Assembly: GCA_963810095.1 (NCBI GenBank)
Contig: CAWEMM010000006.1
Coordinates: 640,001-704,000, forward strand
Length of the DNA stretch: 64,000 nucleotides
Direction of reading: 5' to 3'
Source of the DNA: an uncultured Chloroflexia bacterium
GTDB lineage: Bacteria; Chloroflexota; Anaerolineae; CG2-30-64-16
The notes under the pieces: generated by a model
Told to the model about the DNA's origin: nothing
Seen by the model: the letters and a program-made list of their open reading frames with translations, nothing else
Database searches by the model: none
Shown here: piece after piece, positions 1-64,000 of the stretch
Layout: every line of letters starts with the position of its first letter
Numbering within the stretch: the stretch's first letter is position 1
Position numbers and translations under genes: made by a program

Positions 1-529
1 GGTTGAACAGGATGCCGGAGCAGGCGAACAGGTCGTAGCTCTCGCGGTAGTTGACCGTAATCCAATGGCCGTAGAGCTTGGCCGCGCCGTACGGACTGCG
101 CGGGTAGAACGGGGTGCTCTCCCGCTGGGGCACTTCCTGCACCTTGCCGAACATCTCGGACGACGAAGCCTGGTAGAAGCGGATATGCCGGTCGACGATG
201 CGGAGGGCGTCGAGCACACGGGTAACGCCGAGCCCGGTGAACTCGCCGGTGAGCACGGGCTGTTGAAAGCTGGTGGGCACGAAGCTTTGCGCCGCGAGGT
301 TGTAGACCTCGTCCGGCCGGTGCTCCTGCAACAGGTTGATGAGGCTCACCTGGTCCAACAGGTCGCCCTGTACGATCGTCAGCTTATCCTGGATGTGGCG
401 CACGCGGTCGAAGTTGATCGTGCTGGTGCGCCGCACCATCCCGATCACTTCGTAACCCTGCCCCAGCAGGAAATCGGCCAGGTACGAGCCGTCCTGCCCG
501 GTAATGCCTGTCACCAATGCCTTTGGCAT
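1..529 (-). CDS. gmd: GDP-mannose 4,6-dehydratase (N-terminal part, runs off window)
   Basis: Minus-strand read from ATG at 529: [22 protein letters not shown]..., later [18 protein letters not shown]; typical Gmd motifs. Confidence 0.93.
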
Positions 530-547
530 GATCCCTCACTCATTCAC

Positions 548-594
548 AGACCCGCCAGGTTGCCGCAATTGAGGTGCGCTAACCTGCCACGTCT
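548..594. repeat. REP-like imperfect inverted repeat (AGACCxxCAGGTT family)
   Basis: agacccgccaggtt ... aacctgccacgtct; related to 6780-6830. Confidence 0.55.
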
Positions 595-1551
595 TTACCC
601 AGTCACTTGCCGGCGCCAATCATCGAGCACGTCCCGGACCGTTTGTTCGAACGGAATTTGCGGCTCCCAGCCGGTTTGGCTGCGCAGCTTGGAGCAGTCG
701 CCCACGATCTTCGGGGTGTCGACCGGCCGCAGCCGCTGCGGGTCCTGCCGAACCTCGATCTCCACGCTGGCGTGGCTGAGCAGCGCAACAAGCAGTTCTC
801 TAACCGTGTGCGCTTCGCAGGCGCCGATGTTGTAGACCTCGCCCGGCACGCCGCGCTCGGCGGCCAGCACGTACCCCCGCACGATGTCGCGCACGTCGGA
901 GAAGTCGCGCGCCACGTCGAGCTGGCCCACGCTCATCACGGGGGGACGTAACCCGCTCTCGATCTCCGCGATCTGTGCGGCGAAGTCCGGCGCGACGAAG
1001 CCGCGGCGCTGCCGCGGCCCGATGTGGTTGAACGGCCGCATCCGCACCGCGCGCACGCCGTGGCTAAGATAGTATTGCAGCCCCAGGAAATCCTGGGCGA
1101 TCTTGCTGACCGCATAGGGCGACGTCGGCCGCAGCGGCGCCAGCTCGGTCAGCGGCAAATCTGCTTCCGCCACCTGCCCGTATTCCTCGCTCGAGCCGAT
1201 CACCAGCGTGACCGCCTTGGGCGCCACCTGGACGATGGCCTGCAGCACATTCACCTGGAGCCGGACGTTGTTTTCGAGCGTGTACCACGGATCGATGCGG
1301 CTGAGCGACGGGATCGGCTGGGCGGCCAGGTGGAAGATGACGTCGGGCTTGCTGTCCTCGACGATGCCCTGCACCGTCTCCAAGGCGGACAACTCGGCCT
1401 CGTAGAGGGTCAGCCGCTCGCGCAGGTGCCGGATATTGTCATCGCCGCTGCCGTAGACCGTGCCCGCAACGGCCCAGTCGCCAAGTTGCAGCAGGTGCTC
1501 GGCCAGGTGGCTGCCGACAAAACCCGAGATGCCTGTGATGAGCGCGCGCAA
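595..1551 (-). CDS. NAD-dependent epimerase/dehydratase, Rmd-like (GDP-4-keto-6-deoxy-mannose reductase)
   Basis: LITGISGFVG, GSSEEYG and SPYAVSK motifs; TTG start after GGAGG; adjacent to gmd. Confidence 0.8.
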   Translation of the reverse strand: MRALITGISGFVGSHLAEHLLQLGDWAVAGTVYGSGDDNIRHLRERLTLYEAELSALETVQGIVEDSKPDVIFHLAAQPIPSLSRIDPWYTLENNVRLQVNVLQAIVQVAPKAVTLVIGSSEEYGQVAEADLPLTELAPLRPTSPYAVSKIAQDFLGLQYYLSHGVRAVRMRPFNHIGPRQRRGFVAPDFAAQIAEIESGLRPPVMSVGQLDVARDFSDVRDIVRGYVLAAERGVPGEVYNIGACEAHTVRELLVALLSHASVEIEVRQDPQRLRPVDTPKIVGDCSKLRSQTGWEPQIPFEQTVRDVLDDWRRQVTG

Positions 1552-1645
1552 ACAGCCTCCCTGCCCTGGACCCACGCATGGCGACGAATGTTACTTTCGT
1601 CGCGATTATACCGTAGGACAGGACGAAAGAAAAGAAAACAGACTT

Positions 1646-2880
1646 CTACTCGTCCGGCACGAGTGTCCTGATCACGGCGGGGTCCATCTCGGGCATCCAG
1701 CCGTAGACGTTGACCGTCCCATACTCCCTGAAGCCGTATTTCTCCACGACCCGCTTCGACATCGGGCCCGCGTCGATGGCGGCCAGGTGAAACCCGCGCC
1801 CGCGGGCCGCCTCCAGCCGGTGCTTGAGCAGCGTCGAATACACCTTCTGACCCCGAAACTCAGGCAGGGTCGCGGCGCCTGAGAGGTACATCCTGCCGAA
1901 GCGGAAGTCGGCGGCGGCCATGCCGGCCGGCATTTCGTCGAGGTAGGCCAGGCAATAAAGATGTTTTTGCGTCGCCTCCGCGTCCGCGAGCCGCTCGCGT
2001 AAGGCCTTCCGCTCGTCATCGAGCTGCTCCGCGGGCAGGTGGAACGCCACTGCTTCCATCGCCAGCAAGATCTCGACCCCTGGGTCGTCCGGTCCTTCCA
2101 GGTTGTGGACCGTCACCCGCTCGTTCACCGCGATCTCTGACAGGTCATCCAACCCTAGCCGTGCCATACGCACGTTCTGGCCGGCCAGCATCAGTCCGTG
2201 GCGCTCCAATCGCTCACAGAGGTCCGGCGGCGTGTCGAATGGCATAACCCACCACACGAAACCGGCGCCGCTGCGGGCGTGCTCGGCCAGGATCTTCTCG
2301 ATCTGCCCATCGGCTTCCTCCGCCGTCCAGCGGGCACCGCCGATGAAGTTGCTCGCGGGGTGCGCCTCGCCTGAGCCTGCCCGAGAGATGCGGCGGCTGT
2401 CATTGCGCTGGCGGTTTTGCGGCATCCACTCCCGCACATCCCAACCGTGCCAGAGTTCTTCGAGAAAGGCAGTCACCTCGTCGTCCGCCAGCGTCGCCGG
2501 TGCGACGTAGTCCTTGCGATGCGCGCTAAACAGGGGCTCTGAGCAGTACAGGTCGATTGCCTGGATCAAGCCATCCTTCCGCGAGACGAACAGCGCCCGG
2601 TTATGCTCGACGTACTGGCTCTCCTCGGTCGCGTAGATGCGGAACTGAACCCCGCCGGCGTCGCCGGCCTCTTTCGGCAGGCGAACACTTCGATCACGGG
2701 GTCGGGCCAGCTTCGCCACTCCTCACCGAACCAATCAAGAACCCGCTGCCGCCCGCGCATGGCGATCGCGCCGTCCCAGCGCCAGACGCGCAGGGTAACG
2801 TCTTCTTGCAACAGGTCCCACCTGCGTTGGCCGTCGAGCGTAGAATTGACGAGAGTTGTCACCAGCGTAACGCCGTCCAC
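1646..2880 (-). CDS. SnoaL/NTF2-like N-terminus fused to GNAT acetyltransferase (one frameshift near 2680)
   Basis: ORFs 2566-2880 and 1646-2719 join; C-terminal GAATLPEFRGQKVYSTL GNAT motif. Confidence 0.65.
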
Positions 2881-3080
2881 AGCGCACCTCCTTGCCTGCT
2901 ACACCCATTCATTATACGTCGCCTTCCGCTCATTGAGGCGCGAATGAAGGTCGAGAAAGTCCGCAAAATCGCTGGATGGTTAGCCGCAACGTCTTTGCCG
3001 CCGCGAGTCCCGTTCCGGGCCCTGGTCATGAAGGAGCGCACACGTTCGGGCCAATCGAGTTGCTTCGGCAGTAGCCGATC

Positions 3081-3137
3081 ATGAACAAGCCGGGTATGTG
3101 CGCCAGCTCTGGCGAGCGCAATACCCGGCTTGTTCAT
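3081..3137. repeat. Palindromic element, 17-bp perfect IR with inner hairpin; may also act as terminator after metK
   Basis: atgaacaagccgggtat ... atacccggcttgttcat; inner cgccag/ctggcg. Confidence 0.75.
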
Positions 3138-3169
3138 CCTCCCGACGAGGGCAACGCTGCAGTCGAAGC

Positions 3170-4381
3170 CTACAGCCCCAGCGCCGCCTTCAGCTCGGCG
3201 ACCTTGTCCAGCTTCTCCCACGGCGCGTCGATGTCGTGGCGGCCGAAGTGGCCGTACGCCGCGGTCGCGCGATAGATGGGCCGGCGCAGGTTCAGGTCGC
3301 GGATGATCGCGGCCGGGCGCAGGTCGAAGCAGCTCGTGATGACTTCGACGATCTTCTCGTCGCCCACGTGGCCGGTGCCGAACGTTTCGACGGCAACGCT
3401 GGTGGGCCGCGCCACGCCGATGGCGTAGCTCACCTGGAGCTCCAGACGGTCGGCCGCGCCCGCCGCCACCAGGTTCTTCGCGATGTAGCGCATCATGTAT
3501 GCGGCGGAGCGGTCGACCTTCGTCGGGTCTTTGCCCGAGAACGCGCCACCGCCATGCCGAGCCACGCCGCCGTAGGTGTCCACGATGATCTTGCGGCCGG
3601 TCAGGCCCGAATCGCCCATCGGTCCGCCGACCACAAAGCGGCCGGTGGGGTTGACGAAGATGCGGGTGTCCTTGTCGAGGTATCCGTTGGGCACGACGAA
3701 CTTGATCACACGCTCGTAGATGTCAGACTCGATCTTCGCGTGATCGACCTCGGGCGCATGCTGCGTGGAAACGACGATGGTGTCGACGCGCACCGGTTTG
3801 CCGTGGTGGTACTCCACGGTCACCTGGCTCTTGCCGTCGGGGCGCAGGTAGGGCAGCGTGCCGTCCTTGCGCACCCGCGTCAGCTGCTTGCACAGTTTCT
3901 GCGCCAGGTCGATGCTCAGCGGCATGTACTCCTCGGTCTCGTTGCACGCGAAGCCGATCATCATGCCCTGATCGCCCGCACCGATCGCCTCGATCTGTGC
4001 GTCGGTTATCTCGCCCTGCTTCGCCTCGAGCGCCTTGTCGACGCCGAGCGCGATATCCGGGCTTTGCTCCTTGATCGACACGATCACGCCTGCGGTGTCC
4101 GAGTCGAAGCCGTACTTGGCGCGGGTGTAGCCGATGTCGCGCACGACATCGCGGACCAGCGACGGAATGTCGACGTAGGTGCTGGTCGTGATCTCGCCCA
4201 TCACCAGGATCAGGCCCGTCGTCGTGCTCACTTCGCACGCCACCCGGGCATCGGGATCGTCGGTCAGGATCGCGTCCAGCACGGCGTCGCTGATCTGATC
4301 GCACATCTTGTCGGGATGACCTTCGGTCACCGATTCCGACGTGAAAAAGAACTTGGGGGAACTGGCAAAGGTTGTCGTCAT
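3170..4381 (-). CDS. metK: S-adenosylmethionine synthetase
   Basis: [19 protein letters not shown] and GGGAFSGKD motifs; GGAG RBS before ATG 4381. Confidence 0.98.
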
Positions 4382-4397
4382 TTGTATCTCCTTATCT

Positions 4398-4425
4398 GTA
4401 GGGACGAGCTTAAGCTCGTCCCTAC
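4398..4425. repeat. GTAG-type REP, perfect 28-bp palindrome
   Basis: gtagggacgagcttaagctcgtccctac equals its own reverse complement. Confidence 0.8.
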
Positions 4426-4432
4426 TAAGCAA

Positions 4433-5695
<1,263 letters not shown>

Positions 5696-5722
5696 TTAGA
5701 ACAAACCTCCTGTGGTTAAGCG

Positions 5723-5789
5723 CTCTAAGACAAAGACACAAAGGCACGATGCTCTCTTTCATTGTGTCCTGGTGTCTTTGTGTTGAGAG
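5723..5789. repeat. ACACAAAG-family palindromic element
   Basis: acaaagacacaaaggcacgatg ... cattgtgtcctggtgtctttgt. Confidence 0.7.
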
Positions 5790-5792
5790 AAG

Positions 5793-6759
5793 CTACTTTC
5801 GATTGAGCATATCTTCCAGCTCGGGCGCGTCGCCGAACACTTCCCGGTAGCGCGCCACGAACTCTGGCACGGTGTAACGGTGGTTCATCGTCCCCACCTG
5901 TTCGAGGCAGTAGGTCGCCGCCAGCGCGCCGATCCGGCCGCTGACCTCCCAGGGGTAGCCCCGGACGAGGCCGACGAGCATCCCGCCGCGGAACGCATCG
6001 CCCACGCCCGTCGGATCGGCGATGTGCTGCGGAGGCGCAACCGGCACGTCGACCCGCCGCTGGGGAGCCATGAAGCTCGCGCCCTCTGCGCCCCGGGTGA
6101 CTACCAGCAAGGCGACCTTCTGCAGGATGCCGGCCTCGTCGAGCCCGGTCTTCTGCTTGAGCACCTCCAGCTCGTAGTCGTTGACGGTCAGGCTGAACGC
6201 GCCGTCAATCCCCTCCAGCACCTGCTCTGCGCTCAGGCGCGGCGAGCTGCTGGCTGGGGTCGAAGATGAACGGCAGCCCGAGTTCCCGGCACTCCCGGCA
6301 GTTGAGGAGCATCCCTTCGGGGTCGTGGGGCGAGATGATGACGTAGTCGATCTCCGCCTTATCGAGGCCCCGGTAGGTCAGCTCCTTGCCCCGCTGCATC
6401 GCGCCCGAGTGGAAGCCGGCGATCTGGTTCTGCTCCAGGTCGGTGATCACGGTGAAGGTGGCGGTGAACTCGTCCGGGTACGTCACGACCAGCGAGGTGT
6501 CGATCCCCTGCAGCTCGAGCCACTGGCGATACTCGGCAAAGTCCTGGCCCACCGTGCCCATCAACCTGGGCCGCTCGCCCAGCAGCGCCATGGTGTAGGC
6601 AATGTTCGGCCCGATGCCGCCCCGGCTCATCTGCTTGTCCTCGACGAGGAAGCTGACGCTGAGCTTGCCGGTCTGCTCGATAAAGATGTGCTCCCGAAAC
6701 TTGCCGGGATACCTCATCAGGTAGTCGGTCGCAATCGACCCGGTCACGATAACTGACAT
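5793..6759 (-). CDS. PfkB-family kinase, adenosine kinase-like (frameshift near 6240)
   Basis: MSVIVTGSIATDYLM..., FDPSQQL, DPTGVGDAFRGG; resembles the actinobacterial adenosine kinase type; next to ahcY. Confidence 0.8.
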
Positions 6760-6779
6760 GCTACTCCTCGTGTTCGCCC

Positions 6780-6830
6780 AGACCTTCGAGGTTTCGACCG
6801 TCACCCGAGGTGACGCAACCTCGCAGGTCC
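6780..6830. repeat. REP-like element (AGACCTxCGAGGTT family) with inner hairpin
   Basis: agaccttcgaggttt ... gtcacc-cga-ggtgac ... aacctcgcaggtc. Confidence 0.7.
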
Positions 6831-7750
6831 TAAAGGCCCCGAAGCTCTTTCGCCTTCTGAACCCGTTCTTCCGCGATCCGGCAGTACTCTTCCGAAATCT
6901 CATACCCGACGTAATGCCGGCCCTCCGGCACCGCGGCCACCGCGGTCGAGCCGCTGCCCATGAACGGGTCGAGCACGACGTCGCCGGGCTTCGTGTACAG
7001 CAGCATCAACCGCCGCGGCAGTTCTTCAGGGAAGGGCGCCGGATGATCTACGCTCGTCTCCGTGGTCATCGACCAGATCGACTCGCTGTCGTCCGCGCCT
7101 TGGGCGCCCTGCGCCCACACCGACCGGGCGATGGACTCGGCGATCCAGGCATCGTCTTTGCCGCGGCGCCGCGCATCGGCCAGCTTGGCCTCGATCTTGC
7201 GCTGCAGGTCCTTCAAGCCATCCTCGGGCCGCCAGATGCTGCGGGTCCAGGCGACGAACTCGTTGCCCGAGATGCCGGTCGCCCCGCCGCCTTCCAGCTT
7301 GAGCTGATCCTTGCTCCACACCGTGATGTACTCGTGCACGTCACGCAGCGTCGGATTGCTGGAACGGCCGAAGCTGCCCCACGCCGTCGAAATGCCGGCC
7401 GACGCGCCCTTGTCCCAGATGATGTGCCCCCGGTGCAGCCAGGTACAGCTGCTTCGCCGCAGCTGCTCGTCGATCAGGCTGACCAGCGAAAGATACGGCT
7501 TGCGGTCCGTGTTCGCCACGTTCACGCACAGCCGCCCGCCGGGAACAAGCACCCGGTGGCACTCGCGCCAGACCGCCTCCAACATCGCCAGGTACTCGTC
7601 CAGCCCCAGGTTGTCGTTATGGACGGTGTAGTCCTTCGCGACGTTGTAGGGCGGCGAGGTGACGACGAGGTGCACGCTGCGGTCGGGCACGCCCGCCATG
7701 CTGCGGGCATCGGCGCAGAAGATGCGGTCAAGGTAGAGATCGTTGGTCAT
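6830..7750 (-). CDS. Site-specific DNA methyltransferase (N4/N6, beta class), no adjacent endonuclease
   Basis: TSPPY motif IV before HPAPFP and VLDPFMGSGST motif I. Confidence 0.9.
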   Translation of the reverse strand: MTNDLYLDRIFCADARSMAGVPDRSVHLVVTSPPYNVAKDYTVHNDNLGLDEYLAMLEAVWRECHRVLVPGGRLCVNVANTDRKPYLSLVSLIDEQLRRSSCTWLHRGHIIWDKGASAGISTAWGSFGRSSNPTLRDVHEYITVWSKDQLKLEGGGATGISGNEFVAWTRSIWRPEDGLKDLQRKIEAKLADARRRGKDDAWIAESIARSVWAQGAQGADDSESIWSMTTETSVDHPAPFPEELPRRLMLLYTKPGDVVLDPFMGSGSTAVAAVPEGRHYVGYEISEEYCRIAEERVQKAKELRGL

Positions 7751-7808
7751 AGCCTCAGGGCCCTGCGGGCGATGGAGTGACGACGGGCCGCTCCGTCCGG
7801 AACGGGGC

Positions 7809-10013
7809 TCATTGCTTGCCTGCCATAACCGGCACGAGCGCGGCCGGCGGGATCGTCGTCAGCCAGGTTTCCCCGGCCGCAACCCCAACCTGCCCATTCC
7901 GCTCGTCATAAATGGCAACGACGGCCGGGTAGTCGCCGGGGGGCATGTCGCCCGGCATCGCCAGGTGCGTCACCTGCACAAACTCTTGTCCCGGCTGCCA
8001 ACCCTGATACGCCAGGGCCAGCAGCTCGTCGGTCTGGGCCCAGGTGCGGCCGCTCGCATCCTGGAGGCGGGCAGACAGTTTGGGCGGCATGTCGCGCGAC
8101 CAGGGCTGCAGCACGCGCCACCGGGTCACCAGGTCGATGCCATCTCCCGACGGCACACTCCCGGCGGCGACGAGTGCCAGCGTGTCGCCGTAGCGCAGCG
8201 GCACACTAAGCCCTCGCACGCCCACCGACTCGAGCGCCGCATCGACCGTCCCTTGATCCAGCGTCGCCACCCTCAGCAACTCTCCGACCGGCTGCGCCCG
8301 GTCGAACAATGGGAGCAGCGCCGCATCCCGGCTGCTCTCGGCCGAGGCGGTCCAGACGTAGGTTGCCCGGCCGCCCTGGGGCGGCAGCGGCAGGCCGTGC
8401 GGCCCGTAAAACCAGGTCACGTCGGCCCGTTTCGGCTGATAGAGCAGGTACGTCTGCTGGTCCAGGTCGAGCCAGAAATCTGTGCTGATGTAAAGCGGGT
8501 CGCCTGCGGGCGCCAGCGCCGAGTAGTCCGCCGCGGCTCGCAGGTCGCCGTTGTAGATGCGCTGCGTGACCACGCTGGCCGGCCAGCGCTCGAAATACGC
8601 CACCGCGTTGTCGGTCCAGTGATCGACAAACAACACGAGGAGGAGCATGCCGGCGACCACCGGCCAGGTGTCCGGTCACAAGCGGAACCGGCCGAAGGCC
8701 ACCCGGCGCACCAGGACGCCCGCGCTCCACAACCCCGCAGCAACGTACACGAACACCAGCGGCATGGCGACGATGGCCCGCAGGTAGAACGGCCCGCCGG
8801 GCGTGATCAGCGCGGGGGCCAGGCCCAGCGCCAGCGCCGTCAGCCAGAGCCGCTCGCGGCGGCTCCGAAACACCCGGGGCAGCGCGACGAGCACGCCCAC
8901 CACGAAGAGCACGGCCAGGACGGGCGAGAGCGCGGGCCTCCCGGGCAGGTTGTACTGGTAGAGCAGGCCGGCCGGCTCACGCCACAGCAGCGTGGCGAGC
9001 CCCTCGCCGATCGTGCGGAGCAGCGGGAGCAGCTGGCCCCGCGCCGCCTCGCTCAACGGGCCGGCGAGCTCCCCCACCCGGCGCTCGGCGCCCGGATGGG
9101 CCCGCAGCCACAGCAGCAGCGGCGCGCTGACCAGGGCCATCACCAACCAGGACAGGAGCAGGCCGGCGACCGGGCCATCCACGAATGAACGAATACCGGC
9201 CGAATGAACCGATTCCCCCGTCGCAACAAGAGACTTCCCCGCTTGCGCGGCCATTCGTTCATTCGTCTGACGTTCGTTCATTCGTGGATGGCCGCGCCGC
9301 ACCCGGCGCACCAGCCACCCGACCCCCTCGTACAGGATCAGCAGCGGGGCCAGGGCGAAGAGCGCCCGAGCCGACAGGTACGTGTAGATCGCCAGCCCAC
9401 CAAACAGCCCGCTCAGCAGGAACGGCCCGAGCGAACCCTTCACAGGAAGGACCGAAGAACCGAAGTTCCCCAAAGGTCCTGAGAGCTTTGTGAGCCTTCG
9501 TGTCTTCGGTTCTTCGTGGTGAAGATCCCCGTCGCGTACAGCGCTCAACCCCCGGTCGAGCCAGTAGATCATCGCCGCGCCGAGCGTCATGGCCGAGATG
9601 GCCCGGAGCCCCACCCGGCCGGTGAACAGGAACCAGAACGAGCCCGCCATGAGCAGGACTGCGACGAGCGCCGCGGCGAACGGCAGCTTGCGCCGGGCGA
9701 GGCCGATGCTGACCGCCGCGCCGAGCGTGGCCCACACGACCGAGGCCAGGCGCAAGCCCCAGATGAACTGCCCGTTCGCCAGCTTGAACAGGGCCGCGGC
9801 CGAGTAGATGAAGAGGGGCTCGCGCCCGAAATTGGCTGTAAAGTAGATGCGATAGCGGCCGTAGAGGAGCTCGATGGCATCTACGATGTTAAAGACCTGG
9901 TCGTGCTGGACGCCGGGCGGGACGTCGTTGAGGCGCACCATGAGCGCAGCAAAGGCGACGAGCACCACTCCCGCCGCCGCCAACGCCCGCCACGTCCGCC
10001 CTGCCAGCCTCAC
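7809..10013 (-). CDS. GT39/ArnT-like membrane glycosyltransferase (frameshift near 8680)
   Basis: [19 protein letters not shown] and multiple TM segments; GTG start overlaps mtnA stop (GTGA). Confidence 0.75.
9173..9293. repeat. Palindromic element inside GT39 CDS, 21-bp perfect terminal IR
   Basis: ggccatccacgaatgaacgaa ... ttcgttcattcgtggatggcc; reading frame stays open. Confidence 0.85.
9438..9524. repeat. 87-bp ACACGAAG-family palindromic element inside GT39 CDS
   Basis: cttcacaggaaggaccgaagaaccgaag ... cttcgtgtcttcggttcttcgtggtgaag; 29 codons. Confidence 0.75.
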
Positions 10014-11169
10014 ACCTGCTCTCCCCGCGACCGTGTACGATTCACACGAAAGACACCGAGACACCAAGAATAGACGTTGTGCCTTGGTGTCTTTGTGTTA
10101 TTCTGTGCACTCTTTGCTCGACGCTGCTGCGCGGCCTCGACGGCCTTGCGGAGGCTGACCTCGAACGGCGGGTAGCAGATGCCCTCTTCGGTGATGATGC
10201 CGGTGAGATAACGGTGCGGCGTGACGTCGAAGGCCGGGTTGTAGACCGCAACACTCTCGGGCGCGATCCGCTCGGCCCCCACCATGGTCACTTCTTCGGC
10301 GTTCCGTTCCTCGATGGGAATCAGGTCGCCGTTGGCCAGGCTCAGGTCGATCGTCGGCGTGGGCACCACCGAGTAGCACGGGATGCCGTTCTCTTTCGCC
10401 AGCACCGCCAGCTTGTACGAGCCGATCTTGTTCGCCACGTCGCCGTTCGCCGCCACCCGGTCCACGCCGTAGAGCACCACCTGCACCCGGCCCAGGCGCA
10501 TGAGCATGCCCGAGGCATTGTCGGCGATGAGGGTCATCGGGATCTCGTCGTGCATGAGCTCCCACGCGGTGAGCCGGGCGCCCTGCAGGCGGGGCCGCGT
10601 CTCGTCCACCCACACGTGGATGCCCTTGCCCCCCTCGTGCGCCGCCCGGATCACGCCCAGCACCGTGCCGTAGTCGACCGTGGCCAGCGAGCCCGCGTTG
10701 CAGTGCGTCAGGATGTTGGCCCCCTGCGGGACGATCTCGGCGCCGAACGCGCCCATGCGCCGGTTGATCTCCACGTCCTCGTCCGCGATGCGGTCCGCCT
10801 CGGCCAGGACCGCCGACCGGATGTCGTCGACGTTAGCAAGAGCACGAGGTGCGCCGCATCGTCCAACACGGTCGTGGTCGCCCAGCTGAGGTTGACCGCA
10901 GTGGGGCGGGACGCATCGAGCACCTGCTTTGCCGCACGGAGGTCGGCCAGCAAGCCGTCGCGATCCGTCGCGCCGCTCTGAAACGCAGCCAGGGCCATGC
11001 CATAAGCGCCCGCCGCGCCGATGGCCGGCGCACCGCGCACGACCATGTCGGTGATGGCCTGCGCCACCGCCCGGTAGTCGTCGTAGGAGAGAACGGTGTA
11101 GGTCAGCGGCAGGATGCGCTGATCGATCATCTTGAGCTGGTTGTTTTCCCACCATAGGGTGCGCGGCAT
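10010..11169 (-). CDS. mtnA: S-methyl-5-thioribose-1-phosphate isomerase (frameshift near 10850)
   Basis: [43 protein letters not shown] and NPAFDVTP motifs. Confidence 0.95.
10043..10107. repeat. ACACAAAG-family element within the mtnA 3' end
   Basis: gacaccgagacaccaag ... cttggtgtctttgtgtt. Confidence 0.7.
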
Positions 11170-11235
11170 CTTGACTTCGTCCTTGACGTCTCTTCGAGAA
11201 ACTGCAGCGTTTCTGCGTCACGAGGCATTAGAAAT

Positions 11236-11261
11236 AAAAACGCCCACCGGAGAGGCGGGCA
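11236..11261 (-). terminator. Intrinsic terminator of the SAM riboswitch expression platform
   Basis: Minus strand gcccgcc-tctcc-ggtgggc followed by gtttttattt. Confidence 0.75.
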
Positions 11262-11284
11262 CAGTAAGACAGCACTTGAGCCGA

Positions 11285-11468
11285 CCTCTCATCTTCCAGA
11301 TTTAGGCGACGCAAGCCGGCGACGCTGACGGAATTGGCACCTGCCTGCCGCTCCGAGACTTCGCCGCCTGCATGGTTTTCACCGTGCCAAAGCGTCGCAA
11401 CCGGTCTCCGGGGCTCCAGGTGGTTGCCGGGGGATCACGGGCCGTTCCCTCCCCCCCTCTGGATGAGT
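11285..11468 (-). ncRNA. SAM-I (S-box) riboswitch with extended P3
   Basis: Minus strand CTCATCCAGAG...GAGGGAACGGCCC...GGCAACC...GGTGCCAATTCC...CTGGAAGATGAG; upstream of mtnA/ahcY/metK. Confidence 0.93.
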
Positions 11469-11538
11469 GTCCAGGGCTAGATTGTCAAAACGCATATCAA
11501 GGCACACGCGTGGCCTGCAACGGCCGTAACAAGGCGCA

Positions 11539-11567
11539 AGTATAGCGCAGGGGGCCGGGCTAGTCAA
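11539..11567 (-). promoter_or_regulatory. Sigma70-type promoter of the SAM cluster
   Basis: TTGACT-N17-TATACT on the minus strand. Confidence 0.7.
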
Positions 11568-11747
11568 AAAAGCGCCGGCCGACTTCGGCCGGGCGTCAGC
11601 CACTCGGCAGGGGATTCCCTGCCATCAGGGCCGGTTGACACGGGCCGTCTTTATGTGATAACAAACAACGAAGTAGTAACTTCTCGCACAGAACCTTGCG
11701 TCCGCATGCCAGCGGCGATGCTCAACAACGGAATGGAGGAAACCCGA

Positions 11748-14009
11748 ATGCGTAAGCTTCTGGCTTCTCCTCGTCCCTGCGCTCTTCCTCGCGACCGCGG
11801 CGTCGCCGCAGCCGCGCCCACCGTCCCAACCGACATCGAGCAGCCGGGCACCCAGCCCACGCAGGTCGGCAACCTCGAAACACCGGACAAGTGCGACAAC
11901 TGCCACGGCGGCTACAACGCGGCGGTCGAGCCGGCGTTCAACTGGCGCGGCAGCATGATGGCGAACGCCAGGCCGCGACCCGATCTTCTGGGCCACCGTG
12001 GCGATCGCCGAGCAGGACTTCGACGGCTCGGGCGACCTGTGCATCCGCTGCCACAGCACGGGCGGCTGGTACGCCGGCCGCTCCACGCCCACCGACGGCA
12101 GCGGGCTGACCGCGGGCGACGCCGACGGCGTCGACTGCGACACCTGCCACAAGATGACCAACCCCAACAACAGCGAGCACCTCGGCGTGATGAACGCGCC
12201 GTACATCGCCAACAACGAGGCGACGCCCGCAACGGGCTACTACGGGTCGGGGATGCTGTCCTTGTGGGGCGGGAACGAGAAGCTCGGCCCCTACAGCGAC
12301 CCGAACGCCAAGCACGGCTTCATGCAGTCGGCGTTCCACCGCTCGGTGGATATGTGCGGGTCGTGCCACGACGTGTCCAACCCGGCCGTGGGCGACCTGG
12401 CGCACAACAACGGCAAGCAGCCAACGGGCGACGCCGGTGGTGGCGAGCGGCGTGCCCGGCGCGGCCGTGAACGGCAAGGCGGCCTTCAACAACTTCCCCT
12501 ATCAGTACGGCGTCGTCGAGCGGACCTTCAGCGAGTACAAGGCGGGGCTGCTGTCGCAGACGCTGGTGTCGAACTACGCGTCACTGCCGGCGGACCTGAA
12601 GAACGGGGCGATCAAGAACGCCTACGAGAACGTCGATCGTGGCGGGGACGAGCGGCGACTACCAGGACGGCACGGACCGCTACTTCTCCTGCCAGACGTG
12701 CCACGTGCCGCCGACGACCGGGGTGGGGTGCAACAAGGCCGGCACGCCGACCCGCCCCGACCTGCCGCTGCACGACATGACCGGCGGCAACACTGGAGCC
12801 CGACGCGATCCTGTACCAGAACACGCAGGGCACGCTGCGGCTGGGCGGCGGGCTGACGGCCACGCAGATCAATGCCATCGACGCGGGGAAGCTGCCGCGC
12901 GCAGCGGCAGCTCGACATGGCCGCCAGCCTGAGCCGTGACGGGCAACACGCTGAAGGTGGTCAACCTGACGGGACACAAGCTCATCTCCGGCTACCCGGA
13001 GGGGCGGCGGATGTGGCTCAACATCAAGTGGTACGATGCGGCCAACAACCTGCTGCGCGAGGACGGGCAGTACGGCGACAAGCAGGTGACCATCGACGGC
13101 GCAGCCAAGGTGGTGAAGACCATCCTCAACCCGGCGAGCACGAAGGTGTACGAGGCGCACTACGGGATGACGCAGGAGTGGGCGAACCAGCTGCTCGGCC
13201 TGGGCTACTCGTCCGAGCCTGGCGCTGAGCTATGACCCGACGACCGGCGCAGTCAACTACACGCTCGGGCAACTGGCCGCCCAGGCGCCGGGCACGAGCC
13301 ACGAGACGTTCCACTTCGTCCTGAACAACACGGTGGTGAAGGACAACCGCATCCCGCCGTACGGGTTCAAGTACGACGAGGCGCGCAAGCGGAACGCGCT
13401 CCCGGTTCCGGCAGCCCAGTACGGCAGCCCGGCGGCCGGCGGCACGTTCAACTACTGGGACGAGGTGACGCTGAACCCGCCGCCCGGCGCGACGGTGGGC
13501 ACGATCACGCTGATGTACCAGCCGACCAGCTGGGAGTACGTGCAGTTCCTGCAGCGGGCGAACAACAAGTCGAACGCGTTCCTGGCGAGCGAGGGCGACA
13601 ACCTGCTCGATGCGTGGCTGAACACGGGCATGGCGGCGCCCTACCCGGTTGCCGGACGCGCAGTGGACGGGGTCCGCGCCGTGCGTGGCGCCGAACGCGC
13701 TGACGGGCGTGCAGATCGCCCGGCTGAACGCGACCACGGCCCGGCTGACGTGGCCGGCGGCGGCGAACGCGAGCGCGTACAACGTCTGGCGGAACGCGAC
13801 CAACCCGTTCTTCCTGCCCGGGCGCGACGTGCTCGGCGGGCAACGGGTGCAGCCAGGTCGGGGGGACGAGCTTCGACGATGCCTCGCTGGGGAGCCCGGC
13901 GAGCCACACGAATTACCTCGTGCAGCCGGTGGCGGGGTGCGGCGCGGTGCAGACCACGCCGTCGAACCGGACGGGCGAGTTCGAGTTCACGCTGATCAAG
14001 GGGCAGTAG
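11748..14009 (+). CDS. Secreted multiheme c-type cytochrome (several frameshifts)
   Basis: CDNCH, CIRCH, CDTCH, CGSCH and CQTCH across joined ORFs; GHKLISGYPEGRRMWL; GGAGG RBS. Confidence 0.8.
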
Positions 14010-14044
14010 CCGGTTCGGGACGCGTCGCCGGGATCGGAACAACA

Positions 14045-14081
14045 AGACGGGCGACCGGATGATCCGGCCGCCCGTCTTTTT
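14045..14081 (+). terminator. Intrinsic terminator
   Basis: aagacgggcg-accgga...tccggc-cgcccgtcttttt. Confidence 0.75.
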
Positions 14082-14098
14082 ATGCCCCGGTCAGAAGG

Positions 14099-14340
14099 TT
14101 AGAAGCTGAAGGGGCAGGGGGTGGGCTGAACGAAGTTCAGGTTGTTGTTGGCCTTGTCCAGCGCGTTCTTGAGCGCTTCCCGGTAGGAGCGGACAGCGCC
14201 GCTGACGACGGTCAGGCCGTTTGCGCCGAGCGACGCATTGGCTTCGGCCATCACCGCGTTGACGGTGGCGTAGCCCAGCGCATTGGCGCTGGTGGCGCCG
14301 GGCGCCTGGTACGGCTATACCGAAACCGGCAGCCAGCAGC
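14099..14340 (-). pseudogene. C-terminal remnant of a probable secreted protein
   Basis: Coding-like minus frame ...NALGYATVNAVMAEANASLGANGLTVVSGAVRSYREALKNALDKANNNLNFVQPTPCPFSF* with no start. Confidence 0.45.
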
Positions 14341-14397
14341 TCGGTTATAGGAGAAGACAAAGAAAAACGGGCGCTCCGGCGGCGAGAGCGCAGACGA

Positions 14398-14889
14398 CTA
14401 CTGGTAGTAGACGGCCGTTTGATCCGGGATGGCGGGGGCATCGACCGGTGTCGTGGTGTCCGTCAGCACGATGTTCGTGTAGCTGATGGACACGAGCGCG
14501 ATCCTCATGTTTTTGGTAGGGCAAGAGAAGCCGACCGGCATGGGCAGCGGGCCGGCCGTGAGGGAAGCGGTGATCTGCCCGTTCTTGCCAGAATCGAACG
14601 CGCCCGTTGCGTCCACCGGGCCGGCAATGGTCTCCTTGTTGCCGGCCTGCGGGTGGTTGCCGCCCTTGTTGATGCAGCCCCATACCGCAGTCGCGTCGGC
14701 AGTCAGTGTGTAGTCAATTCTCTGGTTAGCGCCCAGGCCGGCTTCCTTCCAATCTACGACGAGCGCGCCGTCCTTGTTGATGGAGCCGTTCGCGTAAATG
14801 AAGTGCGGGTTGGCCGCGAGCGCCACGGGCGCGGCCAGCAGCAGGATGATGAGGGTGAGGGAAAACACTCGGAGCTTTACGTTGGACAT
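14398..14889 (-). CDS. Secreted hypothetical protein
   Basis: Signal peptide ...APVALA-ANPHF; KEAGLG and CINKGGNHPQAGNK segments. Confidence 0.7.
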   Translation of the reverse strand: MSNVKLRVFSLTLIILLLAAPVALAANPHFIYANGSINKDGALVVDWKEAGLGANQRIDYTLTADATAVWGCINKGGNHPQAGNKETIAGPVDATGAFDSGKNGQITASLTAGPLPMPVGFSCPTKNMRIALVSISYTNIVLTDTTTPVDAPAIPDQTAVYYQ

Positions 14890-15372
14890 CCTTTCGAATG
14901 AGAGTGCCGTTGATGCACTTGTCGGGATGGACGGAGTTGGATGCCGTGCCTTAGCAGCCGCGATACAGGCGCCCCCGCTCCTGCTTCGCGTCCGCATGCA
15001 CCGTCGAAATATACCATAGAATATGGCGAAAAACCTTAATGATTTCTATGCGTTTTTACTAATTCTTTTGATACTGCACTTGTGCCGGTAAGCGGAGTTG
15101 GGGCAGGCGGCAAGAACGGCGGATTGGGCTGGGGCAGTCGGGGCGCCAGGGCCGGCGAAGGAGCGAGGTACAGGGAGACGCCCTAGGAGCAGGCCCGCCT
15201 CGATGCCGAGTGGGCGGCGCTCGTGTGCGCGAACCAGGAAGCCCGGAAGCAGAACGATCCGCCGCCCGAGAGCGAGTAGGGGGATGAAACAAACCGGCCC
15301 AACGCTCCGAGAAGCGCCGGGCCGGTGGGAGTCACGCGCTCGCCGGGGTGAGCCGGCGAGCGGGGAGGGTGG

Positions 15373-17640
15373 TTACTTCAGCTTGAAGTTCGCTGTCATG
15401 TACGATCCGTCCGTAAGGCTGACGGTCACGTTATAACAGCCGAGGACCTTCGGCGTTTGCCAGTTGTAGATGAACTGGTCGCCAGTTGTGTCGAAGCGCA
15501 AACTGGTCCCGCCAGTGGCGGTCAGTTCGATGGTATCTTCGACAACACCCGTCGCACACGCGACCTTCACTGCTTTCAGCGGCTGCTGGACGAAGCTAAC
15601 CAGCTTGATCTCGCCAGTAGCGCCAAACACTTCGAACTTTAGCGGAACCGTCGATCCGTTCTTCACAGTGTTCAGAACACCTCCCATATCGACAGGTTGA
15701 TAGAACCCGCTGAAGAAGGAGGTGACAGTCACGTTGAAGCTTTTGCTGGCCTTGTTGCCGTGGGCATCGGTTGCGGTGCAGGTGACCGGAGTCGTGCCAA
15801 TCACGAAGGTTGATCCCGAGGCCGGACTGCAGGCAGGAGTGACGATGCCGTCAACGAGATCGGTCGCTGAGGCAGAATACGTGACGACTGCTCCGCTCTT
15901 ACTCGTCGCTTGCGTCGTAATGTCCGCCGGGACCGTCAGTTCAGGCGCTGTCGTATCCCGCACGACCACGTTGAAAGTCTGGGTCTCGCTCGTGTTCCCG
16001 GTGAAGTCGCTGGCGCTGCAGCTAACTTCCGTTGTCCCCAGCGGGAAGCCAGTTCCCGAGTCCTGGCTGCAGGTAATGGTCGGCGCCGAGTCCACAGCGT
16101 CCGTGGCCGACACCAGGTACTCAACTACCGCCCCTGCTGCACTTGTCGCCTCTGCCACCACATCTACCGCTGGGACCGTCAGTACAGGCGCTGTCGTATC
16201 CCGCACGACCACGTTGAAAGTCTGGGTCTCGCTCGTGTTCCCGGTGAAGTCGCTGGCGCTGCAGCTAACTTCCGTTGTCCCCAGCGGGAAGCCAGTTCCC
16301 GAGTCCTGGCTGCAGGTAATGGTCGGCGCCGAGTCCACAGCGTCCGTGGCCGACACCAGGTACTCAACTACTGCCCCTGCTGCACTTGTCGCCTCTGCCA
16401 CCACATCTACCGCCGGGACCGTCAGTTCAGGCGCTGTCGTATCCCGCACGACCACGTTGAAAGTCTGGGTCTCGCTCGTGTTCCCGGTGAAGTCGCTGGC
16501 GCTGCAGCTAACTTCCGTTGTCCCCAGCGGGAAGCCAGTTCCCGAGTCCTGGCTGCAGGTAATGGTCGGCGCCGAGTCCACAGCGTCCGTGGCCGACACC
16601 AGGTACTCAACTACCGCCCCTGCTGCACTTGTCGCCTCTGCCACCACATCTACCGCTGGGACCGTCAGTACAGGCGCTGTCGTATCCCGCACGACCACGT
16701 TGAAAGTCTGGGTCTCGCTCGTGTTCCCGGTGAAGTCGCTGGCGCTGCAGCTAACTTCCGTTGTCCCCAGCGGGAAGCCAGTTCCCGAGTCCTGGCTGCA
16801 GGTAATGGTCGGCGCCGAGTCCACAGCGTCCGTGGCCGACACCAGGTACTCAACTACCGCCCCTGCTGCACTTGTCGCCTCTGCCACCACATCTGCCGCC
16901 GGGACCGTCAGTTCAGGCGCTGTGATGTCAACGATGCCGTAGGTGACCGAAGCGGAGGCAGTTAGACCGCCGCCGTCTGTGTAGGAGCAGGAAGCGGTCT
17001 GCTCACCCAGGCCGTAGGCGGCCAGCAGGCCGGTGACGGCGGTGAGCGTTGCGGCAAAGCTGGAATTGCCATCCTCGGCATCCGTCACCTCGCACGTCGC
17101 ATCCGGCACGCTGCCGAACTCGTACGAGGCTCCTGGGGTGACGCCTTTGACCGATATTCCAGGCGCCGTGTTGGGTGGAGGGACCACGTTGACTGTAAAT
17201 GTCGCCCCGTCGTAGCTGAAGCTCCCTTCCGCGGTGTCTGCCTTCCAGCTCACGCTGACGGTTGTCGATCCAGTCTTCAAGGGCGTCACCGTCAATGTCG
17301 TGGGTACGCCGCAGGCGTCAAAAGTGATTTCGAGTGGGCTAACAGTCGCAACCGTGCTATCACTGCTAGCGATGGTAACCGTTAGGGTCTTTCTTGGAGT
17401 CGAAGCGCTGAGATTGCACTCTTTCTTCGCGTCGTAGACTAGTCCAGACTCTTTCCACGTCGGGAGAACAGTCAGTGACGTCTCAGCGGCTGTGCCGGGA
17501 AAAGTCAAAGGCATAACTTCTGCCACGACGTCTACACTGTTATCCAGGCCGTTGTAGACATCATCAGCAAACGCGGCCCACGGCACGGCCAGGGCCAAAA
17601 TCACGACGAGCGTCGCGATCCAAATAAACTTCTTGCTCAT
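15373..17640 (-). CDS. Secreted HYR-repeat protein with C-terminal PxKF domain
   Basis: Signal peptide; repeated DTTAP...ATDAVD...FPLGTTEVSC; C-terminal FSGFYQPVD...GSTVPLKF. Confidence 0.88.
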   Translation of the reverse strand: MSKKFIWIATLVVILALAVPWAAFADDVYNGLDNSVDVVAEVMPLTFPGTAAETSLTVLPTWKESGLVYDAKKECNLSASTPRKTLTVTIASSDSTVATVSPLEITFDACGVPTTLTVTPLKTGSTTVSVSWKADTAEGSFSYDGATFTVNVVPPPNTAPGISVKGVTPGASYEFGSVPDATCEVTDAEDGNSSFAATLTAVTGLLAAYGLGEQTASCSYTDGGGLTASASVTYGIVDITAPELTVPAADVVAEATSAAGAVVEYLVSATDAVDSAPTITCSQDSGTGFPLGTTEVSCSASDFTGNTSETQTFNVVVRDTTAPVLTVPAVDVVAEATSAAGAVVEYLVSATDAVDSAPTITCSQDSGTGFPLGTTEVSCSASDFTGNTSETQTFNVVVRDTTAPELTVPAVDVVAEATSAAGAVVEYLVSATDAVDSAPTITCSQDSGTGFPLGTTEVSCSASDFTGNTSETQTFNVVVRDTTAPVLTVPAVDVVAEATSAAGAVVEYLVSATDAVDSAPTITCSQDSGTGFPLGTTEVSCSASDFTGNTSETQTFNVVVRDTTAPELTVPADITTQATSKSGAVVTYSASATDLVDGIVTPACSPASGSTFVIGTTPVTCTATDAHGNKASKSFNVTVTSFFSGFYQPVDMGGVLNTVKNGSTVPLKFEVFGATGEIKLVSFVQQPLKAVKVACATGVVEDTIELTATGGTSLRFDTTGDQFIYNWQTPKVLGCYNVTVSLTDGSYMTANFKLK
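15929..16923. repeat. Intragenic tandem repeat, 4 x 243 bp, near-identical
   Basis: Unit starts at 15929, 16172, 16415, 16658, with a partial unit at 16901. Confidence 0.97.
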
Positions 17641-17955
17641 GATTGTTCTTCCTCTCGTGTGGTCTACATAGGTGGTAGTTACATCTATCACAGGGGCGTT
17701 ACGGCACACATTGCGCTCTGCCGCTTGTCTCCGGCTCCAGGTGCGTGGACCGGCGACTTTCTTCTCTAACCTCCGTCATTGGATGTCAAGCCGGCGCAGG
17801 GGCTCGCCGGACGCGTACAAGCGATGAAGATAATCCCGCCGTGTAAAGTAAATCACGAGGCGACTTGGGGAGTCCTTAACGAAAACTCAACAGAACTTGG
17901 AAATTCCTTAGAGTCGCTTAGCGAGGAGGAGTGACAATATACTGAGGAATTCCAC

Positions 17956-19020
17956 CTACGCTGATGCGAGGAGTTGTGTTTGCAAGGGCATTCGCACAGT
18001 GAAACATGCGCCGGCGCCCGGACAGCGCTCGACGCTGATCGTGCCGCCGTGCGCAGCCACGAGCGTGCGGGCGATGGGGAGGCCCAGGCCGAGACCTTGC
18101 GGATAACGGCGCTCGGGCGGGGTACGGTAGAACGGCTCGAAAATGCGCTCCTGCTCGCCTTCCGGGATGCCGGGCCCCGTGTCGGCCACCCGGAACTGCC
18201 ATCCAGCCTCGTCCGTGGAAACCGCCACCCGCACCTCGCCGGGGGCCGGCGTGTACTTGACCGCGTTGCTCAGGAGGTTGCCAAGCGCCTGGCCGAGCCG
18301 GCCCGGGTCGATTTCGACGGCCGGCAGGTCCGGGGGGATCTCGGCGGCCCAGCGCAGCCCTGCGGCGAGCGCCGCCTCGCGCCACGGCGCCAGCAGCTGC
18401 CCCAGCCACTCGGACAGGAGCACCGGCTCCAGCCGCAAGGGCGCCTGCCCAGCGGCCATGTCGCGCAGGCCCGCCAGCTCGTCGAGCAGCCGTTCCATGC
18501 GGCTGATCTCGCCGTCGATCCCCCGCAGCAGCTCGTCGCGCAGCTCCGGCTCGTCGCCCGCGCCGTCCAACAGCGCGCGGCCGGCCGCGGCCAGCGCGCC
18601 CAGGGGCCGGCCCAGCTCGTGGACGATGTTCGACAGCAGGTAGCGCCGGTTGTCCTCCAGCTGGTGGATGCGGTCGAGCATCTCGCGGAACGCGCGCGCC
18701 AGCACACGCACCTCTTCCGGCCCCGTCTCGCTCTGAATCTCGGCGGGCGCGGCGGGATGCGCCCCGTAGGATTCCACCGCCCGGGTCAGGTGCTCCAGGG
18801 GGCGCTCGACCGTGACGGCCAGGATCAGGCCGAGGGCCGCGCCCAGGAGCATCCCGGCGGCCAGCACCGCGCCGATCAGGCCGGCGTCCTGCCCGATGGA
18901 GCCGCCCAGCACAACCGTCAGCGCGAGGCCGAGCAGGGGCACGAGGACGAAGACCAGCGCGACGTGGCTGAGGATCAACCGGACCCGCAGCGTGCGCGCC
19001 CACGGCATGTGGCGCATCAC
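17956..19020 (-). CDS. HAMP-domain sensor histidine kinase
   Basis: HELGRPL, NLLSNAVKY, DTGPGI and GLGLGL boxes. Confidence 0.93.
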   Translation of the reverse strand: MMRHMPWARTLRVRLILSHVALVFVLVPLLGLALTVVLGGSIGQDAGLIGAVLAAGMLLGAALGLILAVTVERPLEHLTRAVESYGAHPAAPAEIQSETGPEEVRVLARAFREMLDRIHQLEDNRRYLLSNIVHELGRPLGALAAAGRALLDGAGDEPELRDELLRGIDGEISRMERLLDELAGLRDMAAGQAPLRLEPVLLSEWLGQLLAPWREAALAAGLRWAAEIPPDLPAVEIDPGRLGQALGNLLSNAVKYTPAPGEVRVAVSTDEAGWQFRVADTGPGIPEGEQERIFEPFYRTPPERRYPQGLGLGLPIARTLVAAHGGTISVERCPGAGACFTVRMPLQTQLLASA

Positions 19021-19721
19021 GGGTCTCCCACGGTCAGCTTGTAGCCCACCCGGTGCACCGTCTCGATGTGGACGTTACAGGCGGTGATGCGTGCCAGACG
19101 TTCGCGCAGCCAGCGGATATGCACATAGAGCACCTGGGGCTCGCCGCTGTAGTCGGGCCCCCACAGCCTGGAGAGGATATCGGACAGCGGCACGACCAAG
19201 TTTGGCCGAGCGGCGAGCAGGTAGAGGAGATCGAACGCCCGGGGCGTGAGGTCGAGCGTGTCGGCGCCCACCCGGGCGGTCCGGGTCTGCGGATCGATCT
19301 CGAGCGCGCCGACGCACAGGGTGATCGACTGGGGGCCGGCCGCCCCGCGAGCGATGGGGTGCGAACGGCGCAAGACCGCATCGATGCGCGCAAGGAGCAC
19401 GTCGGTGTCGTAGGGTTTCTTGACGTAGTCGTCGGCCCCCAGCCGCAGGCCGAGGGTCTCGTCCTGCTCGGTGCGCCGGGCGGTCAGCAGGATGACCGGG
19501 ATGCGCTGGTTCTGCCTGAGGAGATGGAGTGCATCGAGGCCGTCGATGCCGGGCAGGCCGATGTCGAGCAGCACGAGATCGGGCTCGTGCTGCCGCGCAA
19601 GCTCCAGCCCTTCCGGCGCGGCGGCCGCCGAGCGGACGCTGTAGCCCGCACGCTGGAGGGTGTAGGAGAGGCTGCGCCGCAGAAGCGCATCGTCGTCGAT
19701 GAGAAGAATGGATTGGGACAC
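19017..19721 (-). CDS. OmpR-family response regulator
   Basis: LLIDDD, LLDIGLP, GADDYVKKP and winged-helix C-terminus. Confidence 0.93.
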   Translation of the reverse strand: MSQSILLIDDDALLRRSLSYTLQRAGYSVRSAAAAPEGLELARQHEPDLVLLDIGLPGIDGLDALHLLRQNQRIPVILLTARRTEQDETLGLRLGADDYVKKPYDTDVLLARIDAVLRRSHPIARGAAGPQSITLCVGALEIDPQTRTARVGADTLDLTPRAFDLLYLLAARPNLVVPLSDILSRLWGPDYSGEPQVLYVHIRWLRERLARITACNVHIETVHRVGYKLTVGDP

Positions 19722-19792
19722 GGCAAAACGATTTTAGCACATAGAGGCGGGGATACGAAGCGCCACGACGGCTGCAGCAGCAATGCCAAACC

Positions 19793-19812
19793 TGGAACCT
19801 ATTGGAACCTAT
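19793..19812. promoter_or_regulatory. 10-bp tandem direct repeat, candidate OmpR-type binding site
   Basis: tggaacctat x2 upstream of the response regulator. Confidence 0.45.
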
Positions 19813-19874
19813 CCGAAAATGCTCTGGCCGGGCGTGTAAGGGCGAGGCATCCGGGGGATGCCTCGCCCTTACAC

Positions 19875-19952
19875 TTCGCGCCCTTCGCGCTTTGCGCTCT
19901 TCGCCCCGCTTCGCGCCTTCGCGTTCCAAACGCGCTTCGCGCCCCTTCGCGC
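19875..19952. repeat. Short degenerate tandem repeat (TTCGCGCC-like)
   Basis: ttcgcgcccttcgcgctttgcgctcttcgccccgcttcgcgccttcgcg; similar to 61905-61985. Confidence 0.55.
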
Positions 19953-19964
19953 CTGCTCAATGCG

Positions 19965-21715
19965 CTACCATGTCCAGGCCGGGTCGACGTCGTTTCCCGG
20001 ATCGTTCGTCAGTGCGCGCTCGTTACCGTTGGCGTCGGTCACGTAGATGTCCCAGTTGCCCGCCCGGTTGGACTCAAAAGCGATTAGTCCGCCGCCCGGC
20101 TGCCAGACCGGGCTCTTCGCCGGGTTCGCCGGGCCGCCCACCTTGCGGGCATTCCCCCCATTGGCCCCCTGCCCGCTTGCGCCGGCCACGTAGAGGTTCC
20201 ATGCCGCGCCGTCCGCGCCGATGAAAGCGATCTGGGACCCGTCGGACGAGAAGGCGGGCGCCTGGCTCCACTTGCCGGCCGGCGAGACGACCCGCGGTTC
20301 CTCGCCATTGGGTCCGGCCACGTAGACGCCCGCGATCCCCGCCCGGTCCGAAACGTATGTAAGCCGGTCGCCCTGGCCCCAGCCCGCATTCCACGAGCGA
20401 GCCGGCGCAACCTCGGTGGCTTTCGTGCTGCCCACGTCGACCACGCTGATCGCGCGGGATCGACGTTCGGGTCGATGACCACCCGCCGGCCGTCGGGCGA
20501 GAACTGGAACTGGAACGAACGGTCGAGCTGGAACAGCCGCCGGTCGCCCACATAGAGCGCGTAGCGGCCGCTCTCGGTGCGCAGCGTCGCCAACTGCCCG
20601 TTCGCCAGCGGCCGTGCGCTGATTACGGACGGGTCTTGCAGCACCTGCTCCTCGCGGCCCGTCGTCACATCCAGGCGGTACACGCTCGCCCCGCCGCCGC
20701 GATTGCCCACGTAATAGAGGTAGCGGTCGTCGAGAGACCAGGCCGGCCCGGTGTTTTGCCCGTCGCGCGTCACCGGGATCTGGTTGGCCCCGGCCGCATC
20801 CATGATCCAGATTTGCGGGCTGCCGCTGCGGTCTGACACGAACGCAATGGCCCGGCCGCCGGCGATGGCGCCGGGAATGCCCGCGCCCGACGAGCCACCC
20901 GTGCCCGGCGTCAGCGCGGGGGCAGGGGTCACGCTCGGCGCCGGCAGCGTCGCGGTGGGTGGCACGGGCGAAGAGGTGGCCGTGGCGGCCGGAGCCGTGG
21001 GCGGAACCTCGGTCGCGGTGGCCGGGGGCACGGTCGGAACGGCCGTGGCCGCGCTCGTCGCCGTGGGTGCAGGTGCGAGGGTCGGCAGCACCACGGTTGC
21101 CAGCGCACCGCCCGCCGCTCCGCCGCCCGTCGTCGCCGTGACTTCCGGCACGCCCGCCGTCCACGTCGGCGCGGTGGTCGGCGTATAACGCGCTCGGGCC
21201 GTGGCCTGCGCGGCCGATACCCCGGGCGGCAGCGTCGGAATGATCACGTTCACCGGGGTCTGGGTGCCGGGGGGCGACCATTCGGCCTGGCCCCGCATGC
21301 CCAGCACCGACTTGAGCGGCCCAAAGGCCAGCAGCAGCAAGCTGACCAGGATCCCAACCGCCGCGATGATCAAGGTCATGCGGCGCTTCCGGATCACTGA
21401 GGGCGGCGTTTCCGGCCGCTCGTACACCCGGACGCCGGGCGCCTGCGCCGGGTCCGCAGGGGGCACGGGCTGGGACGCGGCGGGCCGGTAAACTACGCCC
21501 CCGGGTCCTCCCGCTGCGCTCTCCGCAGCAGTCACCGCACCGGCTGCTGCCGCCGGGGCCTCCCACCCTTGGGCCTCTGCCGGCGCGTCGACCGGCGTAT
21601 TTGCGTCGGGCGCCAGCTCGGGCAGGGGGCTGCCGCACACGTGGCAATAGGCCGCGTAGCGGCTGACCCGGGGCGTGCCACAGACAGGGCACTTCATCAG
21701 TTCGTCGTTCAACAT
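19965..21715 (-). CDS. Zinc ribbon, TM, Pro/Thr linker and TolB/PD40 repeat protein (frameshift near 20455)
   Basis: CPVC...CHVC; IAFVSDRSG, PAWS and IAFESNRAGNWDIY repeats. Confidence 0.8.
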
Positions 21716-21961
21716 GTCGTCGCGCATGCGCCTGCTCTCGATAAAGAAAGATTGAGTACCGTTAACAGACGACACAACTCGGAGAGACGTTGCATGTGCC
21801 AGGAGTTGCATGTGCGAGGAGTTGTCCGTACCGGAGGATGAGGGCGGAGAGGATTGGGTGCCGTAGAGGGCCGGTCTTTGCTGGGGCCGGTCTCTGACCG
21901 TGCCCCCGTTGGTCGGGCGCCGATGGCTGCGCTGGCTGCGGCTGCGGCTGCGTCCGTGATG

Positions 21962-22774
21962 CTACATTTCGTTCGCGCGCAGCCACAGATACATCAGAAC
22001 ACCCCCTGCCACGCCCACGTTCAACGACTCCGCCTTGCCGCGCATGGGCAGGCTGACCCAGCGGCGGATGTGCGGGGTGACGTCGGGCGACAGGCCGCGC
22101 GCTTCGTTCCCCAGGATCAGCGCGCACCCACCCCGCAGTGCAGTTGTGCCCCAGGGGTCGCTCTGCAGCGACGCGGCGTGCTCGCTCGCGCCGACGGGGA
22201 CGATCCCCTTGCCGTCGAGGTAGCGCAGCGCCGCTCCCGCGTCGGCCGCGGAGGCGATGGGCAGGTTGAACAGCGAGCCCATGCTGGCCCGGATCGCCTT
22301 GGGGTCAAAGAGGTCGACCGCGGGCTCGAGGATGACGACGCCCGTTGCGCCCACCGCGTCGGCCGTGCGGATCAGCCCGCCGAGGTTGCCCGGGTCTTGC
22401 GGCCGGTCGAGCACGAGGACGAGTTTCGCGCCGTGCAGCGCGAAGGCTGGGAGGGGCGTGGTGAACAGGGGGAAGGACGCGACGATCCCCTGGGGTCCCT
22501 CGCGCTCCGAGAGCGCCGCCATCACCTGGGGCGTCACCTCGAAGAGCTCGACCGGGGTGCTGCGGTCGAACCGCTCGATCAACAGGGGGCCCTGCGGACC
22601 CGTAAAGTTGGGGGGGCAGTAGAAGACCTGGGCGGGCGCGCGGCCGCTGTCCAGCGCCATCGTCAGCAGCTGCAGGCCCTCGACGAGAAAGCGGCCCTGG
22701 TCCTCGCGATGCTTCCGCTGCCGCAGCTTGCGGGCTTCGACAACGTGGCGGTTGGCGGTGGAAGTGATGATCAT
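21962..22774 (-). CDS. TrmH/SpoU RNA methyltransferase
   Basis: QDPGNLG, LGNEARGL and ESLNVGVA motifs. Confidence 0.92.
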   Translation of the reverse strand: MIITSTANRHVVEARKLRQRKHREDQGRFLVEGLQLLTMALDSGRAPAQVFYCPPNFTGPQGPLLIERFDRSTPVELFEVTPQVMAALSEREGPQGIVASFPLFTTPLPAFALHGAKLVLVLDRPQDPGNLGGLIRTADAVGATGVVILEPAVDLFDPKAIRASMGSLFNLPIASAADAGAALRYLDGKGIVPVGASEHAASLQSDPWGTTALRGGCALILGNEARGLSPDVTPHIRRWVSLPMRGKAESLNVGVAGGVLMYLWLRANEM

Positions 22775-22805
22775 GGGCAGCAGGCCGGAAAAGCCGGCTT
22801 CTGAG

Positions 22806-23383
22806 CTACGTCCCAAACGACGACAGCGCCCGGCGCAGCCGCTCTTCGACGTCCGTGACGTCTCGGGGCAGCGCCTGCACGGCCCGCTGGGCCTCCACGA
22901 TGCTGTAGCCCAGCGCGGTCGAGCGCGTCGATCACCGCCGCATCCGCCTCGGTCAGCGCGGCAAGCCCCTCGCTGACCTCCACCTCCCCCATCTTGTCCT
23001 TCAGCTCGAGCACGATCTTGCCCGCCGTGCGCTTGCCGATGCCGGGCACCCGCGGCGAGCATGTCCGCGTGCTCCTGGCCAATGGCCATGCGGAGCGCGT
23101 CGGGGGCCATGTTGCTGAGCACGCTCAGCGCGAGCTTGGGGCCCACCCCCGAGACGGTGATGAGCTTGTGGAACAGATCGAGCTCGTCTTCGGTGGCAAA
23201 GCCGATCAACGAGAGATCGTCCTCACGCACCACCAGGTGGGTGTGGAGCAGGACGAGCTCGCCCACCCGGCTTGCCTTCAGCAGCGGCTGTGGGACGAGG
23301 ACGCGCAGGCCCACGCCACCGACCATGACGATCAGCGCGTCGTTCAGCCTCGCGAAGATGGAGCCCTGTACAATCGAGATCAT
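22806..23383 (-). CDS. ruvA: Holliday junction branch migration protein RuvA (frameshifts)
   Basis: GGVGL, VREDDLSL, LITVSGVGPKLAL and VPGIGKRTAGKIVLELKDK motifs. Confidence 0.92.
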
Positions 23384-23412
23384 CGGATTTCCAAAGATTC
23401 AACGGCACGCTG

Positions 23413-23486
23413 GTTTGACTGACTGGACTGATCTTCATGATCCTTGCAGGAGAAGACGAGCGAAGATCAGTCCATCCAGTTCAATC
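23413..23486. repeat. Palindromic element between ruvC and ruvA
   Basis: tggactgatcttc ... gaagatcagtcca. Confidence 0.6.
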
Positions 23487-23492
23487 TGCGTC

Positions 23493-24023
23493 CTATTCCG
23501 CCAGTCGTCGCAGGCGCGCGCTGTGGAAGTGGCAGACCGCGACGGCCACGGCGTCCGCTGCGTCGTCGGGCCGCGGAATGTGGTCGAGATGGAGGACCAT
23601 CCGCACCATCTCCTGCATCTGGCGCTTGTCGGCGTTGCCGTAGCCGCTCAGGGCCTGCTTCACTTCGGCCGGCTTGTACTCGTAGACCTGCAGGCCCGCC
23701 TGGGCGGCCGCCAGGAGGACGACCCCCCGCGCCTGCCCCACCATGATCGCCGTGGTCACATTACGCCCAAAGAACAGCTGCTCGACGGCAACCGACTCCG
23801 GCTGGTACCGTTCGAGCACGGCGGTCATCTCGCCGTAGAGGCGCTGCAGCCGCTCGGGCATCGGCGCACCGGGCTGGGTTTCGATCGCACCGTACGCCAC
23901 CAGCGCGACGTCGCCGTGCGCGTCCTCGCCGACGACGCCGTAGCCCGTCGTGCCGATCCCGGGATCAATGCCCAGGATGGGAGAAACCAGGTCTCTCCCC
24001 GAAACCTGGTTACTGTCGCTCAT
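23493..24023 (-). CDS. ruvC: Crossover junction endodeoxyribonuclease RuvC
   Basis: ILGIDPG, VAVEQLFF, GYGNADK and PDDAADAVAVA motifs. Confidence 0.96.
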   Translation of the reverse strand: MSDSNQVSGRDLVSPILGIDPGIGTTGYGVVGEDAHGDVALVAYGAIETQPGAPMPERLQRLYGEMTAVLERYQPESVAVEQLFFGRNVTTAIMVGQARGVVLLAAAQAGLQVYEYKPAEVKQALSGYGNADKRQMQEMVRMVLHLDHIPRPDDAADAVAVAVCHFHSARLRRLAE

Positions 24024-24766
24024 TCCAGCTGCGCCAGGGCTTCTTCGCTGATCTCCAGGTTCGAGTCCACCTTGAACACGTCGTCCAGTTCCTCGAGCGC
24101 CTCGACCAGGTTCAGCACCTGCAGCGTCTCGGCCGGGCTCAGGGAGACCTGCGTCTTGGCCTGCATGATGACTTCGGCGTCCTCAACCTTGTACTTCCCG
24201 TCGATGAACGCCTGGCGCACCGTCTGCAGGTCGGCGGGCATCGTGTAGACTTCGGCCACGCCGTCCCCGTACTGCACGTCCTCCGCGCCCGCTTCGAGAG
24301 CCGCTTCGAAGACCTTGTCCTGGTCCTTCGGCCCGATGGCCACGGAGACCAGGCCCTTCTGCTCGAACAACCACGCCACGCTGCCAGACTCGCCCAGCGC
24401 GCCGCCGCCCCGGGTGAGGGTCCGGCGCAGCTCGCCAACGGTGCGGTTCTTGTTGTCGGTGACCACCTGGATGTAGAGCGCCACGCCGTGCGGGCCGTAG
24501 CCCTCGTAGGTGACTTCTTCGAGCTGCCCACCCTCCGTGTCCAGGCCCGCGCCGCGCTTGATGGCTCGGTCGATGTTGTCCTTGGGCATGTTCTCGGCCT
24601 TCGCCTTATCGATGATCAGGCGCAAGCGGAAGTTGAAGTTGGGATCGGCGCCCTGGCGGGCGGCCAACTGGATTTCCCGCGCGAGCTTGGTGAACATCTG
24701 CCCGCGCTTGGCGTCGGCCGCGCCCTTCTTGCGCTTGATCGTAGCCCATTTGCTATGTCCTGACAT
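24020..24766 (-). CDS. yebC: YebC/PmpR family protein
   Basis: MSGHSKWATIKRKKG, YEGYGPHG and TDNKNRT motifs. Confidence 0.96.
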   Translation of the reverse strand: MSGHSKWATIKRKKGAADAKRGQMFTKLAREIQLAARQGADPNFNFRLRLIIDKAKAENMPKDNIDRAIKRGAGLDTEGGQLEEVTYEGYGPHGVALYIQVVTDNKNRTVGELRRTLTRGGGALGESGSVAWLFEQKGLVSVAIGPKDQDKVFEAALEAGAEDVQYGDGVAEVYTMPADLQTVRQAFIDGKYKVEDAEVIMQAKTQVSLSPAETLQVLNLVEALEELDDVFKVDSNLEISEEALAQLE

Positions 24767-24806
24767 AGTGTAATACCTCCGTTGGTGTGCGTATGAGTGC
24801 TTGGGT

Positions 24807-24891
24807 CACCACAAAGACACAAAGACACAAAGGTGCACAAAGACGCCAACAAGAAGCTTTGTGGAGCTTCGTGTCTTCGTGCCTTGGTGGT
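24807..24891. repeat. ACACAAAG-family palindromic element
   Basis: accacaaagacacaaagacacaaag ... cttcgtgtcttcgtgccttggtggt. Confidence 0.8.
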
Positions 24892-26522
24892 TACGTCGTT
24901 TTCTGGTCGATGACGGCCTTCAGAAAGGCCTTGAATAACGGATGCGGGCGGTTCGGCCGGGAAAGGAACTCGGGGTGGAACTGCACGCCCAGCATCCAGG
25001 GGTGCATCGTGCGATCCAGCTCGGCAATCTCGACCAGGCGGCCGTCAGGCGACAGCCCGGTGAAATTGAGGCCCTTCTCCGTCGCGGGGGTGCGATACCG
25101 GTTGTTGAACTCCCAGCGGTGGCGATGCCGCTCTCGCACCCGTCCTTCGGGAGCGTACGCGCCGGCCGCATGGCTGCCCGGCTGGAGCTGGCACGGCCAA
25201 AGGCCCAGGCGCATGGTGCCGCCCATGTCCTCAATGCCCTGCTGGTCGGCCATGAGCGAGATGATCGGGTCGGGCGTCTTCGGGTTGAACTCGGTCGAGT
25301 TCGCGTCGGCCAGGTGCAGCACGTTGCGTGCGAACTCGATGCACATGACCTGCATCCCGAGGCAGAGCCCGAAATAGGGGATGCCGTGCTCGCGGGCGTA
25401 CCTCGCCGCGGCCACCTTCCCCTCGATCCCCCGCTCGCCAAAGCCGCCGGGGACGAGGATACCGTCAACTCCCCTGGCGTCGCCGGCGCCTTCCAAAGCA
25501 GACAATCCCTCGGGCTTCTGCAGCGTCTCGGCATGGACCCACTTGATCTCGACGTCGTGATCGAGGACCCACGCGGCATGGTGCAGCGCCTCGCGCACGC
25601 TGTAGTACGCGTCTTCGAGCTCGACGTACTTCCCGACGACCGCGATGGTCACCGCCGGCTTCGGCTGCTTGATCTTCTCGACCAGCGTGCGCCAATCCTG
25701 GAGGTCGGGGCCGGTGACTTTTAGTTCGAGCCGCTGGGCAATGAAGTCGGCCACGCCCTCTGCCTCGAGCATCAGGGGGACTTCGTAGATGCTCTGGGCG
25801 GTATACGCGGGGACCACGGCCTGCGGCTCGACGTCGGTGAACAGCGCCAGCTTCTCGCGCACGCTCTGGCTGACCGGCTGGTCCGAGCGGCAAATCAGCA
25901 TGTCGGGCTGGATGCCGATGGAGCGCAGGTCGCGCACGGAGTGCTGCGTGGGCTTGGTCTTCAACTCGTTCGAACCGGAAAGGAAGGGCAGCAGGGTCAC
26001 GTGGACGTAGAACGTGTGGTTGCGCCCCACTTCCTTGCGCATCTGGCGGATGGCTTCGAGGAAGGCCTCGCCCTCGACGTCGCCCACTGTGCCGCCGACC
26101 TCGACAATGACCACGTCCGGATCGGCGTGCCGGGAGGCGTCCTGCACCCGCCGCTTGATCTCGTTCGTCACGTGCGGGATCACCTGGATGGTGCCGCCGA
26201 GGAAATCGCCGTGGCGTTCCTTGGCCAGCACGGCCGAGTAGATCTGGCCCATCGTGACGTTGTTCGCCTGGCGCAGGTTAACGTCGGTGAACCGTTCGTA
26301 GTGACCGAGGTCGAGGTCAGTTTCCGCGCCGTCCTCCGTGACAAACACCTCGCCGTGCTGATACGGCGACATCGTGCCGGGGTCCACGTTGATGTACGGG
26401 TCCAGCTTCAACATCGAGACGGTCACGCCGCGGCTCTTGAGCAGCCGGCCGATGGATGCTGCGCTTACGCCTTTGCCCAGGCCAGAAGCAACACCGCCGG
26501 TGACGAATATGTATGCGGTCAC
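24891..26522 (-). CDS. pyrG: CTP synthase
   Basis: [28 protein letters not shown] and QFHPE motifs. Confidence 0.98.
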
Positions 26523-26798
26523 AGCAACTCCAATCATCAAGCCCGGTGCCGGGCTGCCGTCCTGCAATTAAAGACAGAGACACGGAGATAGCTTCCCCGT
26601 GTCTCTGGCGAAGATCAACCAAACTGGTGAACGAATGTCGGGTACTTGAGCACCCGCCGCTGAGTCGTCATTAACGCATTCCCTGCCGCAAGTTTACGCT
26701 TCATTATAGCATAGGGCGGCGAGAATGCTAAAACCGTCCGGCGCGGGTTCCGTGCCCGACCGGTGCTCGTACGCGCAAGAGCCGGGCTCCTGGCCAGG

Positions 26799-27092
26799 TT
26801 ACGGCAGCCGGCCAACGACCCGCGCGAACTCCTCCTCAGAGAACGCACGCATCGTGGTGACGGTCACGTTGCCCGCTCTGGCCAGCGCCAGAGAGTAGGC
26901 GCCCATTGTTTCGTCGTCGGGCGCCTCCCCGACGATCACAAGATCATACTCGCCGAACACCACCCACGTCCCGATCGGCCGGATGCCCATCTGCTGGGCC
27001 AGCCCTTGGGCTTGCTTCATGCGTTGCGGCGCGTTCTTGATGTCGGCGACACCCTGCGGTGTGTACTTCAGCAGTCCGATATACCCTGGCAT
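26799..27092 (-). CDS. GYD domain protein
   Basis: LLKYTPQG...GEYD...EAPDDE...GNVTVTTMRAF. Confidence 0.85.
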   Translation of the reverse strand: MPGYIGLLKYTPQGVADIKNAPQRMKQAQGLAQQMGIRPIGTWVVFGEYDLVIVGEAPDDETMGAYSLALARAGNVTVTTMRAFSEEEFARVVGRLP

Positions 27093-27353
27093 ACTATCCT
27101 CCCCTAACCGGAAGTGCTCGCCCGGTACCGGGGCGACTCCGTCCTGCGCAGAGTGCGCCGCTGGCCAAGGAAGAGGTTGGCGACGAGTCAAGGCATCAGA
27201 TGCCAGGCGAGTCAGTGCAATCTAATCACAAGACCAGGACAAAGTCAAGCAAGTTCGCGCCGTACGCTTGCACAAATCAAAAGACCTCCCGGTCACCCGG
27301 CCGTTGACGGATAGGAACCGGAAGGTCCTGACGCGTGTCCCCTCTGGCTGCGG

Positions 27354-28100
27354 CTACTTCTTGCCGCTCACCTTGATGGGCCCAGACACGACCGTGTTGT
27401 TGCCTGGGATTGCGTCACGGGCGTTCTGGATGGTCGCGACAGCCTTGAACGTGACCTTGCCAACTGTCGCATCGGCGCCCGTGAAGGTGTAATTGAATGT
27501 GAAGTCGGTCGTGCGGTTGCTGCTACGGACCGGGACCAGCTGTTTCGAGGAGCCGACCCACGAATAGCCGGCGGTAGGATCGCTCTTATACAGGTCGACC
27601 TGTACCACTTCGTCCCTGAGATTGTTTCGGACGCCGACGACGAGCGACTTAGTCTGTCCTGCGCTCGCCGAGGATGGCACAGTGAACTTGGAGATCGCCA
27701 CATCGTGCGTGCTCACAATGACGGTTTTGCTTATTTCACCAGTCCGGCCATCAGTCGTCTGCACCTTGTGCCACACCGTGTAGGTTCCGTCCTTAGCATA
27801 CTGGTGGTAGGCGCAATAGCCCGTGGCCGAGAACCCGTCGCCAAAGTCCCACCAGAACGCGTTGAACCCGTAGTAAGCTGGATCGTAAGAGTTGTCGCAG
27901 AACTGCACGGAGTCATACGTGCTGGGGTCCGACGGGTACCAGTAGAAATCGGCGGTCGGCGAGACTTGGGGCGGCGACGACTGGAACAGTGGAGCGGCCG
28001 GTGCGCTTGCGAGAGCAGCGGTCCCGCCGATACTCAAGATGACGAGCACGGCCAGCATCACCAGATCGTGCTTACGTGGGCGAAACTTGCAGGTGCCCAT
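27354..28100 (-). CDS. Secreted PKD domain protein
   Basis: Signal peptide; PTADF...WWDFGDG...HQYAKDGTYTV. Confidence 0.8.
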   Translation of the reverse strand: MGTCKFRPRKHDLVMLAVLVILSIGGTAALASAPAAPLFQSSPPQVSPTADFYWYPSDPSTYDSVQFCDNSYDPAYYGFNAFWWDFGDGFSATGYCAYHQYAKDGTYTVWHKVQTTDGRTGEISKTVIVSTHDVAISKFTVPSSASAGQTKSLVVGVRNNLRDEVVQVDLYKSDPTAGYSWVGSSKQLVPVRSSNRTTDFTFNYTFTGADATVGKVTFKAVATIQNARDAIPGNNTVVSGPIKVSGKK

Positions 28101-28344
28101 GCGTGACTCCTTCTGGTTTGGGTAAGCGAACCAAAGCCGGCGGCATCGCAAGAAAGTTCGATATGCCGCCGGCCCTGGCACGAGCCTTGCTGGCTGAAGC
28201 CGCGTCGTGCGCGGCATCGAAGGACTTCGCACCTGTCTCACTTTAGCACTCGCCTTGTAACAGTACAACCCGCTATTAGTGTACTTCTTGTAGGAACTTT
28301 TACCTATAGATCGGCGCCTCGGGGGAAGACAGCACGAGGCCCCC

Positions 28345-28373
28345 TTGACGAATCGCACGCCCGTTCGTATAAT
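28345..28373 (+). promoter_or_regulatory. Sigma70 promoter with candidate LexA box in the spacer
   Basis: TTGACG-N17-TATAAT; CGCAC-GCCC-GTTCG at 28354-28367 is one mismatch from CGAAC-N4-GTTCG. Confidence 0.7.
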
Positions 28374-28401
28374 GATGCCGTCGAGAGGGGGGGGTGGCGT
28401 G

Positions 28402-29622
28402 ATGGAGGACCTGCGCGAGCGGCTGGCGCTACTGACCCAGGCGGCTGTTTTCGACGACTCTGTTGCGCCCGGCGACGCGGCGCCCGACCCCGATGGCCGC
28501 GGCTTCTTTGCGCCCCCACGGCCCGAGGACGCGCCGGTTAACCGCAGCGTCCTGCCCTGTGTCTCTCATCACATCACGCCGGATGGCCGCCGCGAAACGG
28601 TCCTGAAAGTGCTCCAGACCTCGGCGTGCGAGAACAACTGCCTCTACTCCGCGTTCCGGGCTGGGCGCGACGCCCGCCGTACCCACGTCACCCCTGACGA
28701 GATGGCGCGCTCCTTTGATCTCATGCACCGGGCCGGGCTCGTGGAGGGAATGTTTCTCTCGTCGGGCGTCGTCGGCACGCATCGCACGATGGATGAAATG
28801 CTGGCCACGACGGAGCTCATCCGGCAGAAGTACGGGTTCCGCGGCTACATCCATCTCAAGCTGCTGCCCAACGCCGAGCCGGCGCATGTCGAGCGAGCCG
28901 TCGAGCTCGCCGACCGCGTCAGCGTCAACCTCGAAGGCCCCACGCAGGAGCGACTGGACTTCCTCGCGCCGAGAAAGAGCATGGAGCAGCTGCTGGCGCC
29001 CCTCCGCCTGGCCGCCCAGCTGCGGCGGCAAGCCATCGAGGCAGGGCTCTCGGGGCGCCATGGCAGCGCACCGTGGGGGCACGCCCGCATCGGTCTCTCC
29101 ACGCAGTTCGTCGTGGGTCCTGCGGGCGAGAGCGACCAGGAGCTGCTAGCGGTCGTCGACACGCTCTACCGTGAGCTGCACCTTTCCCGCACGTACTACT
29201 CGGCCTTCACACCGGTGCGGCGCACCCCGCTCGAGGATTACACTCCGACGCATCCCGTGCGCGAGCACCGGCTGTATCAGGCCGATTGGCTCTTGCGCTT
29301 CTATGGCTTTCGCGCTGCCGAGCTCCCCTTTACGGCGGAGGGACAATTGCGCACCGACGTCGACCCGAAGGCAGCCTGGGCCGTTGCCCACCCCGAACGC
29401 TTCCCGGTCGAGGTGAACCGCGCGCCTCTCGGCCAGCTCCTGCGGGTGCCGGGCATCGGTCCCCAGTCGGCGAAAGCCATCGTGCAGGCCCGGACGGCCG
29501 CTCCGTTGGCCGAGATCGGCGACCTGCGTCGCCTTGGCGCACGAGCGGATCTCGCCGCGCCCTACGTGCTCCTCAACGGCAAGCGACCGCCCTACCAATT
29601 CCCGCTCCCCGCGGTCACTTGA
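28402..29622 (+). CDS. Putative DNA modification/repair radical SAM protein with HhH motif
   Basis: CENNCLYS; FRGYIHLK, ADRVSVNLE, REHRLYQADWLLRFYGF and LLRVPGIG motifs. Confidence 0.88.
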   Translation: MEDLRERLALLTQAAVFDDSVAPGDAAPDPDGRGFFAPPRPEDAPVNRSVLPCVSHHITPDGRRETVLKVLQTSACENNCLYSAFRAGRDARRTHVTPDEMARSFDLMHRAGLVEGMFLSSGVVGTHRTMDEMLATTELIRQKYGFRGYIHLKLLPNAEPAHVERAVELADRVSVNLEGPTQERLDFLAPRKSMEQLLAPLRLAAQLRRQAIEAGLSGRHGSAPWGHARIGLSTQFVVGPAGESDQELLAVVDTLYRELHLSRTYYSAFTPVRRTPLEDYTPTHPVREHRLYQADWLLRFYGFRAAELPFTAEGQLRTDVDPKAAWAVAHPERFPVEVNRAPLGQLLRVPGIGPQSAKAIVQARTAAPLAEIGDLRRLGARADLAAPYVLLNGKRPPYQFPLPAVT

Positions 29623-29647
29623 CACGCGACCCTTCCGCCAAGTATAA

Positions 29648-30382
29648 GTGACTCCCATGACGCTCTGGGCGCTGCTTTCCGATGTACACGGTCGAGGTGA
29701 TCGCCTCGCGCGTGTCCTGGCCGATATTCAGGCGCAAGGCGACCGCCAGCCTGGCGGCGCCCGGATCCTGGCGCTTGGCGATATTGCCGGCCCCGGCCCC
29801 CTGTCCCTGCTCGACCGGGCGGGGGCGCTGTGCGTATTTGGCAATTGGGAGGCGTCGGGGCTGCGCGGGCTGCCGCCGCCCTATCGCAGCTGGGTTGCGC
29901 GCTGGCCCGCTGTGCTCCAGGTGGACGGCTTCCTCGCCGCGCACGCCTCGCCCGTCTGGCCGCCCAACTTGACGATCAGCGGCGTGGTCGAGCACTTCCG
30001 CGCCCGCAATCTCCATTGGACGCACCTGTTTCCATCCCTGCAGCACTCGGAAAGCGGCCGCACTGCGGCCCTTGCGGCGCTATCGCAAAGCGACTGCCGC
30101 ATCTTCTTCCACGGCCACACCCACGTACAAGAGGCCTGGCACGCGTCAGCAGCAGGCGAGCGTGAGGCAACAGGTAACGACGAAGGAGCCGGCCTTGGGC
30201 CGGGCGGCGGGGGTGCACAGCGCGTGGACTATGCGGGCACTGAAGGAGGCGCTCTCGACCTCGTCGAAGACGAGCGCTGGCTGGTCGGGGTGGGCAGCGT
30301 CGGCGACCCGCACGACGGCCCGGGCGCGCACTATGCCCTGTACGATAGCGTGACGCGCCGTTTCACCTGGCGGCGGGTGTAG
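29648..30382 (+). CDS. Metallophosphoesterase
   Basis: SDVHG, LGD, GNWE, HASP, GHTH and GSVG motifs. Confidence 0.85.
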   Translation: MTPMTLWALLSDVHGRGDRLARVLADIQAQGDRQPGGARILALGDIAGPGPLSLLDRAGALCVFGNWEASGLRGLPPPYRSWVARWPAVLQVDGFLAAHASPVWPPNLTISGVVEHFRARNLHWTHLFPSLQHSESGRTAALAALSQSDCRIFFHGHTHVQEAWHASAAGEREATGNDEGAGLGPGGGGAQRVDYAGTEGGALDLVEDERWLVGVGSVGDPHDGPGAHYALYDSVTRRFTWRRV

Positions 30383-30496
30383 CAACTGCGGCCCGGCGCG
30401 CCAGGGCGTGCGGGCGTGCGGCGCCCTTGGCGTACCTCGGCGCTTGCCCGTCGCGGCGGCCCTTTTGGTCGCGTTTTGCCATCGGAGGCCCGGCAG

Positions 30497-31285
30497 ATGA
30501 TCGCAGGTTTCGTCCAGTTCCGTCCCACCCGGCACGACGTGCCGGCCAATGTCGCGCAGGTGGAGCACCTGCTTGCCGGCGTGCGGGCCGACCTGCTCGT
30601 CCTTCCCGAGCTCGCCAACTCGGGCTACATGTACCCCTCGCCCCAATCCATCGCGCCCTACAGCGAGCCGGCCGACGGCTCGGGCCCGTTTCTTAGCGCC
30701 CTGACCCGCCTGGCTGCCTCGACGGGCGGACTGATCGTCACCGGCCTGTCTGAGCGGGCGGGGGATGGCGTCTACAACTCGGCCGTGGCCCTCGACGAAA
30801 CGGGCGTCGTGGCCCATTACCGCAAGACGCATCTCTTCGCCGACGAGCAGGACCTGTTTCTGCCGGGAGACACCGGCTTCAATGTGTTCTCCTATCGCGG
30901 CGCGCGTGTCGGCATGATGGTTTGCTTCGACTGGTACTTCCCCGAATCGGCCCGCACGCTGGCCCTGCGCGGCGCGCAAATCATCGCACACCCGTCCAAC
31001 CTCGTGCTCGGGCATTGCCAGACCGCGATGGTGACGCGCTCGTTGGAAAACCGGGTCTTCAGTATCACGGCGAACCGCTGGGGCGTGGAGGAACTTGGGG
31101 AGAAGTCGCTGCGCTTCACCGGCGCATCGCAGGTGCTGACGCCGCTCGGAGTGCGCCTTGCCCAAGGCCCGCTGGAAAGCGACTGCGTCGCGCTGGTCGA
31201 GATCGACCCGGCGGAGGCCGACAACAAGCGGCCGACGGCCCGCAATCACTTGCTGGAGAACCGCCGGCCGGAGTTTTACGGGTAA
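30497..31285 (+). CDS. Nitrilase-related carbon-nitrogen hydrolase
   Basis: LPE, YRKTHL and VCFDWYFPE catalytic triad motifs. Confidence 0.9.
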   Translation: MIAGFVQFRPTRHDVPANVAQVEHLLAGVRADLLVLPELANSGYMYPSPQSIAPYSEPADGSGPFLSALTRLAASTGGLIVTGLSERAGDGVYNSAVALDETGVVAHYRKTHLFADEQDLFLPGDTGFNVFSYRGARVGMMVCFDWYFPESARTLALRGAQIIAHPSNLVLGHCQTAMVTRSLENRVFSITANRWGVEELGEKSLRFTGASQVLTPLGVRLAQGPLESDCVALVEIDPAEADNKRPTARNHLLENRRPEFYG

Positions 31286-31298
31286 GCCTGCGCGCGAC

Positions 31299-31688
31299 TC
31301 ACGCGGGCAAATCGTTCCAGATGTCGCGGTAGTACTTCCACTCGCCGTTCAGGCGCTTCCACACGACGATGTACTTGACGCGGGCAGCCAGCTGACCGCC
31401 GGCGACGAACAGGGCCCCTTCGCCGACCTCGACGGCATCGTCCCCGCGGACGTCCAGATCGAGGGTGTTGAGTTCGATGGACTTCACGCCTGAGTCGATC
31501 ACCCCTTGCCAGAGCCCCTGGACCGCTTCGCGGCCCTTCACAATCGGGCCGCCGGGCGGGAAGGCCCAGCCGTCCGGCGCGTACACTGCTGCCACCTGGG
31601 CAGCATCCCCGTTTTTCACTCCGTCCATGAACTGTGCATTGACGGCGGCGACGGCGGCGCCTGTCTTCTCTTCGACTGCGTGCAACAT
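31299..31688 (-). CDS. DUF4440/NTF2-like protein
   Basis: GDAAQVAAVY...GREAV...KYIVVWKR...DIWN. Confidence 0.8.
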   Translation of the reverse strand: MLHAVEEKTGAAVAAVNAQFMDGVKNGDAAQVAAVYAPDGWAFPPGGPIVKGREAVQGLWQGVIDSGVKSIELNTLDLDVRGDDAVEVGEGALFVAGGQLAARVKYIVVWKRLNGEWKYYRDIWNDLPA

Positions 31689-31869
31689 GGCGACCTCCAA
31701 AGACTGTTCCGCTGTGGAGCGTCTTCCAGTAGCAGTGCGGGGACGATGTGGCTCACTCGCGCCATTCTAGCACAACTCCCAAGGGTTGCGCGCGGGTAAA
31801 ATGCCCATCCCTTTTTGCGTGTTTTTGCACTAGACCTCCCACCCTCACCTGTGCTACAATCTGCGATCT

Positions 31870-32629
31870 ATGACCCAACACGCACACCTTGATCCCCGCC
31901 CTTTCTTCCTGGACGGCGGACCCACGGGCATCCTCCTGGTGCACGGTTTCACCGGTTCGCCCCCGGAAATGCGCCTGCTGGCCGACGCCTGCCACGCGCG
32001 CGGGGCTGACTGTTGCGGCCCCGCTTCTGCCGGGCCACGGGACGTGCGTGGAAGACATGAACAAGGTGCGCTGGACCGACTGGGCGGAATGCGTGGAGAA
32101 GGCGTACGGTGAGCTCAGGGTTCGCTGCGAGCGCGTCTTTGTTGGGGGCTTGTCGCTGGGCAGCCTGCTCACGATCAACCTGGCGGCCGCTCATCCGGAG
32201 CTGGCCGGCGCCGTCCTCTACTCCCCGGCCACGTACATTCAGAACCGGCTTCTGCCGCTCACGCCCGTCGCCAGGCACTTCGTGAAGCTGCAGCCTGTGA
32301 GCGCCGAAAGCGACCTCGTCGATCCCGAGGCCGATGGGCGGCTCTGGTGCTACGACCGGCGTCCGGTGGGCGCGGCGGCCGAGCTGCATGCGCTGCAGCG
32401 GCGGGTGCGGCGGCTGCTCCCGTCGCTGCAGCCTCCGCTCCTGATTCTTTACTCTGCCGGAGACCGCGCCATTCATCCCTCCAGCGCCCAGCGCACTTAC
32501 GACCTGGCGGGCTCCCGAGACAAGCGAATGATCAGGATCGAGGAATCCGGGCATGCGATCACGGTCGACCGCCAGTGGCGTTACGTGGCGGAACAAACAC
32601 TGGCATGGGTGAAACAACATGGCGGCTGA
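31870..32629 (+). CDS. Alpha/beta hydrolase (carboxylesterase), frameshift near 32000
   Basis: HGFTGSP, LPGHG and GLSLG nucleophile motif. Confidence 0.85.
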
Positions 32630-33584
32630 AGACGCCGGCCCCGCCGGCAGCGACATTAGCGACCTTACCAGCGAGGACCTGCCCTACGACGTCCTCTGCT
32701 ATGGCACGATCAGCGTCGAGAACGTGACGCGGCTCTCCAACCTCCCAACCGCACGCCGGGATGCGACCGCCATGACCGAGTATGACATCTTGGGCGGGGA
32801 AGCGCTGACCGTCGGCGTGCCCCTGGCGGCGTGGGGGCTGCGAGTAGCAGTGGTCGGCAACTTCGTCGGCGCGGATCGGAAGGCGGACCTCATTCTCAAG
32901 GAACTCGCCCGGCACAAGCGGCTCGACACCCGATACATCATCCAGCACCCCAACCTCGACACGCCTTTCACGCGGGTGTTCGTCGACCCGCTGGGCGAGC
33001 GCAGCCGGGTGGCCTACTGGTACGATCAAACGCCAAAAGATGAGCTGCTGCCCACGATGATGGCCCGCGCCCGCCTGCTGAGCGTGGACGCATACGGCAA
33101 GGCCGAGCGGGACCGGGCTGCGCAAGTGGCGCGCTCGCTGGGGCGCCCGGTCATCTCGGCCGATGCAATTTGGCCTTACAATCCCCTCGCCAGCCTCAGC
33201 ACCGCCGTCGTGATCTCCTCGGCGTTCCTCCAGGCGAACTACCCGGGCGTGTACGAATACGACCATGCGCTGGAGTTGCAAGCGCAGGGCGCGGGAGCGG
33301 TCATCATTACCGACGGGCCAAAAGCCGTCCTGGTCGTGCGGGCCGACGGTTCGCCGTTCGGCGTCGAGCCGTACGAGGTGCGCGGGGTGGTCGACACAAG
33401 CGGAGCGGGCGACCTGTTCAAGGCGGGGCTAATCTATGCGTGGCTGCAGGACGACTGGCCGCTGGAACAAAAGGTGAAGTTTGCCTGCGCGGCGGCGGGG
33501 CTAAACTGCGAGCGTGATCGTTTTAAGGACCCGCCACCTTCGCTGGCCGATATCTTCGCACTGATGAAGCGACAACCCCGTTGA
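32619..33584 (+). CDS. PfkB family carbohydrate kinase
   Basis: GGEA and VDTSGAGD motifs. Confidence 0.85.
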   Translation: MAAEDAGPAGSDISDLTSEDLPYDVLCYGTISVENVTRLSNLPTARRDATAMTEYDILGGEALTVGVPLAAWGLRVAVVGNFVGADRKADLILKELARHKRLDTRYIIQHPNLDTPFTRVFVDPLGERSRVAYWYDQTPKDELLPTMMARARLLSVDAYGKAERDRAAQVARSLGRPVISADAIWPYNPLASLSTAVVISSAFLQANYPGVYEYDHALELQAQGAGAVIITDGPKAVLVVRADGSPFGVEPYEVRGVVDTSGAGDLFKAGLIYAWLQDDWPLEQKVKFACAAAGLNCERDRFKDPPPSLADIFALMKRQPR

Positions 33585-33634
33585 CTAGAAGAATTCCCGA
33601 CGAGCAACCGGGATTCTGCCAAGAAACAATCACG

Positions 33635-33668
33635 AGACACCGGGTTTCTTCGAAGAAACCCGGTGTCT
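33635..33668. repeat. AGAAACC-family perfect 34-bp palindrome
   Basis: agacaccgggtttcttcgaagaaacccggtgtct. Confidence 0.85.
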
Positions 33669-33679
33669 TAAGGAGCGCA

Positions 33680-34525
33680 ATGTCCGCCCCCACCACCTAT
33701 GTCTCCCGCAATGGAGAGCTGGTCCCCGCCGCCGAGGCGCGCATCTCGGTCTTCAACCCCGCGATCTACGGCGCCTGGGGCGTTTACGAGTCAATGCAGG
33801 CTGCCAACGGCGTCCTGTTCGAGCCGCTGTCCCACCTGCGCCGGCTGGCCCATTCGGCGGAGATCGTACAGCTGGCGCTGCCCGCCGACCTGCGCACCAT
33901 TCGGACCTGGATCCAGGTGGTCCTCAAGGGTTACGGGCAACCTGACTGCACCGTGCGGCTGTTCGTGCTCGGCCCCGACAACGGCGGCGATCCGGTGGCC
34001 TTCATCTGGGCTCAACCCCCGAACCAGTACCCCGCCACCTATTACGAGGACGGCGCGAGCGCAGCCACTTTCCAGGCGCAGCGCTATCTGCCGGAGGCAA
34101 AATCCCTCAATGCCCTCGCCAGCTTCATGGCCCAGCGGCATGCGCGGGCTGCCGGCACCCACGAGGCCCTGCTCCATCACGCAGGGACCATCACGGAGGG
34201 TTCCAACAGTAATGTATTTGCGGTCACGGGCGGCCAAGTCGTGACGCCGCCGCACACCGAAGTCCTGTCGGGGGTCACGCGCGAGATCGTGATCCGCCTT
34301 GCGCACGAGAACGGGATTGACCTGGTGGAGGCCAGCCTCCCCGTTGCCGAGTCGGGCGCCTGGCAGGAGTGTTTTATCACCAGCACCAGCCGCCACGTCA
34401 TGCCCATTACGACCCTTGACGGCCAGCCGGTCGGTTCTGGCCGCCCCGGCCCCATCACGCAACGTCTTCACAACCTTTTCGAGGTGTATTTCGCCCGGGC
34501 AGTCGGGCAACCACTCACGGACTGA
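33680..34525 (+). CDS. Aminotransferase class IV
   Basis: GVYE, HLRRL, AKSLN, EGSNSNVF, LSGVTR and FITST motifs. Confidence 0.9.
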   Translation: MSAPTTYVSRNGELVPAAEARISVFNPAIYGAWGVYESMQAANGVLFEPLSHLRRLAHSAEIVQLALPADLRTIRTWIQVVLKGYGQPDCTVRLFVLGPDNGGDPVAFIWAQPPNQYPATYYEDGASAATFQAQRYLPEAKSLNALASFMAQRHARAAGTHEALLHHAGTITEGSNSNVFAVTGGQVVTPPHTEVLSGVTREIVIRLAHENGIDLVEASLPVAESGAWQECFITSTSRHVMPITTLDGQPVGSGRPGPITQRLHNLFEVYFARAVGQPLTD

Positions 34526-34687
34526 ACTGCTTGAACCGGTCGCTGCGCTTACCACATGACGAGAGCAGTTCGAGTCTGTGACATCAGTTCCACCGGCGAG
34601 CTAATCGGACCGCCTTTTGTCCCCGCCGCGTCATTATGTTAGAATCATGGCGACGGGTGAGACGAACTCGCCCTGCTTTTCCCCGGA

Positions 34688-36310
34688 GTGAAGATGGAAT
34701 TACGCGAATACGTTGGCCTGCTGCGTAAGTGGTTGTGGCTTATTGTTCTGTGTACGGTCGCCGCGGCCGCAACCGCCTACGTGGTCAGCAAAAACACCAC
34801 GCCTGTTTACGAAGCTTCGTCGACTTTACGCGTCAACCAGGCATCCAGCCCGACCACCTCGACCGCTTATGCGGATGTGCTGACGAGCGAACGGCTCGCC
34901 CGCACCTACGCCAGCCTCCTCACCAGCCGCCCCGTGCTTGAGGAGACAGCCCAGCGCCTGGGGATTGATGTCAAGAGCCTCGAGGAGACCATCACCGTGA
35001 CGCCGGTTCGCGACACGCTGCTCCTCCAGATCAAGGTCGAAGGCCCCAACCCGCGCCTCATCGCCGAAGTGGCCAACGTGCTGCCCCAGGTGTTTATCGA
35101 CCGGGATCGCCAGCAGCAGCTGGGCCAGGTCACGCAGTACCGGGACACGCTGCAGCGCGAGATCGACGCCACCCTTGCGGATCTGAGCCGGTCCACCGAC
35201 GAGTTGGCGAAAGCCACCGACGATGCCCAGAAGAGCCGCCTCGAGGCCAGCGTGGCTCAATACCGCACTACCTACTCCACGCTGTTGGCCAACGCCCAGC
35301 AGGCGAAGCTGGCCGAAGCCCAGTCGACCAACAACCTGGTCGTCGCCGAGCCCTCCGCGCTGCCCGAAAAACCAGTGCGGCCCCGCACGCTGACGAACAC
35401 GATGCTGGCCGCCATCATTGGCGCCATGCTGGCCGTCGGTGCGGCCTTCCTGATCGAGTACCTGGACGACACGGTTAAGACCGCGGACGACGTCGAGCGG
35501 GTCACGGGCCTGTCCACCCTCGGCGCCATCGCCCGCCTCAAGGAGGCCGGCGGCAGCCGCCAGTTGATCGCCTGGCTGAAGACCAAGGCGCCGGAATCCG
35601 AAGCGTATCGCACGCTGCGCACGAACATCCAGTTTTCAAGCGTCGACAAGCCGGTGAAAACGCTGCTCGTCACCTCCTCGAGCCCAGGCGAAGGCAAGAG
35701 CACGACCACCGCCAACCTGGCGGTCGTGCTGGCCCAAACCGGGCAGAAGGTGATCGTCGTCGATACCGACCTGCGGCGCCCGGTGCTCCACAAGGTATTC
35801 GAAGTTCCGAACAACACCGGCTTGACTGCGGCCCTGCTGGCGAACGACCCGTCGCACGTCTCTGCGCACATGCAGTTGACCGAGATCGACAATCTCACCG
35901 TCCTGACCAGCGGCCCCATCCCGCCCAACCCGTCCGAGTTGCTGGGCTCGCACCGCATGACCGAACTGGTGCAGGTGCTGTCGACCCAGGCCGACATCGT
36001 CATCTTTGACAGCCCGCCGGTGCTGGCCGTGACCGATGCGGCCGTGCTGGCGCGCCAGGTCGACGGTGTGCTGCTGGTGGCCGACGCCGGCCGTACCAAG
36101 GAGCACGCGCTGGCTGCGGCCACGGCCGAGCTGCAGAAGACCGGTGGCAACGTGCTCGGCGTCGCGCTCAACCGCCTCGACGCGCGGCGCGGCTACAACT
36201 ACTACTATTATTACTACTACTCGGATGAGGAAGGCGGGGCAAAGAAGAGGTCGGGCGCGGGCAAAAACGAAGGGCCGCGACTGCGGCTGCCGTGGCAGAA
36301 GCCGGCGTAA
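34688..36310 (+). CDS. Polysaccharide biosynthesis tyrosine autokinase (Wzz-like domain plus BY-kinase)
   Basis: EAYRTLRTN, PGEGKST, DTDLRRP, IFDSPP and C-terminal Tyr cluster. Confidence 0.93.
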   Translation: MKMELREYVGLLRKWLWLIVLCTVAAAATAYVVSKNTTPVYEASSTLRVNQASSPTTSTAYADVLTSERLARTYASLLTSRPVLEETAQRLGIDVKSLEETITVTPVRDTLLLQIKVEGPNPRLIAEVANVLPQVFIDRDRQQQLGQVTQYRDTLQREIDATLADLSRSTDELAKATDDAQKSRLEASVAQYRTTYSTLLANAQQAKLAEAQSTNNLVVAEPSALPEKPVRPRTLTNTMLAAIIGAMLAVGAAFLIEYLDDTVKTADDVERVTGLSTLGAIARLKEAGGSRQLIAWLKTKAPESEAYRTLRTNIQFSSVDKPVKTLLVTSSSPGEGKSTTTANLAVVLAQTGQKVIVVDTDLRRPVLHKVFEVPNNTGLTAALLANDPSHVSAHMQLTEIDNLTVLTSGPIPPNPSELLGSHRMTELVQVLSTQADIVIFDSPPVLAVTDAAVLARQVDGVLLVADAGRTKEHALAAATAELQKTGGNVLGVALNRLDARRGYNYYYYYYYSDEEGGAKKRSGAGKNEGPRLRLPWQKPA

Positions 36311-36341
36311 CGCGCCGGGACGTCGCAATACCGGTCAAAAA

Positions 36342-36393
36342 AAGACACCAGGTTTCAACCGCCGGCTTCGCTGACGCAGAAACCTGGTGTCTT
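36342..36393. repeat. AGAAACC-family IR between convergent genes
   Basis: aagacaccaggtttc ... gaaacctggtgtctt. Confidence 0.8.
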
Positions 36394-36398
36394 AACTT

Positions 36399-37883
36399 TT
36401 AGGCCGCCGCCCAGACGACTTCCGGCGAGCGGTAGTACCCAATCCCCAGCCTGTCAAACCGTGCCGCGTGCGAGGCGAGTCGTAGCCGGTACTCCTCCCA
36501 GCCGCGCCCCTGCGCAGGCGACCAGCCGATCTCGTTGATGCCCGGCAGCCGCGGGAAGGCCATGTAACTGATGTCCGCCAGTGTGCAGAGCGTCTCGGTC
36601 CACAACGGCGCCTCGACGCCCAGGATTTGTGCCTCGGAAAGCCCGGCGACGAGGGTCGAGGGATCCCAATCATAGGCCGTCTCCACCTCGACAAACCCCG
36701 CCCAATTCAACCCAAGCGGGGTCGTCGAGGCGTACTTCATGTCCAGGTAGGTCTTCGACGCGGGCGACATCACGATTGAGGCGCCCTGCGCCGCGGCCCG
36801 GCGTGCCAGCTCGATGCCGTTGCGGTGCGTCGTCCAGAACTGGACGATGGTGCCAGGCCGCAGGCACGCCTTTCCGATCTCCTGCCAGGCCACCGCGACC
36901 TTGCCGTAGTGCTGCACGATATCCTGCACGCGCTCCATGAATGGGATGTACTCGGCGTCGTTCGTCTTGAACGCTTCGTCGCCGCCGATGTGGATGTAGG
37001 GCCCGGGCGTCAGGATGGCGAGCTCACGGATGACGTCGTCCACAAACTGGTAGGTCAGTTCGCTGCGAGTGTTGAGGCTGCTGATGCCCACGTCGGTGCC
37101 GGTGTATAGCGACGGCATGATGCCCTCGCGGCTCAGCTCCGGGTATGCGGCCAGCGCGGCCATGGTGTGGCCTGGCATGTCGATCTCGGGCACTAATGTG
37201 ATGTACCGGCTCTGCGCGTAGCGCGCGATCTCCGCGTATTCCTCCTGCGTGTAGAACCCCCCAGGCCCGCCGCCCACCTGCGTGCTGCCTCCAATCTCCG
37301 CCAGCTTGGGCCAGGTCTTGATCTCGATGCGCCAGCCCTGGTCTTCGCTGAGATGGAGGTGGAACCGGTTCACCTTGTAGTATGCCAGGTGGTCGATGTA
37401 GCGCTTGACGTCGCTCACCGAGAAGAAGTGGCGGCCCACGTCGAGCATTGCCCCACGCCAGGAAAACCGGGGTTGGTCGCGCACCTGCACGACGGGCACG
37501 GACCAGGGTCCCGGCTGAACGGAGGGGGATTCCACGCAGGCAGGGAGCAACTGGCGAAGGGTCTGAATGCTCCAGAAGAGCCCGGCCGGGCCGTACGCCG
37601 AGAGGGTCAGCCCCTCGGGCCCGCATCGCAGCGTGTAGCCTTCGTCGCCCAGACTCGCGTCTGCGTCGACCAGGGTCAGATAGATATGCCCTAGCGAGGG
37701 CGGTCCGGCGACCGGCTCGACCGGGAACGCGTACCCCGTCGCCGGGCGAAGCCGCTCGGCGAGATAATGCCCGATGTTGAGCACTTCGAGCGTGGCCGGA
37801 GCCACATAAATGCGGGTTTCTTCAGACAGGATGAAGCGCCCGTCGCCGGGAAGCAACGATGTGGGTTTCGGGATGATGTCCAT
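36399..37883 (-). CDS. Beta-N-acetylhexosaminidase (GH20), no signal peptide
   Basis: RGAMLDVGRHF, PEIDMPGH and HIGGDE motifs. Confidence 0.93.
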   Translation of the reverse strand: MDIIPKPTSLLPGDGRFILSEETRIYVAPATLEVLNIGHYLAERLRPATGYAFPVEPVAGPPSLGHIYLTLVDADASLGDEGYTLRCGPEGLTLSAYGPAGLFWSIQTLRQLLPACVESPSVQPGPWSVPVVQVRDQPRFSWRGAMLDVGRHFFSVSDVKRYIDHLAYYKVNRFHLHLSEDQGWRIEIKTWPKLAEIGGSTQVGGGPGGFYTQEEYAEIARYAQSRYITLVPEIDMPGHTMAALAAYPELSREGIMPSLYTGTDVGISSLNTRSELTYQFVDDVIRELAILTPGPYIHIGGDEAFKTNDAEYIPFMERVQDIVQHYGKVAVAWQEIGKACLRPGTIVQFWTTHRNGIELARRAAAQGASIVMSPASKTYLDMKYASTTPLGLNWAGFVEVETAYDWDPSTLVAGLSEAQILGVEAPLWTETLCTLADISYMAFPRLPGINEIGWSPAQGRGWEEYRLRLASHAARFDRLGIGYYRSPEVVWAAA

Positions 37884-38044
37884 GGGGGGCGCGGAAGCCT
37901 TTCAATCAAGAAGGAGGATAAGAACCGCCTAGTCTTACGCCTGATTATAAGCGCGGTACAAACTTATTGCCAAACTTGGCAATTACAAGTAAGACATTTG
38001 TTGTAGTGACGCCGTGGCAAGGACAGAGGTTCCAGACGGCAAAA

Positions 38045-38095
38045 AGAAACCAGGTCTCTCTCGCCAGCGGCGCTGGCGCAAGAGACCTGGTTTCT
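38045..38095. repeat. AGAAACC-family IR with inner hairpin
   Basis: agaaaccaggtctct ... cgccagc/gctggcg ... agagacctggtttct. Confidence 0.8.
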
Positions 38096-38151
38096 CGACT
38101 TTATGAACGCTTCGCAGTCGTTATGCCTGCGTGTCTTTGTGGCTCGCCGGC

Positions 38152-39219
38152 CTACCGCTGTAGGTTGAGGGCCTTGTAGAGCCCTGCGAAGTCGAAGTGC
38201 TCGCCGAGCAGTTCGCCGAAGCGCTCGACCTTCTGCGGCTGCTGGAAGCGGCTCTTGCCGAAGAAGTTTTCGATGATCTCGATCGTGGCCAGGGTATCCA
38301 GGCGTGTCAGCAGCACCGGCACGCACAGTTCCTCGGCCCGGTTGATCACGGCGGGGCTGGGGTAGATGTTGCCCGTCAGGATCAGGCAGCGGGTGGAGGT
38401 TTCGAGCGCGGCCAACTGGATGTCGGCCCGGTCGCCGCCCGTGATGACTGCCTTATTCGGCTTGCGCCGGAAGTAGCTCAGCGCGCTCTCGACGCTCATC
38501 GCGCCGACCAGCATGTGCTCGACCAACTCGTCGGCGCACTCCACCGAGCACAGCATCTCGGCATGCAAGCCGTCGGCCAATTCCTTCACGCTCGGCGCGG
38601 AGAGCATGCCTTCCTTGCGGAGGACGCCGAACGTGCGAATGCCGCGCCGGGTGAAGAACGGGACGACGACGTCAAGCACGAACTCCAGCTGGCTCTTGGG
38701 CACCTCGTTGATCACGACCCCTGCCATATTGGCGGCGAAGTAATTCTGCGCGGTCATGGCCCGGTCATACATCATGGTGTCATCGTACTTGATCACGGCG
38801 ACGACCTGCGCGTCGCACATCTCGACCACCTTCTTCGGTGGGAGCCCGGCAACATACCCCTCCCGATAGCTGCGGCCACCTTCCATGATGACGACGTCGC
38901 GGCCTTCGGACATCTTGGCGCAGGCTTCGGTCAGCTTGGACGTGTAGTCTGTTTCCGGCCCCCGGAGCTGCTGCTCCAGCTTGGCCGGCGTGAGCGCCAC
39001 GGGCGAAATCAGCTCCACCGGCTCGGACATGCCGTAGACCTGCTTGGCGAAGAACACATCTTCGTCATACGGCACGCCGTCGCGCAGCGGGACGTTGACA
39101 TTGACGGGCTTCATGTACCCGACCTTGAAACCGTCCTTGCGGAACCGCATGCCCAGCCCAACGCACAAGGCCGACTTGCCGGAGAAGGTCTCGGCAGAGG
39201 TGATGTAGAGGGTCTTCAT
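38152..39219 (-). CDS. Phosphotransacetylase-family BioD-like/DRTGG protein
   Basis: SGKS, GYMKP, VGAM and ITGGDRADIQLAALE; no PTA catalytic domain. Confidence 0.88.
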   Translation of the reverse strand: MKTLYITSAETFSGKSALCVGLGMRFRKDGFKVGYMKPVNVNVPLRDGVPYDEDVFFAKQVYGMSEPVELISPVALTPAKLEQQLRGPETDYTSKLTEACAKMSEGRDVVIMEGGRSYREGYVAGLPPKKVVEMCDAQVVAVIKYDDTMMYDRAMTAQNYFAANMAGVVINEVPKSQLEFVLDVVVPFFTRRGIRTFGVLRKEGMLSAPSVKELADGLHAEMLCSVECADELVEHMLVGAMSVESALSYFRRKPNKAVITGGDRADIQLAALETSTRCLILTGNIYPSPAVINRAEELCVPVLLTRLDTLATIEIIENFFGKSRFQQPQKVERFGELLGEHFDFAGLYKALNLQR

Positions 39220-39243
39220 ATCTTCAGCGCTCCTGTAATTAGA

Positions 39244-41333
39244 CTACTTCAACGCGAGCCGCATGTCAATGCCCAAAACGCCGCGGCCCTGCTCGAACAC
39301 CATCAAGGGGTTAACGTCGAGCTCGACGATTTCGGGGAAGTCGGTCACCAGTTGGGAGATGCGCAAGAGGGTGTCCACGATGGCCGCCCGGTCGGAGGGC
39401 TTCTCGCCGCGCACGCCCTTCAGCAGCTTGTACGCCCGGATCTCGTCCAGCATTTCGGTTGCCTGCCGGCGATCGATGGGGGCGATGCGGAAGGTCACGT
39501 CCTTCAGCACTTCGACGTAGATGCCGCCCAGGCCGAACATGATCAGGGGTCCGAACTGCGGGTCGCGGTTCACGCCGATGATGATCTCGCGGCCGCCCTT
39601 GACCATCTGCTGGAGCTGGCAGCCCCAGATCGTGGCGTCGGGCATGAAGCGCTTTGCGCGATAAATGAGCAGGTCGAATGCATCGCGCACTTCGCTGGCC
39701 GAAGTGATGTTCAGCTTGATGCCGCCGATGTCCGACTTGTGCAAGATGTCGGGCGAGGCGATCTTCATCACGATGGGGTAGCCGATTTCTTCCGCCATCC
39801 GCACCGCGTCGTCGGGCGTTTCGGCGATGCCCGACTTCGGAAGGGGCACACCGTAGGCTTCCAGCACCTCGCGCGCCTCGGTGTCGCCCATGGTCACCCG
39901 GCCCTCGCTGCGCGTGCGTGCGAGCAACTCGGCGACCTTCGCCCGGTTCACATTGAACGTCTCGACGTTCAGTGTTGGCGTGTTCAGCCAGTTGCGGTAG
40001 TCCCGCATGGCCGCGATCGCCTTTACGGCGCGCTCGGGCACCTGGTAATTCGGCACGCTGTGCGAGCGCATCATTTCCACGCCGGGTGCGATGGCCGCGT
40101 CGCCCATGAACGCACCGAAAACCGGCTTGCCAAACTTTTTCGAAATCGTGCCCAACGTGTCGGCGGTCTCGGGGATCTGGGTCATCGTCTGCGGGGTGAG
40201 CACGACCATCAACGCGTCCACGTTCGGGTCGGCCAGTACGGTTTCGATCGCCATCGCATAACGGTCCGCGTACGCGTCGCCCAGCACGTCAACCGGGTTC
40301 GCCACGCTGGCCGCGGGGGCAGCTTCGCCTGCAGCGCCTGCTTCGTCTCGTTGGTCAGGGGCGCCAGCTTCAGCCCGGCGTGCTCGATCGCATCGGAAGC
40401 CATAATGCCCGGGCCGCCCGCGTTCGTGATCACGCCGATGTTCTCGCCGTTAAGCAGCGGTTGGCGGGCGAAGGCCTGGGCGATATCGAAGAGGTCTTGC
40501 ACCGAGCCGGCCCGGATAATGCCCGACTGCTTGAACGCGGCATCGTATGCGGCTTCAGAACCCGCTAGCGTGCCGGTATGTGAGGAAACAGCCTTCGAGC
40601 CCGCGCTCGTCGTGCCCGACTTGATGGCGATGATCGGCTTATGCCGTGTCACCTCAGAGGCGGTGCGAATGAACTCGGGGCCATTCGTGATGCCTTCGAG
40701 ATACGCCATGATGGCGCGTGTCTCGGGGTCTTCGGCCCACGCCGTCACCAGGTCGAGCTCGTTGATGTCGGCCTTGTTGCCGATGCTGTAGAAGCGGGAG
40801 AAGCCGATGCCTTGCCCCATCGCCATGTCGAGGATGGAGGTGCAGAGCGCGCCCGACTGCGACATGAAGGCGATGCGACCGCGCCGCGGCATGCCCGCCG
40901 CGAACGAAGCGTTCAGCTTGCAGACCGTGTCGATGATGCCGAGCACGTTCGGGCCGATCAGCCGCATCCCGTACTTCTTGGCAGTCTCGATGACCTGGTT
41001 CTCGAGCGCCTTCCCCGTGGGGCCAACCTCACGGAAACCGGCCGTGATGATCACGGCGCCCTTCAACCCGCGCTGCCCGCACTGTTCGATCACGCCGGGC
41101 ACGGCCTTGTTAGGCACAAGGAGCACGGCCAGGTCGACCGGGTCGGGGCAGTCGAGGACCGACGGGTAAGCCTTCCTACCCAGGATCTCTGGCGCGGTGG
41201 GGTTGACCGGGTAGATCCCCCCCTCGTAGCCGTACTGAATCACATTGTTCAGGACTTGGTACCCCAGCTTGGCAGGGTCCGTGGACGCGCCGACCACGGC
41301 GACGCCCCGAGGTTCGGTGAACATTTCGAGCAT
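39244..41333 (-). CDS. Acetate/acyl-CoA ligase (ADP-forming), fused alpha/beta (frameshift near 40310)
   Basis: VAVVGAS, SQSGA, SHTGTLAG, NPVD, HKSDIGG and ELDVNPL motifs. Confidence 0.9.
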
Positions 41334-41629
41334 GTGCGACTTCCCTTCGAAGGGTTGCGATCGTTGTCGGGCGGCGGGGGGCTGCCCGACAAACGCCATC
41401 GCCCGGTTTAACACGCGTGCGACGGCCTGCACCGCCTTGCTGCGCAAGGAGTGCAGGCCACTCGTGCATTATCTCCCGATTTCAGTACAGGGTAAATGAT
41501 GCAGATCATCTTTCGATTGCTTTCGTTTCGAAACTTTTCCGCACCTGACGGTCCGGGCGGCGGGCCGAGCCGGCAGGCCGCTTGCTTCATCGCCGCAATC
41601 TGCGTACAATTGTTTTCTATGGAGCGACT

Positions 41630-42772
41630 ATGATTTACCTGGACCATTCTGCGACGACGCCGGTCGACCCGCGGGTCGTCGAGGCAATGGCGCCGTACTG
41701 GACCGAATCCTACGGGAACCCGTCGAGCCTGTATGGGCTCGGGCGTCGTGCGGCGGCGGCACTGGAAGACGCCCGGCGGGCCGTGGCCCGTGTGCTGAAC
41801 TGCCAGCCCGCGGAGATCGTGTTTACCTCGTGCGGCACCGAGAGCGACAACCTGGCCATTCGCGGCGTCGGGCTGGCGGCTGCGGCGAAGGGCCGGCGCC
41901 ATCTTATCACCACGCCCATCGAGCATCATGCGGTTTCGCATACAGTAGCCGATCTGGTCGAGCATTTTGATTTCGAGGCGACAACCCTGCCCGTGGACCG
42001 CACCGGGCTCGTCGACCCCGCGGCGCTCGAGGCTGCTATCCGCCCCGACACGGCCCTCATCAGCGTGATGCTGGCAAACAACGAGGTTGGCACCGTGGAA
42101 CCCGTTGCCGAACTGGGCGCCATTGCGCGCCGACACGGCATCCCCTTCCACACAGACGCCGTGCAGGCCGCAGCAAGCCTACCGCTCGACGTCGAGGCCC
42201 TGAACGTCGACCTCCTGGCGCTGTCTGCGCACAAGTTTCACGGGCCAAAGGGCGTCGGCCTACTCTATGTGCGTAAGGGCACGCGGCTGGGCCCGGTGCA
42301 GACCGGCGGCAGCCAGGAGCGCGGCCGGCGGGCAGGCACCGAGAACGTCCCCTACATTGTGGGCATGGCGCGCGCGCTGGAATTAGCGGACGAAGACCGG
42401 CCGGCGAAGTCGGCCCGGCTGCTCGGATTGCGCGAGCGGCTGCGCGCGGGCATGCTGGAGCGCATCCCCGATATCGATCTGACCGGCCATCCGCAGCGCC
42501 GTCTCCCCGGTCACCTCAGCTTCATCGTCAAGGGCGTCGAAGCGCAGGCGCTTCTGATCGCCCTCGACCTTGCGGGGATTGCCGCCTCTTCCGGTTCGGC
42601 CTGTGCGGTCGGCTCGCCCGAGCCCAGCGGCGTGCTGCGCGCGATGGGCTACGCTCCGGACGAGGCGCTCGGCGCGCTCCGCCTGACTTTGGGCCGCATG
42701 AACACGGACGCGGACGTGGACACGGTCCTGCAGAAGCTGCCCGATATTGTCGAGCGGGTGCGTAATGCCTGA
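41630..42772 (+). CDS. iscS: Cysteine desulfurase
   Basis: [25 protein letters not shown] and SSGSAC motifs. Confidence 0.92.
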
Positions 42773-43898
42773 ACCGGGCATTTCAAACCTCGGAGGTGTC
42801 GGCCCGCCTGCACGCGTGGTCGTTGCGATGAGCGGCGGCGTCGACAGTTCCGTGGCTGCTGCGCTGCTGCTCGAGCAGGGCTTCGACGTCATCGGCATCA
42901 TGCTGCGGTTGTGGTCCGAGCCCGCCCGGCCCGTGCTAGGCGGAACGGTGGAGGCGGCCACGAACCGCTGCTGCTCGGCTGAGTCAGTCCACGATGCAGC
43001 CGCGGTTGCCGACCGGCTGGGCATCCCGTTCTACGCGGTCAGCGCGGAGGCGCCCTTCAAGCAGCGTGTGGTCGACACCTGGGTCGAGAGCTACGCCCAC
43101 GGCTTGACGCCCAACCCCTGCCTGAGCTGTAACCGGCACATCCGCTTCGGCTTTCTGCTGAACTACGCCCGGACACTGGGCGCACGCTACCTGGCGACCG
43201 GCCACTACGCCCGGCTGCGCAGATCGGATGACGGGAGTATCGAGCTCTGGCGGGGGCTGGACCGGGCCAAGGACCAGTCATACGTGCTCAGTGTGCTCGG
43301 CCAGGAGGACCTCGCGAGCGCGCTCTTTCCGGTGGGAGAGTATACGAAGCCGGAGGTGCGAGCCTTGGCGGCCGCGCGCGGCCTGCCCACGGCCTCGCGG
43401 GTCGACAGCCAGGATTTGTGTTTCGTGAGTGACGGCGACTACCGGCGTTTCCTGGGCGACCATGCGCCCGAGGCAGTGCGTCCCGGACCGATCCTCGACT
43501 CAGGCGGCCGGCAGTTAGGCGTGCACCGGGGCCTGCCGTTCTACACAGTGGGGCAGCGCAGCGGCCTGGGGATTGCCGCGGCGCATCCGCTCTTTGTCCT
43601 CCGGCTGGACATTGAGGCGAACGCCGTCATTGTGGGCAGCGGCGACGAACTCGGATCGACCGCATTCCGCACGGGTCCCGTCAACTGGCTGGCGGGTAGG
43701 CCGCGCGGCCCATCACTCGAGGCCCAGGTTCAGATCCGCTATCACAGCGCCCCTGTGGCCGCGTCTGTCGACATGCTGGCGGATGGCGGCGCGGCGGTCG
43801 CCGTGCGTGAGCCCTTGCGTGACGTCACGCCGGGCCAGGCGGCGGTCTTCTATGACGGCGAGAACTGCCTGGGCAACGGCTTGATCTTGCGGCCCTAG
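42765..43898 (+). CDS. mnmA: tRNA 2-thiouridine(34) synthase
   Basis: [25 protein letters not shown] and TPGQAAV motifs. Confidence 0.96.
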
Positions 43899-43928
43899 CC
43901 GCGCCTGCGGGGTTTCAAGGAGGACATC

Positions 43929-44255
43929 ATGCAACCGCTGCTTGATCGTGTGCTCGACATCGCGCTGTCACCCGCACTCTGGTTGTGCGTCGTGCTGGGC
44001 CTGGTCTACGGCCTGCTGTTTACCCTGTGGCGCGGGGGCGGCTTCCGCCAGTTGTGGCGCGATCTCCTGGCCGGCGTGCTCGGCTTCGGATTCGGGCAGC
44101 TGCTGGCGTCGTTCTTGCGCCTTCCGACGCTGGCGGTGGGCGAAGTGCACCTGCTGTGGGGCTCTCTTTTTGCCGTCGTAGCCCTGTTGGCCCGCCGGCG
44201 CTTCTGGCCCCCGCGGACGAAGTCCAAGCCTGCTTCGCCGGCCCCGGCGCCTTGA
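43929..44255 (+). CDS. Small membrane protein
   Basis: AGGAGG RBS; three hydrophobic segments. Confidence 0.7.
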   Translation: MQPLLDRVLDIALSPALWLCVVLGLVYGLLFTLWRGGGFRQLWRDLLAGVLGFGFGQLLASFLRLPTLAVGEVHLLWGSLFAVVALLARRRFWPPRTKSKPASPAPAP

Positions 44256-44324
44256 AATGTGGGGGAAGGACACCTTTACGTTTGGCACAGGCTGTGCTAA
44301 AGTTAACAGCTACGGAGGTGGGGC

Positions 44325-44618
44325 ATGAGTCTGATTATCTGGCGGGATCTTTCCATCATCCTTTTGGCACTTGAGTCGATCGTTGTCCTTGTATTGCTGA
44401 GTATCCTGGTTCTCCAAGTAATGCGTCTGATCCGATTGCTGCGTGAGGAAGTGATGCCGATTTTGCGGTCTACACAAGACACCGTCAGCACCGTGCGCGG
44501 CACGACTGACTTCATGAGCGATCACCTGGTCCAGCCGGTCGTCAAAGCGTCGAGTTACGCAGCAGGCGCTCGGCAGGCCATTAACGTACTTCTGGGTCGC
44601 AGCAACGGGCGCAACTAA
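44325..44618 (+). CDS. DUF948-like membrane-anchored protein
   Basis: N-terminal TM plus coiled segment; precedes YtxH gene. Confidence 0.7.
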   Translation: MSLIIWRDLSIILLALESIVVLVLLSILVLQVMRLIRLLREEVMPILRSTQDTVSTVRGTTDFMSDHLVQPVVKASSYAAGARQAINVLLGRSNGRN

Positions 44619-44630
44619 GGAGGCAGTCAA

Positions 44631-44948
44631 ATGAATGAAAACAGCGGAGGCGGGAGCTTCGTCGTCGGATTCCTGATCGGCGCGATTGCAGGCGCAGCGG
44701 CAGCGCTGCTCCTGACGCCACAGTCGGGTGAGGACATGCGGCGCACCATCGGACAAAAGAGCGTCGAGCTCAAGGACCAGGCCACCCAACAGGCGCAGCG
44801 CCTGGCCACCGACGCGAAGGGTCAGGTCGAGTACGTTCAAGAAAAGGGCCGGGTGGTCATCAGCGACAACGTACGGAAGGCCCAAGACTTGGTGACCGGC
44901 GGCAAGCCCGCCGACGAGATGCTGCCGCCAGCGACTCCTGCCGCTTAG
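44631..44948 (+). CDS. YtxH domain protein
   Basis: GFLIGAIAGAAAALLLTPQSGEDMR. Confidence 0.88.
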   Translation: MNENSGGGSFVVGFLIGAIAGAAAALLLTPQSGEDMRRTIGQKSVELKDQATQQAQRLATDAKGQVEYVQEKGRVVISDNVRKAQDLVTGGKPADEMLPPATPAA

Positions 44949-44976
44949 GCGCTCCGACTCATACCCCAACCGGTTC

Positions 44977-45007
44977 TGGCCGGGTCGCTGACCCGGCCAT
45001 TTCTTTT
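44977..45007 (+). terminator. Intrinsic terminator
   Basis: tggccgggtc-gct-gacccggcca followed by tttctttt. Confidence 0.75.
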
Positions 45008-45028
45008 GTCCCGCGCCACCGAGCAGGC

Positions 45029-46876
45029 CTACGCCAGGATGTCGACGAGCGCCCGGGGCACAAACACCTGCAGTTCCCGGGCGGTAACCCCGGCCGCGCC
45101 CTCGGCAAGGCCGGCCATCACGCCCGCCAGCCCGTGAACAAAAGCACCGGCGATAGCCGCATCAAACGGCCCGAGGCCCTGGGCGAGCATGGACGCGATG
45201 GCGCCGGCCAACACGTCCCCGCTCCCGGCCTTCGCCAGCGCGGGATCGGCGAAAGGCAGCACGGACGCCCGGCCGCCGGGGTGGGCGACCACCGTGTGCG
45301 CGCCTTTTAGCAAGACGACGTGGCCCCACTGCGCGGCGCACGCACGGGCGGTCGCGATGCGATTGGCGTTGATCTCGTCAATGCTCGAGCCCGTCAAGCG
45401 GCTCATCTCGCCGGGATGTGGCGTCAGCACGCTCAGAGCCGGCAGCAGGGCAGGCCACTGCGGCCGCCGTGCCAACAGGTTCAACGCGTCCGCATCGAAC
45501 ACGCACTTCCCCTGCCAGGCGCCCTTGTCCAACCCACCCTCGCCCAGCAGCACGTCCAGGAACTCGGCCGCAGTTTCCTCGGTCGTCAGGCCCGGCCCAA
45601 CCAGGAGCGCATCATATCCCTGCAGCTTCTGGGCGAGCCTCCGGGCGCCTTCGGCGGAATGAACGCCGTCGACGCCCGGCAAAGGCAGCCAGGTAATTTC
45701 GAGGAGCCCGCCCGCCAGGAGGCTATGCACCTCACGCGGCACCGCCAGCGTCACCAACCCCGCGCCCGAGCGGGCGGCCGTGCCGGCGCTAAGCGCGGGC
45801 GCGCCGCTGTAGAGGAGCGAGCCGCCCGCGATCATCACCTTGCCGAACGTGCCCTTGTTGGCATCCCGCGGGCGTGCCGGCAGCAGGCTGCGCACCTGGC
45901 TCCGCTCGACCAACTCGACCGGCAGGTCCGCAGCGACGTCCGGGGGCACGCCAATGTCGACCACGAACAGGACGCCGCACGCGCCCGCACCCGGGTACTG
46001 AAGTTGGCCCCACTTGGGGTAGGCAAAGGTCACCGTAAGCGATGCACCGACGGTCGCGGGATCGAGCGCGCCCGTGTCGCAGTTGAGCCCGGTCGGACAG
46101 TCAACCGCAAGGACAGGCACGAGCGGCCAGGCGCTGACCAGTGCAGCCAGCGCGCGGTCGACGGCCGGCTCTGGCCCATCCAAGAGGTCGTCGTCCGCAA
46201 AGCCGGCAAGATGTGCGAAACCAGAGTCCATCGGATCAGTGCGCCCGCCCCACCCGTGCGGGCCGGCCGGGAATCCGGGGATGAAAGGGGCCAGGTCGAG
46301 GTCCGCTTCGTCGTCTGAGACCGGTTCGGGGGGCACCAACGCCTCGAGGAGCGGCGCCCGAGGTTCGCCATTGGGAAAGGGCTCAAGCGGGGCCGTCCGC
46401 GTGTTGATGGCGTCCAGTTCCTCTCTTAGTACGGCCAGCATCTCGGCCAGTTTGCCGCTCAGCGGCCGGGCAACGCCGGTGCCCAAGAGCGCGTCGATCA
46501 CGAGGCTCGTTCCCCGGACGGCCTGGCGTAGGTTGTCAAAGCCGGGGTCGTTGTCGGCCCACAGGATCGTTACGCCGCGCTTTCGCCGCTTCAGCCGCGA
46601 CAGGTTCCGGTCGCCCTTTGGGTCGCGTTTCCAGATATAGAGCGTGACGTCGCACTCGGCTTCCCGCAGGTAATGCCCCGCAACAAGCCCGTCCCCGCCG
46701 TTGTTGCCCGGACCCACAAGAATCAGCACCTGGTCGGCCACTTCCGGCCAGCGAAATTCCTGCGCGACCCGGGCAACGGACTCGCCCGCCTTCTCCATCA
46801 TGGCCGCGTAGGACTGGCCGCTCTCGTCCGTGCGCTGCTCGATGCGTCGCATCTCCTCGACGCTAACGAGCTTCAT
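45029..46876 (-). CDS. nnr: Bifunctional NAD(P)H-hydrate epimerase/dehydratase
   Basis: GPGNNGGDG, DALLGTG, NKGTFG, TPHPGEM and GSGDVLAG motifs. Confidence 0.93.
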   Translation of the reverse strand: MKLVSVEEMRRIEQRTDESGQSYAAMMEKAGESVARVAQEFRWPEVADQVLILVGPGNNGGDGLVAGHYLREAECDVTLYIWKRDPKGDRNLSRLKRRKRGVTILWADNDPGFDNLRQAVRGTSLVIDALLGTGVARPLSGKLAEMLAVLREELDAINTRTAPLEPFPNGEPRAPLLEALVPPEPVSDDEADLDLAPFIPGFPAGPHGWGGRTDPMDSGFAHLAGFADDDLLDGPEPAVDRALAALVSAWPLVPVLAVDCPTGLNCDTGALDPATVGASLTVTFAYPKWGQLQYPGAGACGVLFVVDIGVPPDVAADLPVELVERSQVRSLLPARPRDANKGTFGKVMIAGGSLLYSGAPALSAGTAARSGAGLVTLAVPREVHSLLAGGLLEITWLPLPGVDGVHSAEGARRLAQKLQGYDALLVGPGLTTEETAAEFLDVLLGEGGLDKGAWQGKCVFDADALNLLARRPQWPALLPALSVLTPHPGEMSRLTGSSIDEINANRIATARACAAQWGHVVLLKGAHTVVAHPGGRASVLPFADPALAKAGSGDVLAGAIASMLAQGLGPFDAAIAGAFVHGLAGVMAGLAEGAAGVTARELQVFVPRALVDILA

Positions 46877-47510
46877 GCACGTACTCCTTTGAAGTTGCTC
46901 CTGCGGCGGCCCCATGCCCAGCAAACCACCACGCCACCAACGCCATCGAGCCCACGATGGGGACGAGCAAGGCGAGGTAGACGAGCTGCAGCGTCATGGA
47001 GGGCGACGACCCGATGGGATCGAGAGGATGGCGAATGACGCCGGTCGCAAAGGCCAGCCAGCCGACGGCCAGGGCCAGCAAGGCGGCCGCGGCCGCAGTG
47101 AAACGGTCATCCTTCACCAGCCAACTGATCAACAGGACGACCAGGCCGGCCAGGATGAGCTGGAGCGTCATGGTCACCCGTGGCTCGCCCCAGGCAATCC
47201 ACGGCCCCCAAGTGAGTCGGGTAGCGGGCATGCTCACGACGAAGTGCGCGACCCAGAAGAGCCAGCCGCTCAACAACAGGCCGCGCGTCCAGGCGGCCAA
47301 CGCGGGGCGCCGGGTCACCAGGAAGACGATGCCGGTCACTCCGGCGGCAAGCAGGCCGATCATGCCGGCCCGGCTGAGCGCCCCGTGCAGATAGACGATC
47401 TTGATGACCTGGCCCAGGGTCTTCTCGAGTGGCATCAGGAACAAGATGAGAGCGGTCAGCGCCAGGCACACCAGGCCCAGTGCCGCGAACCGCTTACCGG
47501 TGAGCGTCAT
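46863..47510 (-). CDS. CcmC/CcsA-like heme-handling membrane protein
   Basis: KIVYLHG, WGPWIAWGEPR (WWD-like) and IRHP. Confidence 0.7.
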   Translation of the reverse strand: MTLTGKRFAALGLVCLALTALILFLMPLEKTLGQVIKIVYLHGALSRAGMIGLLAAGVTGIVFLVTRRPALAAWTRGLLLSGWLFWVAHFVVSMPATRLTWGPWIAWGEPRVTMTLQLILAGLVVLLISWLVKDDRFTAAAAALLALAVGWLAFATGVIRHPLDPIGSSPSMTLQLVYLALLVPIVGSMALVAWWFAGHGAAAGATSKEYVHEAR

Positions 47511-47666
47511 GCAGCAGTCTCCGCTTGTAGAATGGCGGCATGATACCCGAATCGGACGCCGGGATCAAGCCGGGCGCGCGCTGCTGACGTTTCGCACCCC
47601 TTCGCCGGCTGTGTTATCATCCCCCCAGCGCTGGCGGGTGTCACATGAGGCGATAGCGGAGGGCTT

Positions 47667-48449
47667 ATGGCGATCGATGCACCGGTTCACAGCAATGAAG
47701 CGAACTTCAGCCGGGTCTTGGGCGCAGGACTTCCTGTCCTGGTCGTCCTATGGCGGCGCAACTGCGCGCCGTGCGACCAGTTGAACCCGGCTCTGGACCG
47801 GCTGGCGAAAGCGTACGCGGGGCGAGCGCTCGTCGTAAAGGTCAATATCGACGAAGAGGCGGGACTGGCGCGCCGGCTTAACGTGCAGCAGCTGCCCGGA
47901 TTGGTCTTTTACAAGGACGGCCAGGAGGCCGGTCGCGGCGTGGGCGCCGCGACCGAGCGCGAGCTGGCAGCCTGGTTGGATTACCTCGTGGCGGGGGGCA
48001 GCCCTCCCTCCGCGCCCACTGGGCCCAGCATTGCGACCGGCGCTGGAGCTGGCGCGGTCCCCAGCGGCGCCGCCTCTGCGCAAGAGCGGGCTACAGGCCC
48101 CAGTCGGACCGCAACGGGCACCAAGAGCGAACCGGTGGTCTTGACCGACGCCAATTTCGACCAGGTCATCCGTCAGAGCACGGGCCCCGTGCTGGTCGAC
48201 TTCTGGGCGGTCTGGTGCGGGCCGTGCAAGATGATCGCGCCCCACGTGGCCGCGCTGGCACAGGAGTTCGCCGGGCGGGCGGTGGTGGGCAAGCTGAACG
48301 TCGACGAGAACCCGCGGGTGGCGGGTCAATTTGGCATCATGAGCATCCCCACGCTGCTGATCTTCAGCGGCGGCAAGGTAGTGGACCAAATCGTGGGCGT
48401 GCAGCCGGCCCAGGTGCTGCGCCAGCGGCTCGCCCGGCACGTGCGCTGA
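47667..48449 (+). CDS. Tandem two-domain thioredoxin
   Basis: CAPC and WCGPC active sites separated by a linker. Confidence 0.9.
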   Translation: MAIDAPVHSNEANFSRVLGAGLPVLVVLWRRNCAPCDQLNPALDRLAKAYAGRALVVKVNIDEEAGLARRLNVQQLPGLVFYKDGQEAGRGVGAATERELAAWLDYLVAGGSPPSAPTGPSIATGAGAGAVPSGAASAQERATGPSRTATGTKSEPVVLTDANFDQVIRQSTGPVLVDFWAVWCGPCKMIAPHVAALAQEFAGRAVVGKLNVDENPRVAGQFGIMSIPTLLIFSGGKVVDQIVGVQPAQVLRQRLARHVR

Positions 48450-48458
48450 GAACCTGAG

Positions 48459-48526
48459 CAACACAAAGGCACAAAGACACAGAGGTTCAGGCTGGGGGAG
48501 CCCGCTGTCCTTGTGCCTTTGTGTTG
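48459..48526. repeat. ACACAAAG-family palindromic element
   Basis: caacacaaaggcacaaagaca ... tgtccttgtgcctttgtgttg. Confidence 0.8.
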
Positions 48527-48535
48527 GGCGGGCGA

Positions 48536-50571
48536 TTAGCGGAGGACGACCGGCAGATAGATCCTGGCCGCGTGCTGAGGGGTCGGGGTGGGCGTAGGCT
48601 CGGCGATGCCGTTCCAGGCGCCGAAATACACCGTGGTCTCGCGCCGCCGGCTCGATCGCCAGCGCGATCTGCTGCGGCGTGGTCAGCAAGTAGCCCTCAG
48701 GCAGCGGGTCGGCGCTTAACACGTACGAGCCGAGTGCGAGTGTGTCAAATCCGTAGTAGCCATCCGGTGCCGCGAGGTGGTGTACGCGATGGGCTGGTCA
48801 TTCTGATAGAGGAACAAGCCGGCATCCGCCACCCCGCGCGTCTCCCACGCCTGCCGGATGCCGTCGCCGTTACTGTCCAGGAACACCCGTCCCCACAAAG
48901 CCGGCCGGATCGAGCTCTTAACCGTCTGCGCGTTATCTGCCGGCGTGAGTTCACGCTGGGCCGCAGCGGCCGACGCGGTCGTCGTCAGTTCGCCATTCCC
49001 GACAACGGTCGGCGTCACCACCACGCCGATGGTGACGCTCTCGCCCGGGTCGAGCCGGCTGACTCCGCAATTCATCTGCCGCCCATTCAGCCGGCAGCTC
49101 TGCGCCGAAAACAAGACGGCATCCATTGCCGGCTCAGCAGGCAGCACGGCACTCAAGGAAACACTCGTCGCGCTCGCGGTCCCGACGTTGGCGATGCTGA
49201 AGGTCGCGGTCAGGGGATTGCCGGCAACGACCGCCTGGGGCACCACGGACGCGCTCAGCCGCAGATCCACAGGCTGCACGGGCGCGCTGACGGCGGCCGC
49301 CGCGTCCAGCCGACCCCAGCCGGTCTCATCGTCCTTGCCGGGCATCCCGACATCCTGGACCGCGCCGAGAAGCTGCGCCTTCACGCCATCCGCCGTGAGC
49401 GCAGGCCAGCGCGACCAGACCAGGGCTGCGGCGCCGGCGACAAAGGGGACCGACTGAGATGTGCCGCCCTCAGACCGGTAGCCATGCTGCCCGAGGCCGC
49501 TGTAGTACCAGGTGCTGTAGATGTCTGTGCCGGGGGCCGCCAGGTCGATGCCGCGCACCGGGATTCGAGAATGCCGCAGGGTGGTCGGAAGGATCTGTGG
49601 CCGCGACGGCCAGCGCGCCGGGGCACATCGCGGGATAATAAACGACCGTGTCATTATTGCCGGCGGCCGCCGCCACCACTTTGCCCTTTGCGACCGCAGT
49701 GCTCACCGCGTCACACAGGGTCGCGGACGGAGACGGGCCTCCCAGGCTCAGGCTGATAATATTCGCCCCATTGCCCGCGGCATAGAGAATGCCGGCCGCC
49801 ACATCGGAGTACAGCGCTGTGCTGCCAGAGACGCCCAGCACCTTAACGGTCATCAGCTGGGGACCCCACGCGGTGCCGGCGACGCCGATGCCGTTGTTCG
49901 TGGCGGCGGCGGCAATGCCTGCAACATGAGTCCCGTGGCCGTTTTCATCCCCCACTCGTCCATCGCCGTACGCACCTTCGGGGGTGCGGAAGCGACAGCC
50001 GTAGATGTCGTCGATGCACCCGTTGAGCTCGTCGTCCCTGCCGTTGTTGGGAATCTCGGCCGTGTTCTGCCACAGCTTGCCGGCCAGGTCCGGGTGCGCC
50101 AGGTCCGTGCCCGAATCGATCACCGCAATCACCACGGCCGGCGCGCCGGTTGTCACATTCCATGCTTGCGGCGCGCCAATCTGCGCCAATCCCCACTGCT
50201 TCCCGGCGATATAACTTGGATCGTTTGGCTCGGCTTGCGCGCTGGCCGCGTAATCCAATTCCGCGTAGGCCACATCGCCCTGGCGGGAGAGCTGCTCTGC
50301 CGCCGAGGCTTCCTGCCCGACCGGAACCGCGACGACCAAGACCCCGAGGCCCTGGATTTCCTGGATCACATCCAGCCCTTGAACGGCCAGCGCGGCCCGG
50401 CCGGCAAGCCCCTTGCCCGGCTTGAACTTCACGAGCACGGTGCCCGGCCGGTAGCCGGCCAGCGACACAGCCGGGGTTGCCTGCAACTGCTGCGCGGGAA
50501 ACGGCGGGCTGCGAAGGCAACAACGCCAAGGCCAACAATGACGTCAAAAACAACAGCATGTATCGTCGCAT
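48536..50571 (-). CDS. Secreted S8 subtilase with DUF11 and SdrD-B-like domains (frameshifts)
   Basis: IDSG, HGTHVAG and GTSQSVP triad; C-terminus ...PTPTPTP...IYLPVVLR. Confidence 0.85.
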
Positions 50572-50682
50572 ACGAAGTCACCTGGAATTTAAAGAACGGA
50601 CCGGGGATGCTCCCCGGTCCGGACATGGTGAAGCACCGTTATGAGTGACGGGAACGTGTGTCCCCGTCACTCACATGCGCGC

Positions 50683-53600
50683 TCAAGGCTTGCGGTACGT
50701 GACCTCAAGCTTCGGCAGGTTGCTGCCCAGCCACGTGTTCTCCGTGCTTGGGAAGCGATAGGTTGTAAAGCTGGTGGCGTCGGCCAGGCGCACGAGAACG
50801 CCGTGGTTCGCTGCACTGCTGGCCACCCACTTCTGGGCCGCAGCCGTCACGTCGATCTTGACCCACTTGCCGACGTCCGCCTTGGTGATGGGCGCCATGC
50901 CCACTGCCATCGGATCGACGTCGCCGCCCGGCTTGGTCCAAGGCGTCTTCCAGGTCACCGTGCTCTGGGCCCAGCCGGTTAGCACCTCGTGAGCTGCCAG
51001 GTTCGCCGCCGACCCACCGCCGCCGAAGCCCTCGACGTACAGCCACAGGGTGGCCTTATCCACCGGGTACGACGCGTCGATCGAGCTCACGTCAAACTGC
51101 ACGAGTGCGCGCAGGACATCGTCGCCGCCCGTGTAGATAAACGGCCAAGTTCCGTAATTGGTGCTGGGCAAACCGCGTGAGATGTAGCTGTCTGCAGTGG
51201 CAGGGAACACGTCCGTGGCAATCTCGCTGGCGGTCTTGATCGTCAGCGCATCGCTATCCAGCGCCCGCACGAAGGTGCTCGTGTCGAAGATCGCCACCGA
51301 ATGGCGGATCTCGCCGCTCTTTGCCGTGACGAGCGTGGAGAAGCCGAAGTTGGCCGTCCCGCCGGTGCCCGGCTTGGCCATGGCGGCCACGCCGATGATC
51401 GCGCCCGCATCCGCGCCCGCGCAGCCCTTCGATGCTGGCGACGCCTGCCTGCTTGGCAAGCTTCGCAGCCTCAGCCGAGGTGATCGGGAACGCGCCGCCG
51501 TAGGTGCTGCCTTCGACGTACTCCTCCTCGGAGTCGAGCGGGGCGATGAACAGGCCGTTGATCGGGCTGCCGATGTTGGTCGCCTTGACGTCGACCTTAA
51601 CCGTGCTGCCCATGACCAGCGGGTCGCTGCTCGGGGTCTGCGTCACCGCGCCCTCGAAGTCCTGCATTGCATTCCAAACCTTGACGGTTGCGACCGAGTC
51701 GGTCTGGTCGACGATCTGCACGTGCCAGCCGTACTGCGCCATCAGGTCGCCCGGATTGCCCGAGCCGCCGGCGTAGCCGGTGCCCGACTGGGTACCAGTA
51801 GCAGGACAGCACGCCTGTCGCGGTGGGGCCAGGCAGCGGTAGCGGAGCGGCCGTGGATCGGAGTGAAGCCCGCCGCGTCGCCTTGACCGTATAGGCCTTC
51901 TTGGCAGGCATGACATACGCTGGCGTCCCACTGCTTCGTCAGCCACACCTTGGCCGCCTGGGCCGGGCTGCCGCGTCGCGAACTCTGCGCCGGGGTAGTA
52001 GCCGTAGGAGTCATGGAAGCTCGAGACGGCCGGCCGGCTGGCGTAGTTAACGGGTCCCTTGCCGGCATAGTCGCTGGTGAAGTACGGTTCGTGTCCTTGA
52101 GCGAGAAGGGCGCATCGCGCATCTGGCCGCGGGTCGACCAGTTCGCCTGCATGTTCGGGTAGCCCGGCAATGACCCAGTTCGTGATCACGCAGCGGGTCC
52201 GGATGCGAGTCGACGACGAGCAGCATGCCCTTCGGGCCGAAGCTCGGGTAGTCGGTCAGGTAGCCTTCGATTTCGTTGTCGCCGTAGAAATCGTTGTTGT
52301 ACCAGACGATCAAGCCGGTGTCCGCCGGACCGTAGCGCCAGCTTGGATTCGCCAAGCGAGCTGTCATAGCCGCCCGTTCGGCTGGTGTTGCGCCATTGCA
52401 GGTAGAACCGCTGGCCGAAGGTCTGCATGCCACTGCTGCGCTGCCACGGCGCTGCATAGACCCACTTTGCATCGCCGTACTCAGCATCGTCCGCGAACAG
52501 CACCGTCTCACCCGCCATCACCTTGACGTTGTCGACAAACGGGCCTTCGTACGTCGTGCCCCAGTCCGTCATGTACCACAGGCGCAGCCAAACGTTCTTG
52601 CCGGCAAACGCGCCGAGGTCGAAGGTCTGGGTGTCGGGCTCGGGGAAGTTAGCGTTGTAGTCGGTCAAGCCGCCGATACCGGCCGCGCACAGATCCTCGG
52701 GGAACCCATACTCGCCGCCGATCCAGCTGCCATCGTGCGTACAGGTCGTGTTAGCGTTGGTCAGGGTCTTCCAGTTAGTGCCGTCTTCCGACGCCTGCAC
52801 CCACATGAAGTCCCATTCCGTCTCGATGCCGTAGGCAGCATCGAACGAGAACGTTGCGCCGCCCGCGGGGATGGCGATCGGCTCCTTGGTGGTCATGCTG
52901 GCATTGGCGACGTCTTCTTTGCCGCCCCACCAGTAATGCTGGCCCTGCCAGACCGGAACGGGCAACGGTGACTTCGCCGTCCGGCAGCTCGATCTTGGCG
53001 CCGCGGTAGACGCCCTCGCCGCCCGGGAAGCTGCTGGCCTGGCCGAGCTTGAAGGTGTATGTCTTGCTGGGGTCAGAGATGGCCTTCGGCTTCAGCCAAC
53101 CCCACCAGTCCAGGTGCATCGCATCGACGGACGGCGGCTCGAAGCCGATCGGGTAGCCGGTCCAGTCGTCGGCCTGTAGGGCCCAGAAGCCGGCGGAGGT
53201 CTCGCCTTCGCCGTAAGCAGTAGACGTCGTCGGCGCCCAGGTTGTGGGCGTACTCATGGGCGAAGACGCCAATGCCGCCGTTCTCGGGCATGACGATGTA
53301 CGGGCCGGCCGCCACATCAGGGGCGACCTTGAACGGCGGCGTCACGGAGCTGGAATGCGACCAGACTGCGGCCTCGCCGTAGTCGGTGCGGTTGGTCAGA
53401 GGCGGTGCGCGTCTTCCTCACCGTATCCGGCATGCACGATCCAGAGCCGGTCGATGATGCCGTCGCCGTTCTGGTCGTAGTTGTGCCAGTCGAAGCCGGG
53501 GATCGTGTTGCTGATCGCGTTAACCGCGTTGAGCGCAGTCCTCGAACCAACTGCCGGGCGTTGCCGGCGCCAGGGATGACGCCACGCGAGGCGCCGCTGG

Positions 53601-54379
53601 AGCCGCTGATTGCCGAGCGGCCGCCGGGGCACTGGTCGGCGTCGTAGTACCAGGTCGAGTGGGGCACCTGCACCCAGCCAATCACGTCGCCGGCGATTTC
53701 ATACGTCGCCGCCCGACATGTCGAGGAAGTAGTCCTTCACCGACTGCCCGGTGAAGTCCTCATTCACGACCGAGCCATCCTGGCGGGTGTACTGGAACTT
53801 CACCCCGTCGCCCCACATGAAGGCCTTGAACCAGTCGGCGCTGAAGTCCTCCGTCCAGATCGTGTCGGCCAGAGCGGTCGGCTTGCGGAAAGGGGCCGCG
53901 GGAATCTGGTTGTGGAGCGGTCCGCTGTAGGTGAAGGTCTTGGTCTGGGTGATGATCTTGGAGCAGTCGCCAAGGACCACGTGCGCCGCTTGCGTCCGTG
54001 ACAGCTTCGTTGGGATCGGCAATGCCGTATGGGTCCCACTTGTCACCCGGGTTCCACGTGAACGTGTCGGTGCCCGCGAACTCGACGAGGATGACGAGCA
54101 CGCGGTCGTCCGCGTTCAGGGACAGGGACTGCGCCTCGAGATATTGGCCGTTGGCCAACAGGCGTTGTCGCTCCTTGTTGCGCTGGTAATCCTTGAGGTT
54201 GGGCTGGTCGATGGTTTTGCCGGGGTTGGTCTTGCCCTGCCGGCGACCCTGTCGACGGACATTTGGCCGGTCGGCGCATCGCCCGGAGCGGGTGGATTGG
54301 CGCCGGCCACGGCGGTAAGGAGAAGACTCGCGATTAACGCGAAAACCGTAACGAGGGACAACATTCGCAGACGTTGCAT
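50683..54379 (-). CDS. Secreted M6 (immune inhibitor A-like) metalloprotease with C-terminal DNRLRE-like domain (many frameshifts)
   Basis: VLVILVEF, IVHAG, GVFAHEYAHNLG, VVDSHP; C-terminal ADSYI...ALVQFD...NHGVLV. Confidence 0.82.
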
Positions 54380-54603
54380 TGTAGGACCTTCCTCCATTGG
54401 CGGTGAAAACTACAGGCGGAAAATGCGAGGAGATCGCTTTGGGTTGGCTGCGATTGGCCTCCTTTCCTGGGAGGGACCGGCCCCGCTGCCGGCGTCTGTC
54501 CATGAAAAGTGAAAAACGAAACTGATTGAGGACCTCTATTGTGAGCAATTCTACTGCTGTGGGCGATCGCTGTCAAACGCAGCAGACGGGAGAAAGCGGA
54601 GGT

Positions 54604-55308
54604 CTATTCACCCCATAACAGCCGTCCGCAGTTGCCGCAGTAGACCAGCTCGTCGCTGAAGCGAGCGGGCTCCAGCTTGCTGGGCGGGGCCTGCACCCGG
54701 CAGGCACTGCACGCGTCGCCGTCCAGCTCGGCGACGGCCCGGCCGCCATGGCGCGGCCGCAGGTGGTCATACGTGCGCAGGTATTGGGCCGGCACGGCCG
54801 CGCGGGCCGCTGCCTGCCGCGCCTGGTCGGATGGCAGGCGCGCCTTCAGCTTCGCTTGCTCGTTGCGCAGCGCCACCTGGCGGCTCTCCCAGTCAGCCAC
54901 CAGCTTAGTGACCTCCGCCTGGGCGCTTTCGCGGGCCGCGGTCGCGGCGTCGAGCGCGACCATGATCTCCAGCAGGCGATCCTCAATCACGGCTTTCTGC
55001 TTGTTGTGTTGGGCCAGATCCTTCTGGCCGGCCTCCAGCTCGCGGGAACTGCCGCCCTTGCCGCTGTAGAGCTTCTGCTCGATGGCCTTGATCTGGGCTT
55101 CGGCGTCCGCCTGCGTCCGCTCGACGCCGGCCTGCTCGCTGCGCAGCCGCGCCACCTCGTTGTCGGCCGCATCCAGCCGGGCCCGGGCGGCCACGAGGGC
55201 GGCCGGCTCGCGCAGGGCCTCGGCGATCTCCGTAAGCCGCGTCCGAGTGCTATCGAGCGCCAGGTCAGCCTCGCCCAGGCGAGCCAGTAGAAGTACGGGA
55301 CGGGTCAT
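54604..55308 (-). CDS. Coiled-coil C4 zinc ribbon protein (DUF164-like)
   Basis: Long coiled coil then CSAC...CGNCGRLL. Confidence 0.85.
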   Translation of the reverse strand: MTRPVLLLARLGEADLALDSTRTRLTEIAEALREPAALVAARARLDAADNEVARLRSEQAGVERTQADAEAQIKAIEQKLYSGKGGSSRELEAGQKDLAQHNKQKAVIEDRLLEIMVALDAATAARESAQAEVTKLVADWESRQVALRNEQAKLKARLPSDQARQAAARAAVPAQYLRTYDHLRPRHGGRAVAELDGDACSACRVQAPPSKLEPARFSDELVYCGNCGRLLWGE

Positions 55309-55460
55309 GGGGCCTCCAACCTCAGGTGGTCAGCGCATTCGCCGCAGCAATTATACTTCATCCGGAGACCTGTGTTACAATCCCCAGGAATCCTGTGGAT
55401 TCCAAACAAATCCGGCGCGACGTCCTCACACCGCGCCTTGTGTGAAGGAAAAGTCCCTTC

Positions 55461-56225
55461 GTGGCGAATTCTTACCAGCCGGTTGCTGCCCTGGTTCTGC
55501 CCACCTACAACGAGCGCGAAAACCTCCCTGCCCTGGTCAAAGCCATTCGCGACCTGCCCGTGGCCATTCACATCGTCATCGTCGACGACGACTCGCCGGA
55601 CGGCACGGGCGCGCTCGCCGATGACCTGGCCCAGCAGTACCCCGCGGTCGAGGTCATTCACCGGGCGGGCAAACAGGGCCTGGGCACAGCGTACGCGGCC
55701 GGATTCGCTCGAGCCCTCGCCACGCCCATCCCGCTCATCTGCACGATGGATGCTGACTTCTCGCACGACCCGCGTTATCTTCCGACCCTGATCGGCGGCG
55801 GAAAACGCTACGACCTGACCATCGGCTCCCGCTACGTCCGGGGGGGTGGGGTGGTCAATTGGGGATTGGGGCGCAAGCTGTTGAGCTCGGGCGCCAACAC
55901 CGTCGCCCATCTCGCGTTGGGGCTGCAGGCGCGCGACTGCACGGCCGGCTTCCGCTGTTACCGCCGCGAGGTGCTCGAGACGATCGACCCTGCCTCGATT
56001 CGGGCGAACGGCTATTCATACTTGATCGAGATGCTTTACAATGTTGAACGGGCTGGCTTCACCGTCGGCGAGACGCCCATCATCTTTGCCGACCGCCGCT
56101 TGGGCCAGTCGAAGATCTCAAGGAACGAGATCTACCGCGCGATGCGGACCGTGGCGCGACTCGGCTTGCGCCGCCTGAAAGGAAAGTTCACACGATGCGA
56201 AACCAGGGATCCAGCGCCAGCCTAA
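55461..56225 (+). CDS. Polyprenol monophosphomannose synthase (GT2)
   Basis: PTYNEREN, DDDSPDGT, MDADFSHDP and GSRY motifs. Confidence 0.92.
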   Translation: MANSYQPVAALVLPTYNERENLPALVKAIRDLPVAIHIVIVDDDSPDGTGALADDLAQQYPAVEVIHRAGKQGLGTAYAAGFARALATPIPLICTMDADFSHDPRYLPTLIGGGKRYDLTIGSRYVRGGGVVNWGLGRKLLSSGANTVAHLALGLQARDCTAGFRCYRREVLETIDPASIRANGYSYLIEMLYNVERAGFTVGETPIIFADRRLGQSKISRNEIYRAMRTVARLGLRRLKGKFTRCETRDPAPA

Positions 56226-56350
56226 TCGAATTGGCGCTTATCATCGTGCTGATCGCCATTGTCATCATGGCGATTCTGCTCATCATGGGTGACGATCTGC
56301 GCTTATGGATCGTCAACACGATTACAGGACTGTTTGCCGGGCGATCCTGA
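56195..56350 (+). CDS. Flp/type IVb pilin-like small protein (51 aa, not in ORF track)
   Basis: MRNQGSSASLIELALIIVLIAIVIMAILLIMGDDL...; Glu followed by a hydrophobic helix as in Flp pilins. Confidence 0.6.
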   Translation: MRNQGSSASLIELALIIVLIAIVIMAILLIMGDDLRLWIVNTITGLFAGRS

Positions 56351-56430
56351 ACGAATGGCCGGATAACCCGGCAGGTCTTCTGCCACGGTTGATTCGAGCC
56401 GCATCTACCGCTTTTGGAGGCGTGCGCCCA

Positions 56431-57195
56431 ATGGCGAGCGCGCACCAGGCCGGCTGGCTTGACACCCTGTCTTCCGCCGGCCGCCATCTCCTCGACCTGC
56501 TTTATCCGCCCCAGTGTCCTGGGTGCGGCCGGGTGGGCGTGCTCTTCTGCAACACCTGCCGCTGCCTGGTTCAGAGCTACCCCGACCACGCGTGCCGCCG
56601 GTGCGGTGGCCTCCAGGTTTCCGGCGGCCTCTGTCCGGCGTGCCGCTCCACCGCATGGCCGCTCGAGGCCATCTTCCCCGCCACGCTCTTCGTCCACCCC
56701 ATCCGCAAGGCTATCCATGCGTTCAAGTATGAAGGCGTTGCCGACCTTGCCGGGCCGCTGGCCGGCTGGCTGGCCGCAACATGGCGCCTGCACGGGATCG
56801 AGGCCGACCTCATCGTGCCCGTCCCACTGCACCGGAAGCGCGAAGCGGAGCGCGGGTATAACCAGTCGGCCTTGCTGGCCCGCGAATTGAGCCGCGCGTG
56901 GGCGTGCCCGCCGAGCCCGCCTGCCTCATCCGGGCGGTGCGCACCCGGCCCCAGGTCGGGCTGAGCCGGGACGAACGCCGGGCCAATATTGCGGGCGCGT
57001 TTCGGTGTGCGGGCGAAGTTACTGACTTGCGCATCGTCCTGGTCGATGATGTGTGCACGACGGGAGCAACGCTCGAAGCGTGCGCGGCAGAACTGCGAGC
57101 GTCGGGGCGCGCCAGGTCGTCGGCCTGCCGTGGCCCGCCCAGGTTTTGAGATCAGCAGCGCGCCCTTCCCGGCGGACGATCCTGCGCTTGGCTAA
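56431..57195 (+). CDS. comF: ComF family protein (frameshifts)
   Basis: LLYPPQCPGC zinc ribbons, PVPLH, RGYNQS and LVDDVCTTGATL motifs. Confidence 0.9.
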
Positions 57196-57274
57196 CGGGC
57201 CCGCGGTGGCCCGGCAGGGACCGCAGACGGGCTTCCGTATAGCTAACGCTGGCCCAACGTATAGTGAAAAGCGA

Positions 57275-57303
57275 TTGACTTTTGAAATGACCCGCACTAC
57301 AAT
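57275..57303 (+). promoter_or_regulatory. Sigma70 promoter upstream of hpf
   Basis: TTGACT-N17-TACAAT. Confidence 0.7.
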
Positions 57304-57462
57304 CGGGCCATCCACAGTCCGGCGGCGCATCGGACCCAAGCGCACGGAATCCTGCACTTCGCCGCTGGCAGGGTAACCGCTGGTAGCGGCGCCAACGCTG
57401 TTGGCACCCGCCGAGATGGCGTCCGATTCGCCCCGCCCCGATTACGGAAAGGAGCTAACGGT

Positions 57463-58032
57463 ATGCAACTCACCATCACCGGCAAGAACATCGAGATCAA
57501 CGACACACTCCGCAGCTACGTGGAAAGGAAGATCGGCCGGTTAGATCGCTACTTACCCAATGTCATCGACGGACGAGTGGAACTCGAGAAAGCTGAGGGC
57601 GCCCGGGCGGCCGAGGACCGCCAGGTGGCCCAGGTCACCCTCCGGACGAAGAACGCGGTGCTGCGCGCCGAGGAGGCCTCCAACGACATCTTCGCCTCAA
57701 TCGACGCCGTGGTCGAGAAGATGCAGCGCCAGGCCGACCGGTACAAGAACAAGCGGCGGGCGAAGCGCGTCGAAACCGCGCAGCAAATCGAGGCGGCATC
57801 GGTGCAGCGCGAGTTGGGAGGGCCGGAGGACGAACTCGACGAAGAGCGCCCGGCCGTGTCGCGCGTCAAGCGGTTCCACATGATCCCGATGGATGAGGAA
57901 GAAGCGATCGCGCAGATGGAGTTGCTCGGCCACGATTTCTACGTGTTCTTCAACGTCAACCAGAACCAGCTCAACGTGCTCTACCGCCGCCGCAACGGCG
58001 AGTACGGCCTGATCCAGCCCGAACTGGCATGA
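57463..58032 (+). CDS. hpf: Ribosome hibernation promoting factor (long HPF)
   Basis: ITGKNIEI...; C-terminal PMDEEEAIAQMELLGHDFYVF...YRRRNGEYGLI. Confidence 0.95.
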   Translation: MQLTITGKNIEINDTLRSYVERKIGRLDRYLPNVIDGRVELEKAEGARAAEDRQVAQVTLRTKNAVLRAEEASNDIFASIDAVVEKMQRQADRYKNKRRAKRVETAQQIEAASVQRELGGPEDELDEERPAVSRVKRFHMIPMDEEEAIAQMELLGHDFYVFFNVNQNQLNVLYRRRNGEYGLIQPELA

Positions 58033-58164
58033 ACTGACCGACCGGGTCGGGCAGCGGCGACCTCCTCGCCCTCCCGCCGTCCCGTGAATTGCCCCTGGAT
58101 AGTGGCGCAGGCTCGTTGATTTGCCGGCCGGCGTCCTCTCCGGGGGCATTTGTTGGAGCCTTCC

Positions 58165-58635
58165 TTGAAGACCATTCTCTTCGTCTGTACCGCCAACATC
58201 TGCCGTTCGCCGATGGCCGCCGGCGCTCATGCGCGACCGTATCGCGAAAGCCGGGCTGGACTCGGAGGTCCAGGTGCTCTCGGCGGGCGTCTGGGCCGAG
58301 CCGGGCAGCCGGGCCAGCACGAACGCGGCCGCGGTCCTGCGCCGCGCGGCATCGACCTGGCGGAGCACCGCTCGCAACCCCTGACCTACGCCCTGCTCAA
58401 GGAAGCGGACATCATCCTGGTGATGGAAGAGGCGCACCGCCGCTCGATCTTCTACATGGCGCCCGAGGTGCTCGCGAAGGTCTACCTGCTGACCGAGATG
58501 GCCGGGGGGCATGACGACGTGGCGGACCCGTTCGGCGGGACGCTGGATGAGTACGCGGCGACTGCGGACGAACTTGCGGCGCTGATCGACAAGGGGCTGC
58601 CCAAGATCCTGAAGCGGATCGGGATCGCGGCCTAG
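58165..58635 (+). CDS. Low molecular weight protein-tyrosine phosphatase (frameshifts)
   Basis: VCTANICRSPMA P-loop; DVADPFGG. Confidence 0.88.
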   Translation: MKTILFVCTANICRSPMAAGAHARPYRESRAGLGGPGALGGRLGRAGQPGQHERGRGPAPRGIDLAEHRSQPLTYALLKEADIILVMEEAHRRSIFYMAPEVLAKVYLLTEMAGGHDDVADPFGGTLDEYAATADELAALIDKGLPKILKRIGIAA

Positions 58636-58666
58636 GAAAAGGTGACTTGTCCGAAGAAACCCGGGT

Positions 58667-59434
58667 CTACGCCGGCCGCTTCACCAGGTACCAGTGCGGC
58701 ATGAAGCCGTAGTAGAACCCCAAGAGCGCCGCCAGCTTCAGCCCGACCCACCCGTCGCGCCAGCCCTCCAGCTTCACATACCGCCGCCAGAACTCGCGCA
58801 GCGGCTGCCGGATGAACTTGTGCGGCCAGGGCTTCACGCCCCGCTCGCGCAGGATGCCTGACTCGAGGGCCGCGTAACGCCGCTGCTTGGCGTGAAACTG
58901 ACCCCAGTCATCATAGTTGTAGTGCACCATCGGCTGCTGCAGGTGGCCGCAAGCGCCCTCCAGCAGCACGACCTCGTGAACCGGCCGGGCCGGGTCGTAA
59001 CGTGCGGCATCGCGGCGCAGCAGGCGCAGCTGGTAGTCGGGATAGAAGCCGCCGTGGCGCACCTGGTGTCCGGCGATGAAGTTGTGCCGCGGCACCCACC
59101 AGCCGGCCTCGGCGCGGTCCAGCACACTCCGCACCTCGGCGGCCAGCGGCTCCGGGATCCGCTCGTCAGCATCCACAAAGAAGATCCACTCGGCGTCGAC
59201 CGCCTCCAGCGAGGCGTTACGCTGGCCTGCGAAATTATCAAAGGGCCGCTGCAGCACGTCGGCGCCGGCCGACCGAGCCAGGGCAACTGTCCCGTCCGTG
59301 CTGTACGAGTCCGAAACGACGACCCGATCGGCAAAACGCAGCGTCTCGATGCAGGCTCCGATGTGATTCTCGACGTTCTTCGTCAGGATCACGGCTGCCA
59401 GCCGCACCCGAGTTGAGCCGGTCTCCGTCCTCAT
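58667..59434 (-). CDS. Glycosyltransferase family 2
   Basis: DSYSTDGT, FVDADE and YPDYQLRL motifs. Confidence 0.9.
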   Translation of the reverse strand: MRTETGSTRVRLAAVILTKNVENHIGACIETLRFADRVVVSDSYSTDGTVALARSAGADVLQRPFDNFAGQRNASLEAVDAEWIFFVDADERIPEPLAAEVRSVLDRAEAGWWVPRHNFIAGHQVRHGGFYPDYQLRLLRRDAARYDPARPVHEVVLLEGACGHLQQPMVHYNYDDWGQFHAKQRRYAALESGILRERGVKPWPHKFIRQPLREFWRRYVKLEGWRDGWVGLKLAALLGFYYGFMPHWYLVKRPA

Positions 59435-60453
59435 TTCTGTTCTCCCTGAGCGAAGATCCGTCGCACGGCCTCCGCAGTCTCGATGCGTCCGCGTTCCTCG
59501 ACCGCGTCGATCTCTCCGCGGCTGCCGCGCCTGCCGCTGCCCGGCGGACGTCGGCGCGCATGCCCAGCCGGACGATCTGGCCCGCGGCAAAGCGTTTGAG
59601 CGGGCCGTAGAAGCGGGCGTAAAGTTTGCGCCGGCTCCGCCACAGGTTCAGGACCGACTGGCTGCGAAACTGCCGGGTGCTCGCGCCGCCGTGATGGATC
59701 ACCCGTGCGGCCGGTACGCAATAGAACGGCCACCCCGCGCGCTCGCATGCGCCAGCACCAGTCGACCTCTTCCGCGTACATGAAATAGCCTTCGTCCAGC
59801 AGCCCGGCCGCTTCGATCGCCTCTCGCCGCACCATCAGCGCCGCGCCGAGCGCAAACTCGATGGGAAACGGGCTGCCCGCGTCGTACAGCGAGCGCGGGT
59901 AGCGGCCGTTGAGCCGGGAGTCGAGCAGCCGGGCCGGCCGGGGCGGAAACAGGTCGAACCAGAGCTGAAGCAGGCCGGGGAACGCGAACGCGCCGTGCTG
60001 AAACCGGCCGTCGGGGTACTGGAGTTGTGCGCCCGCGCCCCCGGCGGCGGGATGCTCGACCAGGAAGCGAGCCATCTGCCCGATCGCGTCGCCGGTGGGT
60101 TCCGCGTCCGGGTTGAGCAGCAGGACGAGGTCAGGGGAAGCGCTTCCGGCAGCCTCGCTCGCCGGCGTCGGAGGTTTCCCGCTCACGGAGAACCGCCAGT
60201 TCCGCGCAGGACCAGGTTATTCCCGCCGGCAAAACCCAGGTTGTCGTCCCGTGCGATCAGCCTCGCCTGCGGAAACTCGGCCGCCACCATCTCCGCGCTG
60301 CCGTCGCCCGAGGCGTTGTCCACCACCCACACCGTCGCATCCAGCTCAGGGCTGGCGGCGAGGCTGGCATAGGTGGCAGCGCAGGCACGCACGCAGCAAG
60401 TCGCGCACCTTGTAGCTCACCACGATCACCGCGAGGGCGGTCCGCGGGGTCAC
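59431..60453 (-). CDS. GT2 glycosyltransferase, rhamnosyltransferase-like (frameshifts)
   Basis: VVDNASGDGS, NLGFAGGNN, LLNPD, FMYAEEVDWC and IHHGGAST motifs. Confidence 0.85.
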
Positions 60454-61770
60454 GGCACGCCGACGTTGACGCTGATGCGGTCCACGGCGTCGTTCGCCAC
60501 GTTGACCTGCTCGTGGATCAGCCCGCCCCACCAGAACTGGGTGCCGACTGGCGGGCACGGCATCCATCTCGATGCAGCCGCCGGTCTGCCCCCGCTTGCC
60601 GGGCAGCAGGTAATACTGTTCCTGGCCGTCGATGATGCGCTTCTCGAGGTCTTCGGGCCGGCCAATCGCCCACCGGAAGGGGAAGTCGACGCCGGTCGAG
60701 TCGAAGTTGACGCCGAAGCGCCACGTGCCGGCCTGCTGGAGCCACGACTTCTCTGCTTCGCGCACGGCCAGGGTGTTGTAGTTTTCGCTGAACTTGTACG
60801 TCTGTCCGGGCCAGGGGCCCGAGGTGCGGATGGGAACATTGCCGTCGTTCTGCACGGTGGCGGTGAAGCAGAAGGTGTTGCCCAGGAGCACACTCACGAC
60901 CCTGTTGACGTCGCCCTGCCAGTCGATCTCGCCACCGACGATGTTCGCCCGCGGCTTGCCGCCCTCCTTGATGGTCAGCGTCGACGAAACGACGACGTGG
61001 TTGCCGACCTTGTCCTCTGCGTCCGCGTAGACAGCGTAATCGCCGTCGGGGGGCGGCTCGGCGCCCAGGTCGACGCCGCCGTCGTAGTCGTACCCGTGAT
61101 AGCCCGCCTTCCCCGTCTGCGACACAGACTTGGTCGGGTCTTCGGCGATCGGATAGCGCAGCAGTTGCTGACCCGCAGGCGGCTTGACGGGCTTGAGATA
61201 GACGTCGACGCGGGCGGCGTCCTTCAGAAGATAATAGGAGACGGCGACCCGATCATGAATGCCGTCCTGGTTGGGCGTGAACTCCTGGGGAATCACGGTG
61301 AAGTTGTGGATCTCGGGCAGCGCGGGGTCGCCGCCCGAGATGGTGATCTTGCCCTCCGCCTTGTCCGAGCGGCCGGAAGGCTCGACCGCTTCGATGACCC
61401 AGGTATAGTCGCCGTCGGGCAGCACCTGGCTCTCCACCAGCATCGCCCCGCCCTCGACCTGGCGCACTTCGGGATCATTGGTCGTGCCGCCCCAGTAGAC
61501 CTTGTAATCCCCGCGCGAGCGGCGTTCGTTGTTGCGGAAGTAGTGGCGCTGGCCCTGCGCGTCGACAAAGTAGATCGACACGTTGGCAGGCCGGCCGATC
61601 GTGTATTGGAGCAGGGTGACGTCGTCCTTGCCGTCCGCGTTGGGCGAGATGACCTCGGGCCGCACGGTCGCACCGGAGAGCAGCGGCCGGAAAGCGCACG
61701 CGCTCAGCAGGAGCGTTGCGCCGGCCAGGATGAACACCAGGGAAAACCAACGACGGGTCAGGACCCGCAT
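60450..61770 (-). CDS. Lipoprotein with two FlgD-Ig-like repeats (frameshift near the end)
   Basis: LLLSAC lipobox; ISPNADGKDD and FTPNQDGIHD repeats with PDGDY. Confidence 0.75.
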
Positions 61771-61904
61771 GAGAGGACCTCCATTGCAGATAGCCTCGCC
61801 AGTCTAGCAGATGGCCGCGACCTGGGCAAACAGGGCTAAGGCACGCGGTGCGGTTCACGTATATCCGGGCGGGCTGGAACACGAAGCCACGAATGCTATC
61901 GCCG

Positions 61905-61985
61905 CGCCCTTCGTGCCTTCGCCCTCTGCCTTTCGCGCCCTTAGCGCTTCGCGCTTCACGCCCTTCGTCCACCTTCGTCTTCGTT
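61905..61985. repeat. Short degenerate tandem repeat (CTTCGxGCC-like)
   Basis: cccttcgtgccttcgccctctgcctttcgcgcccttagcgcttcgcgcttc; similar to 19875-19952. Confidence 0.5.
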
Positions 61986-62026
61986 CCAACTCCCCCGTGC
62001 TTGCCACGCAAGCCTCACCTGGGTAC

Positions 62027-63971
62027 TCAGGGCGTGCTCTGAACCGGGATTGGCCCCAGCCTGACCCGCTTGCCCGCGGGGTTGTCGGCCACATCGCGGA
62101 CGTCCAATCCTTCGGGCGCGTGGGTGCATAGACGCCCAGCGAGACGTAGTAGTCGCCCTGGGCGCCCGCGGGCAGCGGCAGCGGGTAGCGGCCGAAGAGC
62201 GGCCGGCCCACGGGCCAGCGGGTGGCAGGGTAATCGTAGCCCGCCGGGCGCCCATCCCAGCGGCCGATGGGATTGCCGGCCGCATCCTCCAGGATCAGCG
62301 ACACCTGGTAGTCCTCGGGCAGGGTGTTGAGCGCCTGCCAGTAGACCGTCAACTCGCTGTCGAGCGGGTCGTCCCAGCCCAGCAGCGCGAGCTTGTGATC
62401 GAAGTTTGCGCCCTGCGACATGATCGGGTGCGGGCTGGGTCGCATAGGCCGCGTCCGGCCGCAGCTTCCAGTGGCCGCAGGCCCAGGTGCCAGAATGACC
62501 GGCCCAGCGGGATTTCCTCGCCTGCCCCGTCCAGAAAATAGGGTGCGAAGCCGACCGGGTCGACCACCTCGTTCTGCCACTCAACCAGCCACGCGCCGCG
62601 CAGGCCCGCCAACCCCTGCGCAAGCTCCGAGCCGGTGTCAAAGCCCAGGACGGCATTGACGTCCAGAACGTCGATTGGCGGCAGGCGCACAGGCCGGATA
62701 TCGGGCGCATAGTAGTCCCACGCGGGGGCCGCGTGGCCCGAGACCAGCACCACCCGCTCATCCGGCCCAATGTTCGCCCGCACATACGCCGCCAGCTCGC
62801 GCCACTGCGCCTTCGTAAATGCCGGGTCGCCGAACCAGTTGCCGATACCCACGATGGAAGTGACCAGCACAGGCGCCAGGATCAGCGCAGGCACTGCTGC
62901 GAACACGGGGCCCCCTTCGCGGCCCGGCCGAACCAGGCTGCAGCGCCGCCGCCCAGCAGGAGGAAGTAAGCCGGCGAAACGAGCATCAGATAGCGGGGGT
63001 TGAACTTCGGGTTCCGCGACGCCAATACCAGCACTAATGCTGCGGGGATGACGAGCACCAGGACGAGCAGGGTTGCCCGGCCGCGGTGATGGGCGAGCCA
63101 CAGGCCGGCAAGGGCGACGACGAGCGCGAGGCCGAACCAGGCCAGCCACCGCACCGCGTCGCGTTTCGAGCATGGTTTCCGGCGCACCCGTGGTGAAGCT
63201 GAGAGCAATGTGCCGCAACGCTTCGCCCAGCTTCAACTGCCCCTGCCAATACGAGGCGTCGACCCGGTAGCGGGTCAGCATGGCGGGCAGCCAGGGCAGG
63301 TAACCGAGCGCGATCGCGGCGAAACCGGCGAGCAGCCACGTCCAGCGCCGCCCGAGCCGCTGCCATCCCCGCCGCGCCTGGCAGAAGGAGTGCCACGCCC
63401 GCACACAGCCCGTAGGCAACCAGCAGAAACAGCGCGAAGTAATGCGTGTAAAGCGCGGCCACGCCCGCCAGCACGAACGTAAGCCACCAGGAAGCCCGGT
63501 TGCTCTCCATCGCCCGCCACAGCCCGTAACCGGCCAGCGCTCCGAAGAACACGAGCTGCGTGTACATCCGGGCTTCCTGGCCGTAGTACAGGTAGAGTGG
63601 GGAGACCGCCGCCAGCAGAGCGACCAGCGCGGCCGCCAGCGTCTTCCCGCGCAGGCCGAAAAGCCGGCGCCCGCGCGCTCCACAGCAGCGCGACCGTCAG
63701 CAGCCCAAACGCAACGGACGGGAATCGCAAGGCCCATTCACTGTTCCCGGCGAGCCTCGTCCAGCCGCTCAACACATAGTAGTACAGCGGGGGCTGGATG
63801 TCGTTGGCCGTCCACCGCGTCAGCTCGGCCAGCCCCTTCGCCGCCACCTGCGCGCTGACTGCCTCGTCGTACCACAGGCTCTGCGCCGCTAGCCGGTAGA
63901 GGCGCAGGCCGAAGGCAAGCGAGCAGGACGACCAGGCAGAGGAAAACGCGGTTTCTGCGCCGGCCCGTCAC
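62027..63971 (-). CDS. GT39/ArnT-like membrane glycosyltransferase (many frameshifts)
   Basis: QSLWYDE, DIQPPLYY, EARMY, LYTHY and FNPRY segments. Confidence 0.8.
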
Positions 63972-64000
63972 ATCATTCCTGAGAGGCGCATCATTCCTGG

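Follow-up and report, generated by a model that had tools for sequence, protein, structure and literature searches.

How do palindromic DNA elements come to be read as part of a protein? In-frame palindromic repeats are a textbook case of selfish or simple DNA turning into protein sequence and, to our knowledge, most documented cases come from Rickettsia and from a few Proteobacteria and cyanobacteria. The question is raised here by a glycosyltransferase gene of an uncultured Chloroflexota bacterium, in which an earlier inspection of the DNA letters (below, the sequence-only reading) had noticed two different palindromic elements. We designated them E1 and E2 and followed them up in the window, i.e., the whole stretch of 64,000 nucleotides that was analyzed. 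The features discussed are collected in Table 1.

Table 1. Positions of the repeat elements and of the parts of the host gene in the window
Feature	Position	Strand	Description
E1	9173..9293		two-tier hairpin, 121 bp; terminal inverted repeat of 21 bp, perfect; arms composed of ~8-nt units (CGAATGAA-type)
E2	9438..9524		imperfect hairpin, 87 bp, 29 codons; arms of 8-nt units (CGAAGAAC-type); member of the loose CACAAAGA-type family
E3	10036..10106		AAGACACC units; lies between mtnA and the start of the glycosyltransferase gene, within the final 32 codons of the stop-to-stop ORF of mtnA
E4	5727..5784		ACAAAGAC units; 8 nt past the stop codon of the pfkB-like gene
E5	24807..24891		(CACAAAGA)x2.9; adjoins the pyrG stop codon; closest relative of E2
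E6	48459..48526		CACAAAGG units; 9 nt past the stop codon of the thioredoxin gene
Host ORF	8676..10067	-	463 aa from TTG 10067; N-terminal multi-TM part of a PMT_2-like GT-C glycosyltransferase
In-frame TGA	8676..8678	-	closes the TM part; the C-terminal-domain ORF resumes 5 codons downstream in the same frame
C-terminal-domain ORF	7809..8660	-	predicted periplasmic domain of the same glycosyltransferase; match to P0003

Structure of the two elements

Direct comparison of the arms bore out the length, terminal repeat and internal subrepeats that had been ascribed to E1. Positions 9173-9193 and 9273-9293 are exact reverse complements of each other (21 nt, 100%), the unit ACGAATGAACGAAT recurs inside the element (9181-9194 versus 9253-9266, 14 nt, perfect), and TRF found a period-8 array of 3.9 copies at 9252-9285. 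Folded as single-stranded DNA, E1 reaches -44.8 kcal/mol (z -7.0; none of 200 shuffles was as good); the corresponding mRNA fold has -80 kcal/mol (z -8.1). The element makes up residues 259-299 of the host protein, in frame. As 121 bp is not a multiple of three, the net insertion must be either 120 bp (9174-9293, 40 codons) or 117 bp; probably it is 9174-9293, exactly 40 codons, and the outermost G:C pair of the hairpin may be fortuitous. GGCC stands at both ends of E1, but this sequence is itself palindromic and hence ambiguous as a target-site duplication. A second copy of E1 was not found in the window, and blastn against a plasmid collection returned neither E1 nor E2.

E2 is indeed an inverted-repeat element of 87 bp, as described earlier, and its hairpin is imperfect. 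The two arms (9443-9478 and 9483-9518), each 36 nt long, are complementary at 75% of their positions and contain a perfect core of 13 nt, and the ends of the element, CTTCAC…GTGAAG, lie within this arm pair. The DNA fold has -25.5 kcal/mol (z -5.5), which none of 200 shuffles matched, and the RNA fold -45.3 kcal/mol (z -4.2). In the host protein, E2 corresponds to residues 182-210, again in frame.

Related hairpins in the window

The likeness of E2 to elements at 5723, 24807 and 48459, which the sequence-only reading had pointed out, holds. The comparison with E5 (24807-24891) gave 63 identical positions of 94 (z 7.4 against shuffles), a score equal to the best one among the family members themselves, whereas E7, an unrelated hairpin, has a z near 0 against the family. 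TRF detected period-8 arrays in the arms of all six elements (E1-E6); these arrays are short and degenerate (2.2-3.9 copies, 72-91% matches), and in 10 of the 12 half-elements the autocorrelation is highest at lag 8. The CACAAAGA-type unit is present at five window sites, and the fold of E3 has a z of -3.3. Judged by sequence, E2 and the four intergenic hairpins form a loose family. E1 shares its architecture, i.e., arms of ~8-nt tandem units.

Altogether, the window contains 12 strong inverted repeats, and only E1 and E2 are both foreign and intragenic. Besides E1 and E2, a second PMT-like gene contains an intragenic inverted repeat (63487-63580), which was discarded as native coding sequence, with a GC3 of 0.88 and a TM segment encoded by it. 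There is also a separate GTAG-tagged palindrome at 4398-4425.

The host gene

The multi-TM N-terminal part, the conserved acidic residue and the soluble C-terminal domain (here a separate ORF) give the host the layout of a GT-C glycosyltransferase. The C-terminal-domain ORF is 57% identical to residues 400-567 of the homologue P0003 (E 4e-55), and in P0003 as well as in more distant homologues this domain is fused to the TM part. In the database version, the host protein starts at GTG 10013 and has 445 aa. The gene had been labeled GT39. It resembles PMT_2-like GT-C enzymes, but the GT39 assignment is less firm than that: with the Pfam PMT_2 profile, the host scores 21.2 bits (E 3.7e-4), below the gathering score of 26.1, and the match ends at profile position 89, ~12 residues ahead of E2. 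PF13231 (PMT_2) is present in homologues (e.g., P0005), and the Atlas look-alikes of the host are PMT_2 clusters (score 0.96, 187 of 256 features), one of which (rank 10) carries the automatic name 'family 39'. Nothing was found for the host in NCBIfam, and PDB sequence searches with the profile of the orthologue alignment A1 and with P0005 gave no significant match. Inserts of this kind lower Pfam scores, PMT_2 being under the cut-off here, and yield 'orphan' peptide segments in annotation.

The in-frame TGA could mean that the host is a pseudogene gathering junk, or that the inserts are an artefact of error-prone long-read assembly. Other genes of the window are also split across frames (the pfkB-like gene, mtnA, a subtilase gene), multi-frame ORF runs are found at 12-14 kb and 50.7-54 kb, and E1 is an orphan. 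While the TGA and the frameshifted genes may reflect relaxed selection or assembly error, decay or artefact is a highly improbable source of the inserts themselves. Both of them keep the frame and are open, though each is open in only two of the six frames. All 34 columns that are invariant in alignment A1 are kept in the host, including D56, which we take to be the conserved acidic residue of the first outer loop with the role assigned to it in the GT-C literature, and the host has a GC3 of 0.92. The protein P0002, which comes from another assembly, stops at the same point as the TM part of the host (alignment A1). Furthermore, an assembly foldback would duplicate local sequence, and no such duplication was seen, whereas hairpins built in the same way are present at four intergenic window sites and in independent assemblies of other species. 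The gene presumably still works.

Foreign composition and absence from close relatives

At the three codon positions, the host gene outside the inserts has GC values of 0.71/0.51/0.92, versus 0.68/0.53/0.50 in E1 and 0.59/0.45/0.55 in E2. Local GC over the inserts is 0.53-0.58, versus 0.70-0.83 in the flanks. Both elements are foreign to the host gene, and their composition is non-native. The comparison of the insert sites with those of orthologues, made at the protein level, agrees with this: P0003 (60% identical, A1) has short loops at both sites, without E1 and without E2, and P0002 (73% identical, A1) has no E1 and, where E2 sits in the host, carries a 19-aa segment unrelated to it. Orthologues carrying the same peptides would have spoken for native segments of the protein; they do not carry them, nor was either peptide found in any other protein searched. 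Among 5.8 billion proteins, the host itself was the only one returned for the translated frames of E1 and E2. The sole match among 1.84 billion representatives, P0038 (1566 aa), is an adhesin-like protein with 8 repeats, each weakly matching 27 residues, and was dismissed as chance.

The peptides are as quoted in the sequence-only reading, i.e., hydrophilic inserts in the open frame between TM helices, with hydrophobic segments on either side. According to our own arithmetic, two neutral inserts would both have a length divisible by three and be open in about 1 in 81 cases, which points to selection keeping the ORF.

We consider it moderately probable that E1 and E2 are copies of dispersed hairpin repeats which entered the glycosyltransferase gene after its divergence from the closest known relatives. 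They would derive from a dispersed class of small non-coding hairpins, inverted pairs of arrays of ~8-nt units, that in this genome would normally lie just downstream of stop codons. The two inserts would persist because their net length corresponds to whole codons, the used frame has no stop, and the loops tolerate extra length. These loops would be cytoplasmic, on the face opposite to the periplasmic catalytic side, and the translated inserts would extend them by peptides of 29 and about 40 residues that are hydrophilic and mildly basic. Entry would presumably have proceeded through transposition-like dispersal in the manner of REP/REPIN or MITE elements.

The sequence-only reading had inferred that several palindrome families are, or were, mobile here. 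The segments that the closest orthologues lack and the relatedness of E2 to hairpins between genes are in line with this, whereas mobility itself is not borne out by the window. No transposase, RAYT or parent IS was detected in a Pfam scan of 66 window ORFs, and the flanks of E1-E6 contain no direct repeat that is a clear target-site duplication. Moreover, identity among the family copies reaches only 57-67%, and their unit numbers vary, unlike in recently transposed MITEs, which counts against the dispersal of hairpin repeats as the origin of E1 and E2. So does the lack of a second E1 copy in the window, the plasmid collection, the 78 contig loci listed below and, for its translated frame, the proteins searched. 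We regard the event as an RPE/REP-like in-frame repeat insertion in which the mobility of the elements is presumed.

Repeats at the same loop in distant orthologues

Both inserts are predicted, from hydrophobic segments and K+R counts, to lie in cytoplasmic loops. A contig search with alignment A1 matched at least 78 loci with ≤38% identity; the source genome and the genomes of P0002 and P0003 are not among the matches listed. In the 78 distant orthologues among the matches listed, the two insert loops are hot spots of length variation, which fits the earlier view that the inserts sit in tolerant loops between TM helices. Among the matches listed, the E2 loop contains a period-7 array of at least 2.5 copies at 18 of 76 orthologous loci, i.e., this predicted cytoplasmic loop of one glycosyltransferase family is repeat-filled in about a quarter of the distant orthologues listed. 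Period-7 arrays are ~13-fold denser there than elsewhere (18 loci in 4,986 nt, versus 45 arrays in 162,066 nt of the rest of the ORFs, matches listed). Some of the arrays form hairpins: pure direct arrays are present in L008 (12.6 copies), L030 (8.7 copies) and L062 (5.4 copies), inverted pairs in L014, L025 and L056. L032 and L046, whose proteins are 72% identical, differ by unit-sized indels in this loop.

As the same loop carries direct arrays as well as hairpins in distant orthologues, local growth by slippage is a serious alternative to mobile palindrome families. Starting from a short seed, the elements would have grown in situ, with units of 7-8 nt multiplied by replication slippage and one arm copied into the other by intrastrand template switching; nothing would have been transposed, and the 'family' would look alike because its members share a slippage-prone seed motif. 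The arms of the elements are short tandem arrays, the 18 loci seem to form a continuum from direct arrays to inverted pairs, the indels between L032 and L046 have the size of a unit, and neither target duplications nor a transposase are present in the window. However, the recurrence of the CACAAAGA-type unit at five window sites, and of GGAGATT at 20 or more sites in 9 loci of other Anaerolineae, needs dispersal or a common template. The central spacers of E1 and E2 are unique, low in GC and without likeness to the flanking gene, which also speaks against growth in situ, and we hold this explanation to be rather unlikely.

The dispersal of hairpin repeats, which we favor, finds a parallel in these Anaerolineae relatives, where (GGAGATT)n/(AATCTCC)n hairpins are multi-copy (at least 20 elements in 9 loci); among the matches listed, 14 of 20 GGAGATT hairpins lie inside stop-to-stop ORFs of ≥150 aa. 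However, the density of strong inverted repeats counts against this reading: it is 0.071 per kb in the glycosyltransferase ORFs and 0.102 per kb elsewhere in the loci listed. The blastn comparison of all window elements with the 78 loci listed gave chance-level matches only. For the Anaerolineae, we abandoned the idea that conservation is higher in the elements than in the gene around them, since the loop DNA is 35-78% identical versus 58-76% for the flanks, and is higher only for the pair L014-L056.

Glycosyltransferase genes are classic phase-variable loci. The hairpins could have a selected function, either in the mRNA, by slowing translation or being cut and thus tuning expression level or membrane insertion, or as non-triplet arrays that act as a slippage switch for phase variation of envelope glycosylation. 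The stability of the mRNA hairpins (-80 and -45 kcal/mol) is consistent with this, as are the ~13-fold density of period-7 arrays in the loop (loci listed) and the recurrence of hairpins or arrays at the same loop in lineages with proteins 43-67% identical, some with arms still perfectly complementary. Yet a short loop without a repeat is found in P0003, the closest orthologue, and in many others, hairpin sequences vary between relatives with nothing specific conserved, and the arrays of the window are short and degenerate. No Rfam family was found over 8600-10200 and no terminator-like site at E1 or E2. Moreover, there is no frame switch at the loop: the 78 loci listed contain no OFF-frame alleles, with one HSP spanning the loop in 74 of them, two HSPs in the same frame in 3, and the region missing in 1. 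A selected function is quite improbable.

In a broader reading, Chloroflexota would possess a phylum-wide class of repeats, so far undescribed, consisting of arrays of lineage-specific 7-8-nt units that often form head-to-head hairpins and that seed and turn over at fixed cytoplasmic loops of GT-C envelope glycosyltransferases, E1 and E2 being the local octamer version. In its favor, one and the same unit persists across genomes with orthologues of only ~50% identity, and hairpins take each other's place at a single site (L014 versus L070; the window versus P0002). This is an unlikely proposal. If true, it would imply a dedicated mechanism of templated insertion or expansion, or selection on structure (a slippage switch or a translational pause), and the decay of classical MITEs would be too simple an account of the repeats.

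Comparison with known repeat systems

Rickettsia palindromic elements (RPE; Ogata et al. 2000, 2002, as cited in PMC10969869 and PMC3733652) are described as palindromes of ~100-150 bp which lie in frame in apparently functional genes. E1 and E2 resemble them in being in-frame hairpins of ~100 bp that add a peptide segment missing in orthologues. On the other hand, RPE families comprise dozens of copies in which consensus and peptide are conserved, whereas the copies here are 57-67% alike with arms of 8-nt units; furthermore, the phylum is another one and E1 has no known second copy. The likeness is an analogy by description and not a membership.

Bacterial MITEs with in-frame fusions to host ORFs include BOX, ERIC, QMITE1 and Anabaena MITEs (PMC10969869). 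The similar size, the terminal inverted repeats of E1 and the lack of own coding capacity resemble MITEs; in contrast to them, no clear target-site duplication was seen, no related IS with matching ends was detected in the window, and the identity between copies is low.

REP/REPIN elements consist of two inverted halves with a spacer and are usually extragenic, just after genes (Bertels & Rainey 2011, PMC3116915; Di Nocera et al. 2013, PMC3733652). The latter also reports occasional in-frame intragenic GTAG/CGTC REPs that encode 20-30 residues, as well as GTAG REPs in Chloroflexi (PMC3733652). With these elements, our hairpins share the two inverted halves, the spacer and the location mostly just 3' of genes. 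They differ in that E1 and E2 have no GTAG/CGTC tag, no RAYT was detected in the window, and the halves are tandem arrays rather than a single REP of 20-40 nt.

In-frame hairpin insertion is thus known as an event, whereas for this repeat type and phylum no description was found. The suggestion of the sequence-only reading that the phenomenon is undescribed in Chloroflexota agrees with the literature searched, in which coverage of subscription journals is thin. The present case adds inverted arrays of non-triplet units, in Chloroflexota, and offers a concrete system for studying how repeats enter genes, why certain loops accept them and whether expression is affected.

The STRR sequences of cyanobacteria are heptamers in dispersed tandem units. 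A (GATAGRA)n satellite is scattered in Chloroflexus aurantiacus (PMC6749651). Like both of these, the repeats studied here are species-specific tandem units of 7-8 nt, not triplets, at many loci; (GATAGRA)n and STRR are, however, described as direct arrays, whereas here inverted pairs form hairpins and are read as protein. Tandem units of 7-8 nt recurring at several loci, the STRR-like feature, are present in six elements of the window.

Hairpin elements E1 and E2

The sequence-only reading described two palindromic elements lying in frame inside one gene, which it labelled GT39, and the insertion of both in frame was borne out: the hairpins are real, since their fold z-scores and motif counts far exceed chance. 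E1 folds with -44.8 kcal/mol as DNA (z -7.0; 0 of 200 shuffles were as good) and -80 kcal/mol as mRNA (z -8.1), and its inner second stem carries the same CGAATGAAC core as the terminal repeat, giving a two-tier hairpin. The corresponding values for E2 are -25.5 kcal/mol (DNA, z -5.5) and -45.3 kcal/mol (mRNA, z -4.2). Motif searches of the window returned matches only within E1 for the E1 sequence (≤3 mismatches; 0.24 expected by chance) and only within E2 for the E2 sequence (≤2 mismatches; 0.36 expected). The window contains 12 strong inverted repeats. Three lie within genes, and of these E1 and E2 alone are foreign; the other (63487-63580) was rejected as a foreign insert, being native coding sequence with a GC3 of 0.88.

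Coordinates of the elements, the host gene and related features (nucleotide positions in the window, unless given as residues of the host protein)
Feature	Position	Strand	Remarks
Host ORF	8676..10067	-	463 aa from TTG; holds E1 and E2
In-frame TGA ending host ORF	8676-8678	-	
C-terminal domain ORF	7809-8660	-	same frame, starts five codons past the TGA
E1	9173-9293		perfect 21-nt terminal inverted repeat
E2	9438-9524		imperfect hairpin; arms 36 nt, 75% complementary, 13-nt perfect core
E3	10036-10106		family hairpin; within last 32 codons of mtnA stop-to-stop ORF
E4	5727-5784		family hairpin; 8 nt past pfkB-like stop
E5	24807-24891		family hairpin; adjoins pyrG stop codon
E6	48459-48526		family hairpin; 9 nt past thioredoxin-gene stop
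Insertion cluster	residues ~183-187		8 cases among loci listed, window's own included
Insertion cluster	residues 253-273 (E1 loop)		8 cases among loci listed, two of them the window's own
Insertion cluster	residue ~401		14 cases among loci listed
Insertion cluster	past residue 456		31 cases among loci listed
Frame-broken genes/ORF runs	5796-7005; 10013-11217; 48719-50543; 11959-14059; 50686-54115; 62352-63737		

The host gene

The database version of the host protein (P0001, 445 aa) starts with GTG at 10013. Pfam PMT_2 matches the host ORF below threshold (E 3.7e-4; 21.2 bits vs a cut-off of 26.1), the aligned stretch ending at residue 170, ~12 residues ahead of the E2 start; an NCBIfam scan of the protein and PDB sequence searches for its family gave no match. 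The domain PF13231 or PF02366 is present in its remoter homologues, and among the ten best clusters of language-model look-alikes every one with a family belongs to the PMT_2 family or clan (top cluster: score 0.96, 187/256 features common). Furthermore, all 34 invariant columns of an 11-sequence alignment are intact, including D56 of the first outer loop. On this evidence we call the host gene a PMT_2-like GT-C membrane glycosyltransferase.

The C-terminal domain ORF is 57% identical (E 4e-55) to the C-terminal part of P0003, a fused 570-aa orthologue, and the distant homologues are likewise fused. The split looks real rather than a random error, judging from P0002, an orthologue from a separate assembly that terminates at the same residue. 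Pseudogene decay or an assembly artefact, to which the in-frame TGA and a number of genes with frameshifts elsewhere in the window would point, is highly improbable as a source of the inserts, the frame being preserved through both of them and the stop position being conserved in P0002.

From the hydrophobic segments and loop charges, the N terminus is predicted to be inside and the conserved loop 47-100 outside, with RRK (122-127) and RVRR (255-258) on the inside. Hydropathy, charge and helix parity would then place the two insert loops (176-214 and 255-297) in the cytoplasm, remote from the catalytic side in the periplasm. Both insert peptides are hydrophilic, with more basic than acidic residues (K+R 5 vs D+E 2 in E2; 5 vs 4 in E1).

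Origin and reading frame of the inserts

GC contents at codon positions 1/2/3 are 0.71/0.51/0.92 in the host gene without inserts, 0.68/0.53/0.50 in E1 and 0.59/0.45/0.55 in E2, and local GC drops to 0.53-0.58 over the inserts vs 0.70-0.83 in the surroundings. In the protein alignment, P0003 (60% identical) lacks the insert peptides, having short loops at both sites, and P0002 (73% identical) is without E1 and has a different 19-residue segment at the E2 site. As judged from sequence, E1 and E2 are foreign to the gene and recent relative to it. Searched against 5.8 billion proteins, the insert peptides returned only the window's own protein; the sole match among 1.84 billion representatives, an unrelated 1566-aa protein whose eight repeats each match weakly, was discarded. 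The P0002 segment, TQTFEVSAATAGGATSKVF (aligned to window residues 182-214), itself looks like a translated palindrome, and a similar peptide, QTFEVS, can be read from an imperfect hairpin at 6770-6850 of the window.

Both elements occupy whole codons (E1, 9174-9293, 40 codons; E2, 9438-9524, 29 codons), which rules out the 121 bp first given for E1 as its net insertion; this is either 120 bp or, if the end GGCC palindromes are partly target, 117 bp. E1 and E2 are each open in two of six frames. A rough calculation gives odds of ~1 in 81 that two neutral insertions are each a multiple of three long and open, which argues that the ORF is kept by selection.

A hairpin family in the window

The intergenic hairpins E3-E6, whose arms consist of CACAAAGA-like octamers, constitute a loose family located at gene 3' ends. 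The likeness that the sequence-only reading saw between E2 and the intergenic elements at 5723, 24807 and 48459 held: E2 and E5 are identical at 63/94 positions (z 7.4 against shuffles), equalling the best within-family score (E5-E6, z 7.4; E4-E6, z 6.4), and an unrelated hairpin, E7 (23407-23491), gave z near 0 against all family members. The similarity of E1 is weak (z 4.7 with E2, 3.8 with E5), and the 64-kb window contains no second copy of it. In architecture it agrees with the others: TRF detected period-8 arrays in the arms of each of the six, and lag 8 was the top autocorrelation lag in 10 of 12 half-elements, with modest z (1.3-4.1). As assembled, E3 would encode a C-terminal tail past the end of the mtnA IF-2B domain, making it a possible third coding copy.

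As the best-supported reading, we lean slightly towards E1 and E2 being copies of dispersed hairpin repeats; that the repeats disperse is suggested by the same unit recurring at separate loci. A class of such repeats, REP/REPIN/MITE-like in behaviour, would have supplied both elements; having landed in the glycosyltransferase gene, they would owe their survival there to an intact frame free of stops and to permissive cytoplasmic loops, which they extend when translated. The sequence-only reading, which had proposed several palindrome families that are or were mobile and are tolerated in loops, is partly supported. The frame and the lack of the peptides in orthologues agree with this; on the other side, no transposase or RAYT (REP-associated transposase) domain was found among the 66 window ORFs scanned against Pfam, and the flanks of E1-E6 show no clear target duplication.

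In-frame palindromic repeats are established for Rickettsia palindromic elements (RPEs), some REPs and some MITEs, according to PMC10969869 and PMC3733652; a REPIN is a REP doublet forming a hairpin (PMC3116915). E1 and E2 work like RPEs or intragenic REPs, the likeness to RPEs being one of description. However, they have neither the GTAG or CGTC tag of REPs nor, among the 66 ORFs, the associated RAYT, and within the window they show no conserved consensus such as that of RPEs, and we cannot file them under either class.

The same loops in distant orthologues

A genome scan with the protein alignment as query yielded at least 78 distant orthologous loci, mostly from Anaerolineae and other Chloroflexota MAGs (≤38% identity among the matches listed). 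Among the 78 loci listed, the E2-equivalent loop has a length of 16 to 53 residues in the alignment frame, and insertions of ≥10 aa cluster at four places. Period-7 tandem arrays (≥2.5 copies) occur in this loop in 18 of 76 loci listed (4,986 nt of loop in total); the same ORFs have 45 such arrays in 162,066 nt outside it. Pure direct arrays occupy the loop in L008 (12.6 copies) and L030 (8.7 copies); these two and L055 (8.1 copies), all from other Chloroflexota, have long, near-perfect heptamer arrays within the glycosyltransferase ORF, in the open frame as assembled, and such arrays would be of the slippage-prone kind. Other arrays are inverted pairs forming hairpins, e.g. (GGAGATT)n…(AATCTCC)n, translated as DWRLEI…ISNLQSP. 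This continuum from direct to inverted arrays favours an origin on the spot, with units gained by slippage and template switching, which we consider possible though rather unlikely for E1 and E2. In Chloroflexus aurantiacus, a satellite family derived from a heptamer is noted at scattered sites (PMC6749651).

The loop DNA folds with z ≤ -4 in 7 of 77 loci listed. L065 has a GTAG-tagged stem at the same loop site, and L070 a 14-bp perfect stem with flanks common to L014. The hairpins of L014 (10403-10459) and L070 (10394-10444) are entirely different, whereas the proteins are 48% identical and share the flanking codons (…RKLE / SP.(F/L)SF…); the window and P0002 differ in the same way at the E2 site, and these differences between common flanks suggest hairpin turnover at a fixed site. 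A structural or switching role under selection is improbable. Three results warn against reading too much into the wider pattern: among the loci listed, loop DNA showed no general excess conservation over its flanks, none of the loci changes frame at the loop, and the glycosyltransferase ORFs are no richer in strong inverted repeats (0.071 per kb) than the other parts of the loci (0.102 per kb).

Many copies of the GGAGATT family exist: 20 elements were counted across 9 of the loci listed, with 14 of the 20 inside stop-to-stop ORFs of ≥150 aa, several of these in neighbouring ~700-aa ORFs. By reasoning, a unit of 7 or 8 nt that has no stop triplet, whatever the phase, leaves every one of the six frames open, which would explain the survival of such arrays inside genes. 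A literature search thin on subscription journals gave no account of hairpins built from unit arrays within genes of Chloroflexota; that one loop is used repeatedly in the phylum somewhat raises the interest of E1 and E2.

Other features of the window

The Pfam profile halves of the pfkB-like gene, mtnA and a subtilase S8 gene lie in different frames, and overlapping same-strand ORF runs occur in another PMT-like gene, at 12-14 kb and at 50.7-54 kb; this points to a long-read assembly with indel errors or to numerous pseudogenes. Intergenic hairpins at 33635-33668, 36342-36393 and 38045-38095, one of them a perfect 34-bp palindrome, have a common AGACACC(N)GGTTTC-type motif and may be a second family, with kinship to the AAGACAC units in E3. 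A perfect 28-bp palindrome starting with GTAG (4398-4425, between metK and ahcY) resembles the GTAG-tagged REPs reported for Chloroflexi (PMC3733652); further copies in the window did not exceed chance (7 matches vs 7.4 expected, ≤2 mismatches). At 19834-19953, a perfect hairpin with a 19-bp stem is directly followed by 16-nt and 10-nt tandem repeats (CTTCGCGCCC-type). Finally, one stop-to-stop ORF (21965-23398) joins a RuvA N-terminal domain to a downstream MRM3-like/SpoU methylase; it would be an unusual fusion, or else ruvA is truncated and runs into the next gene.
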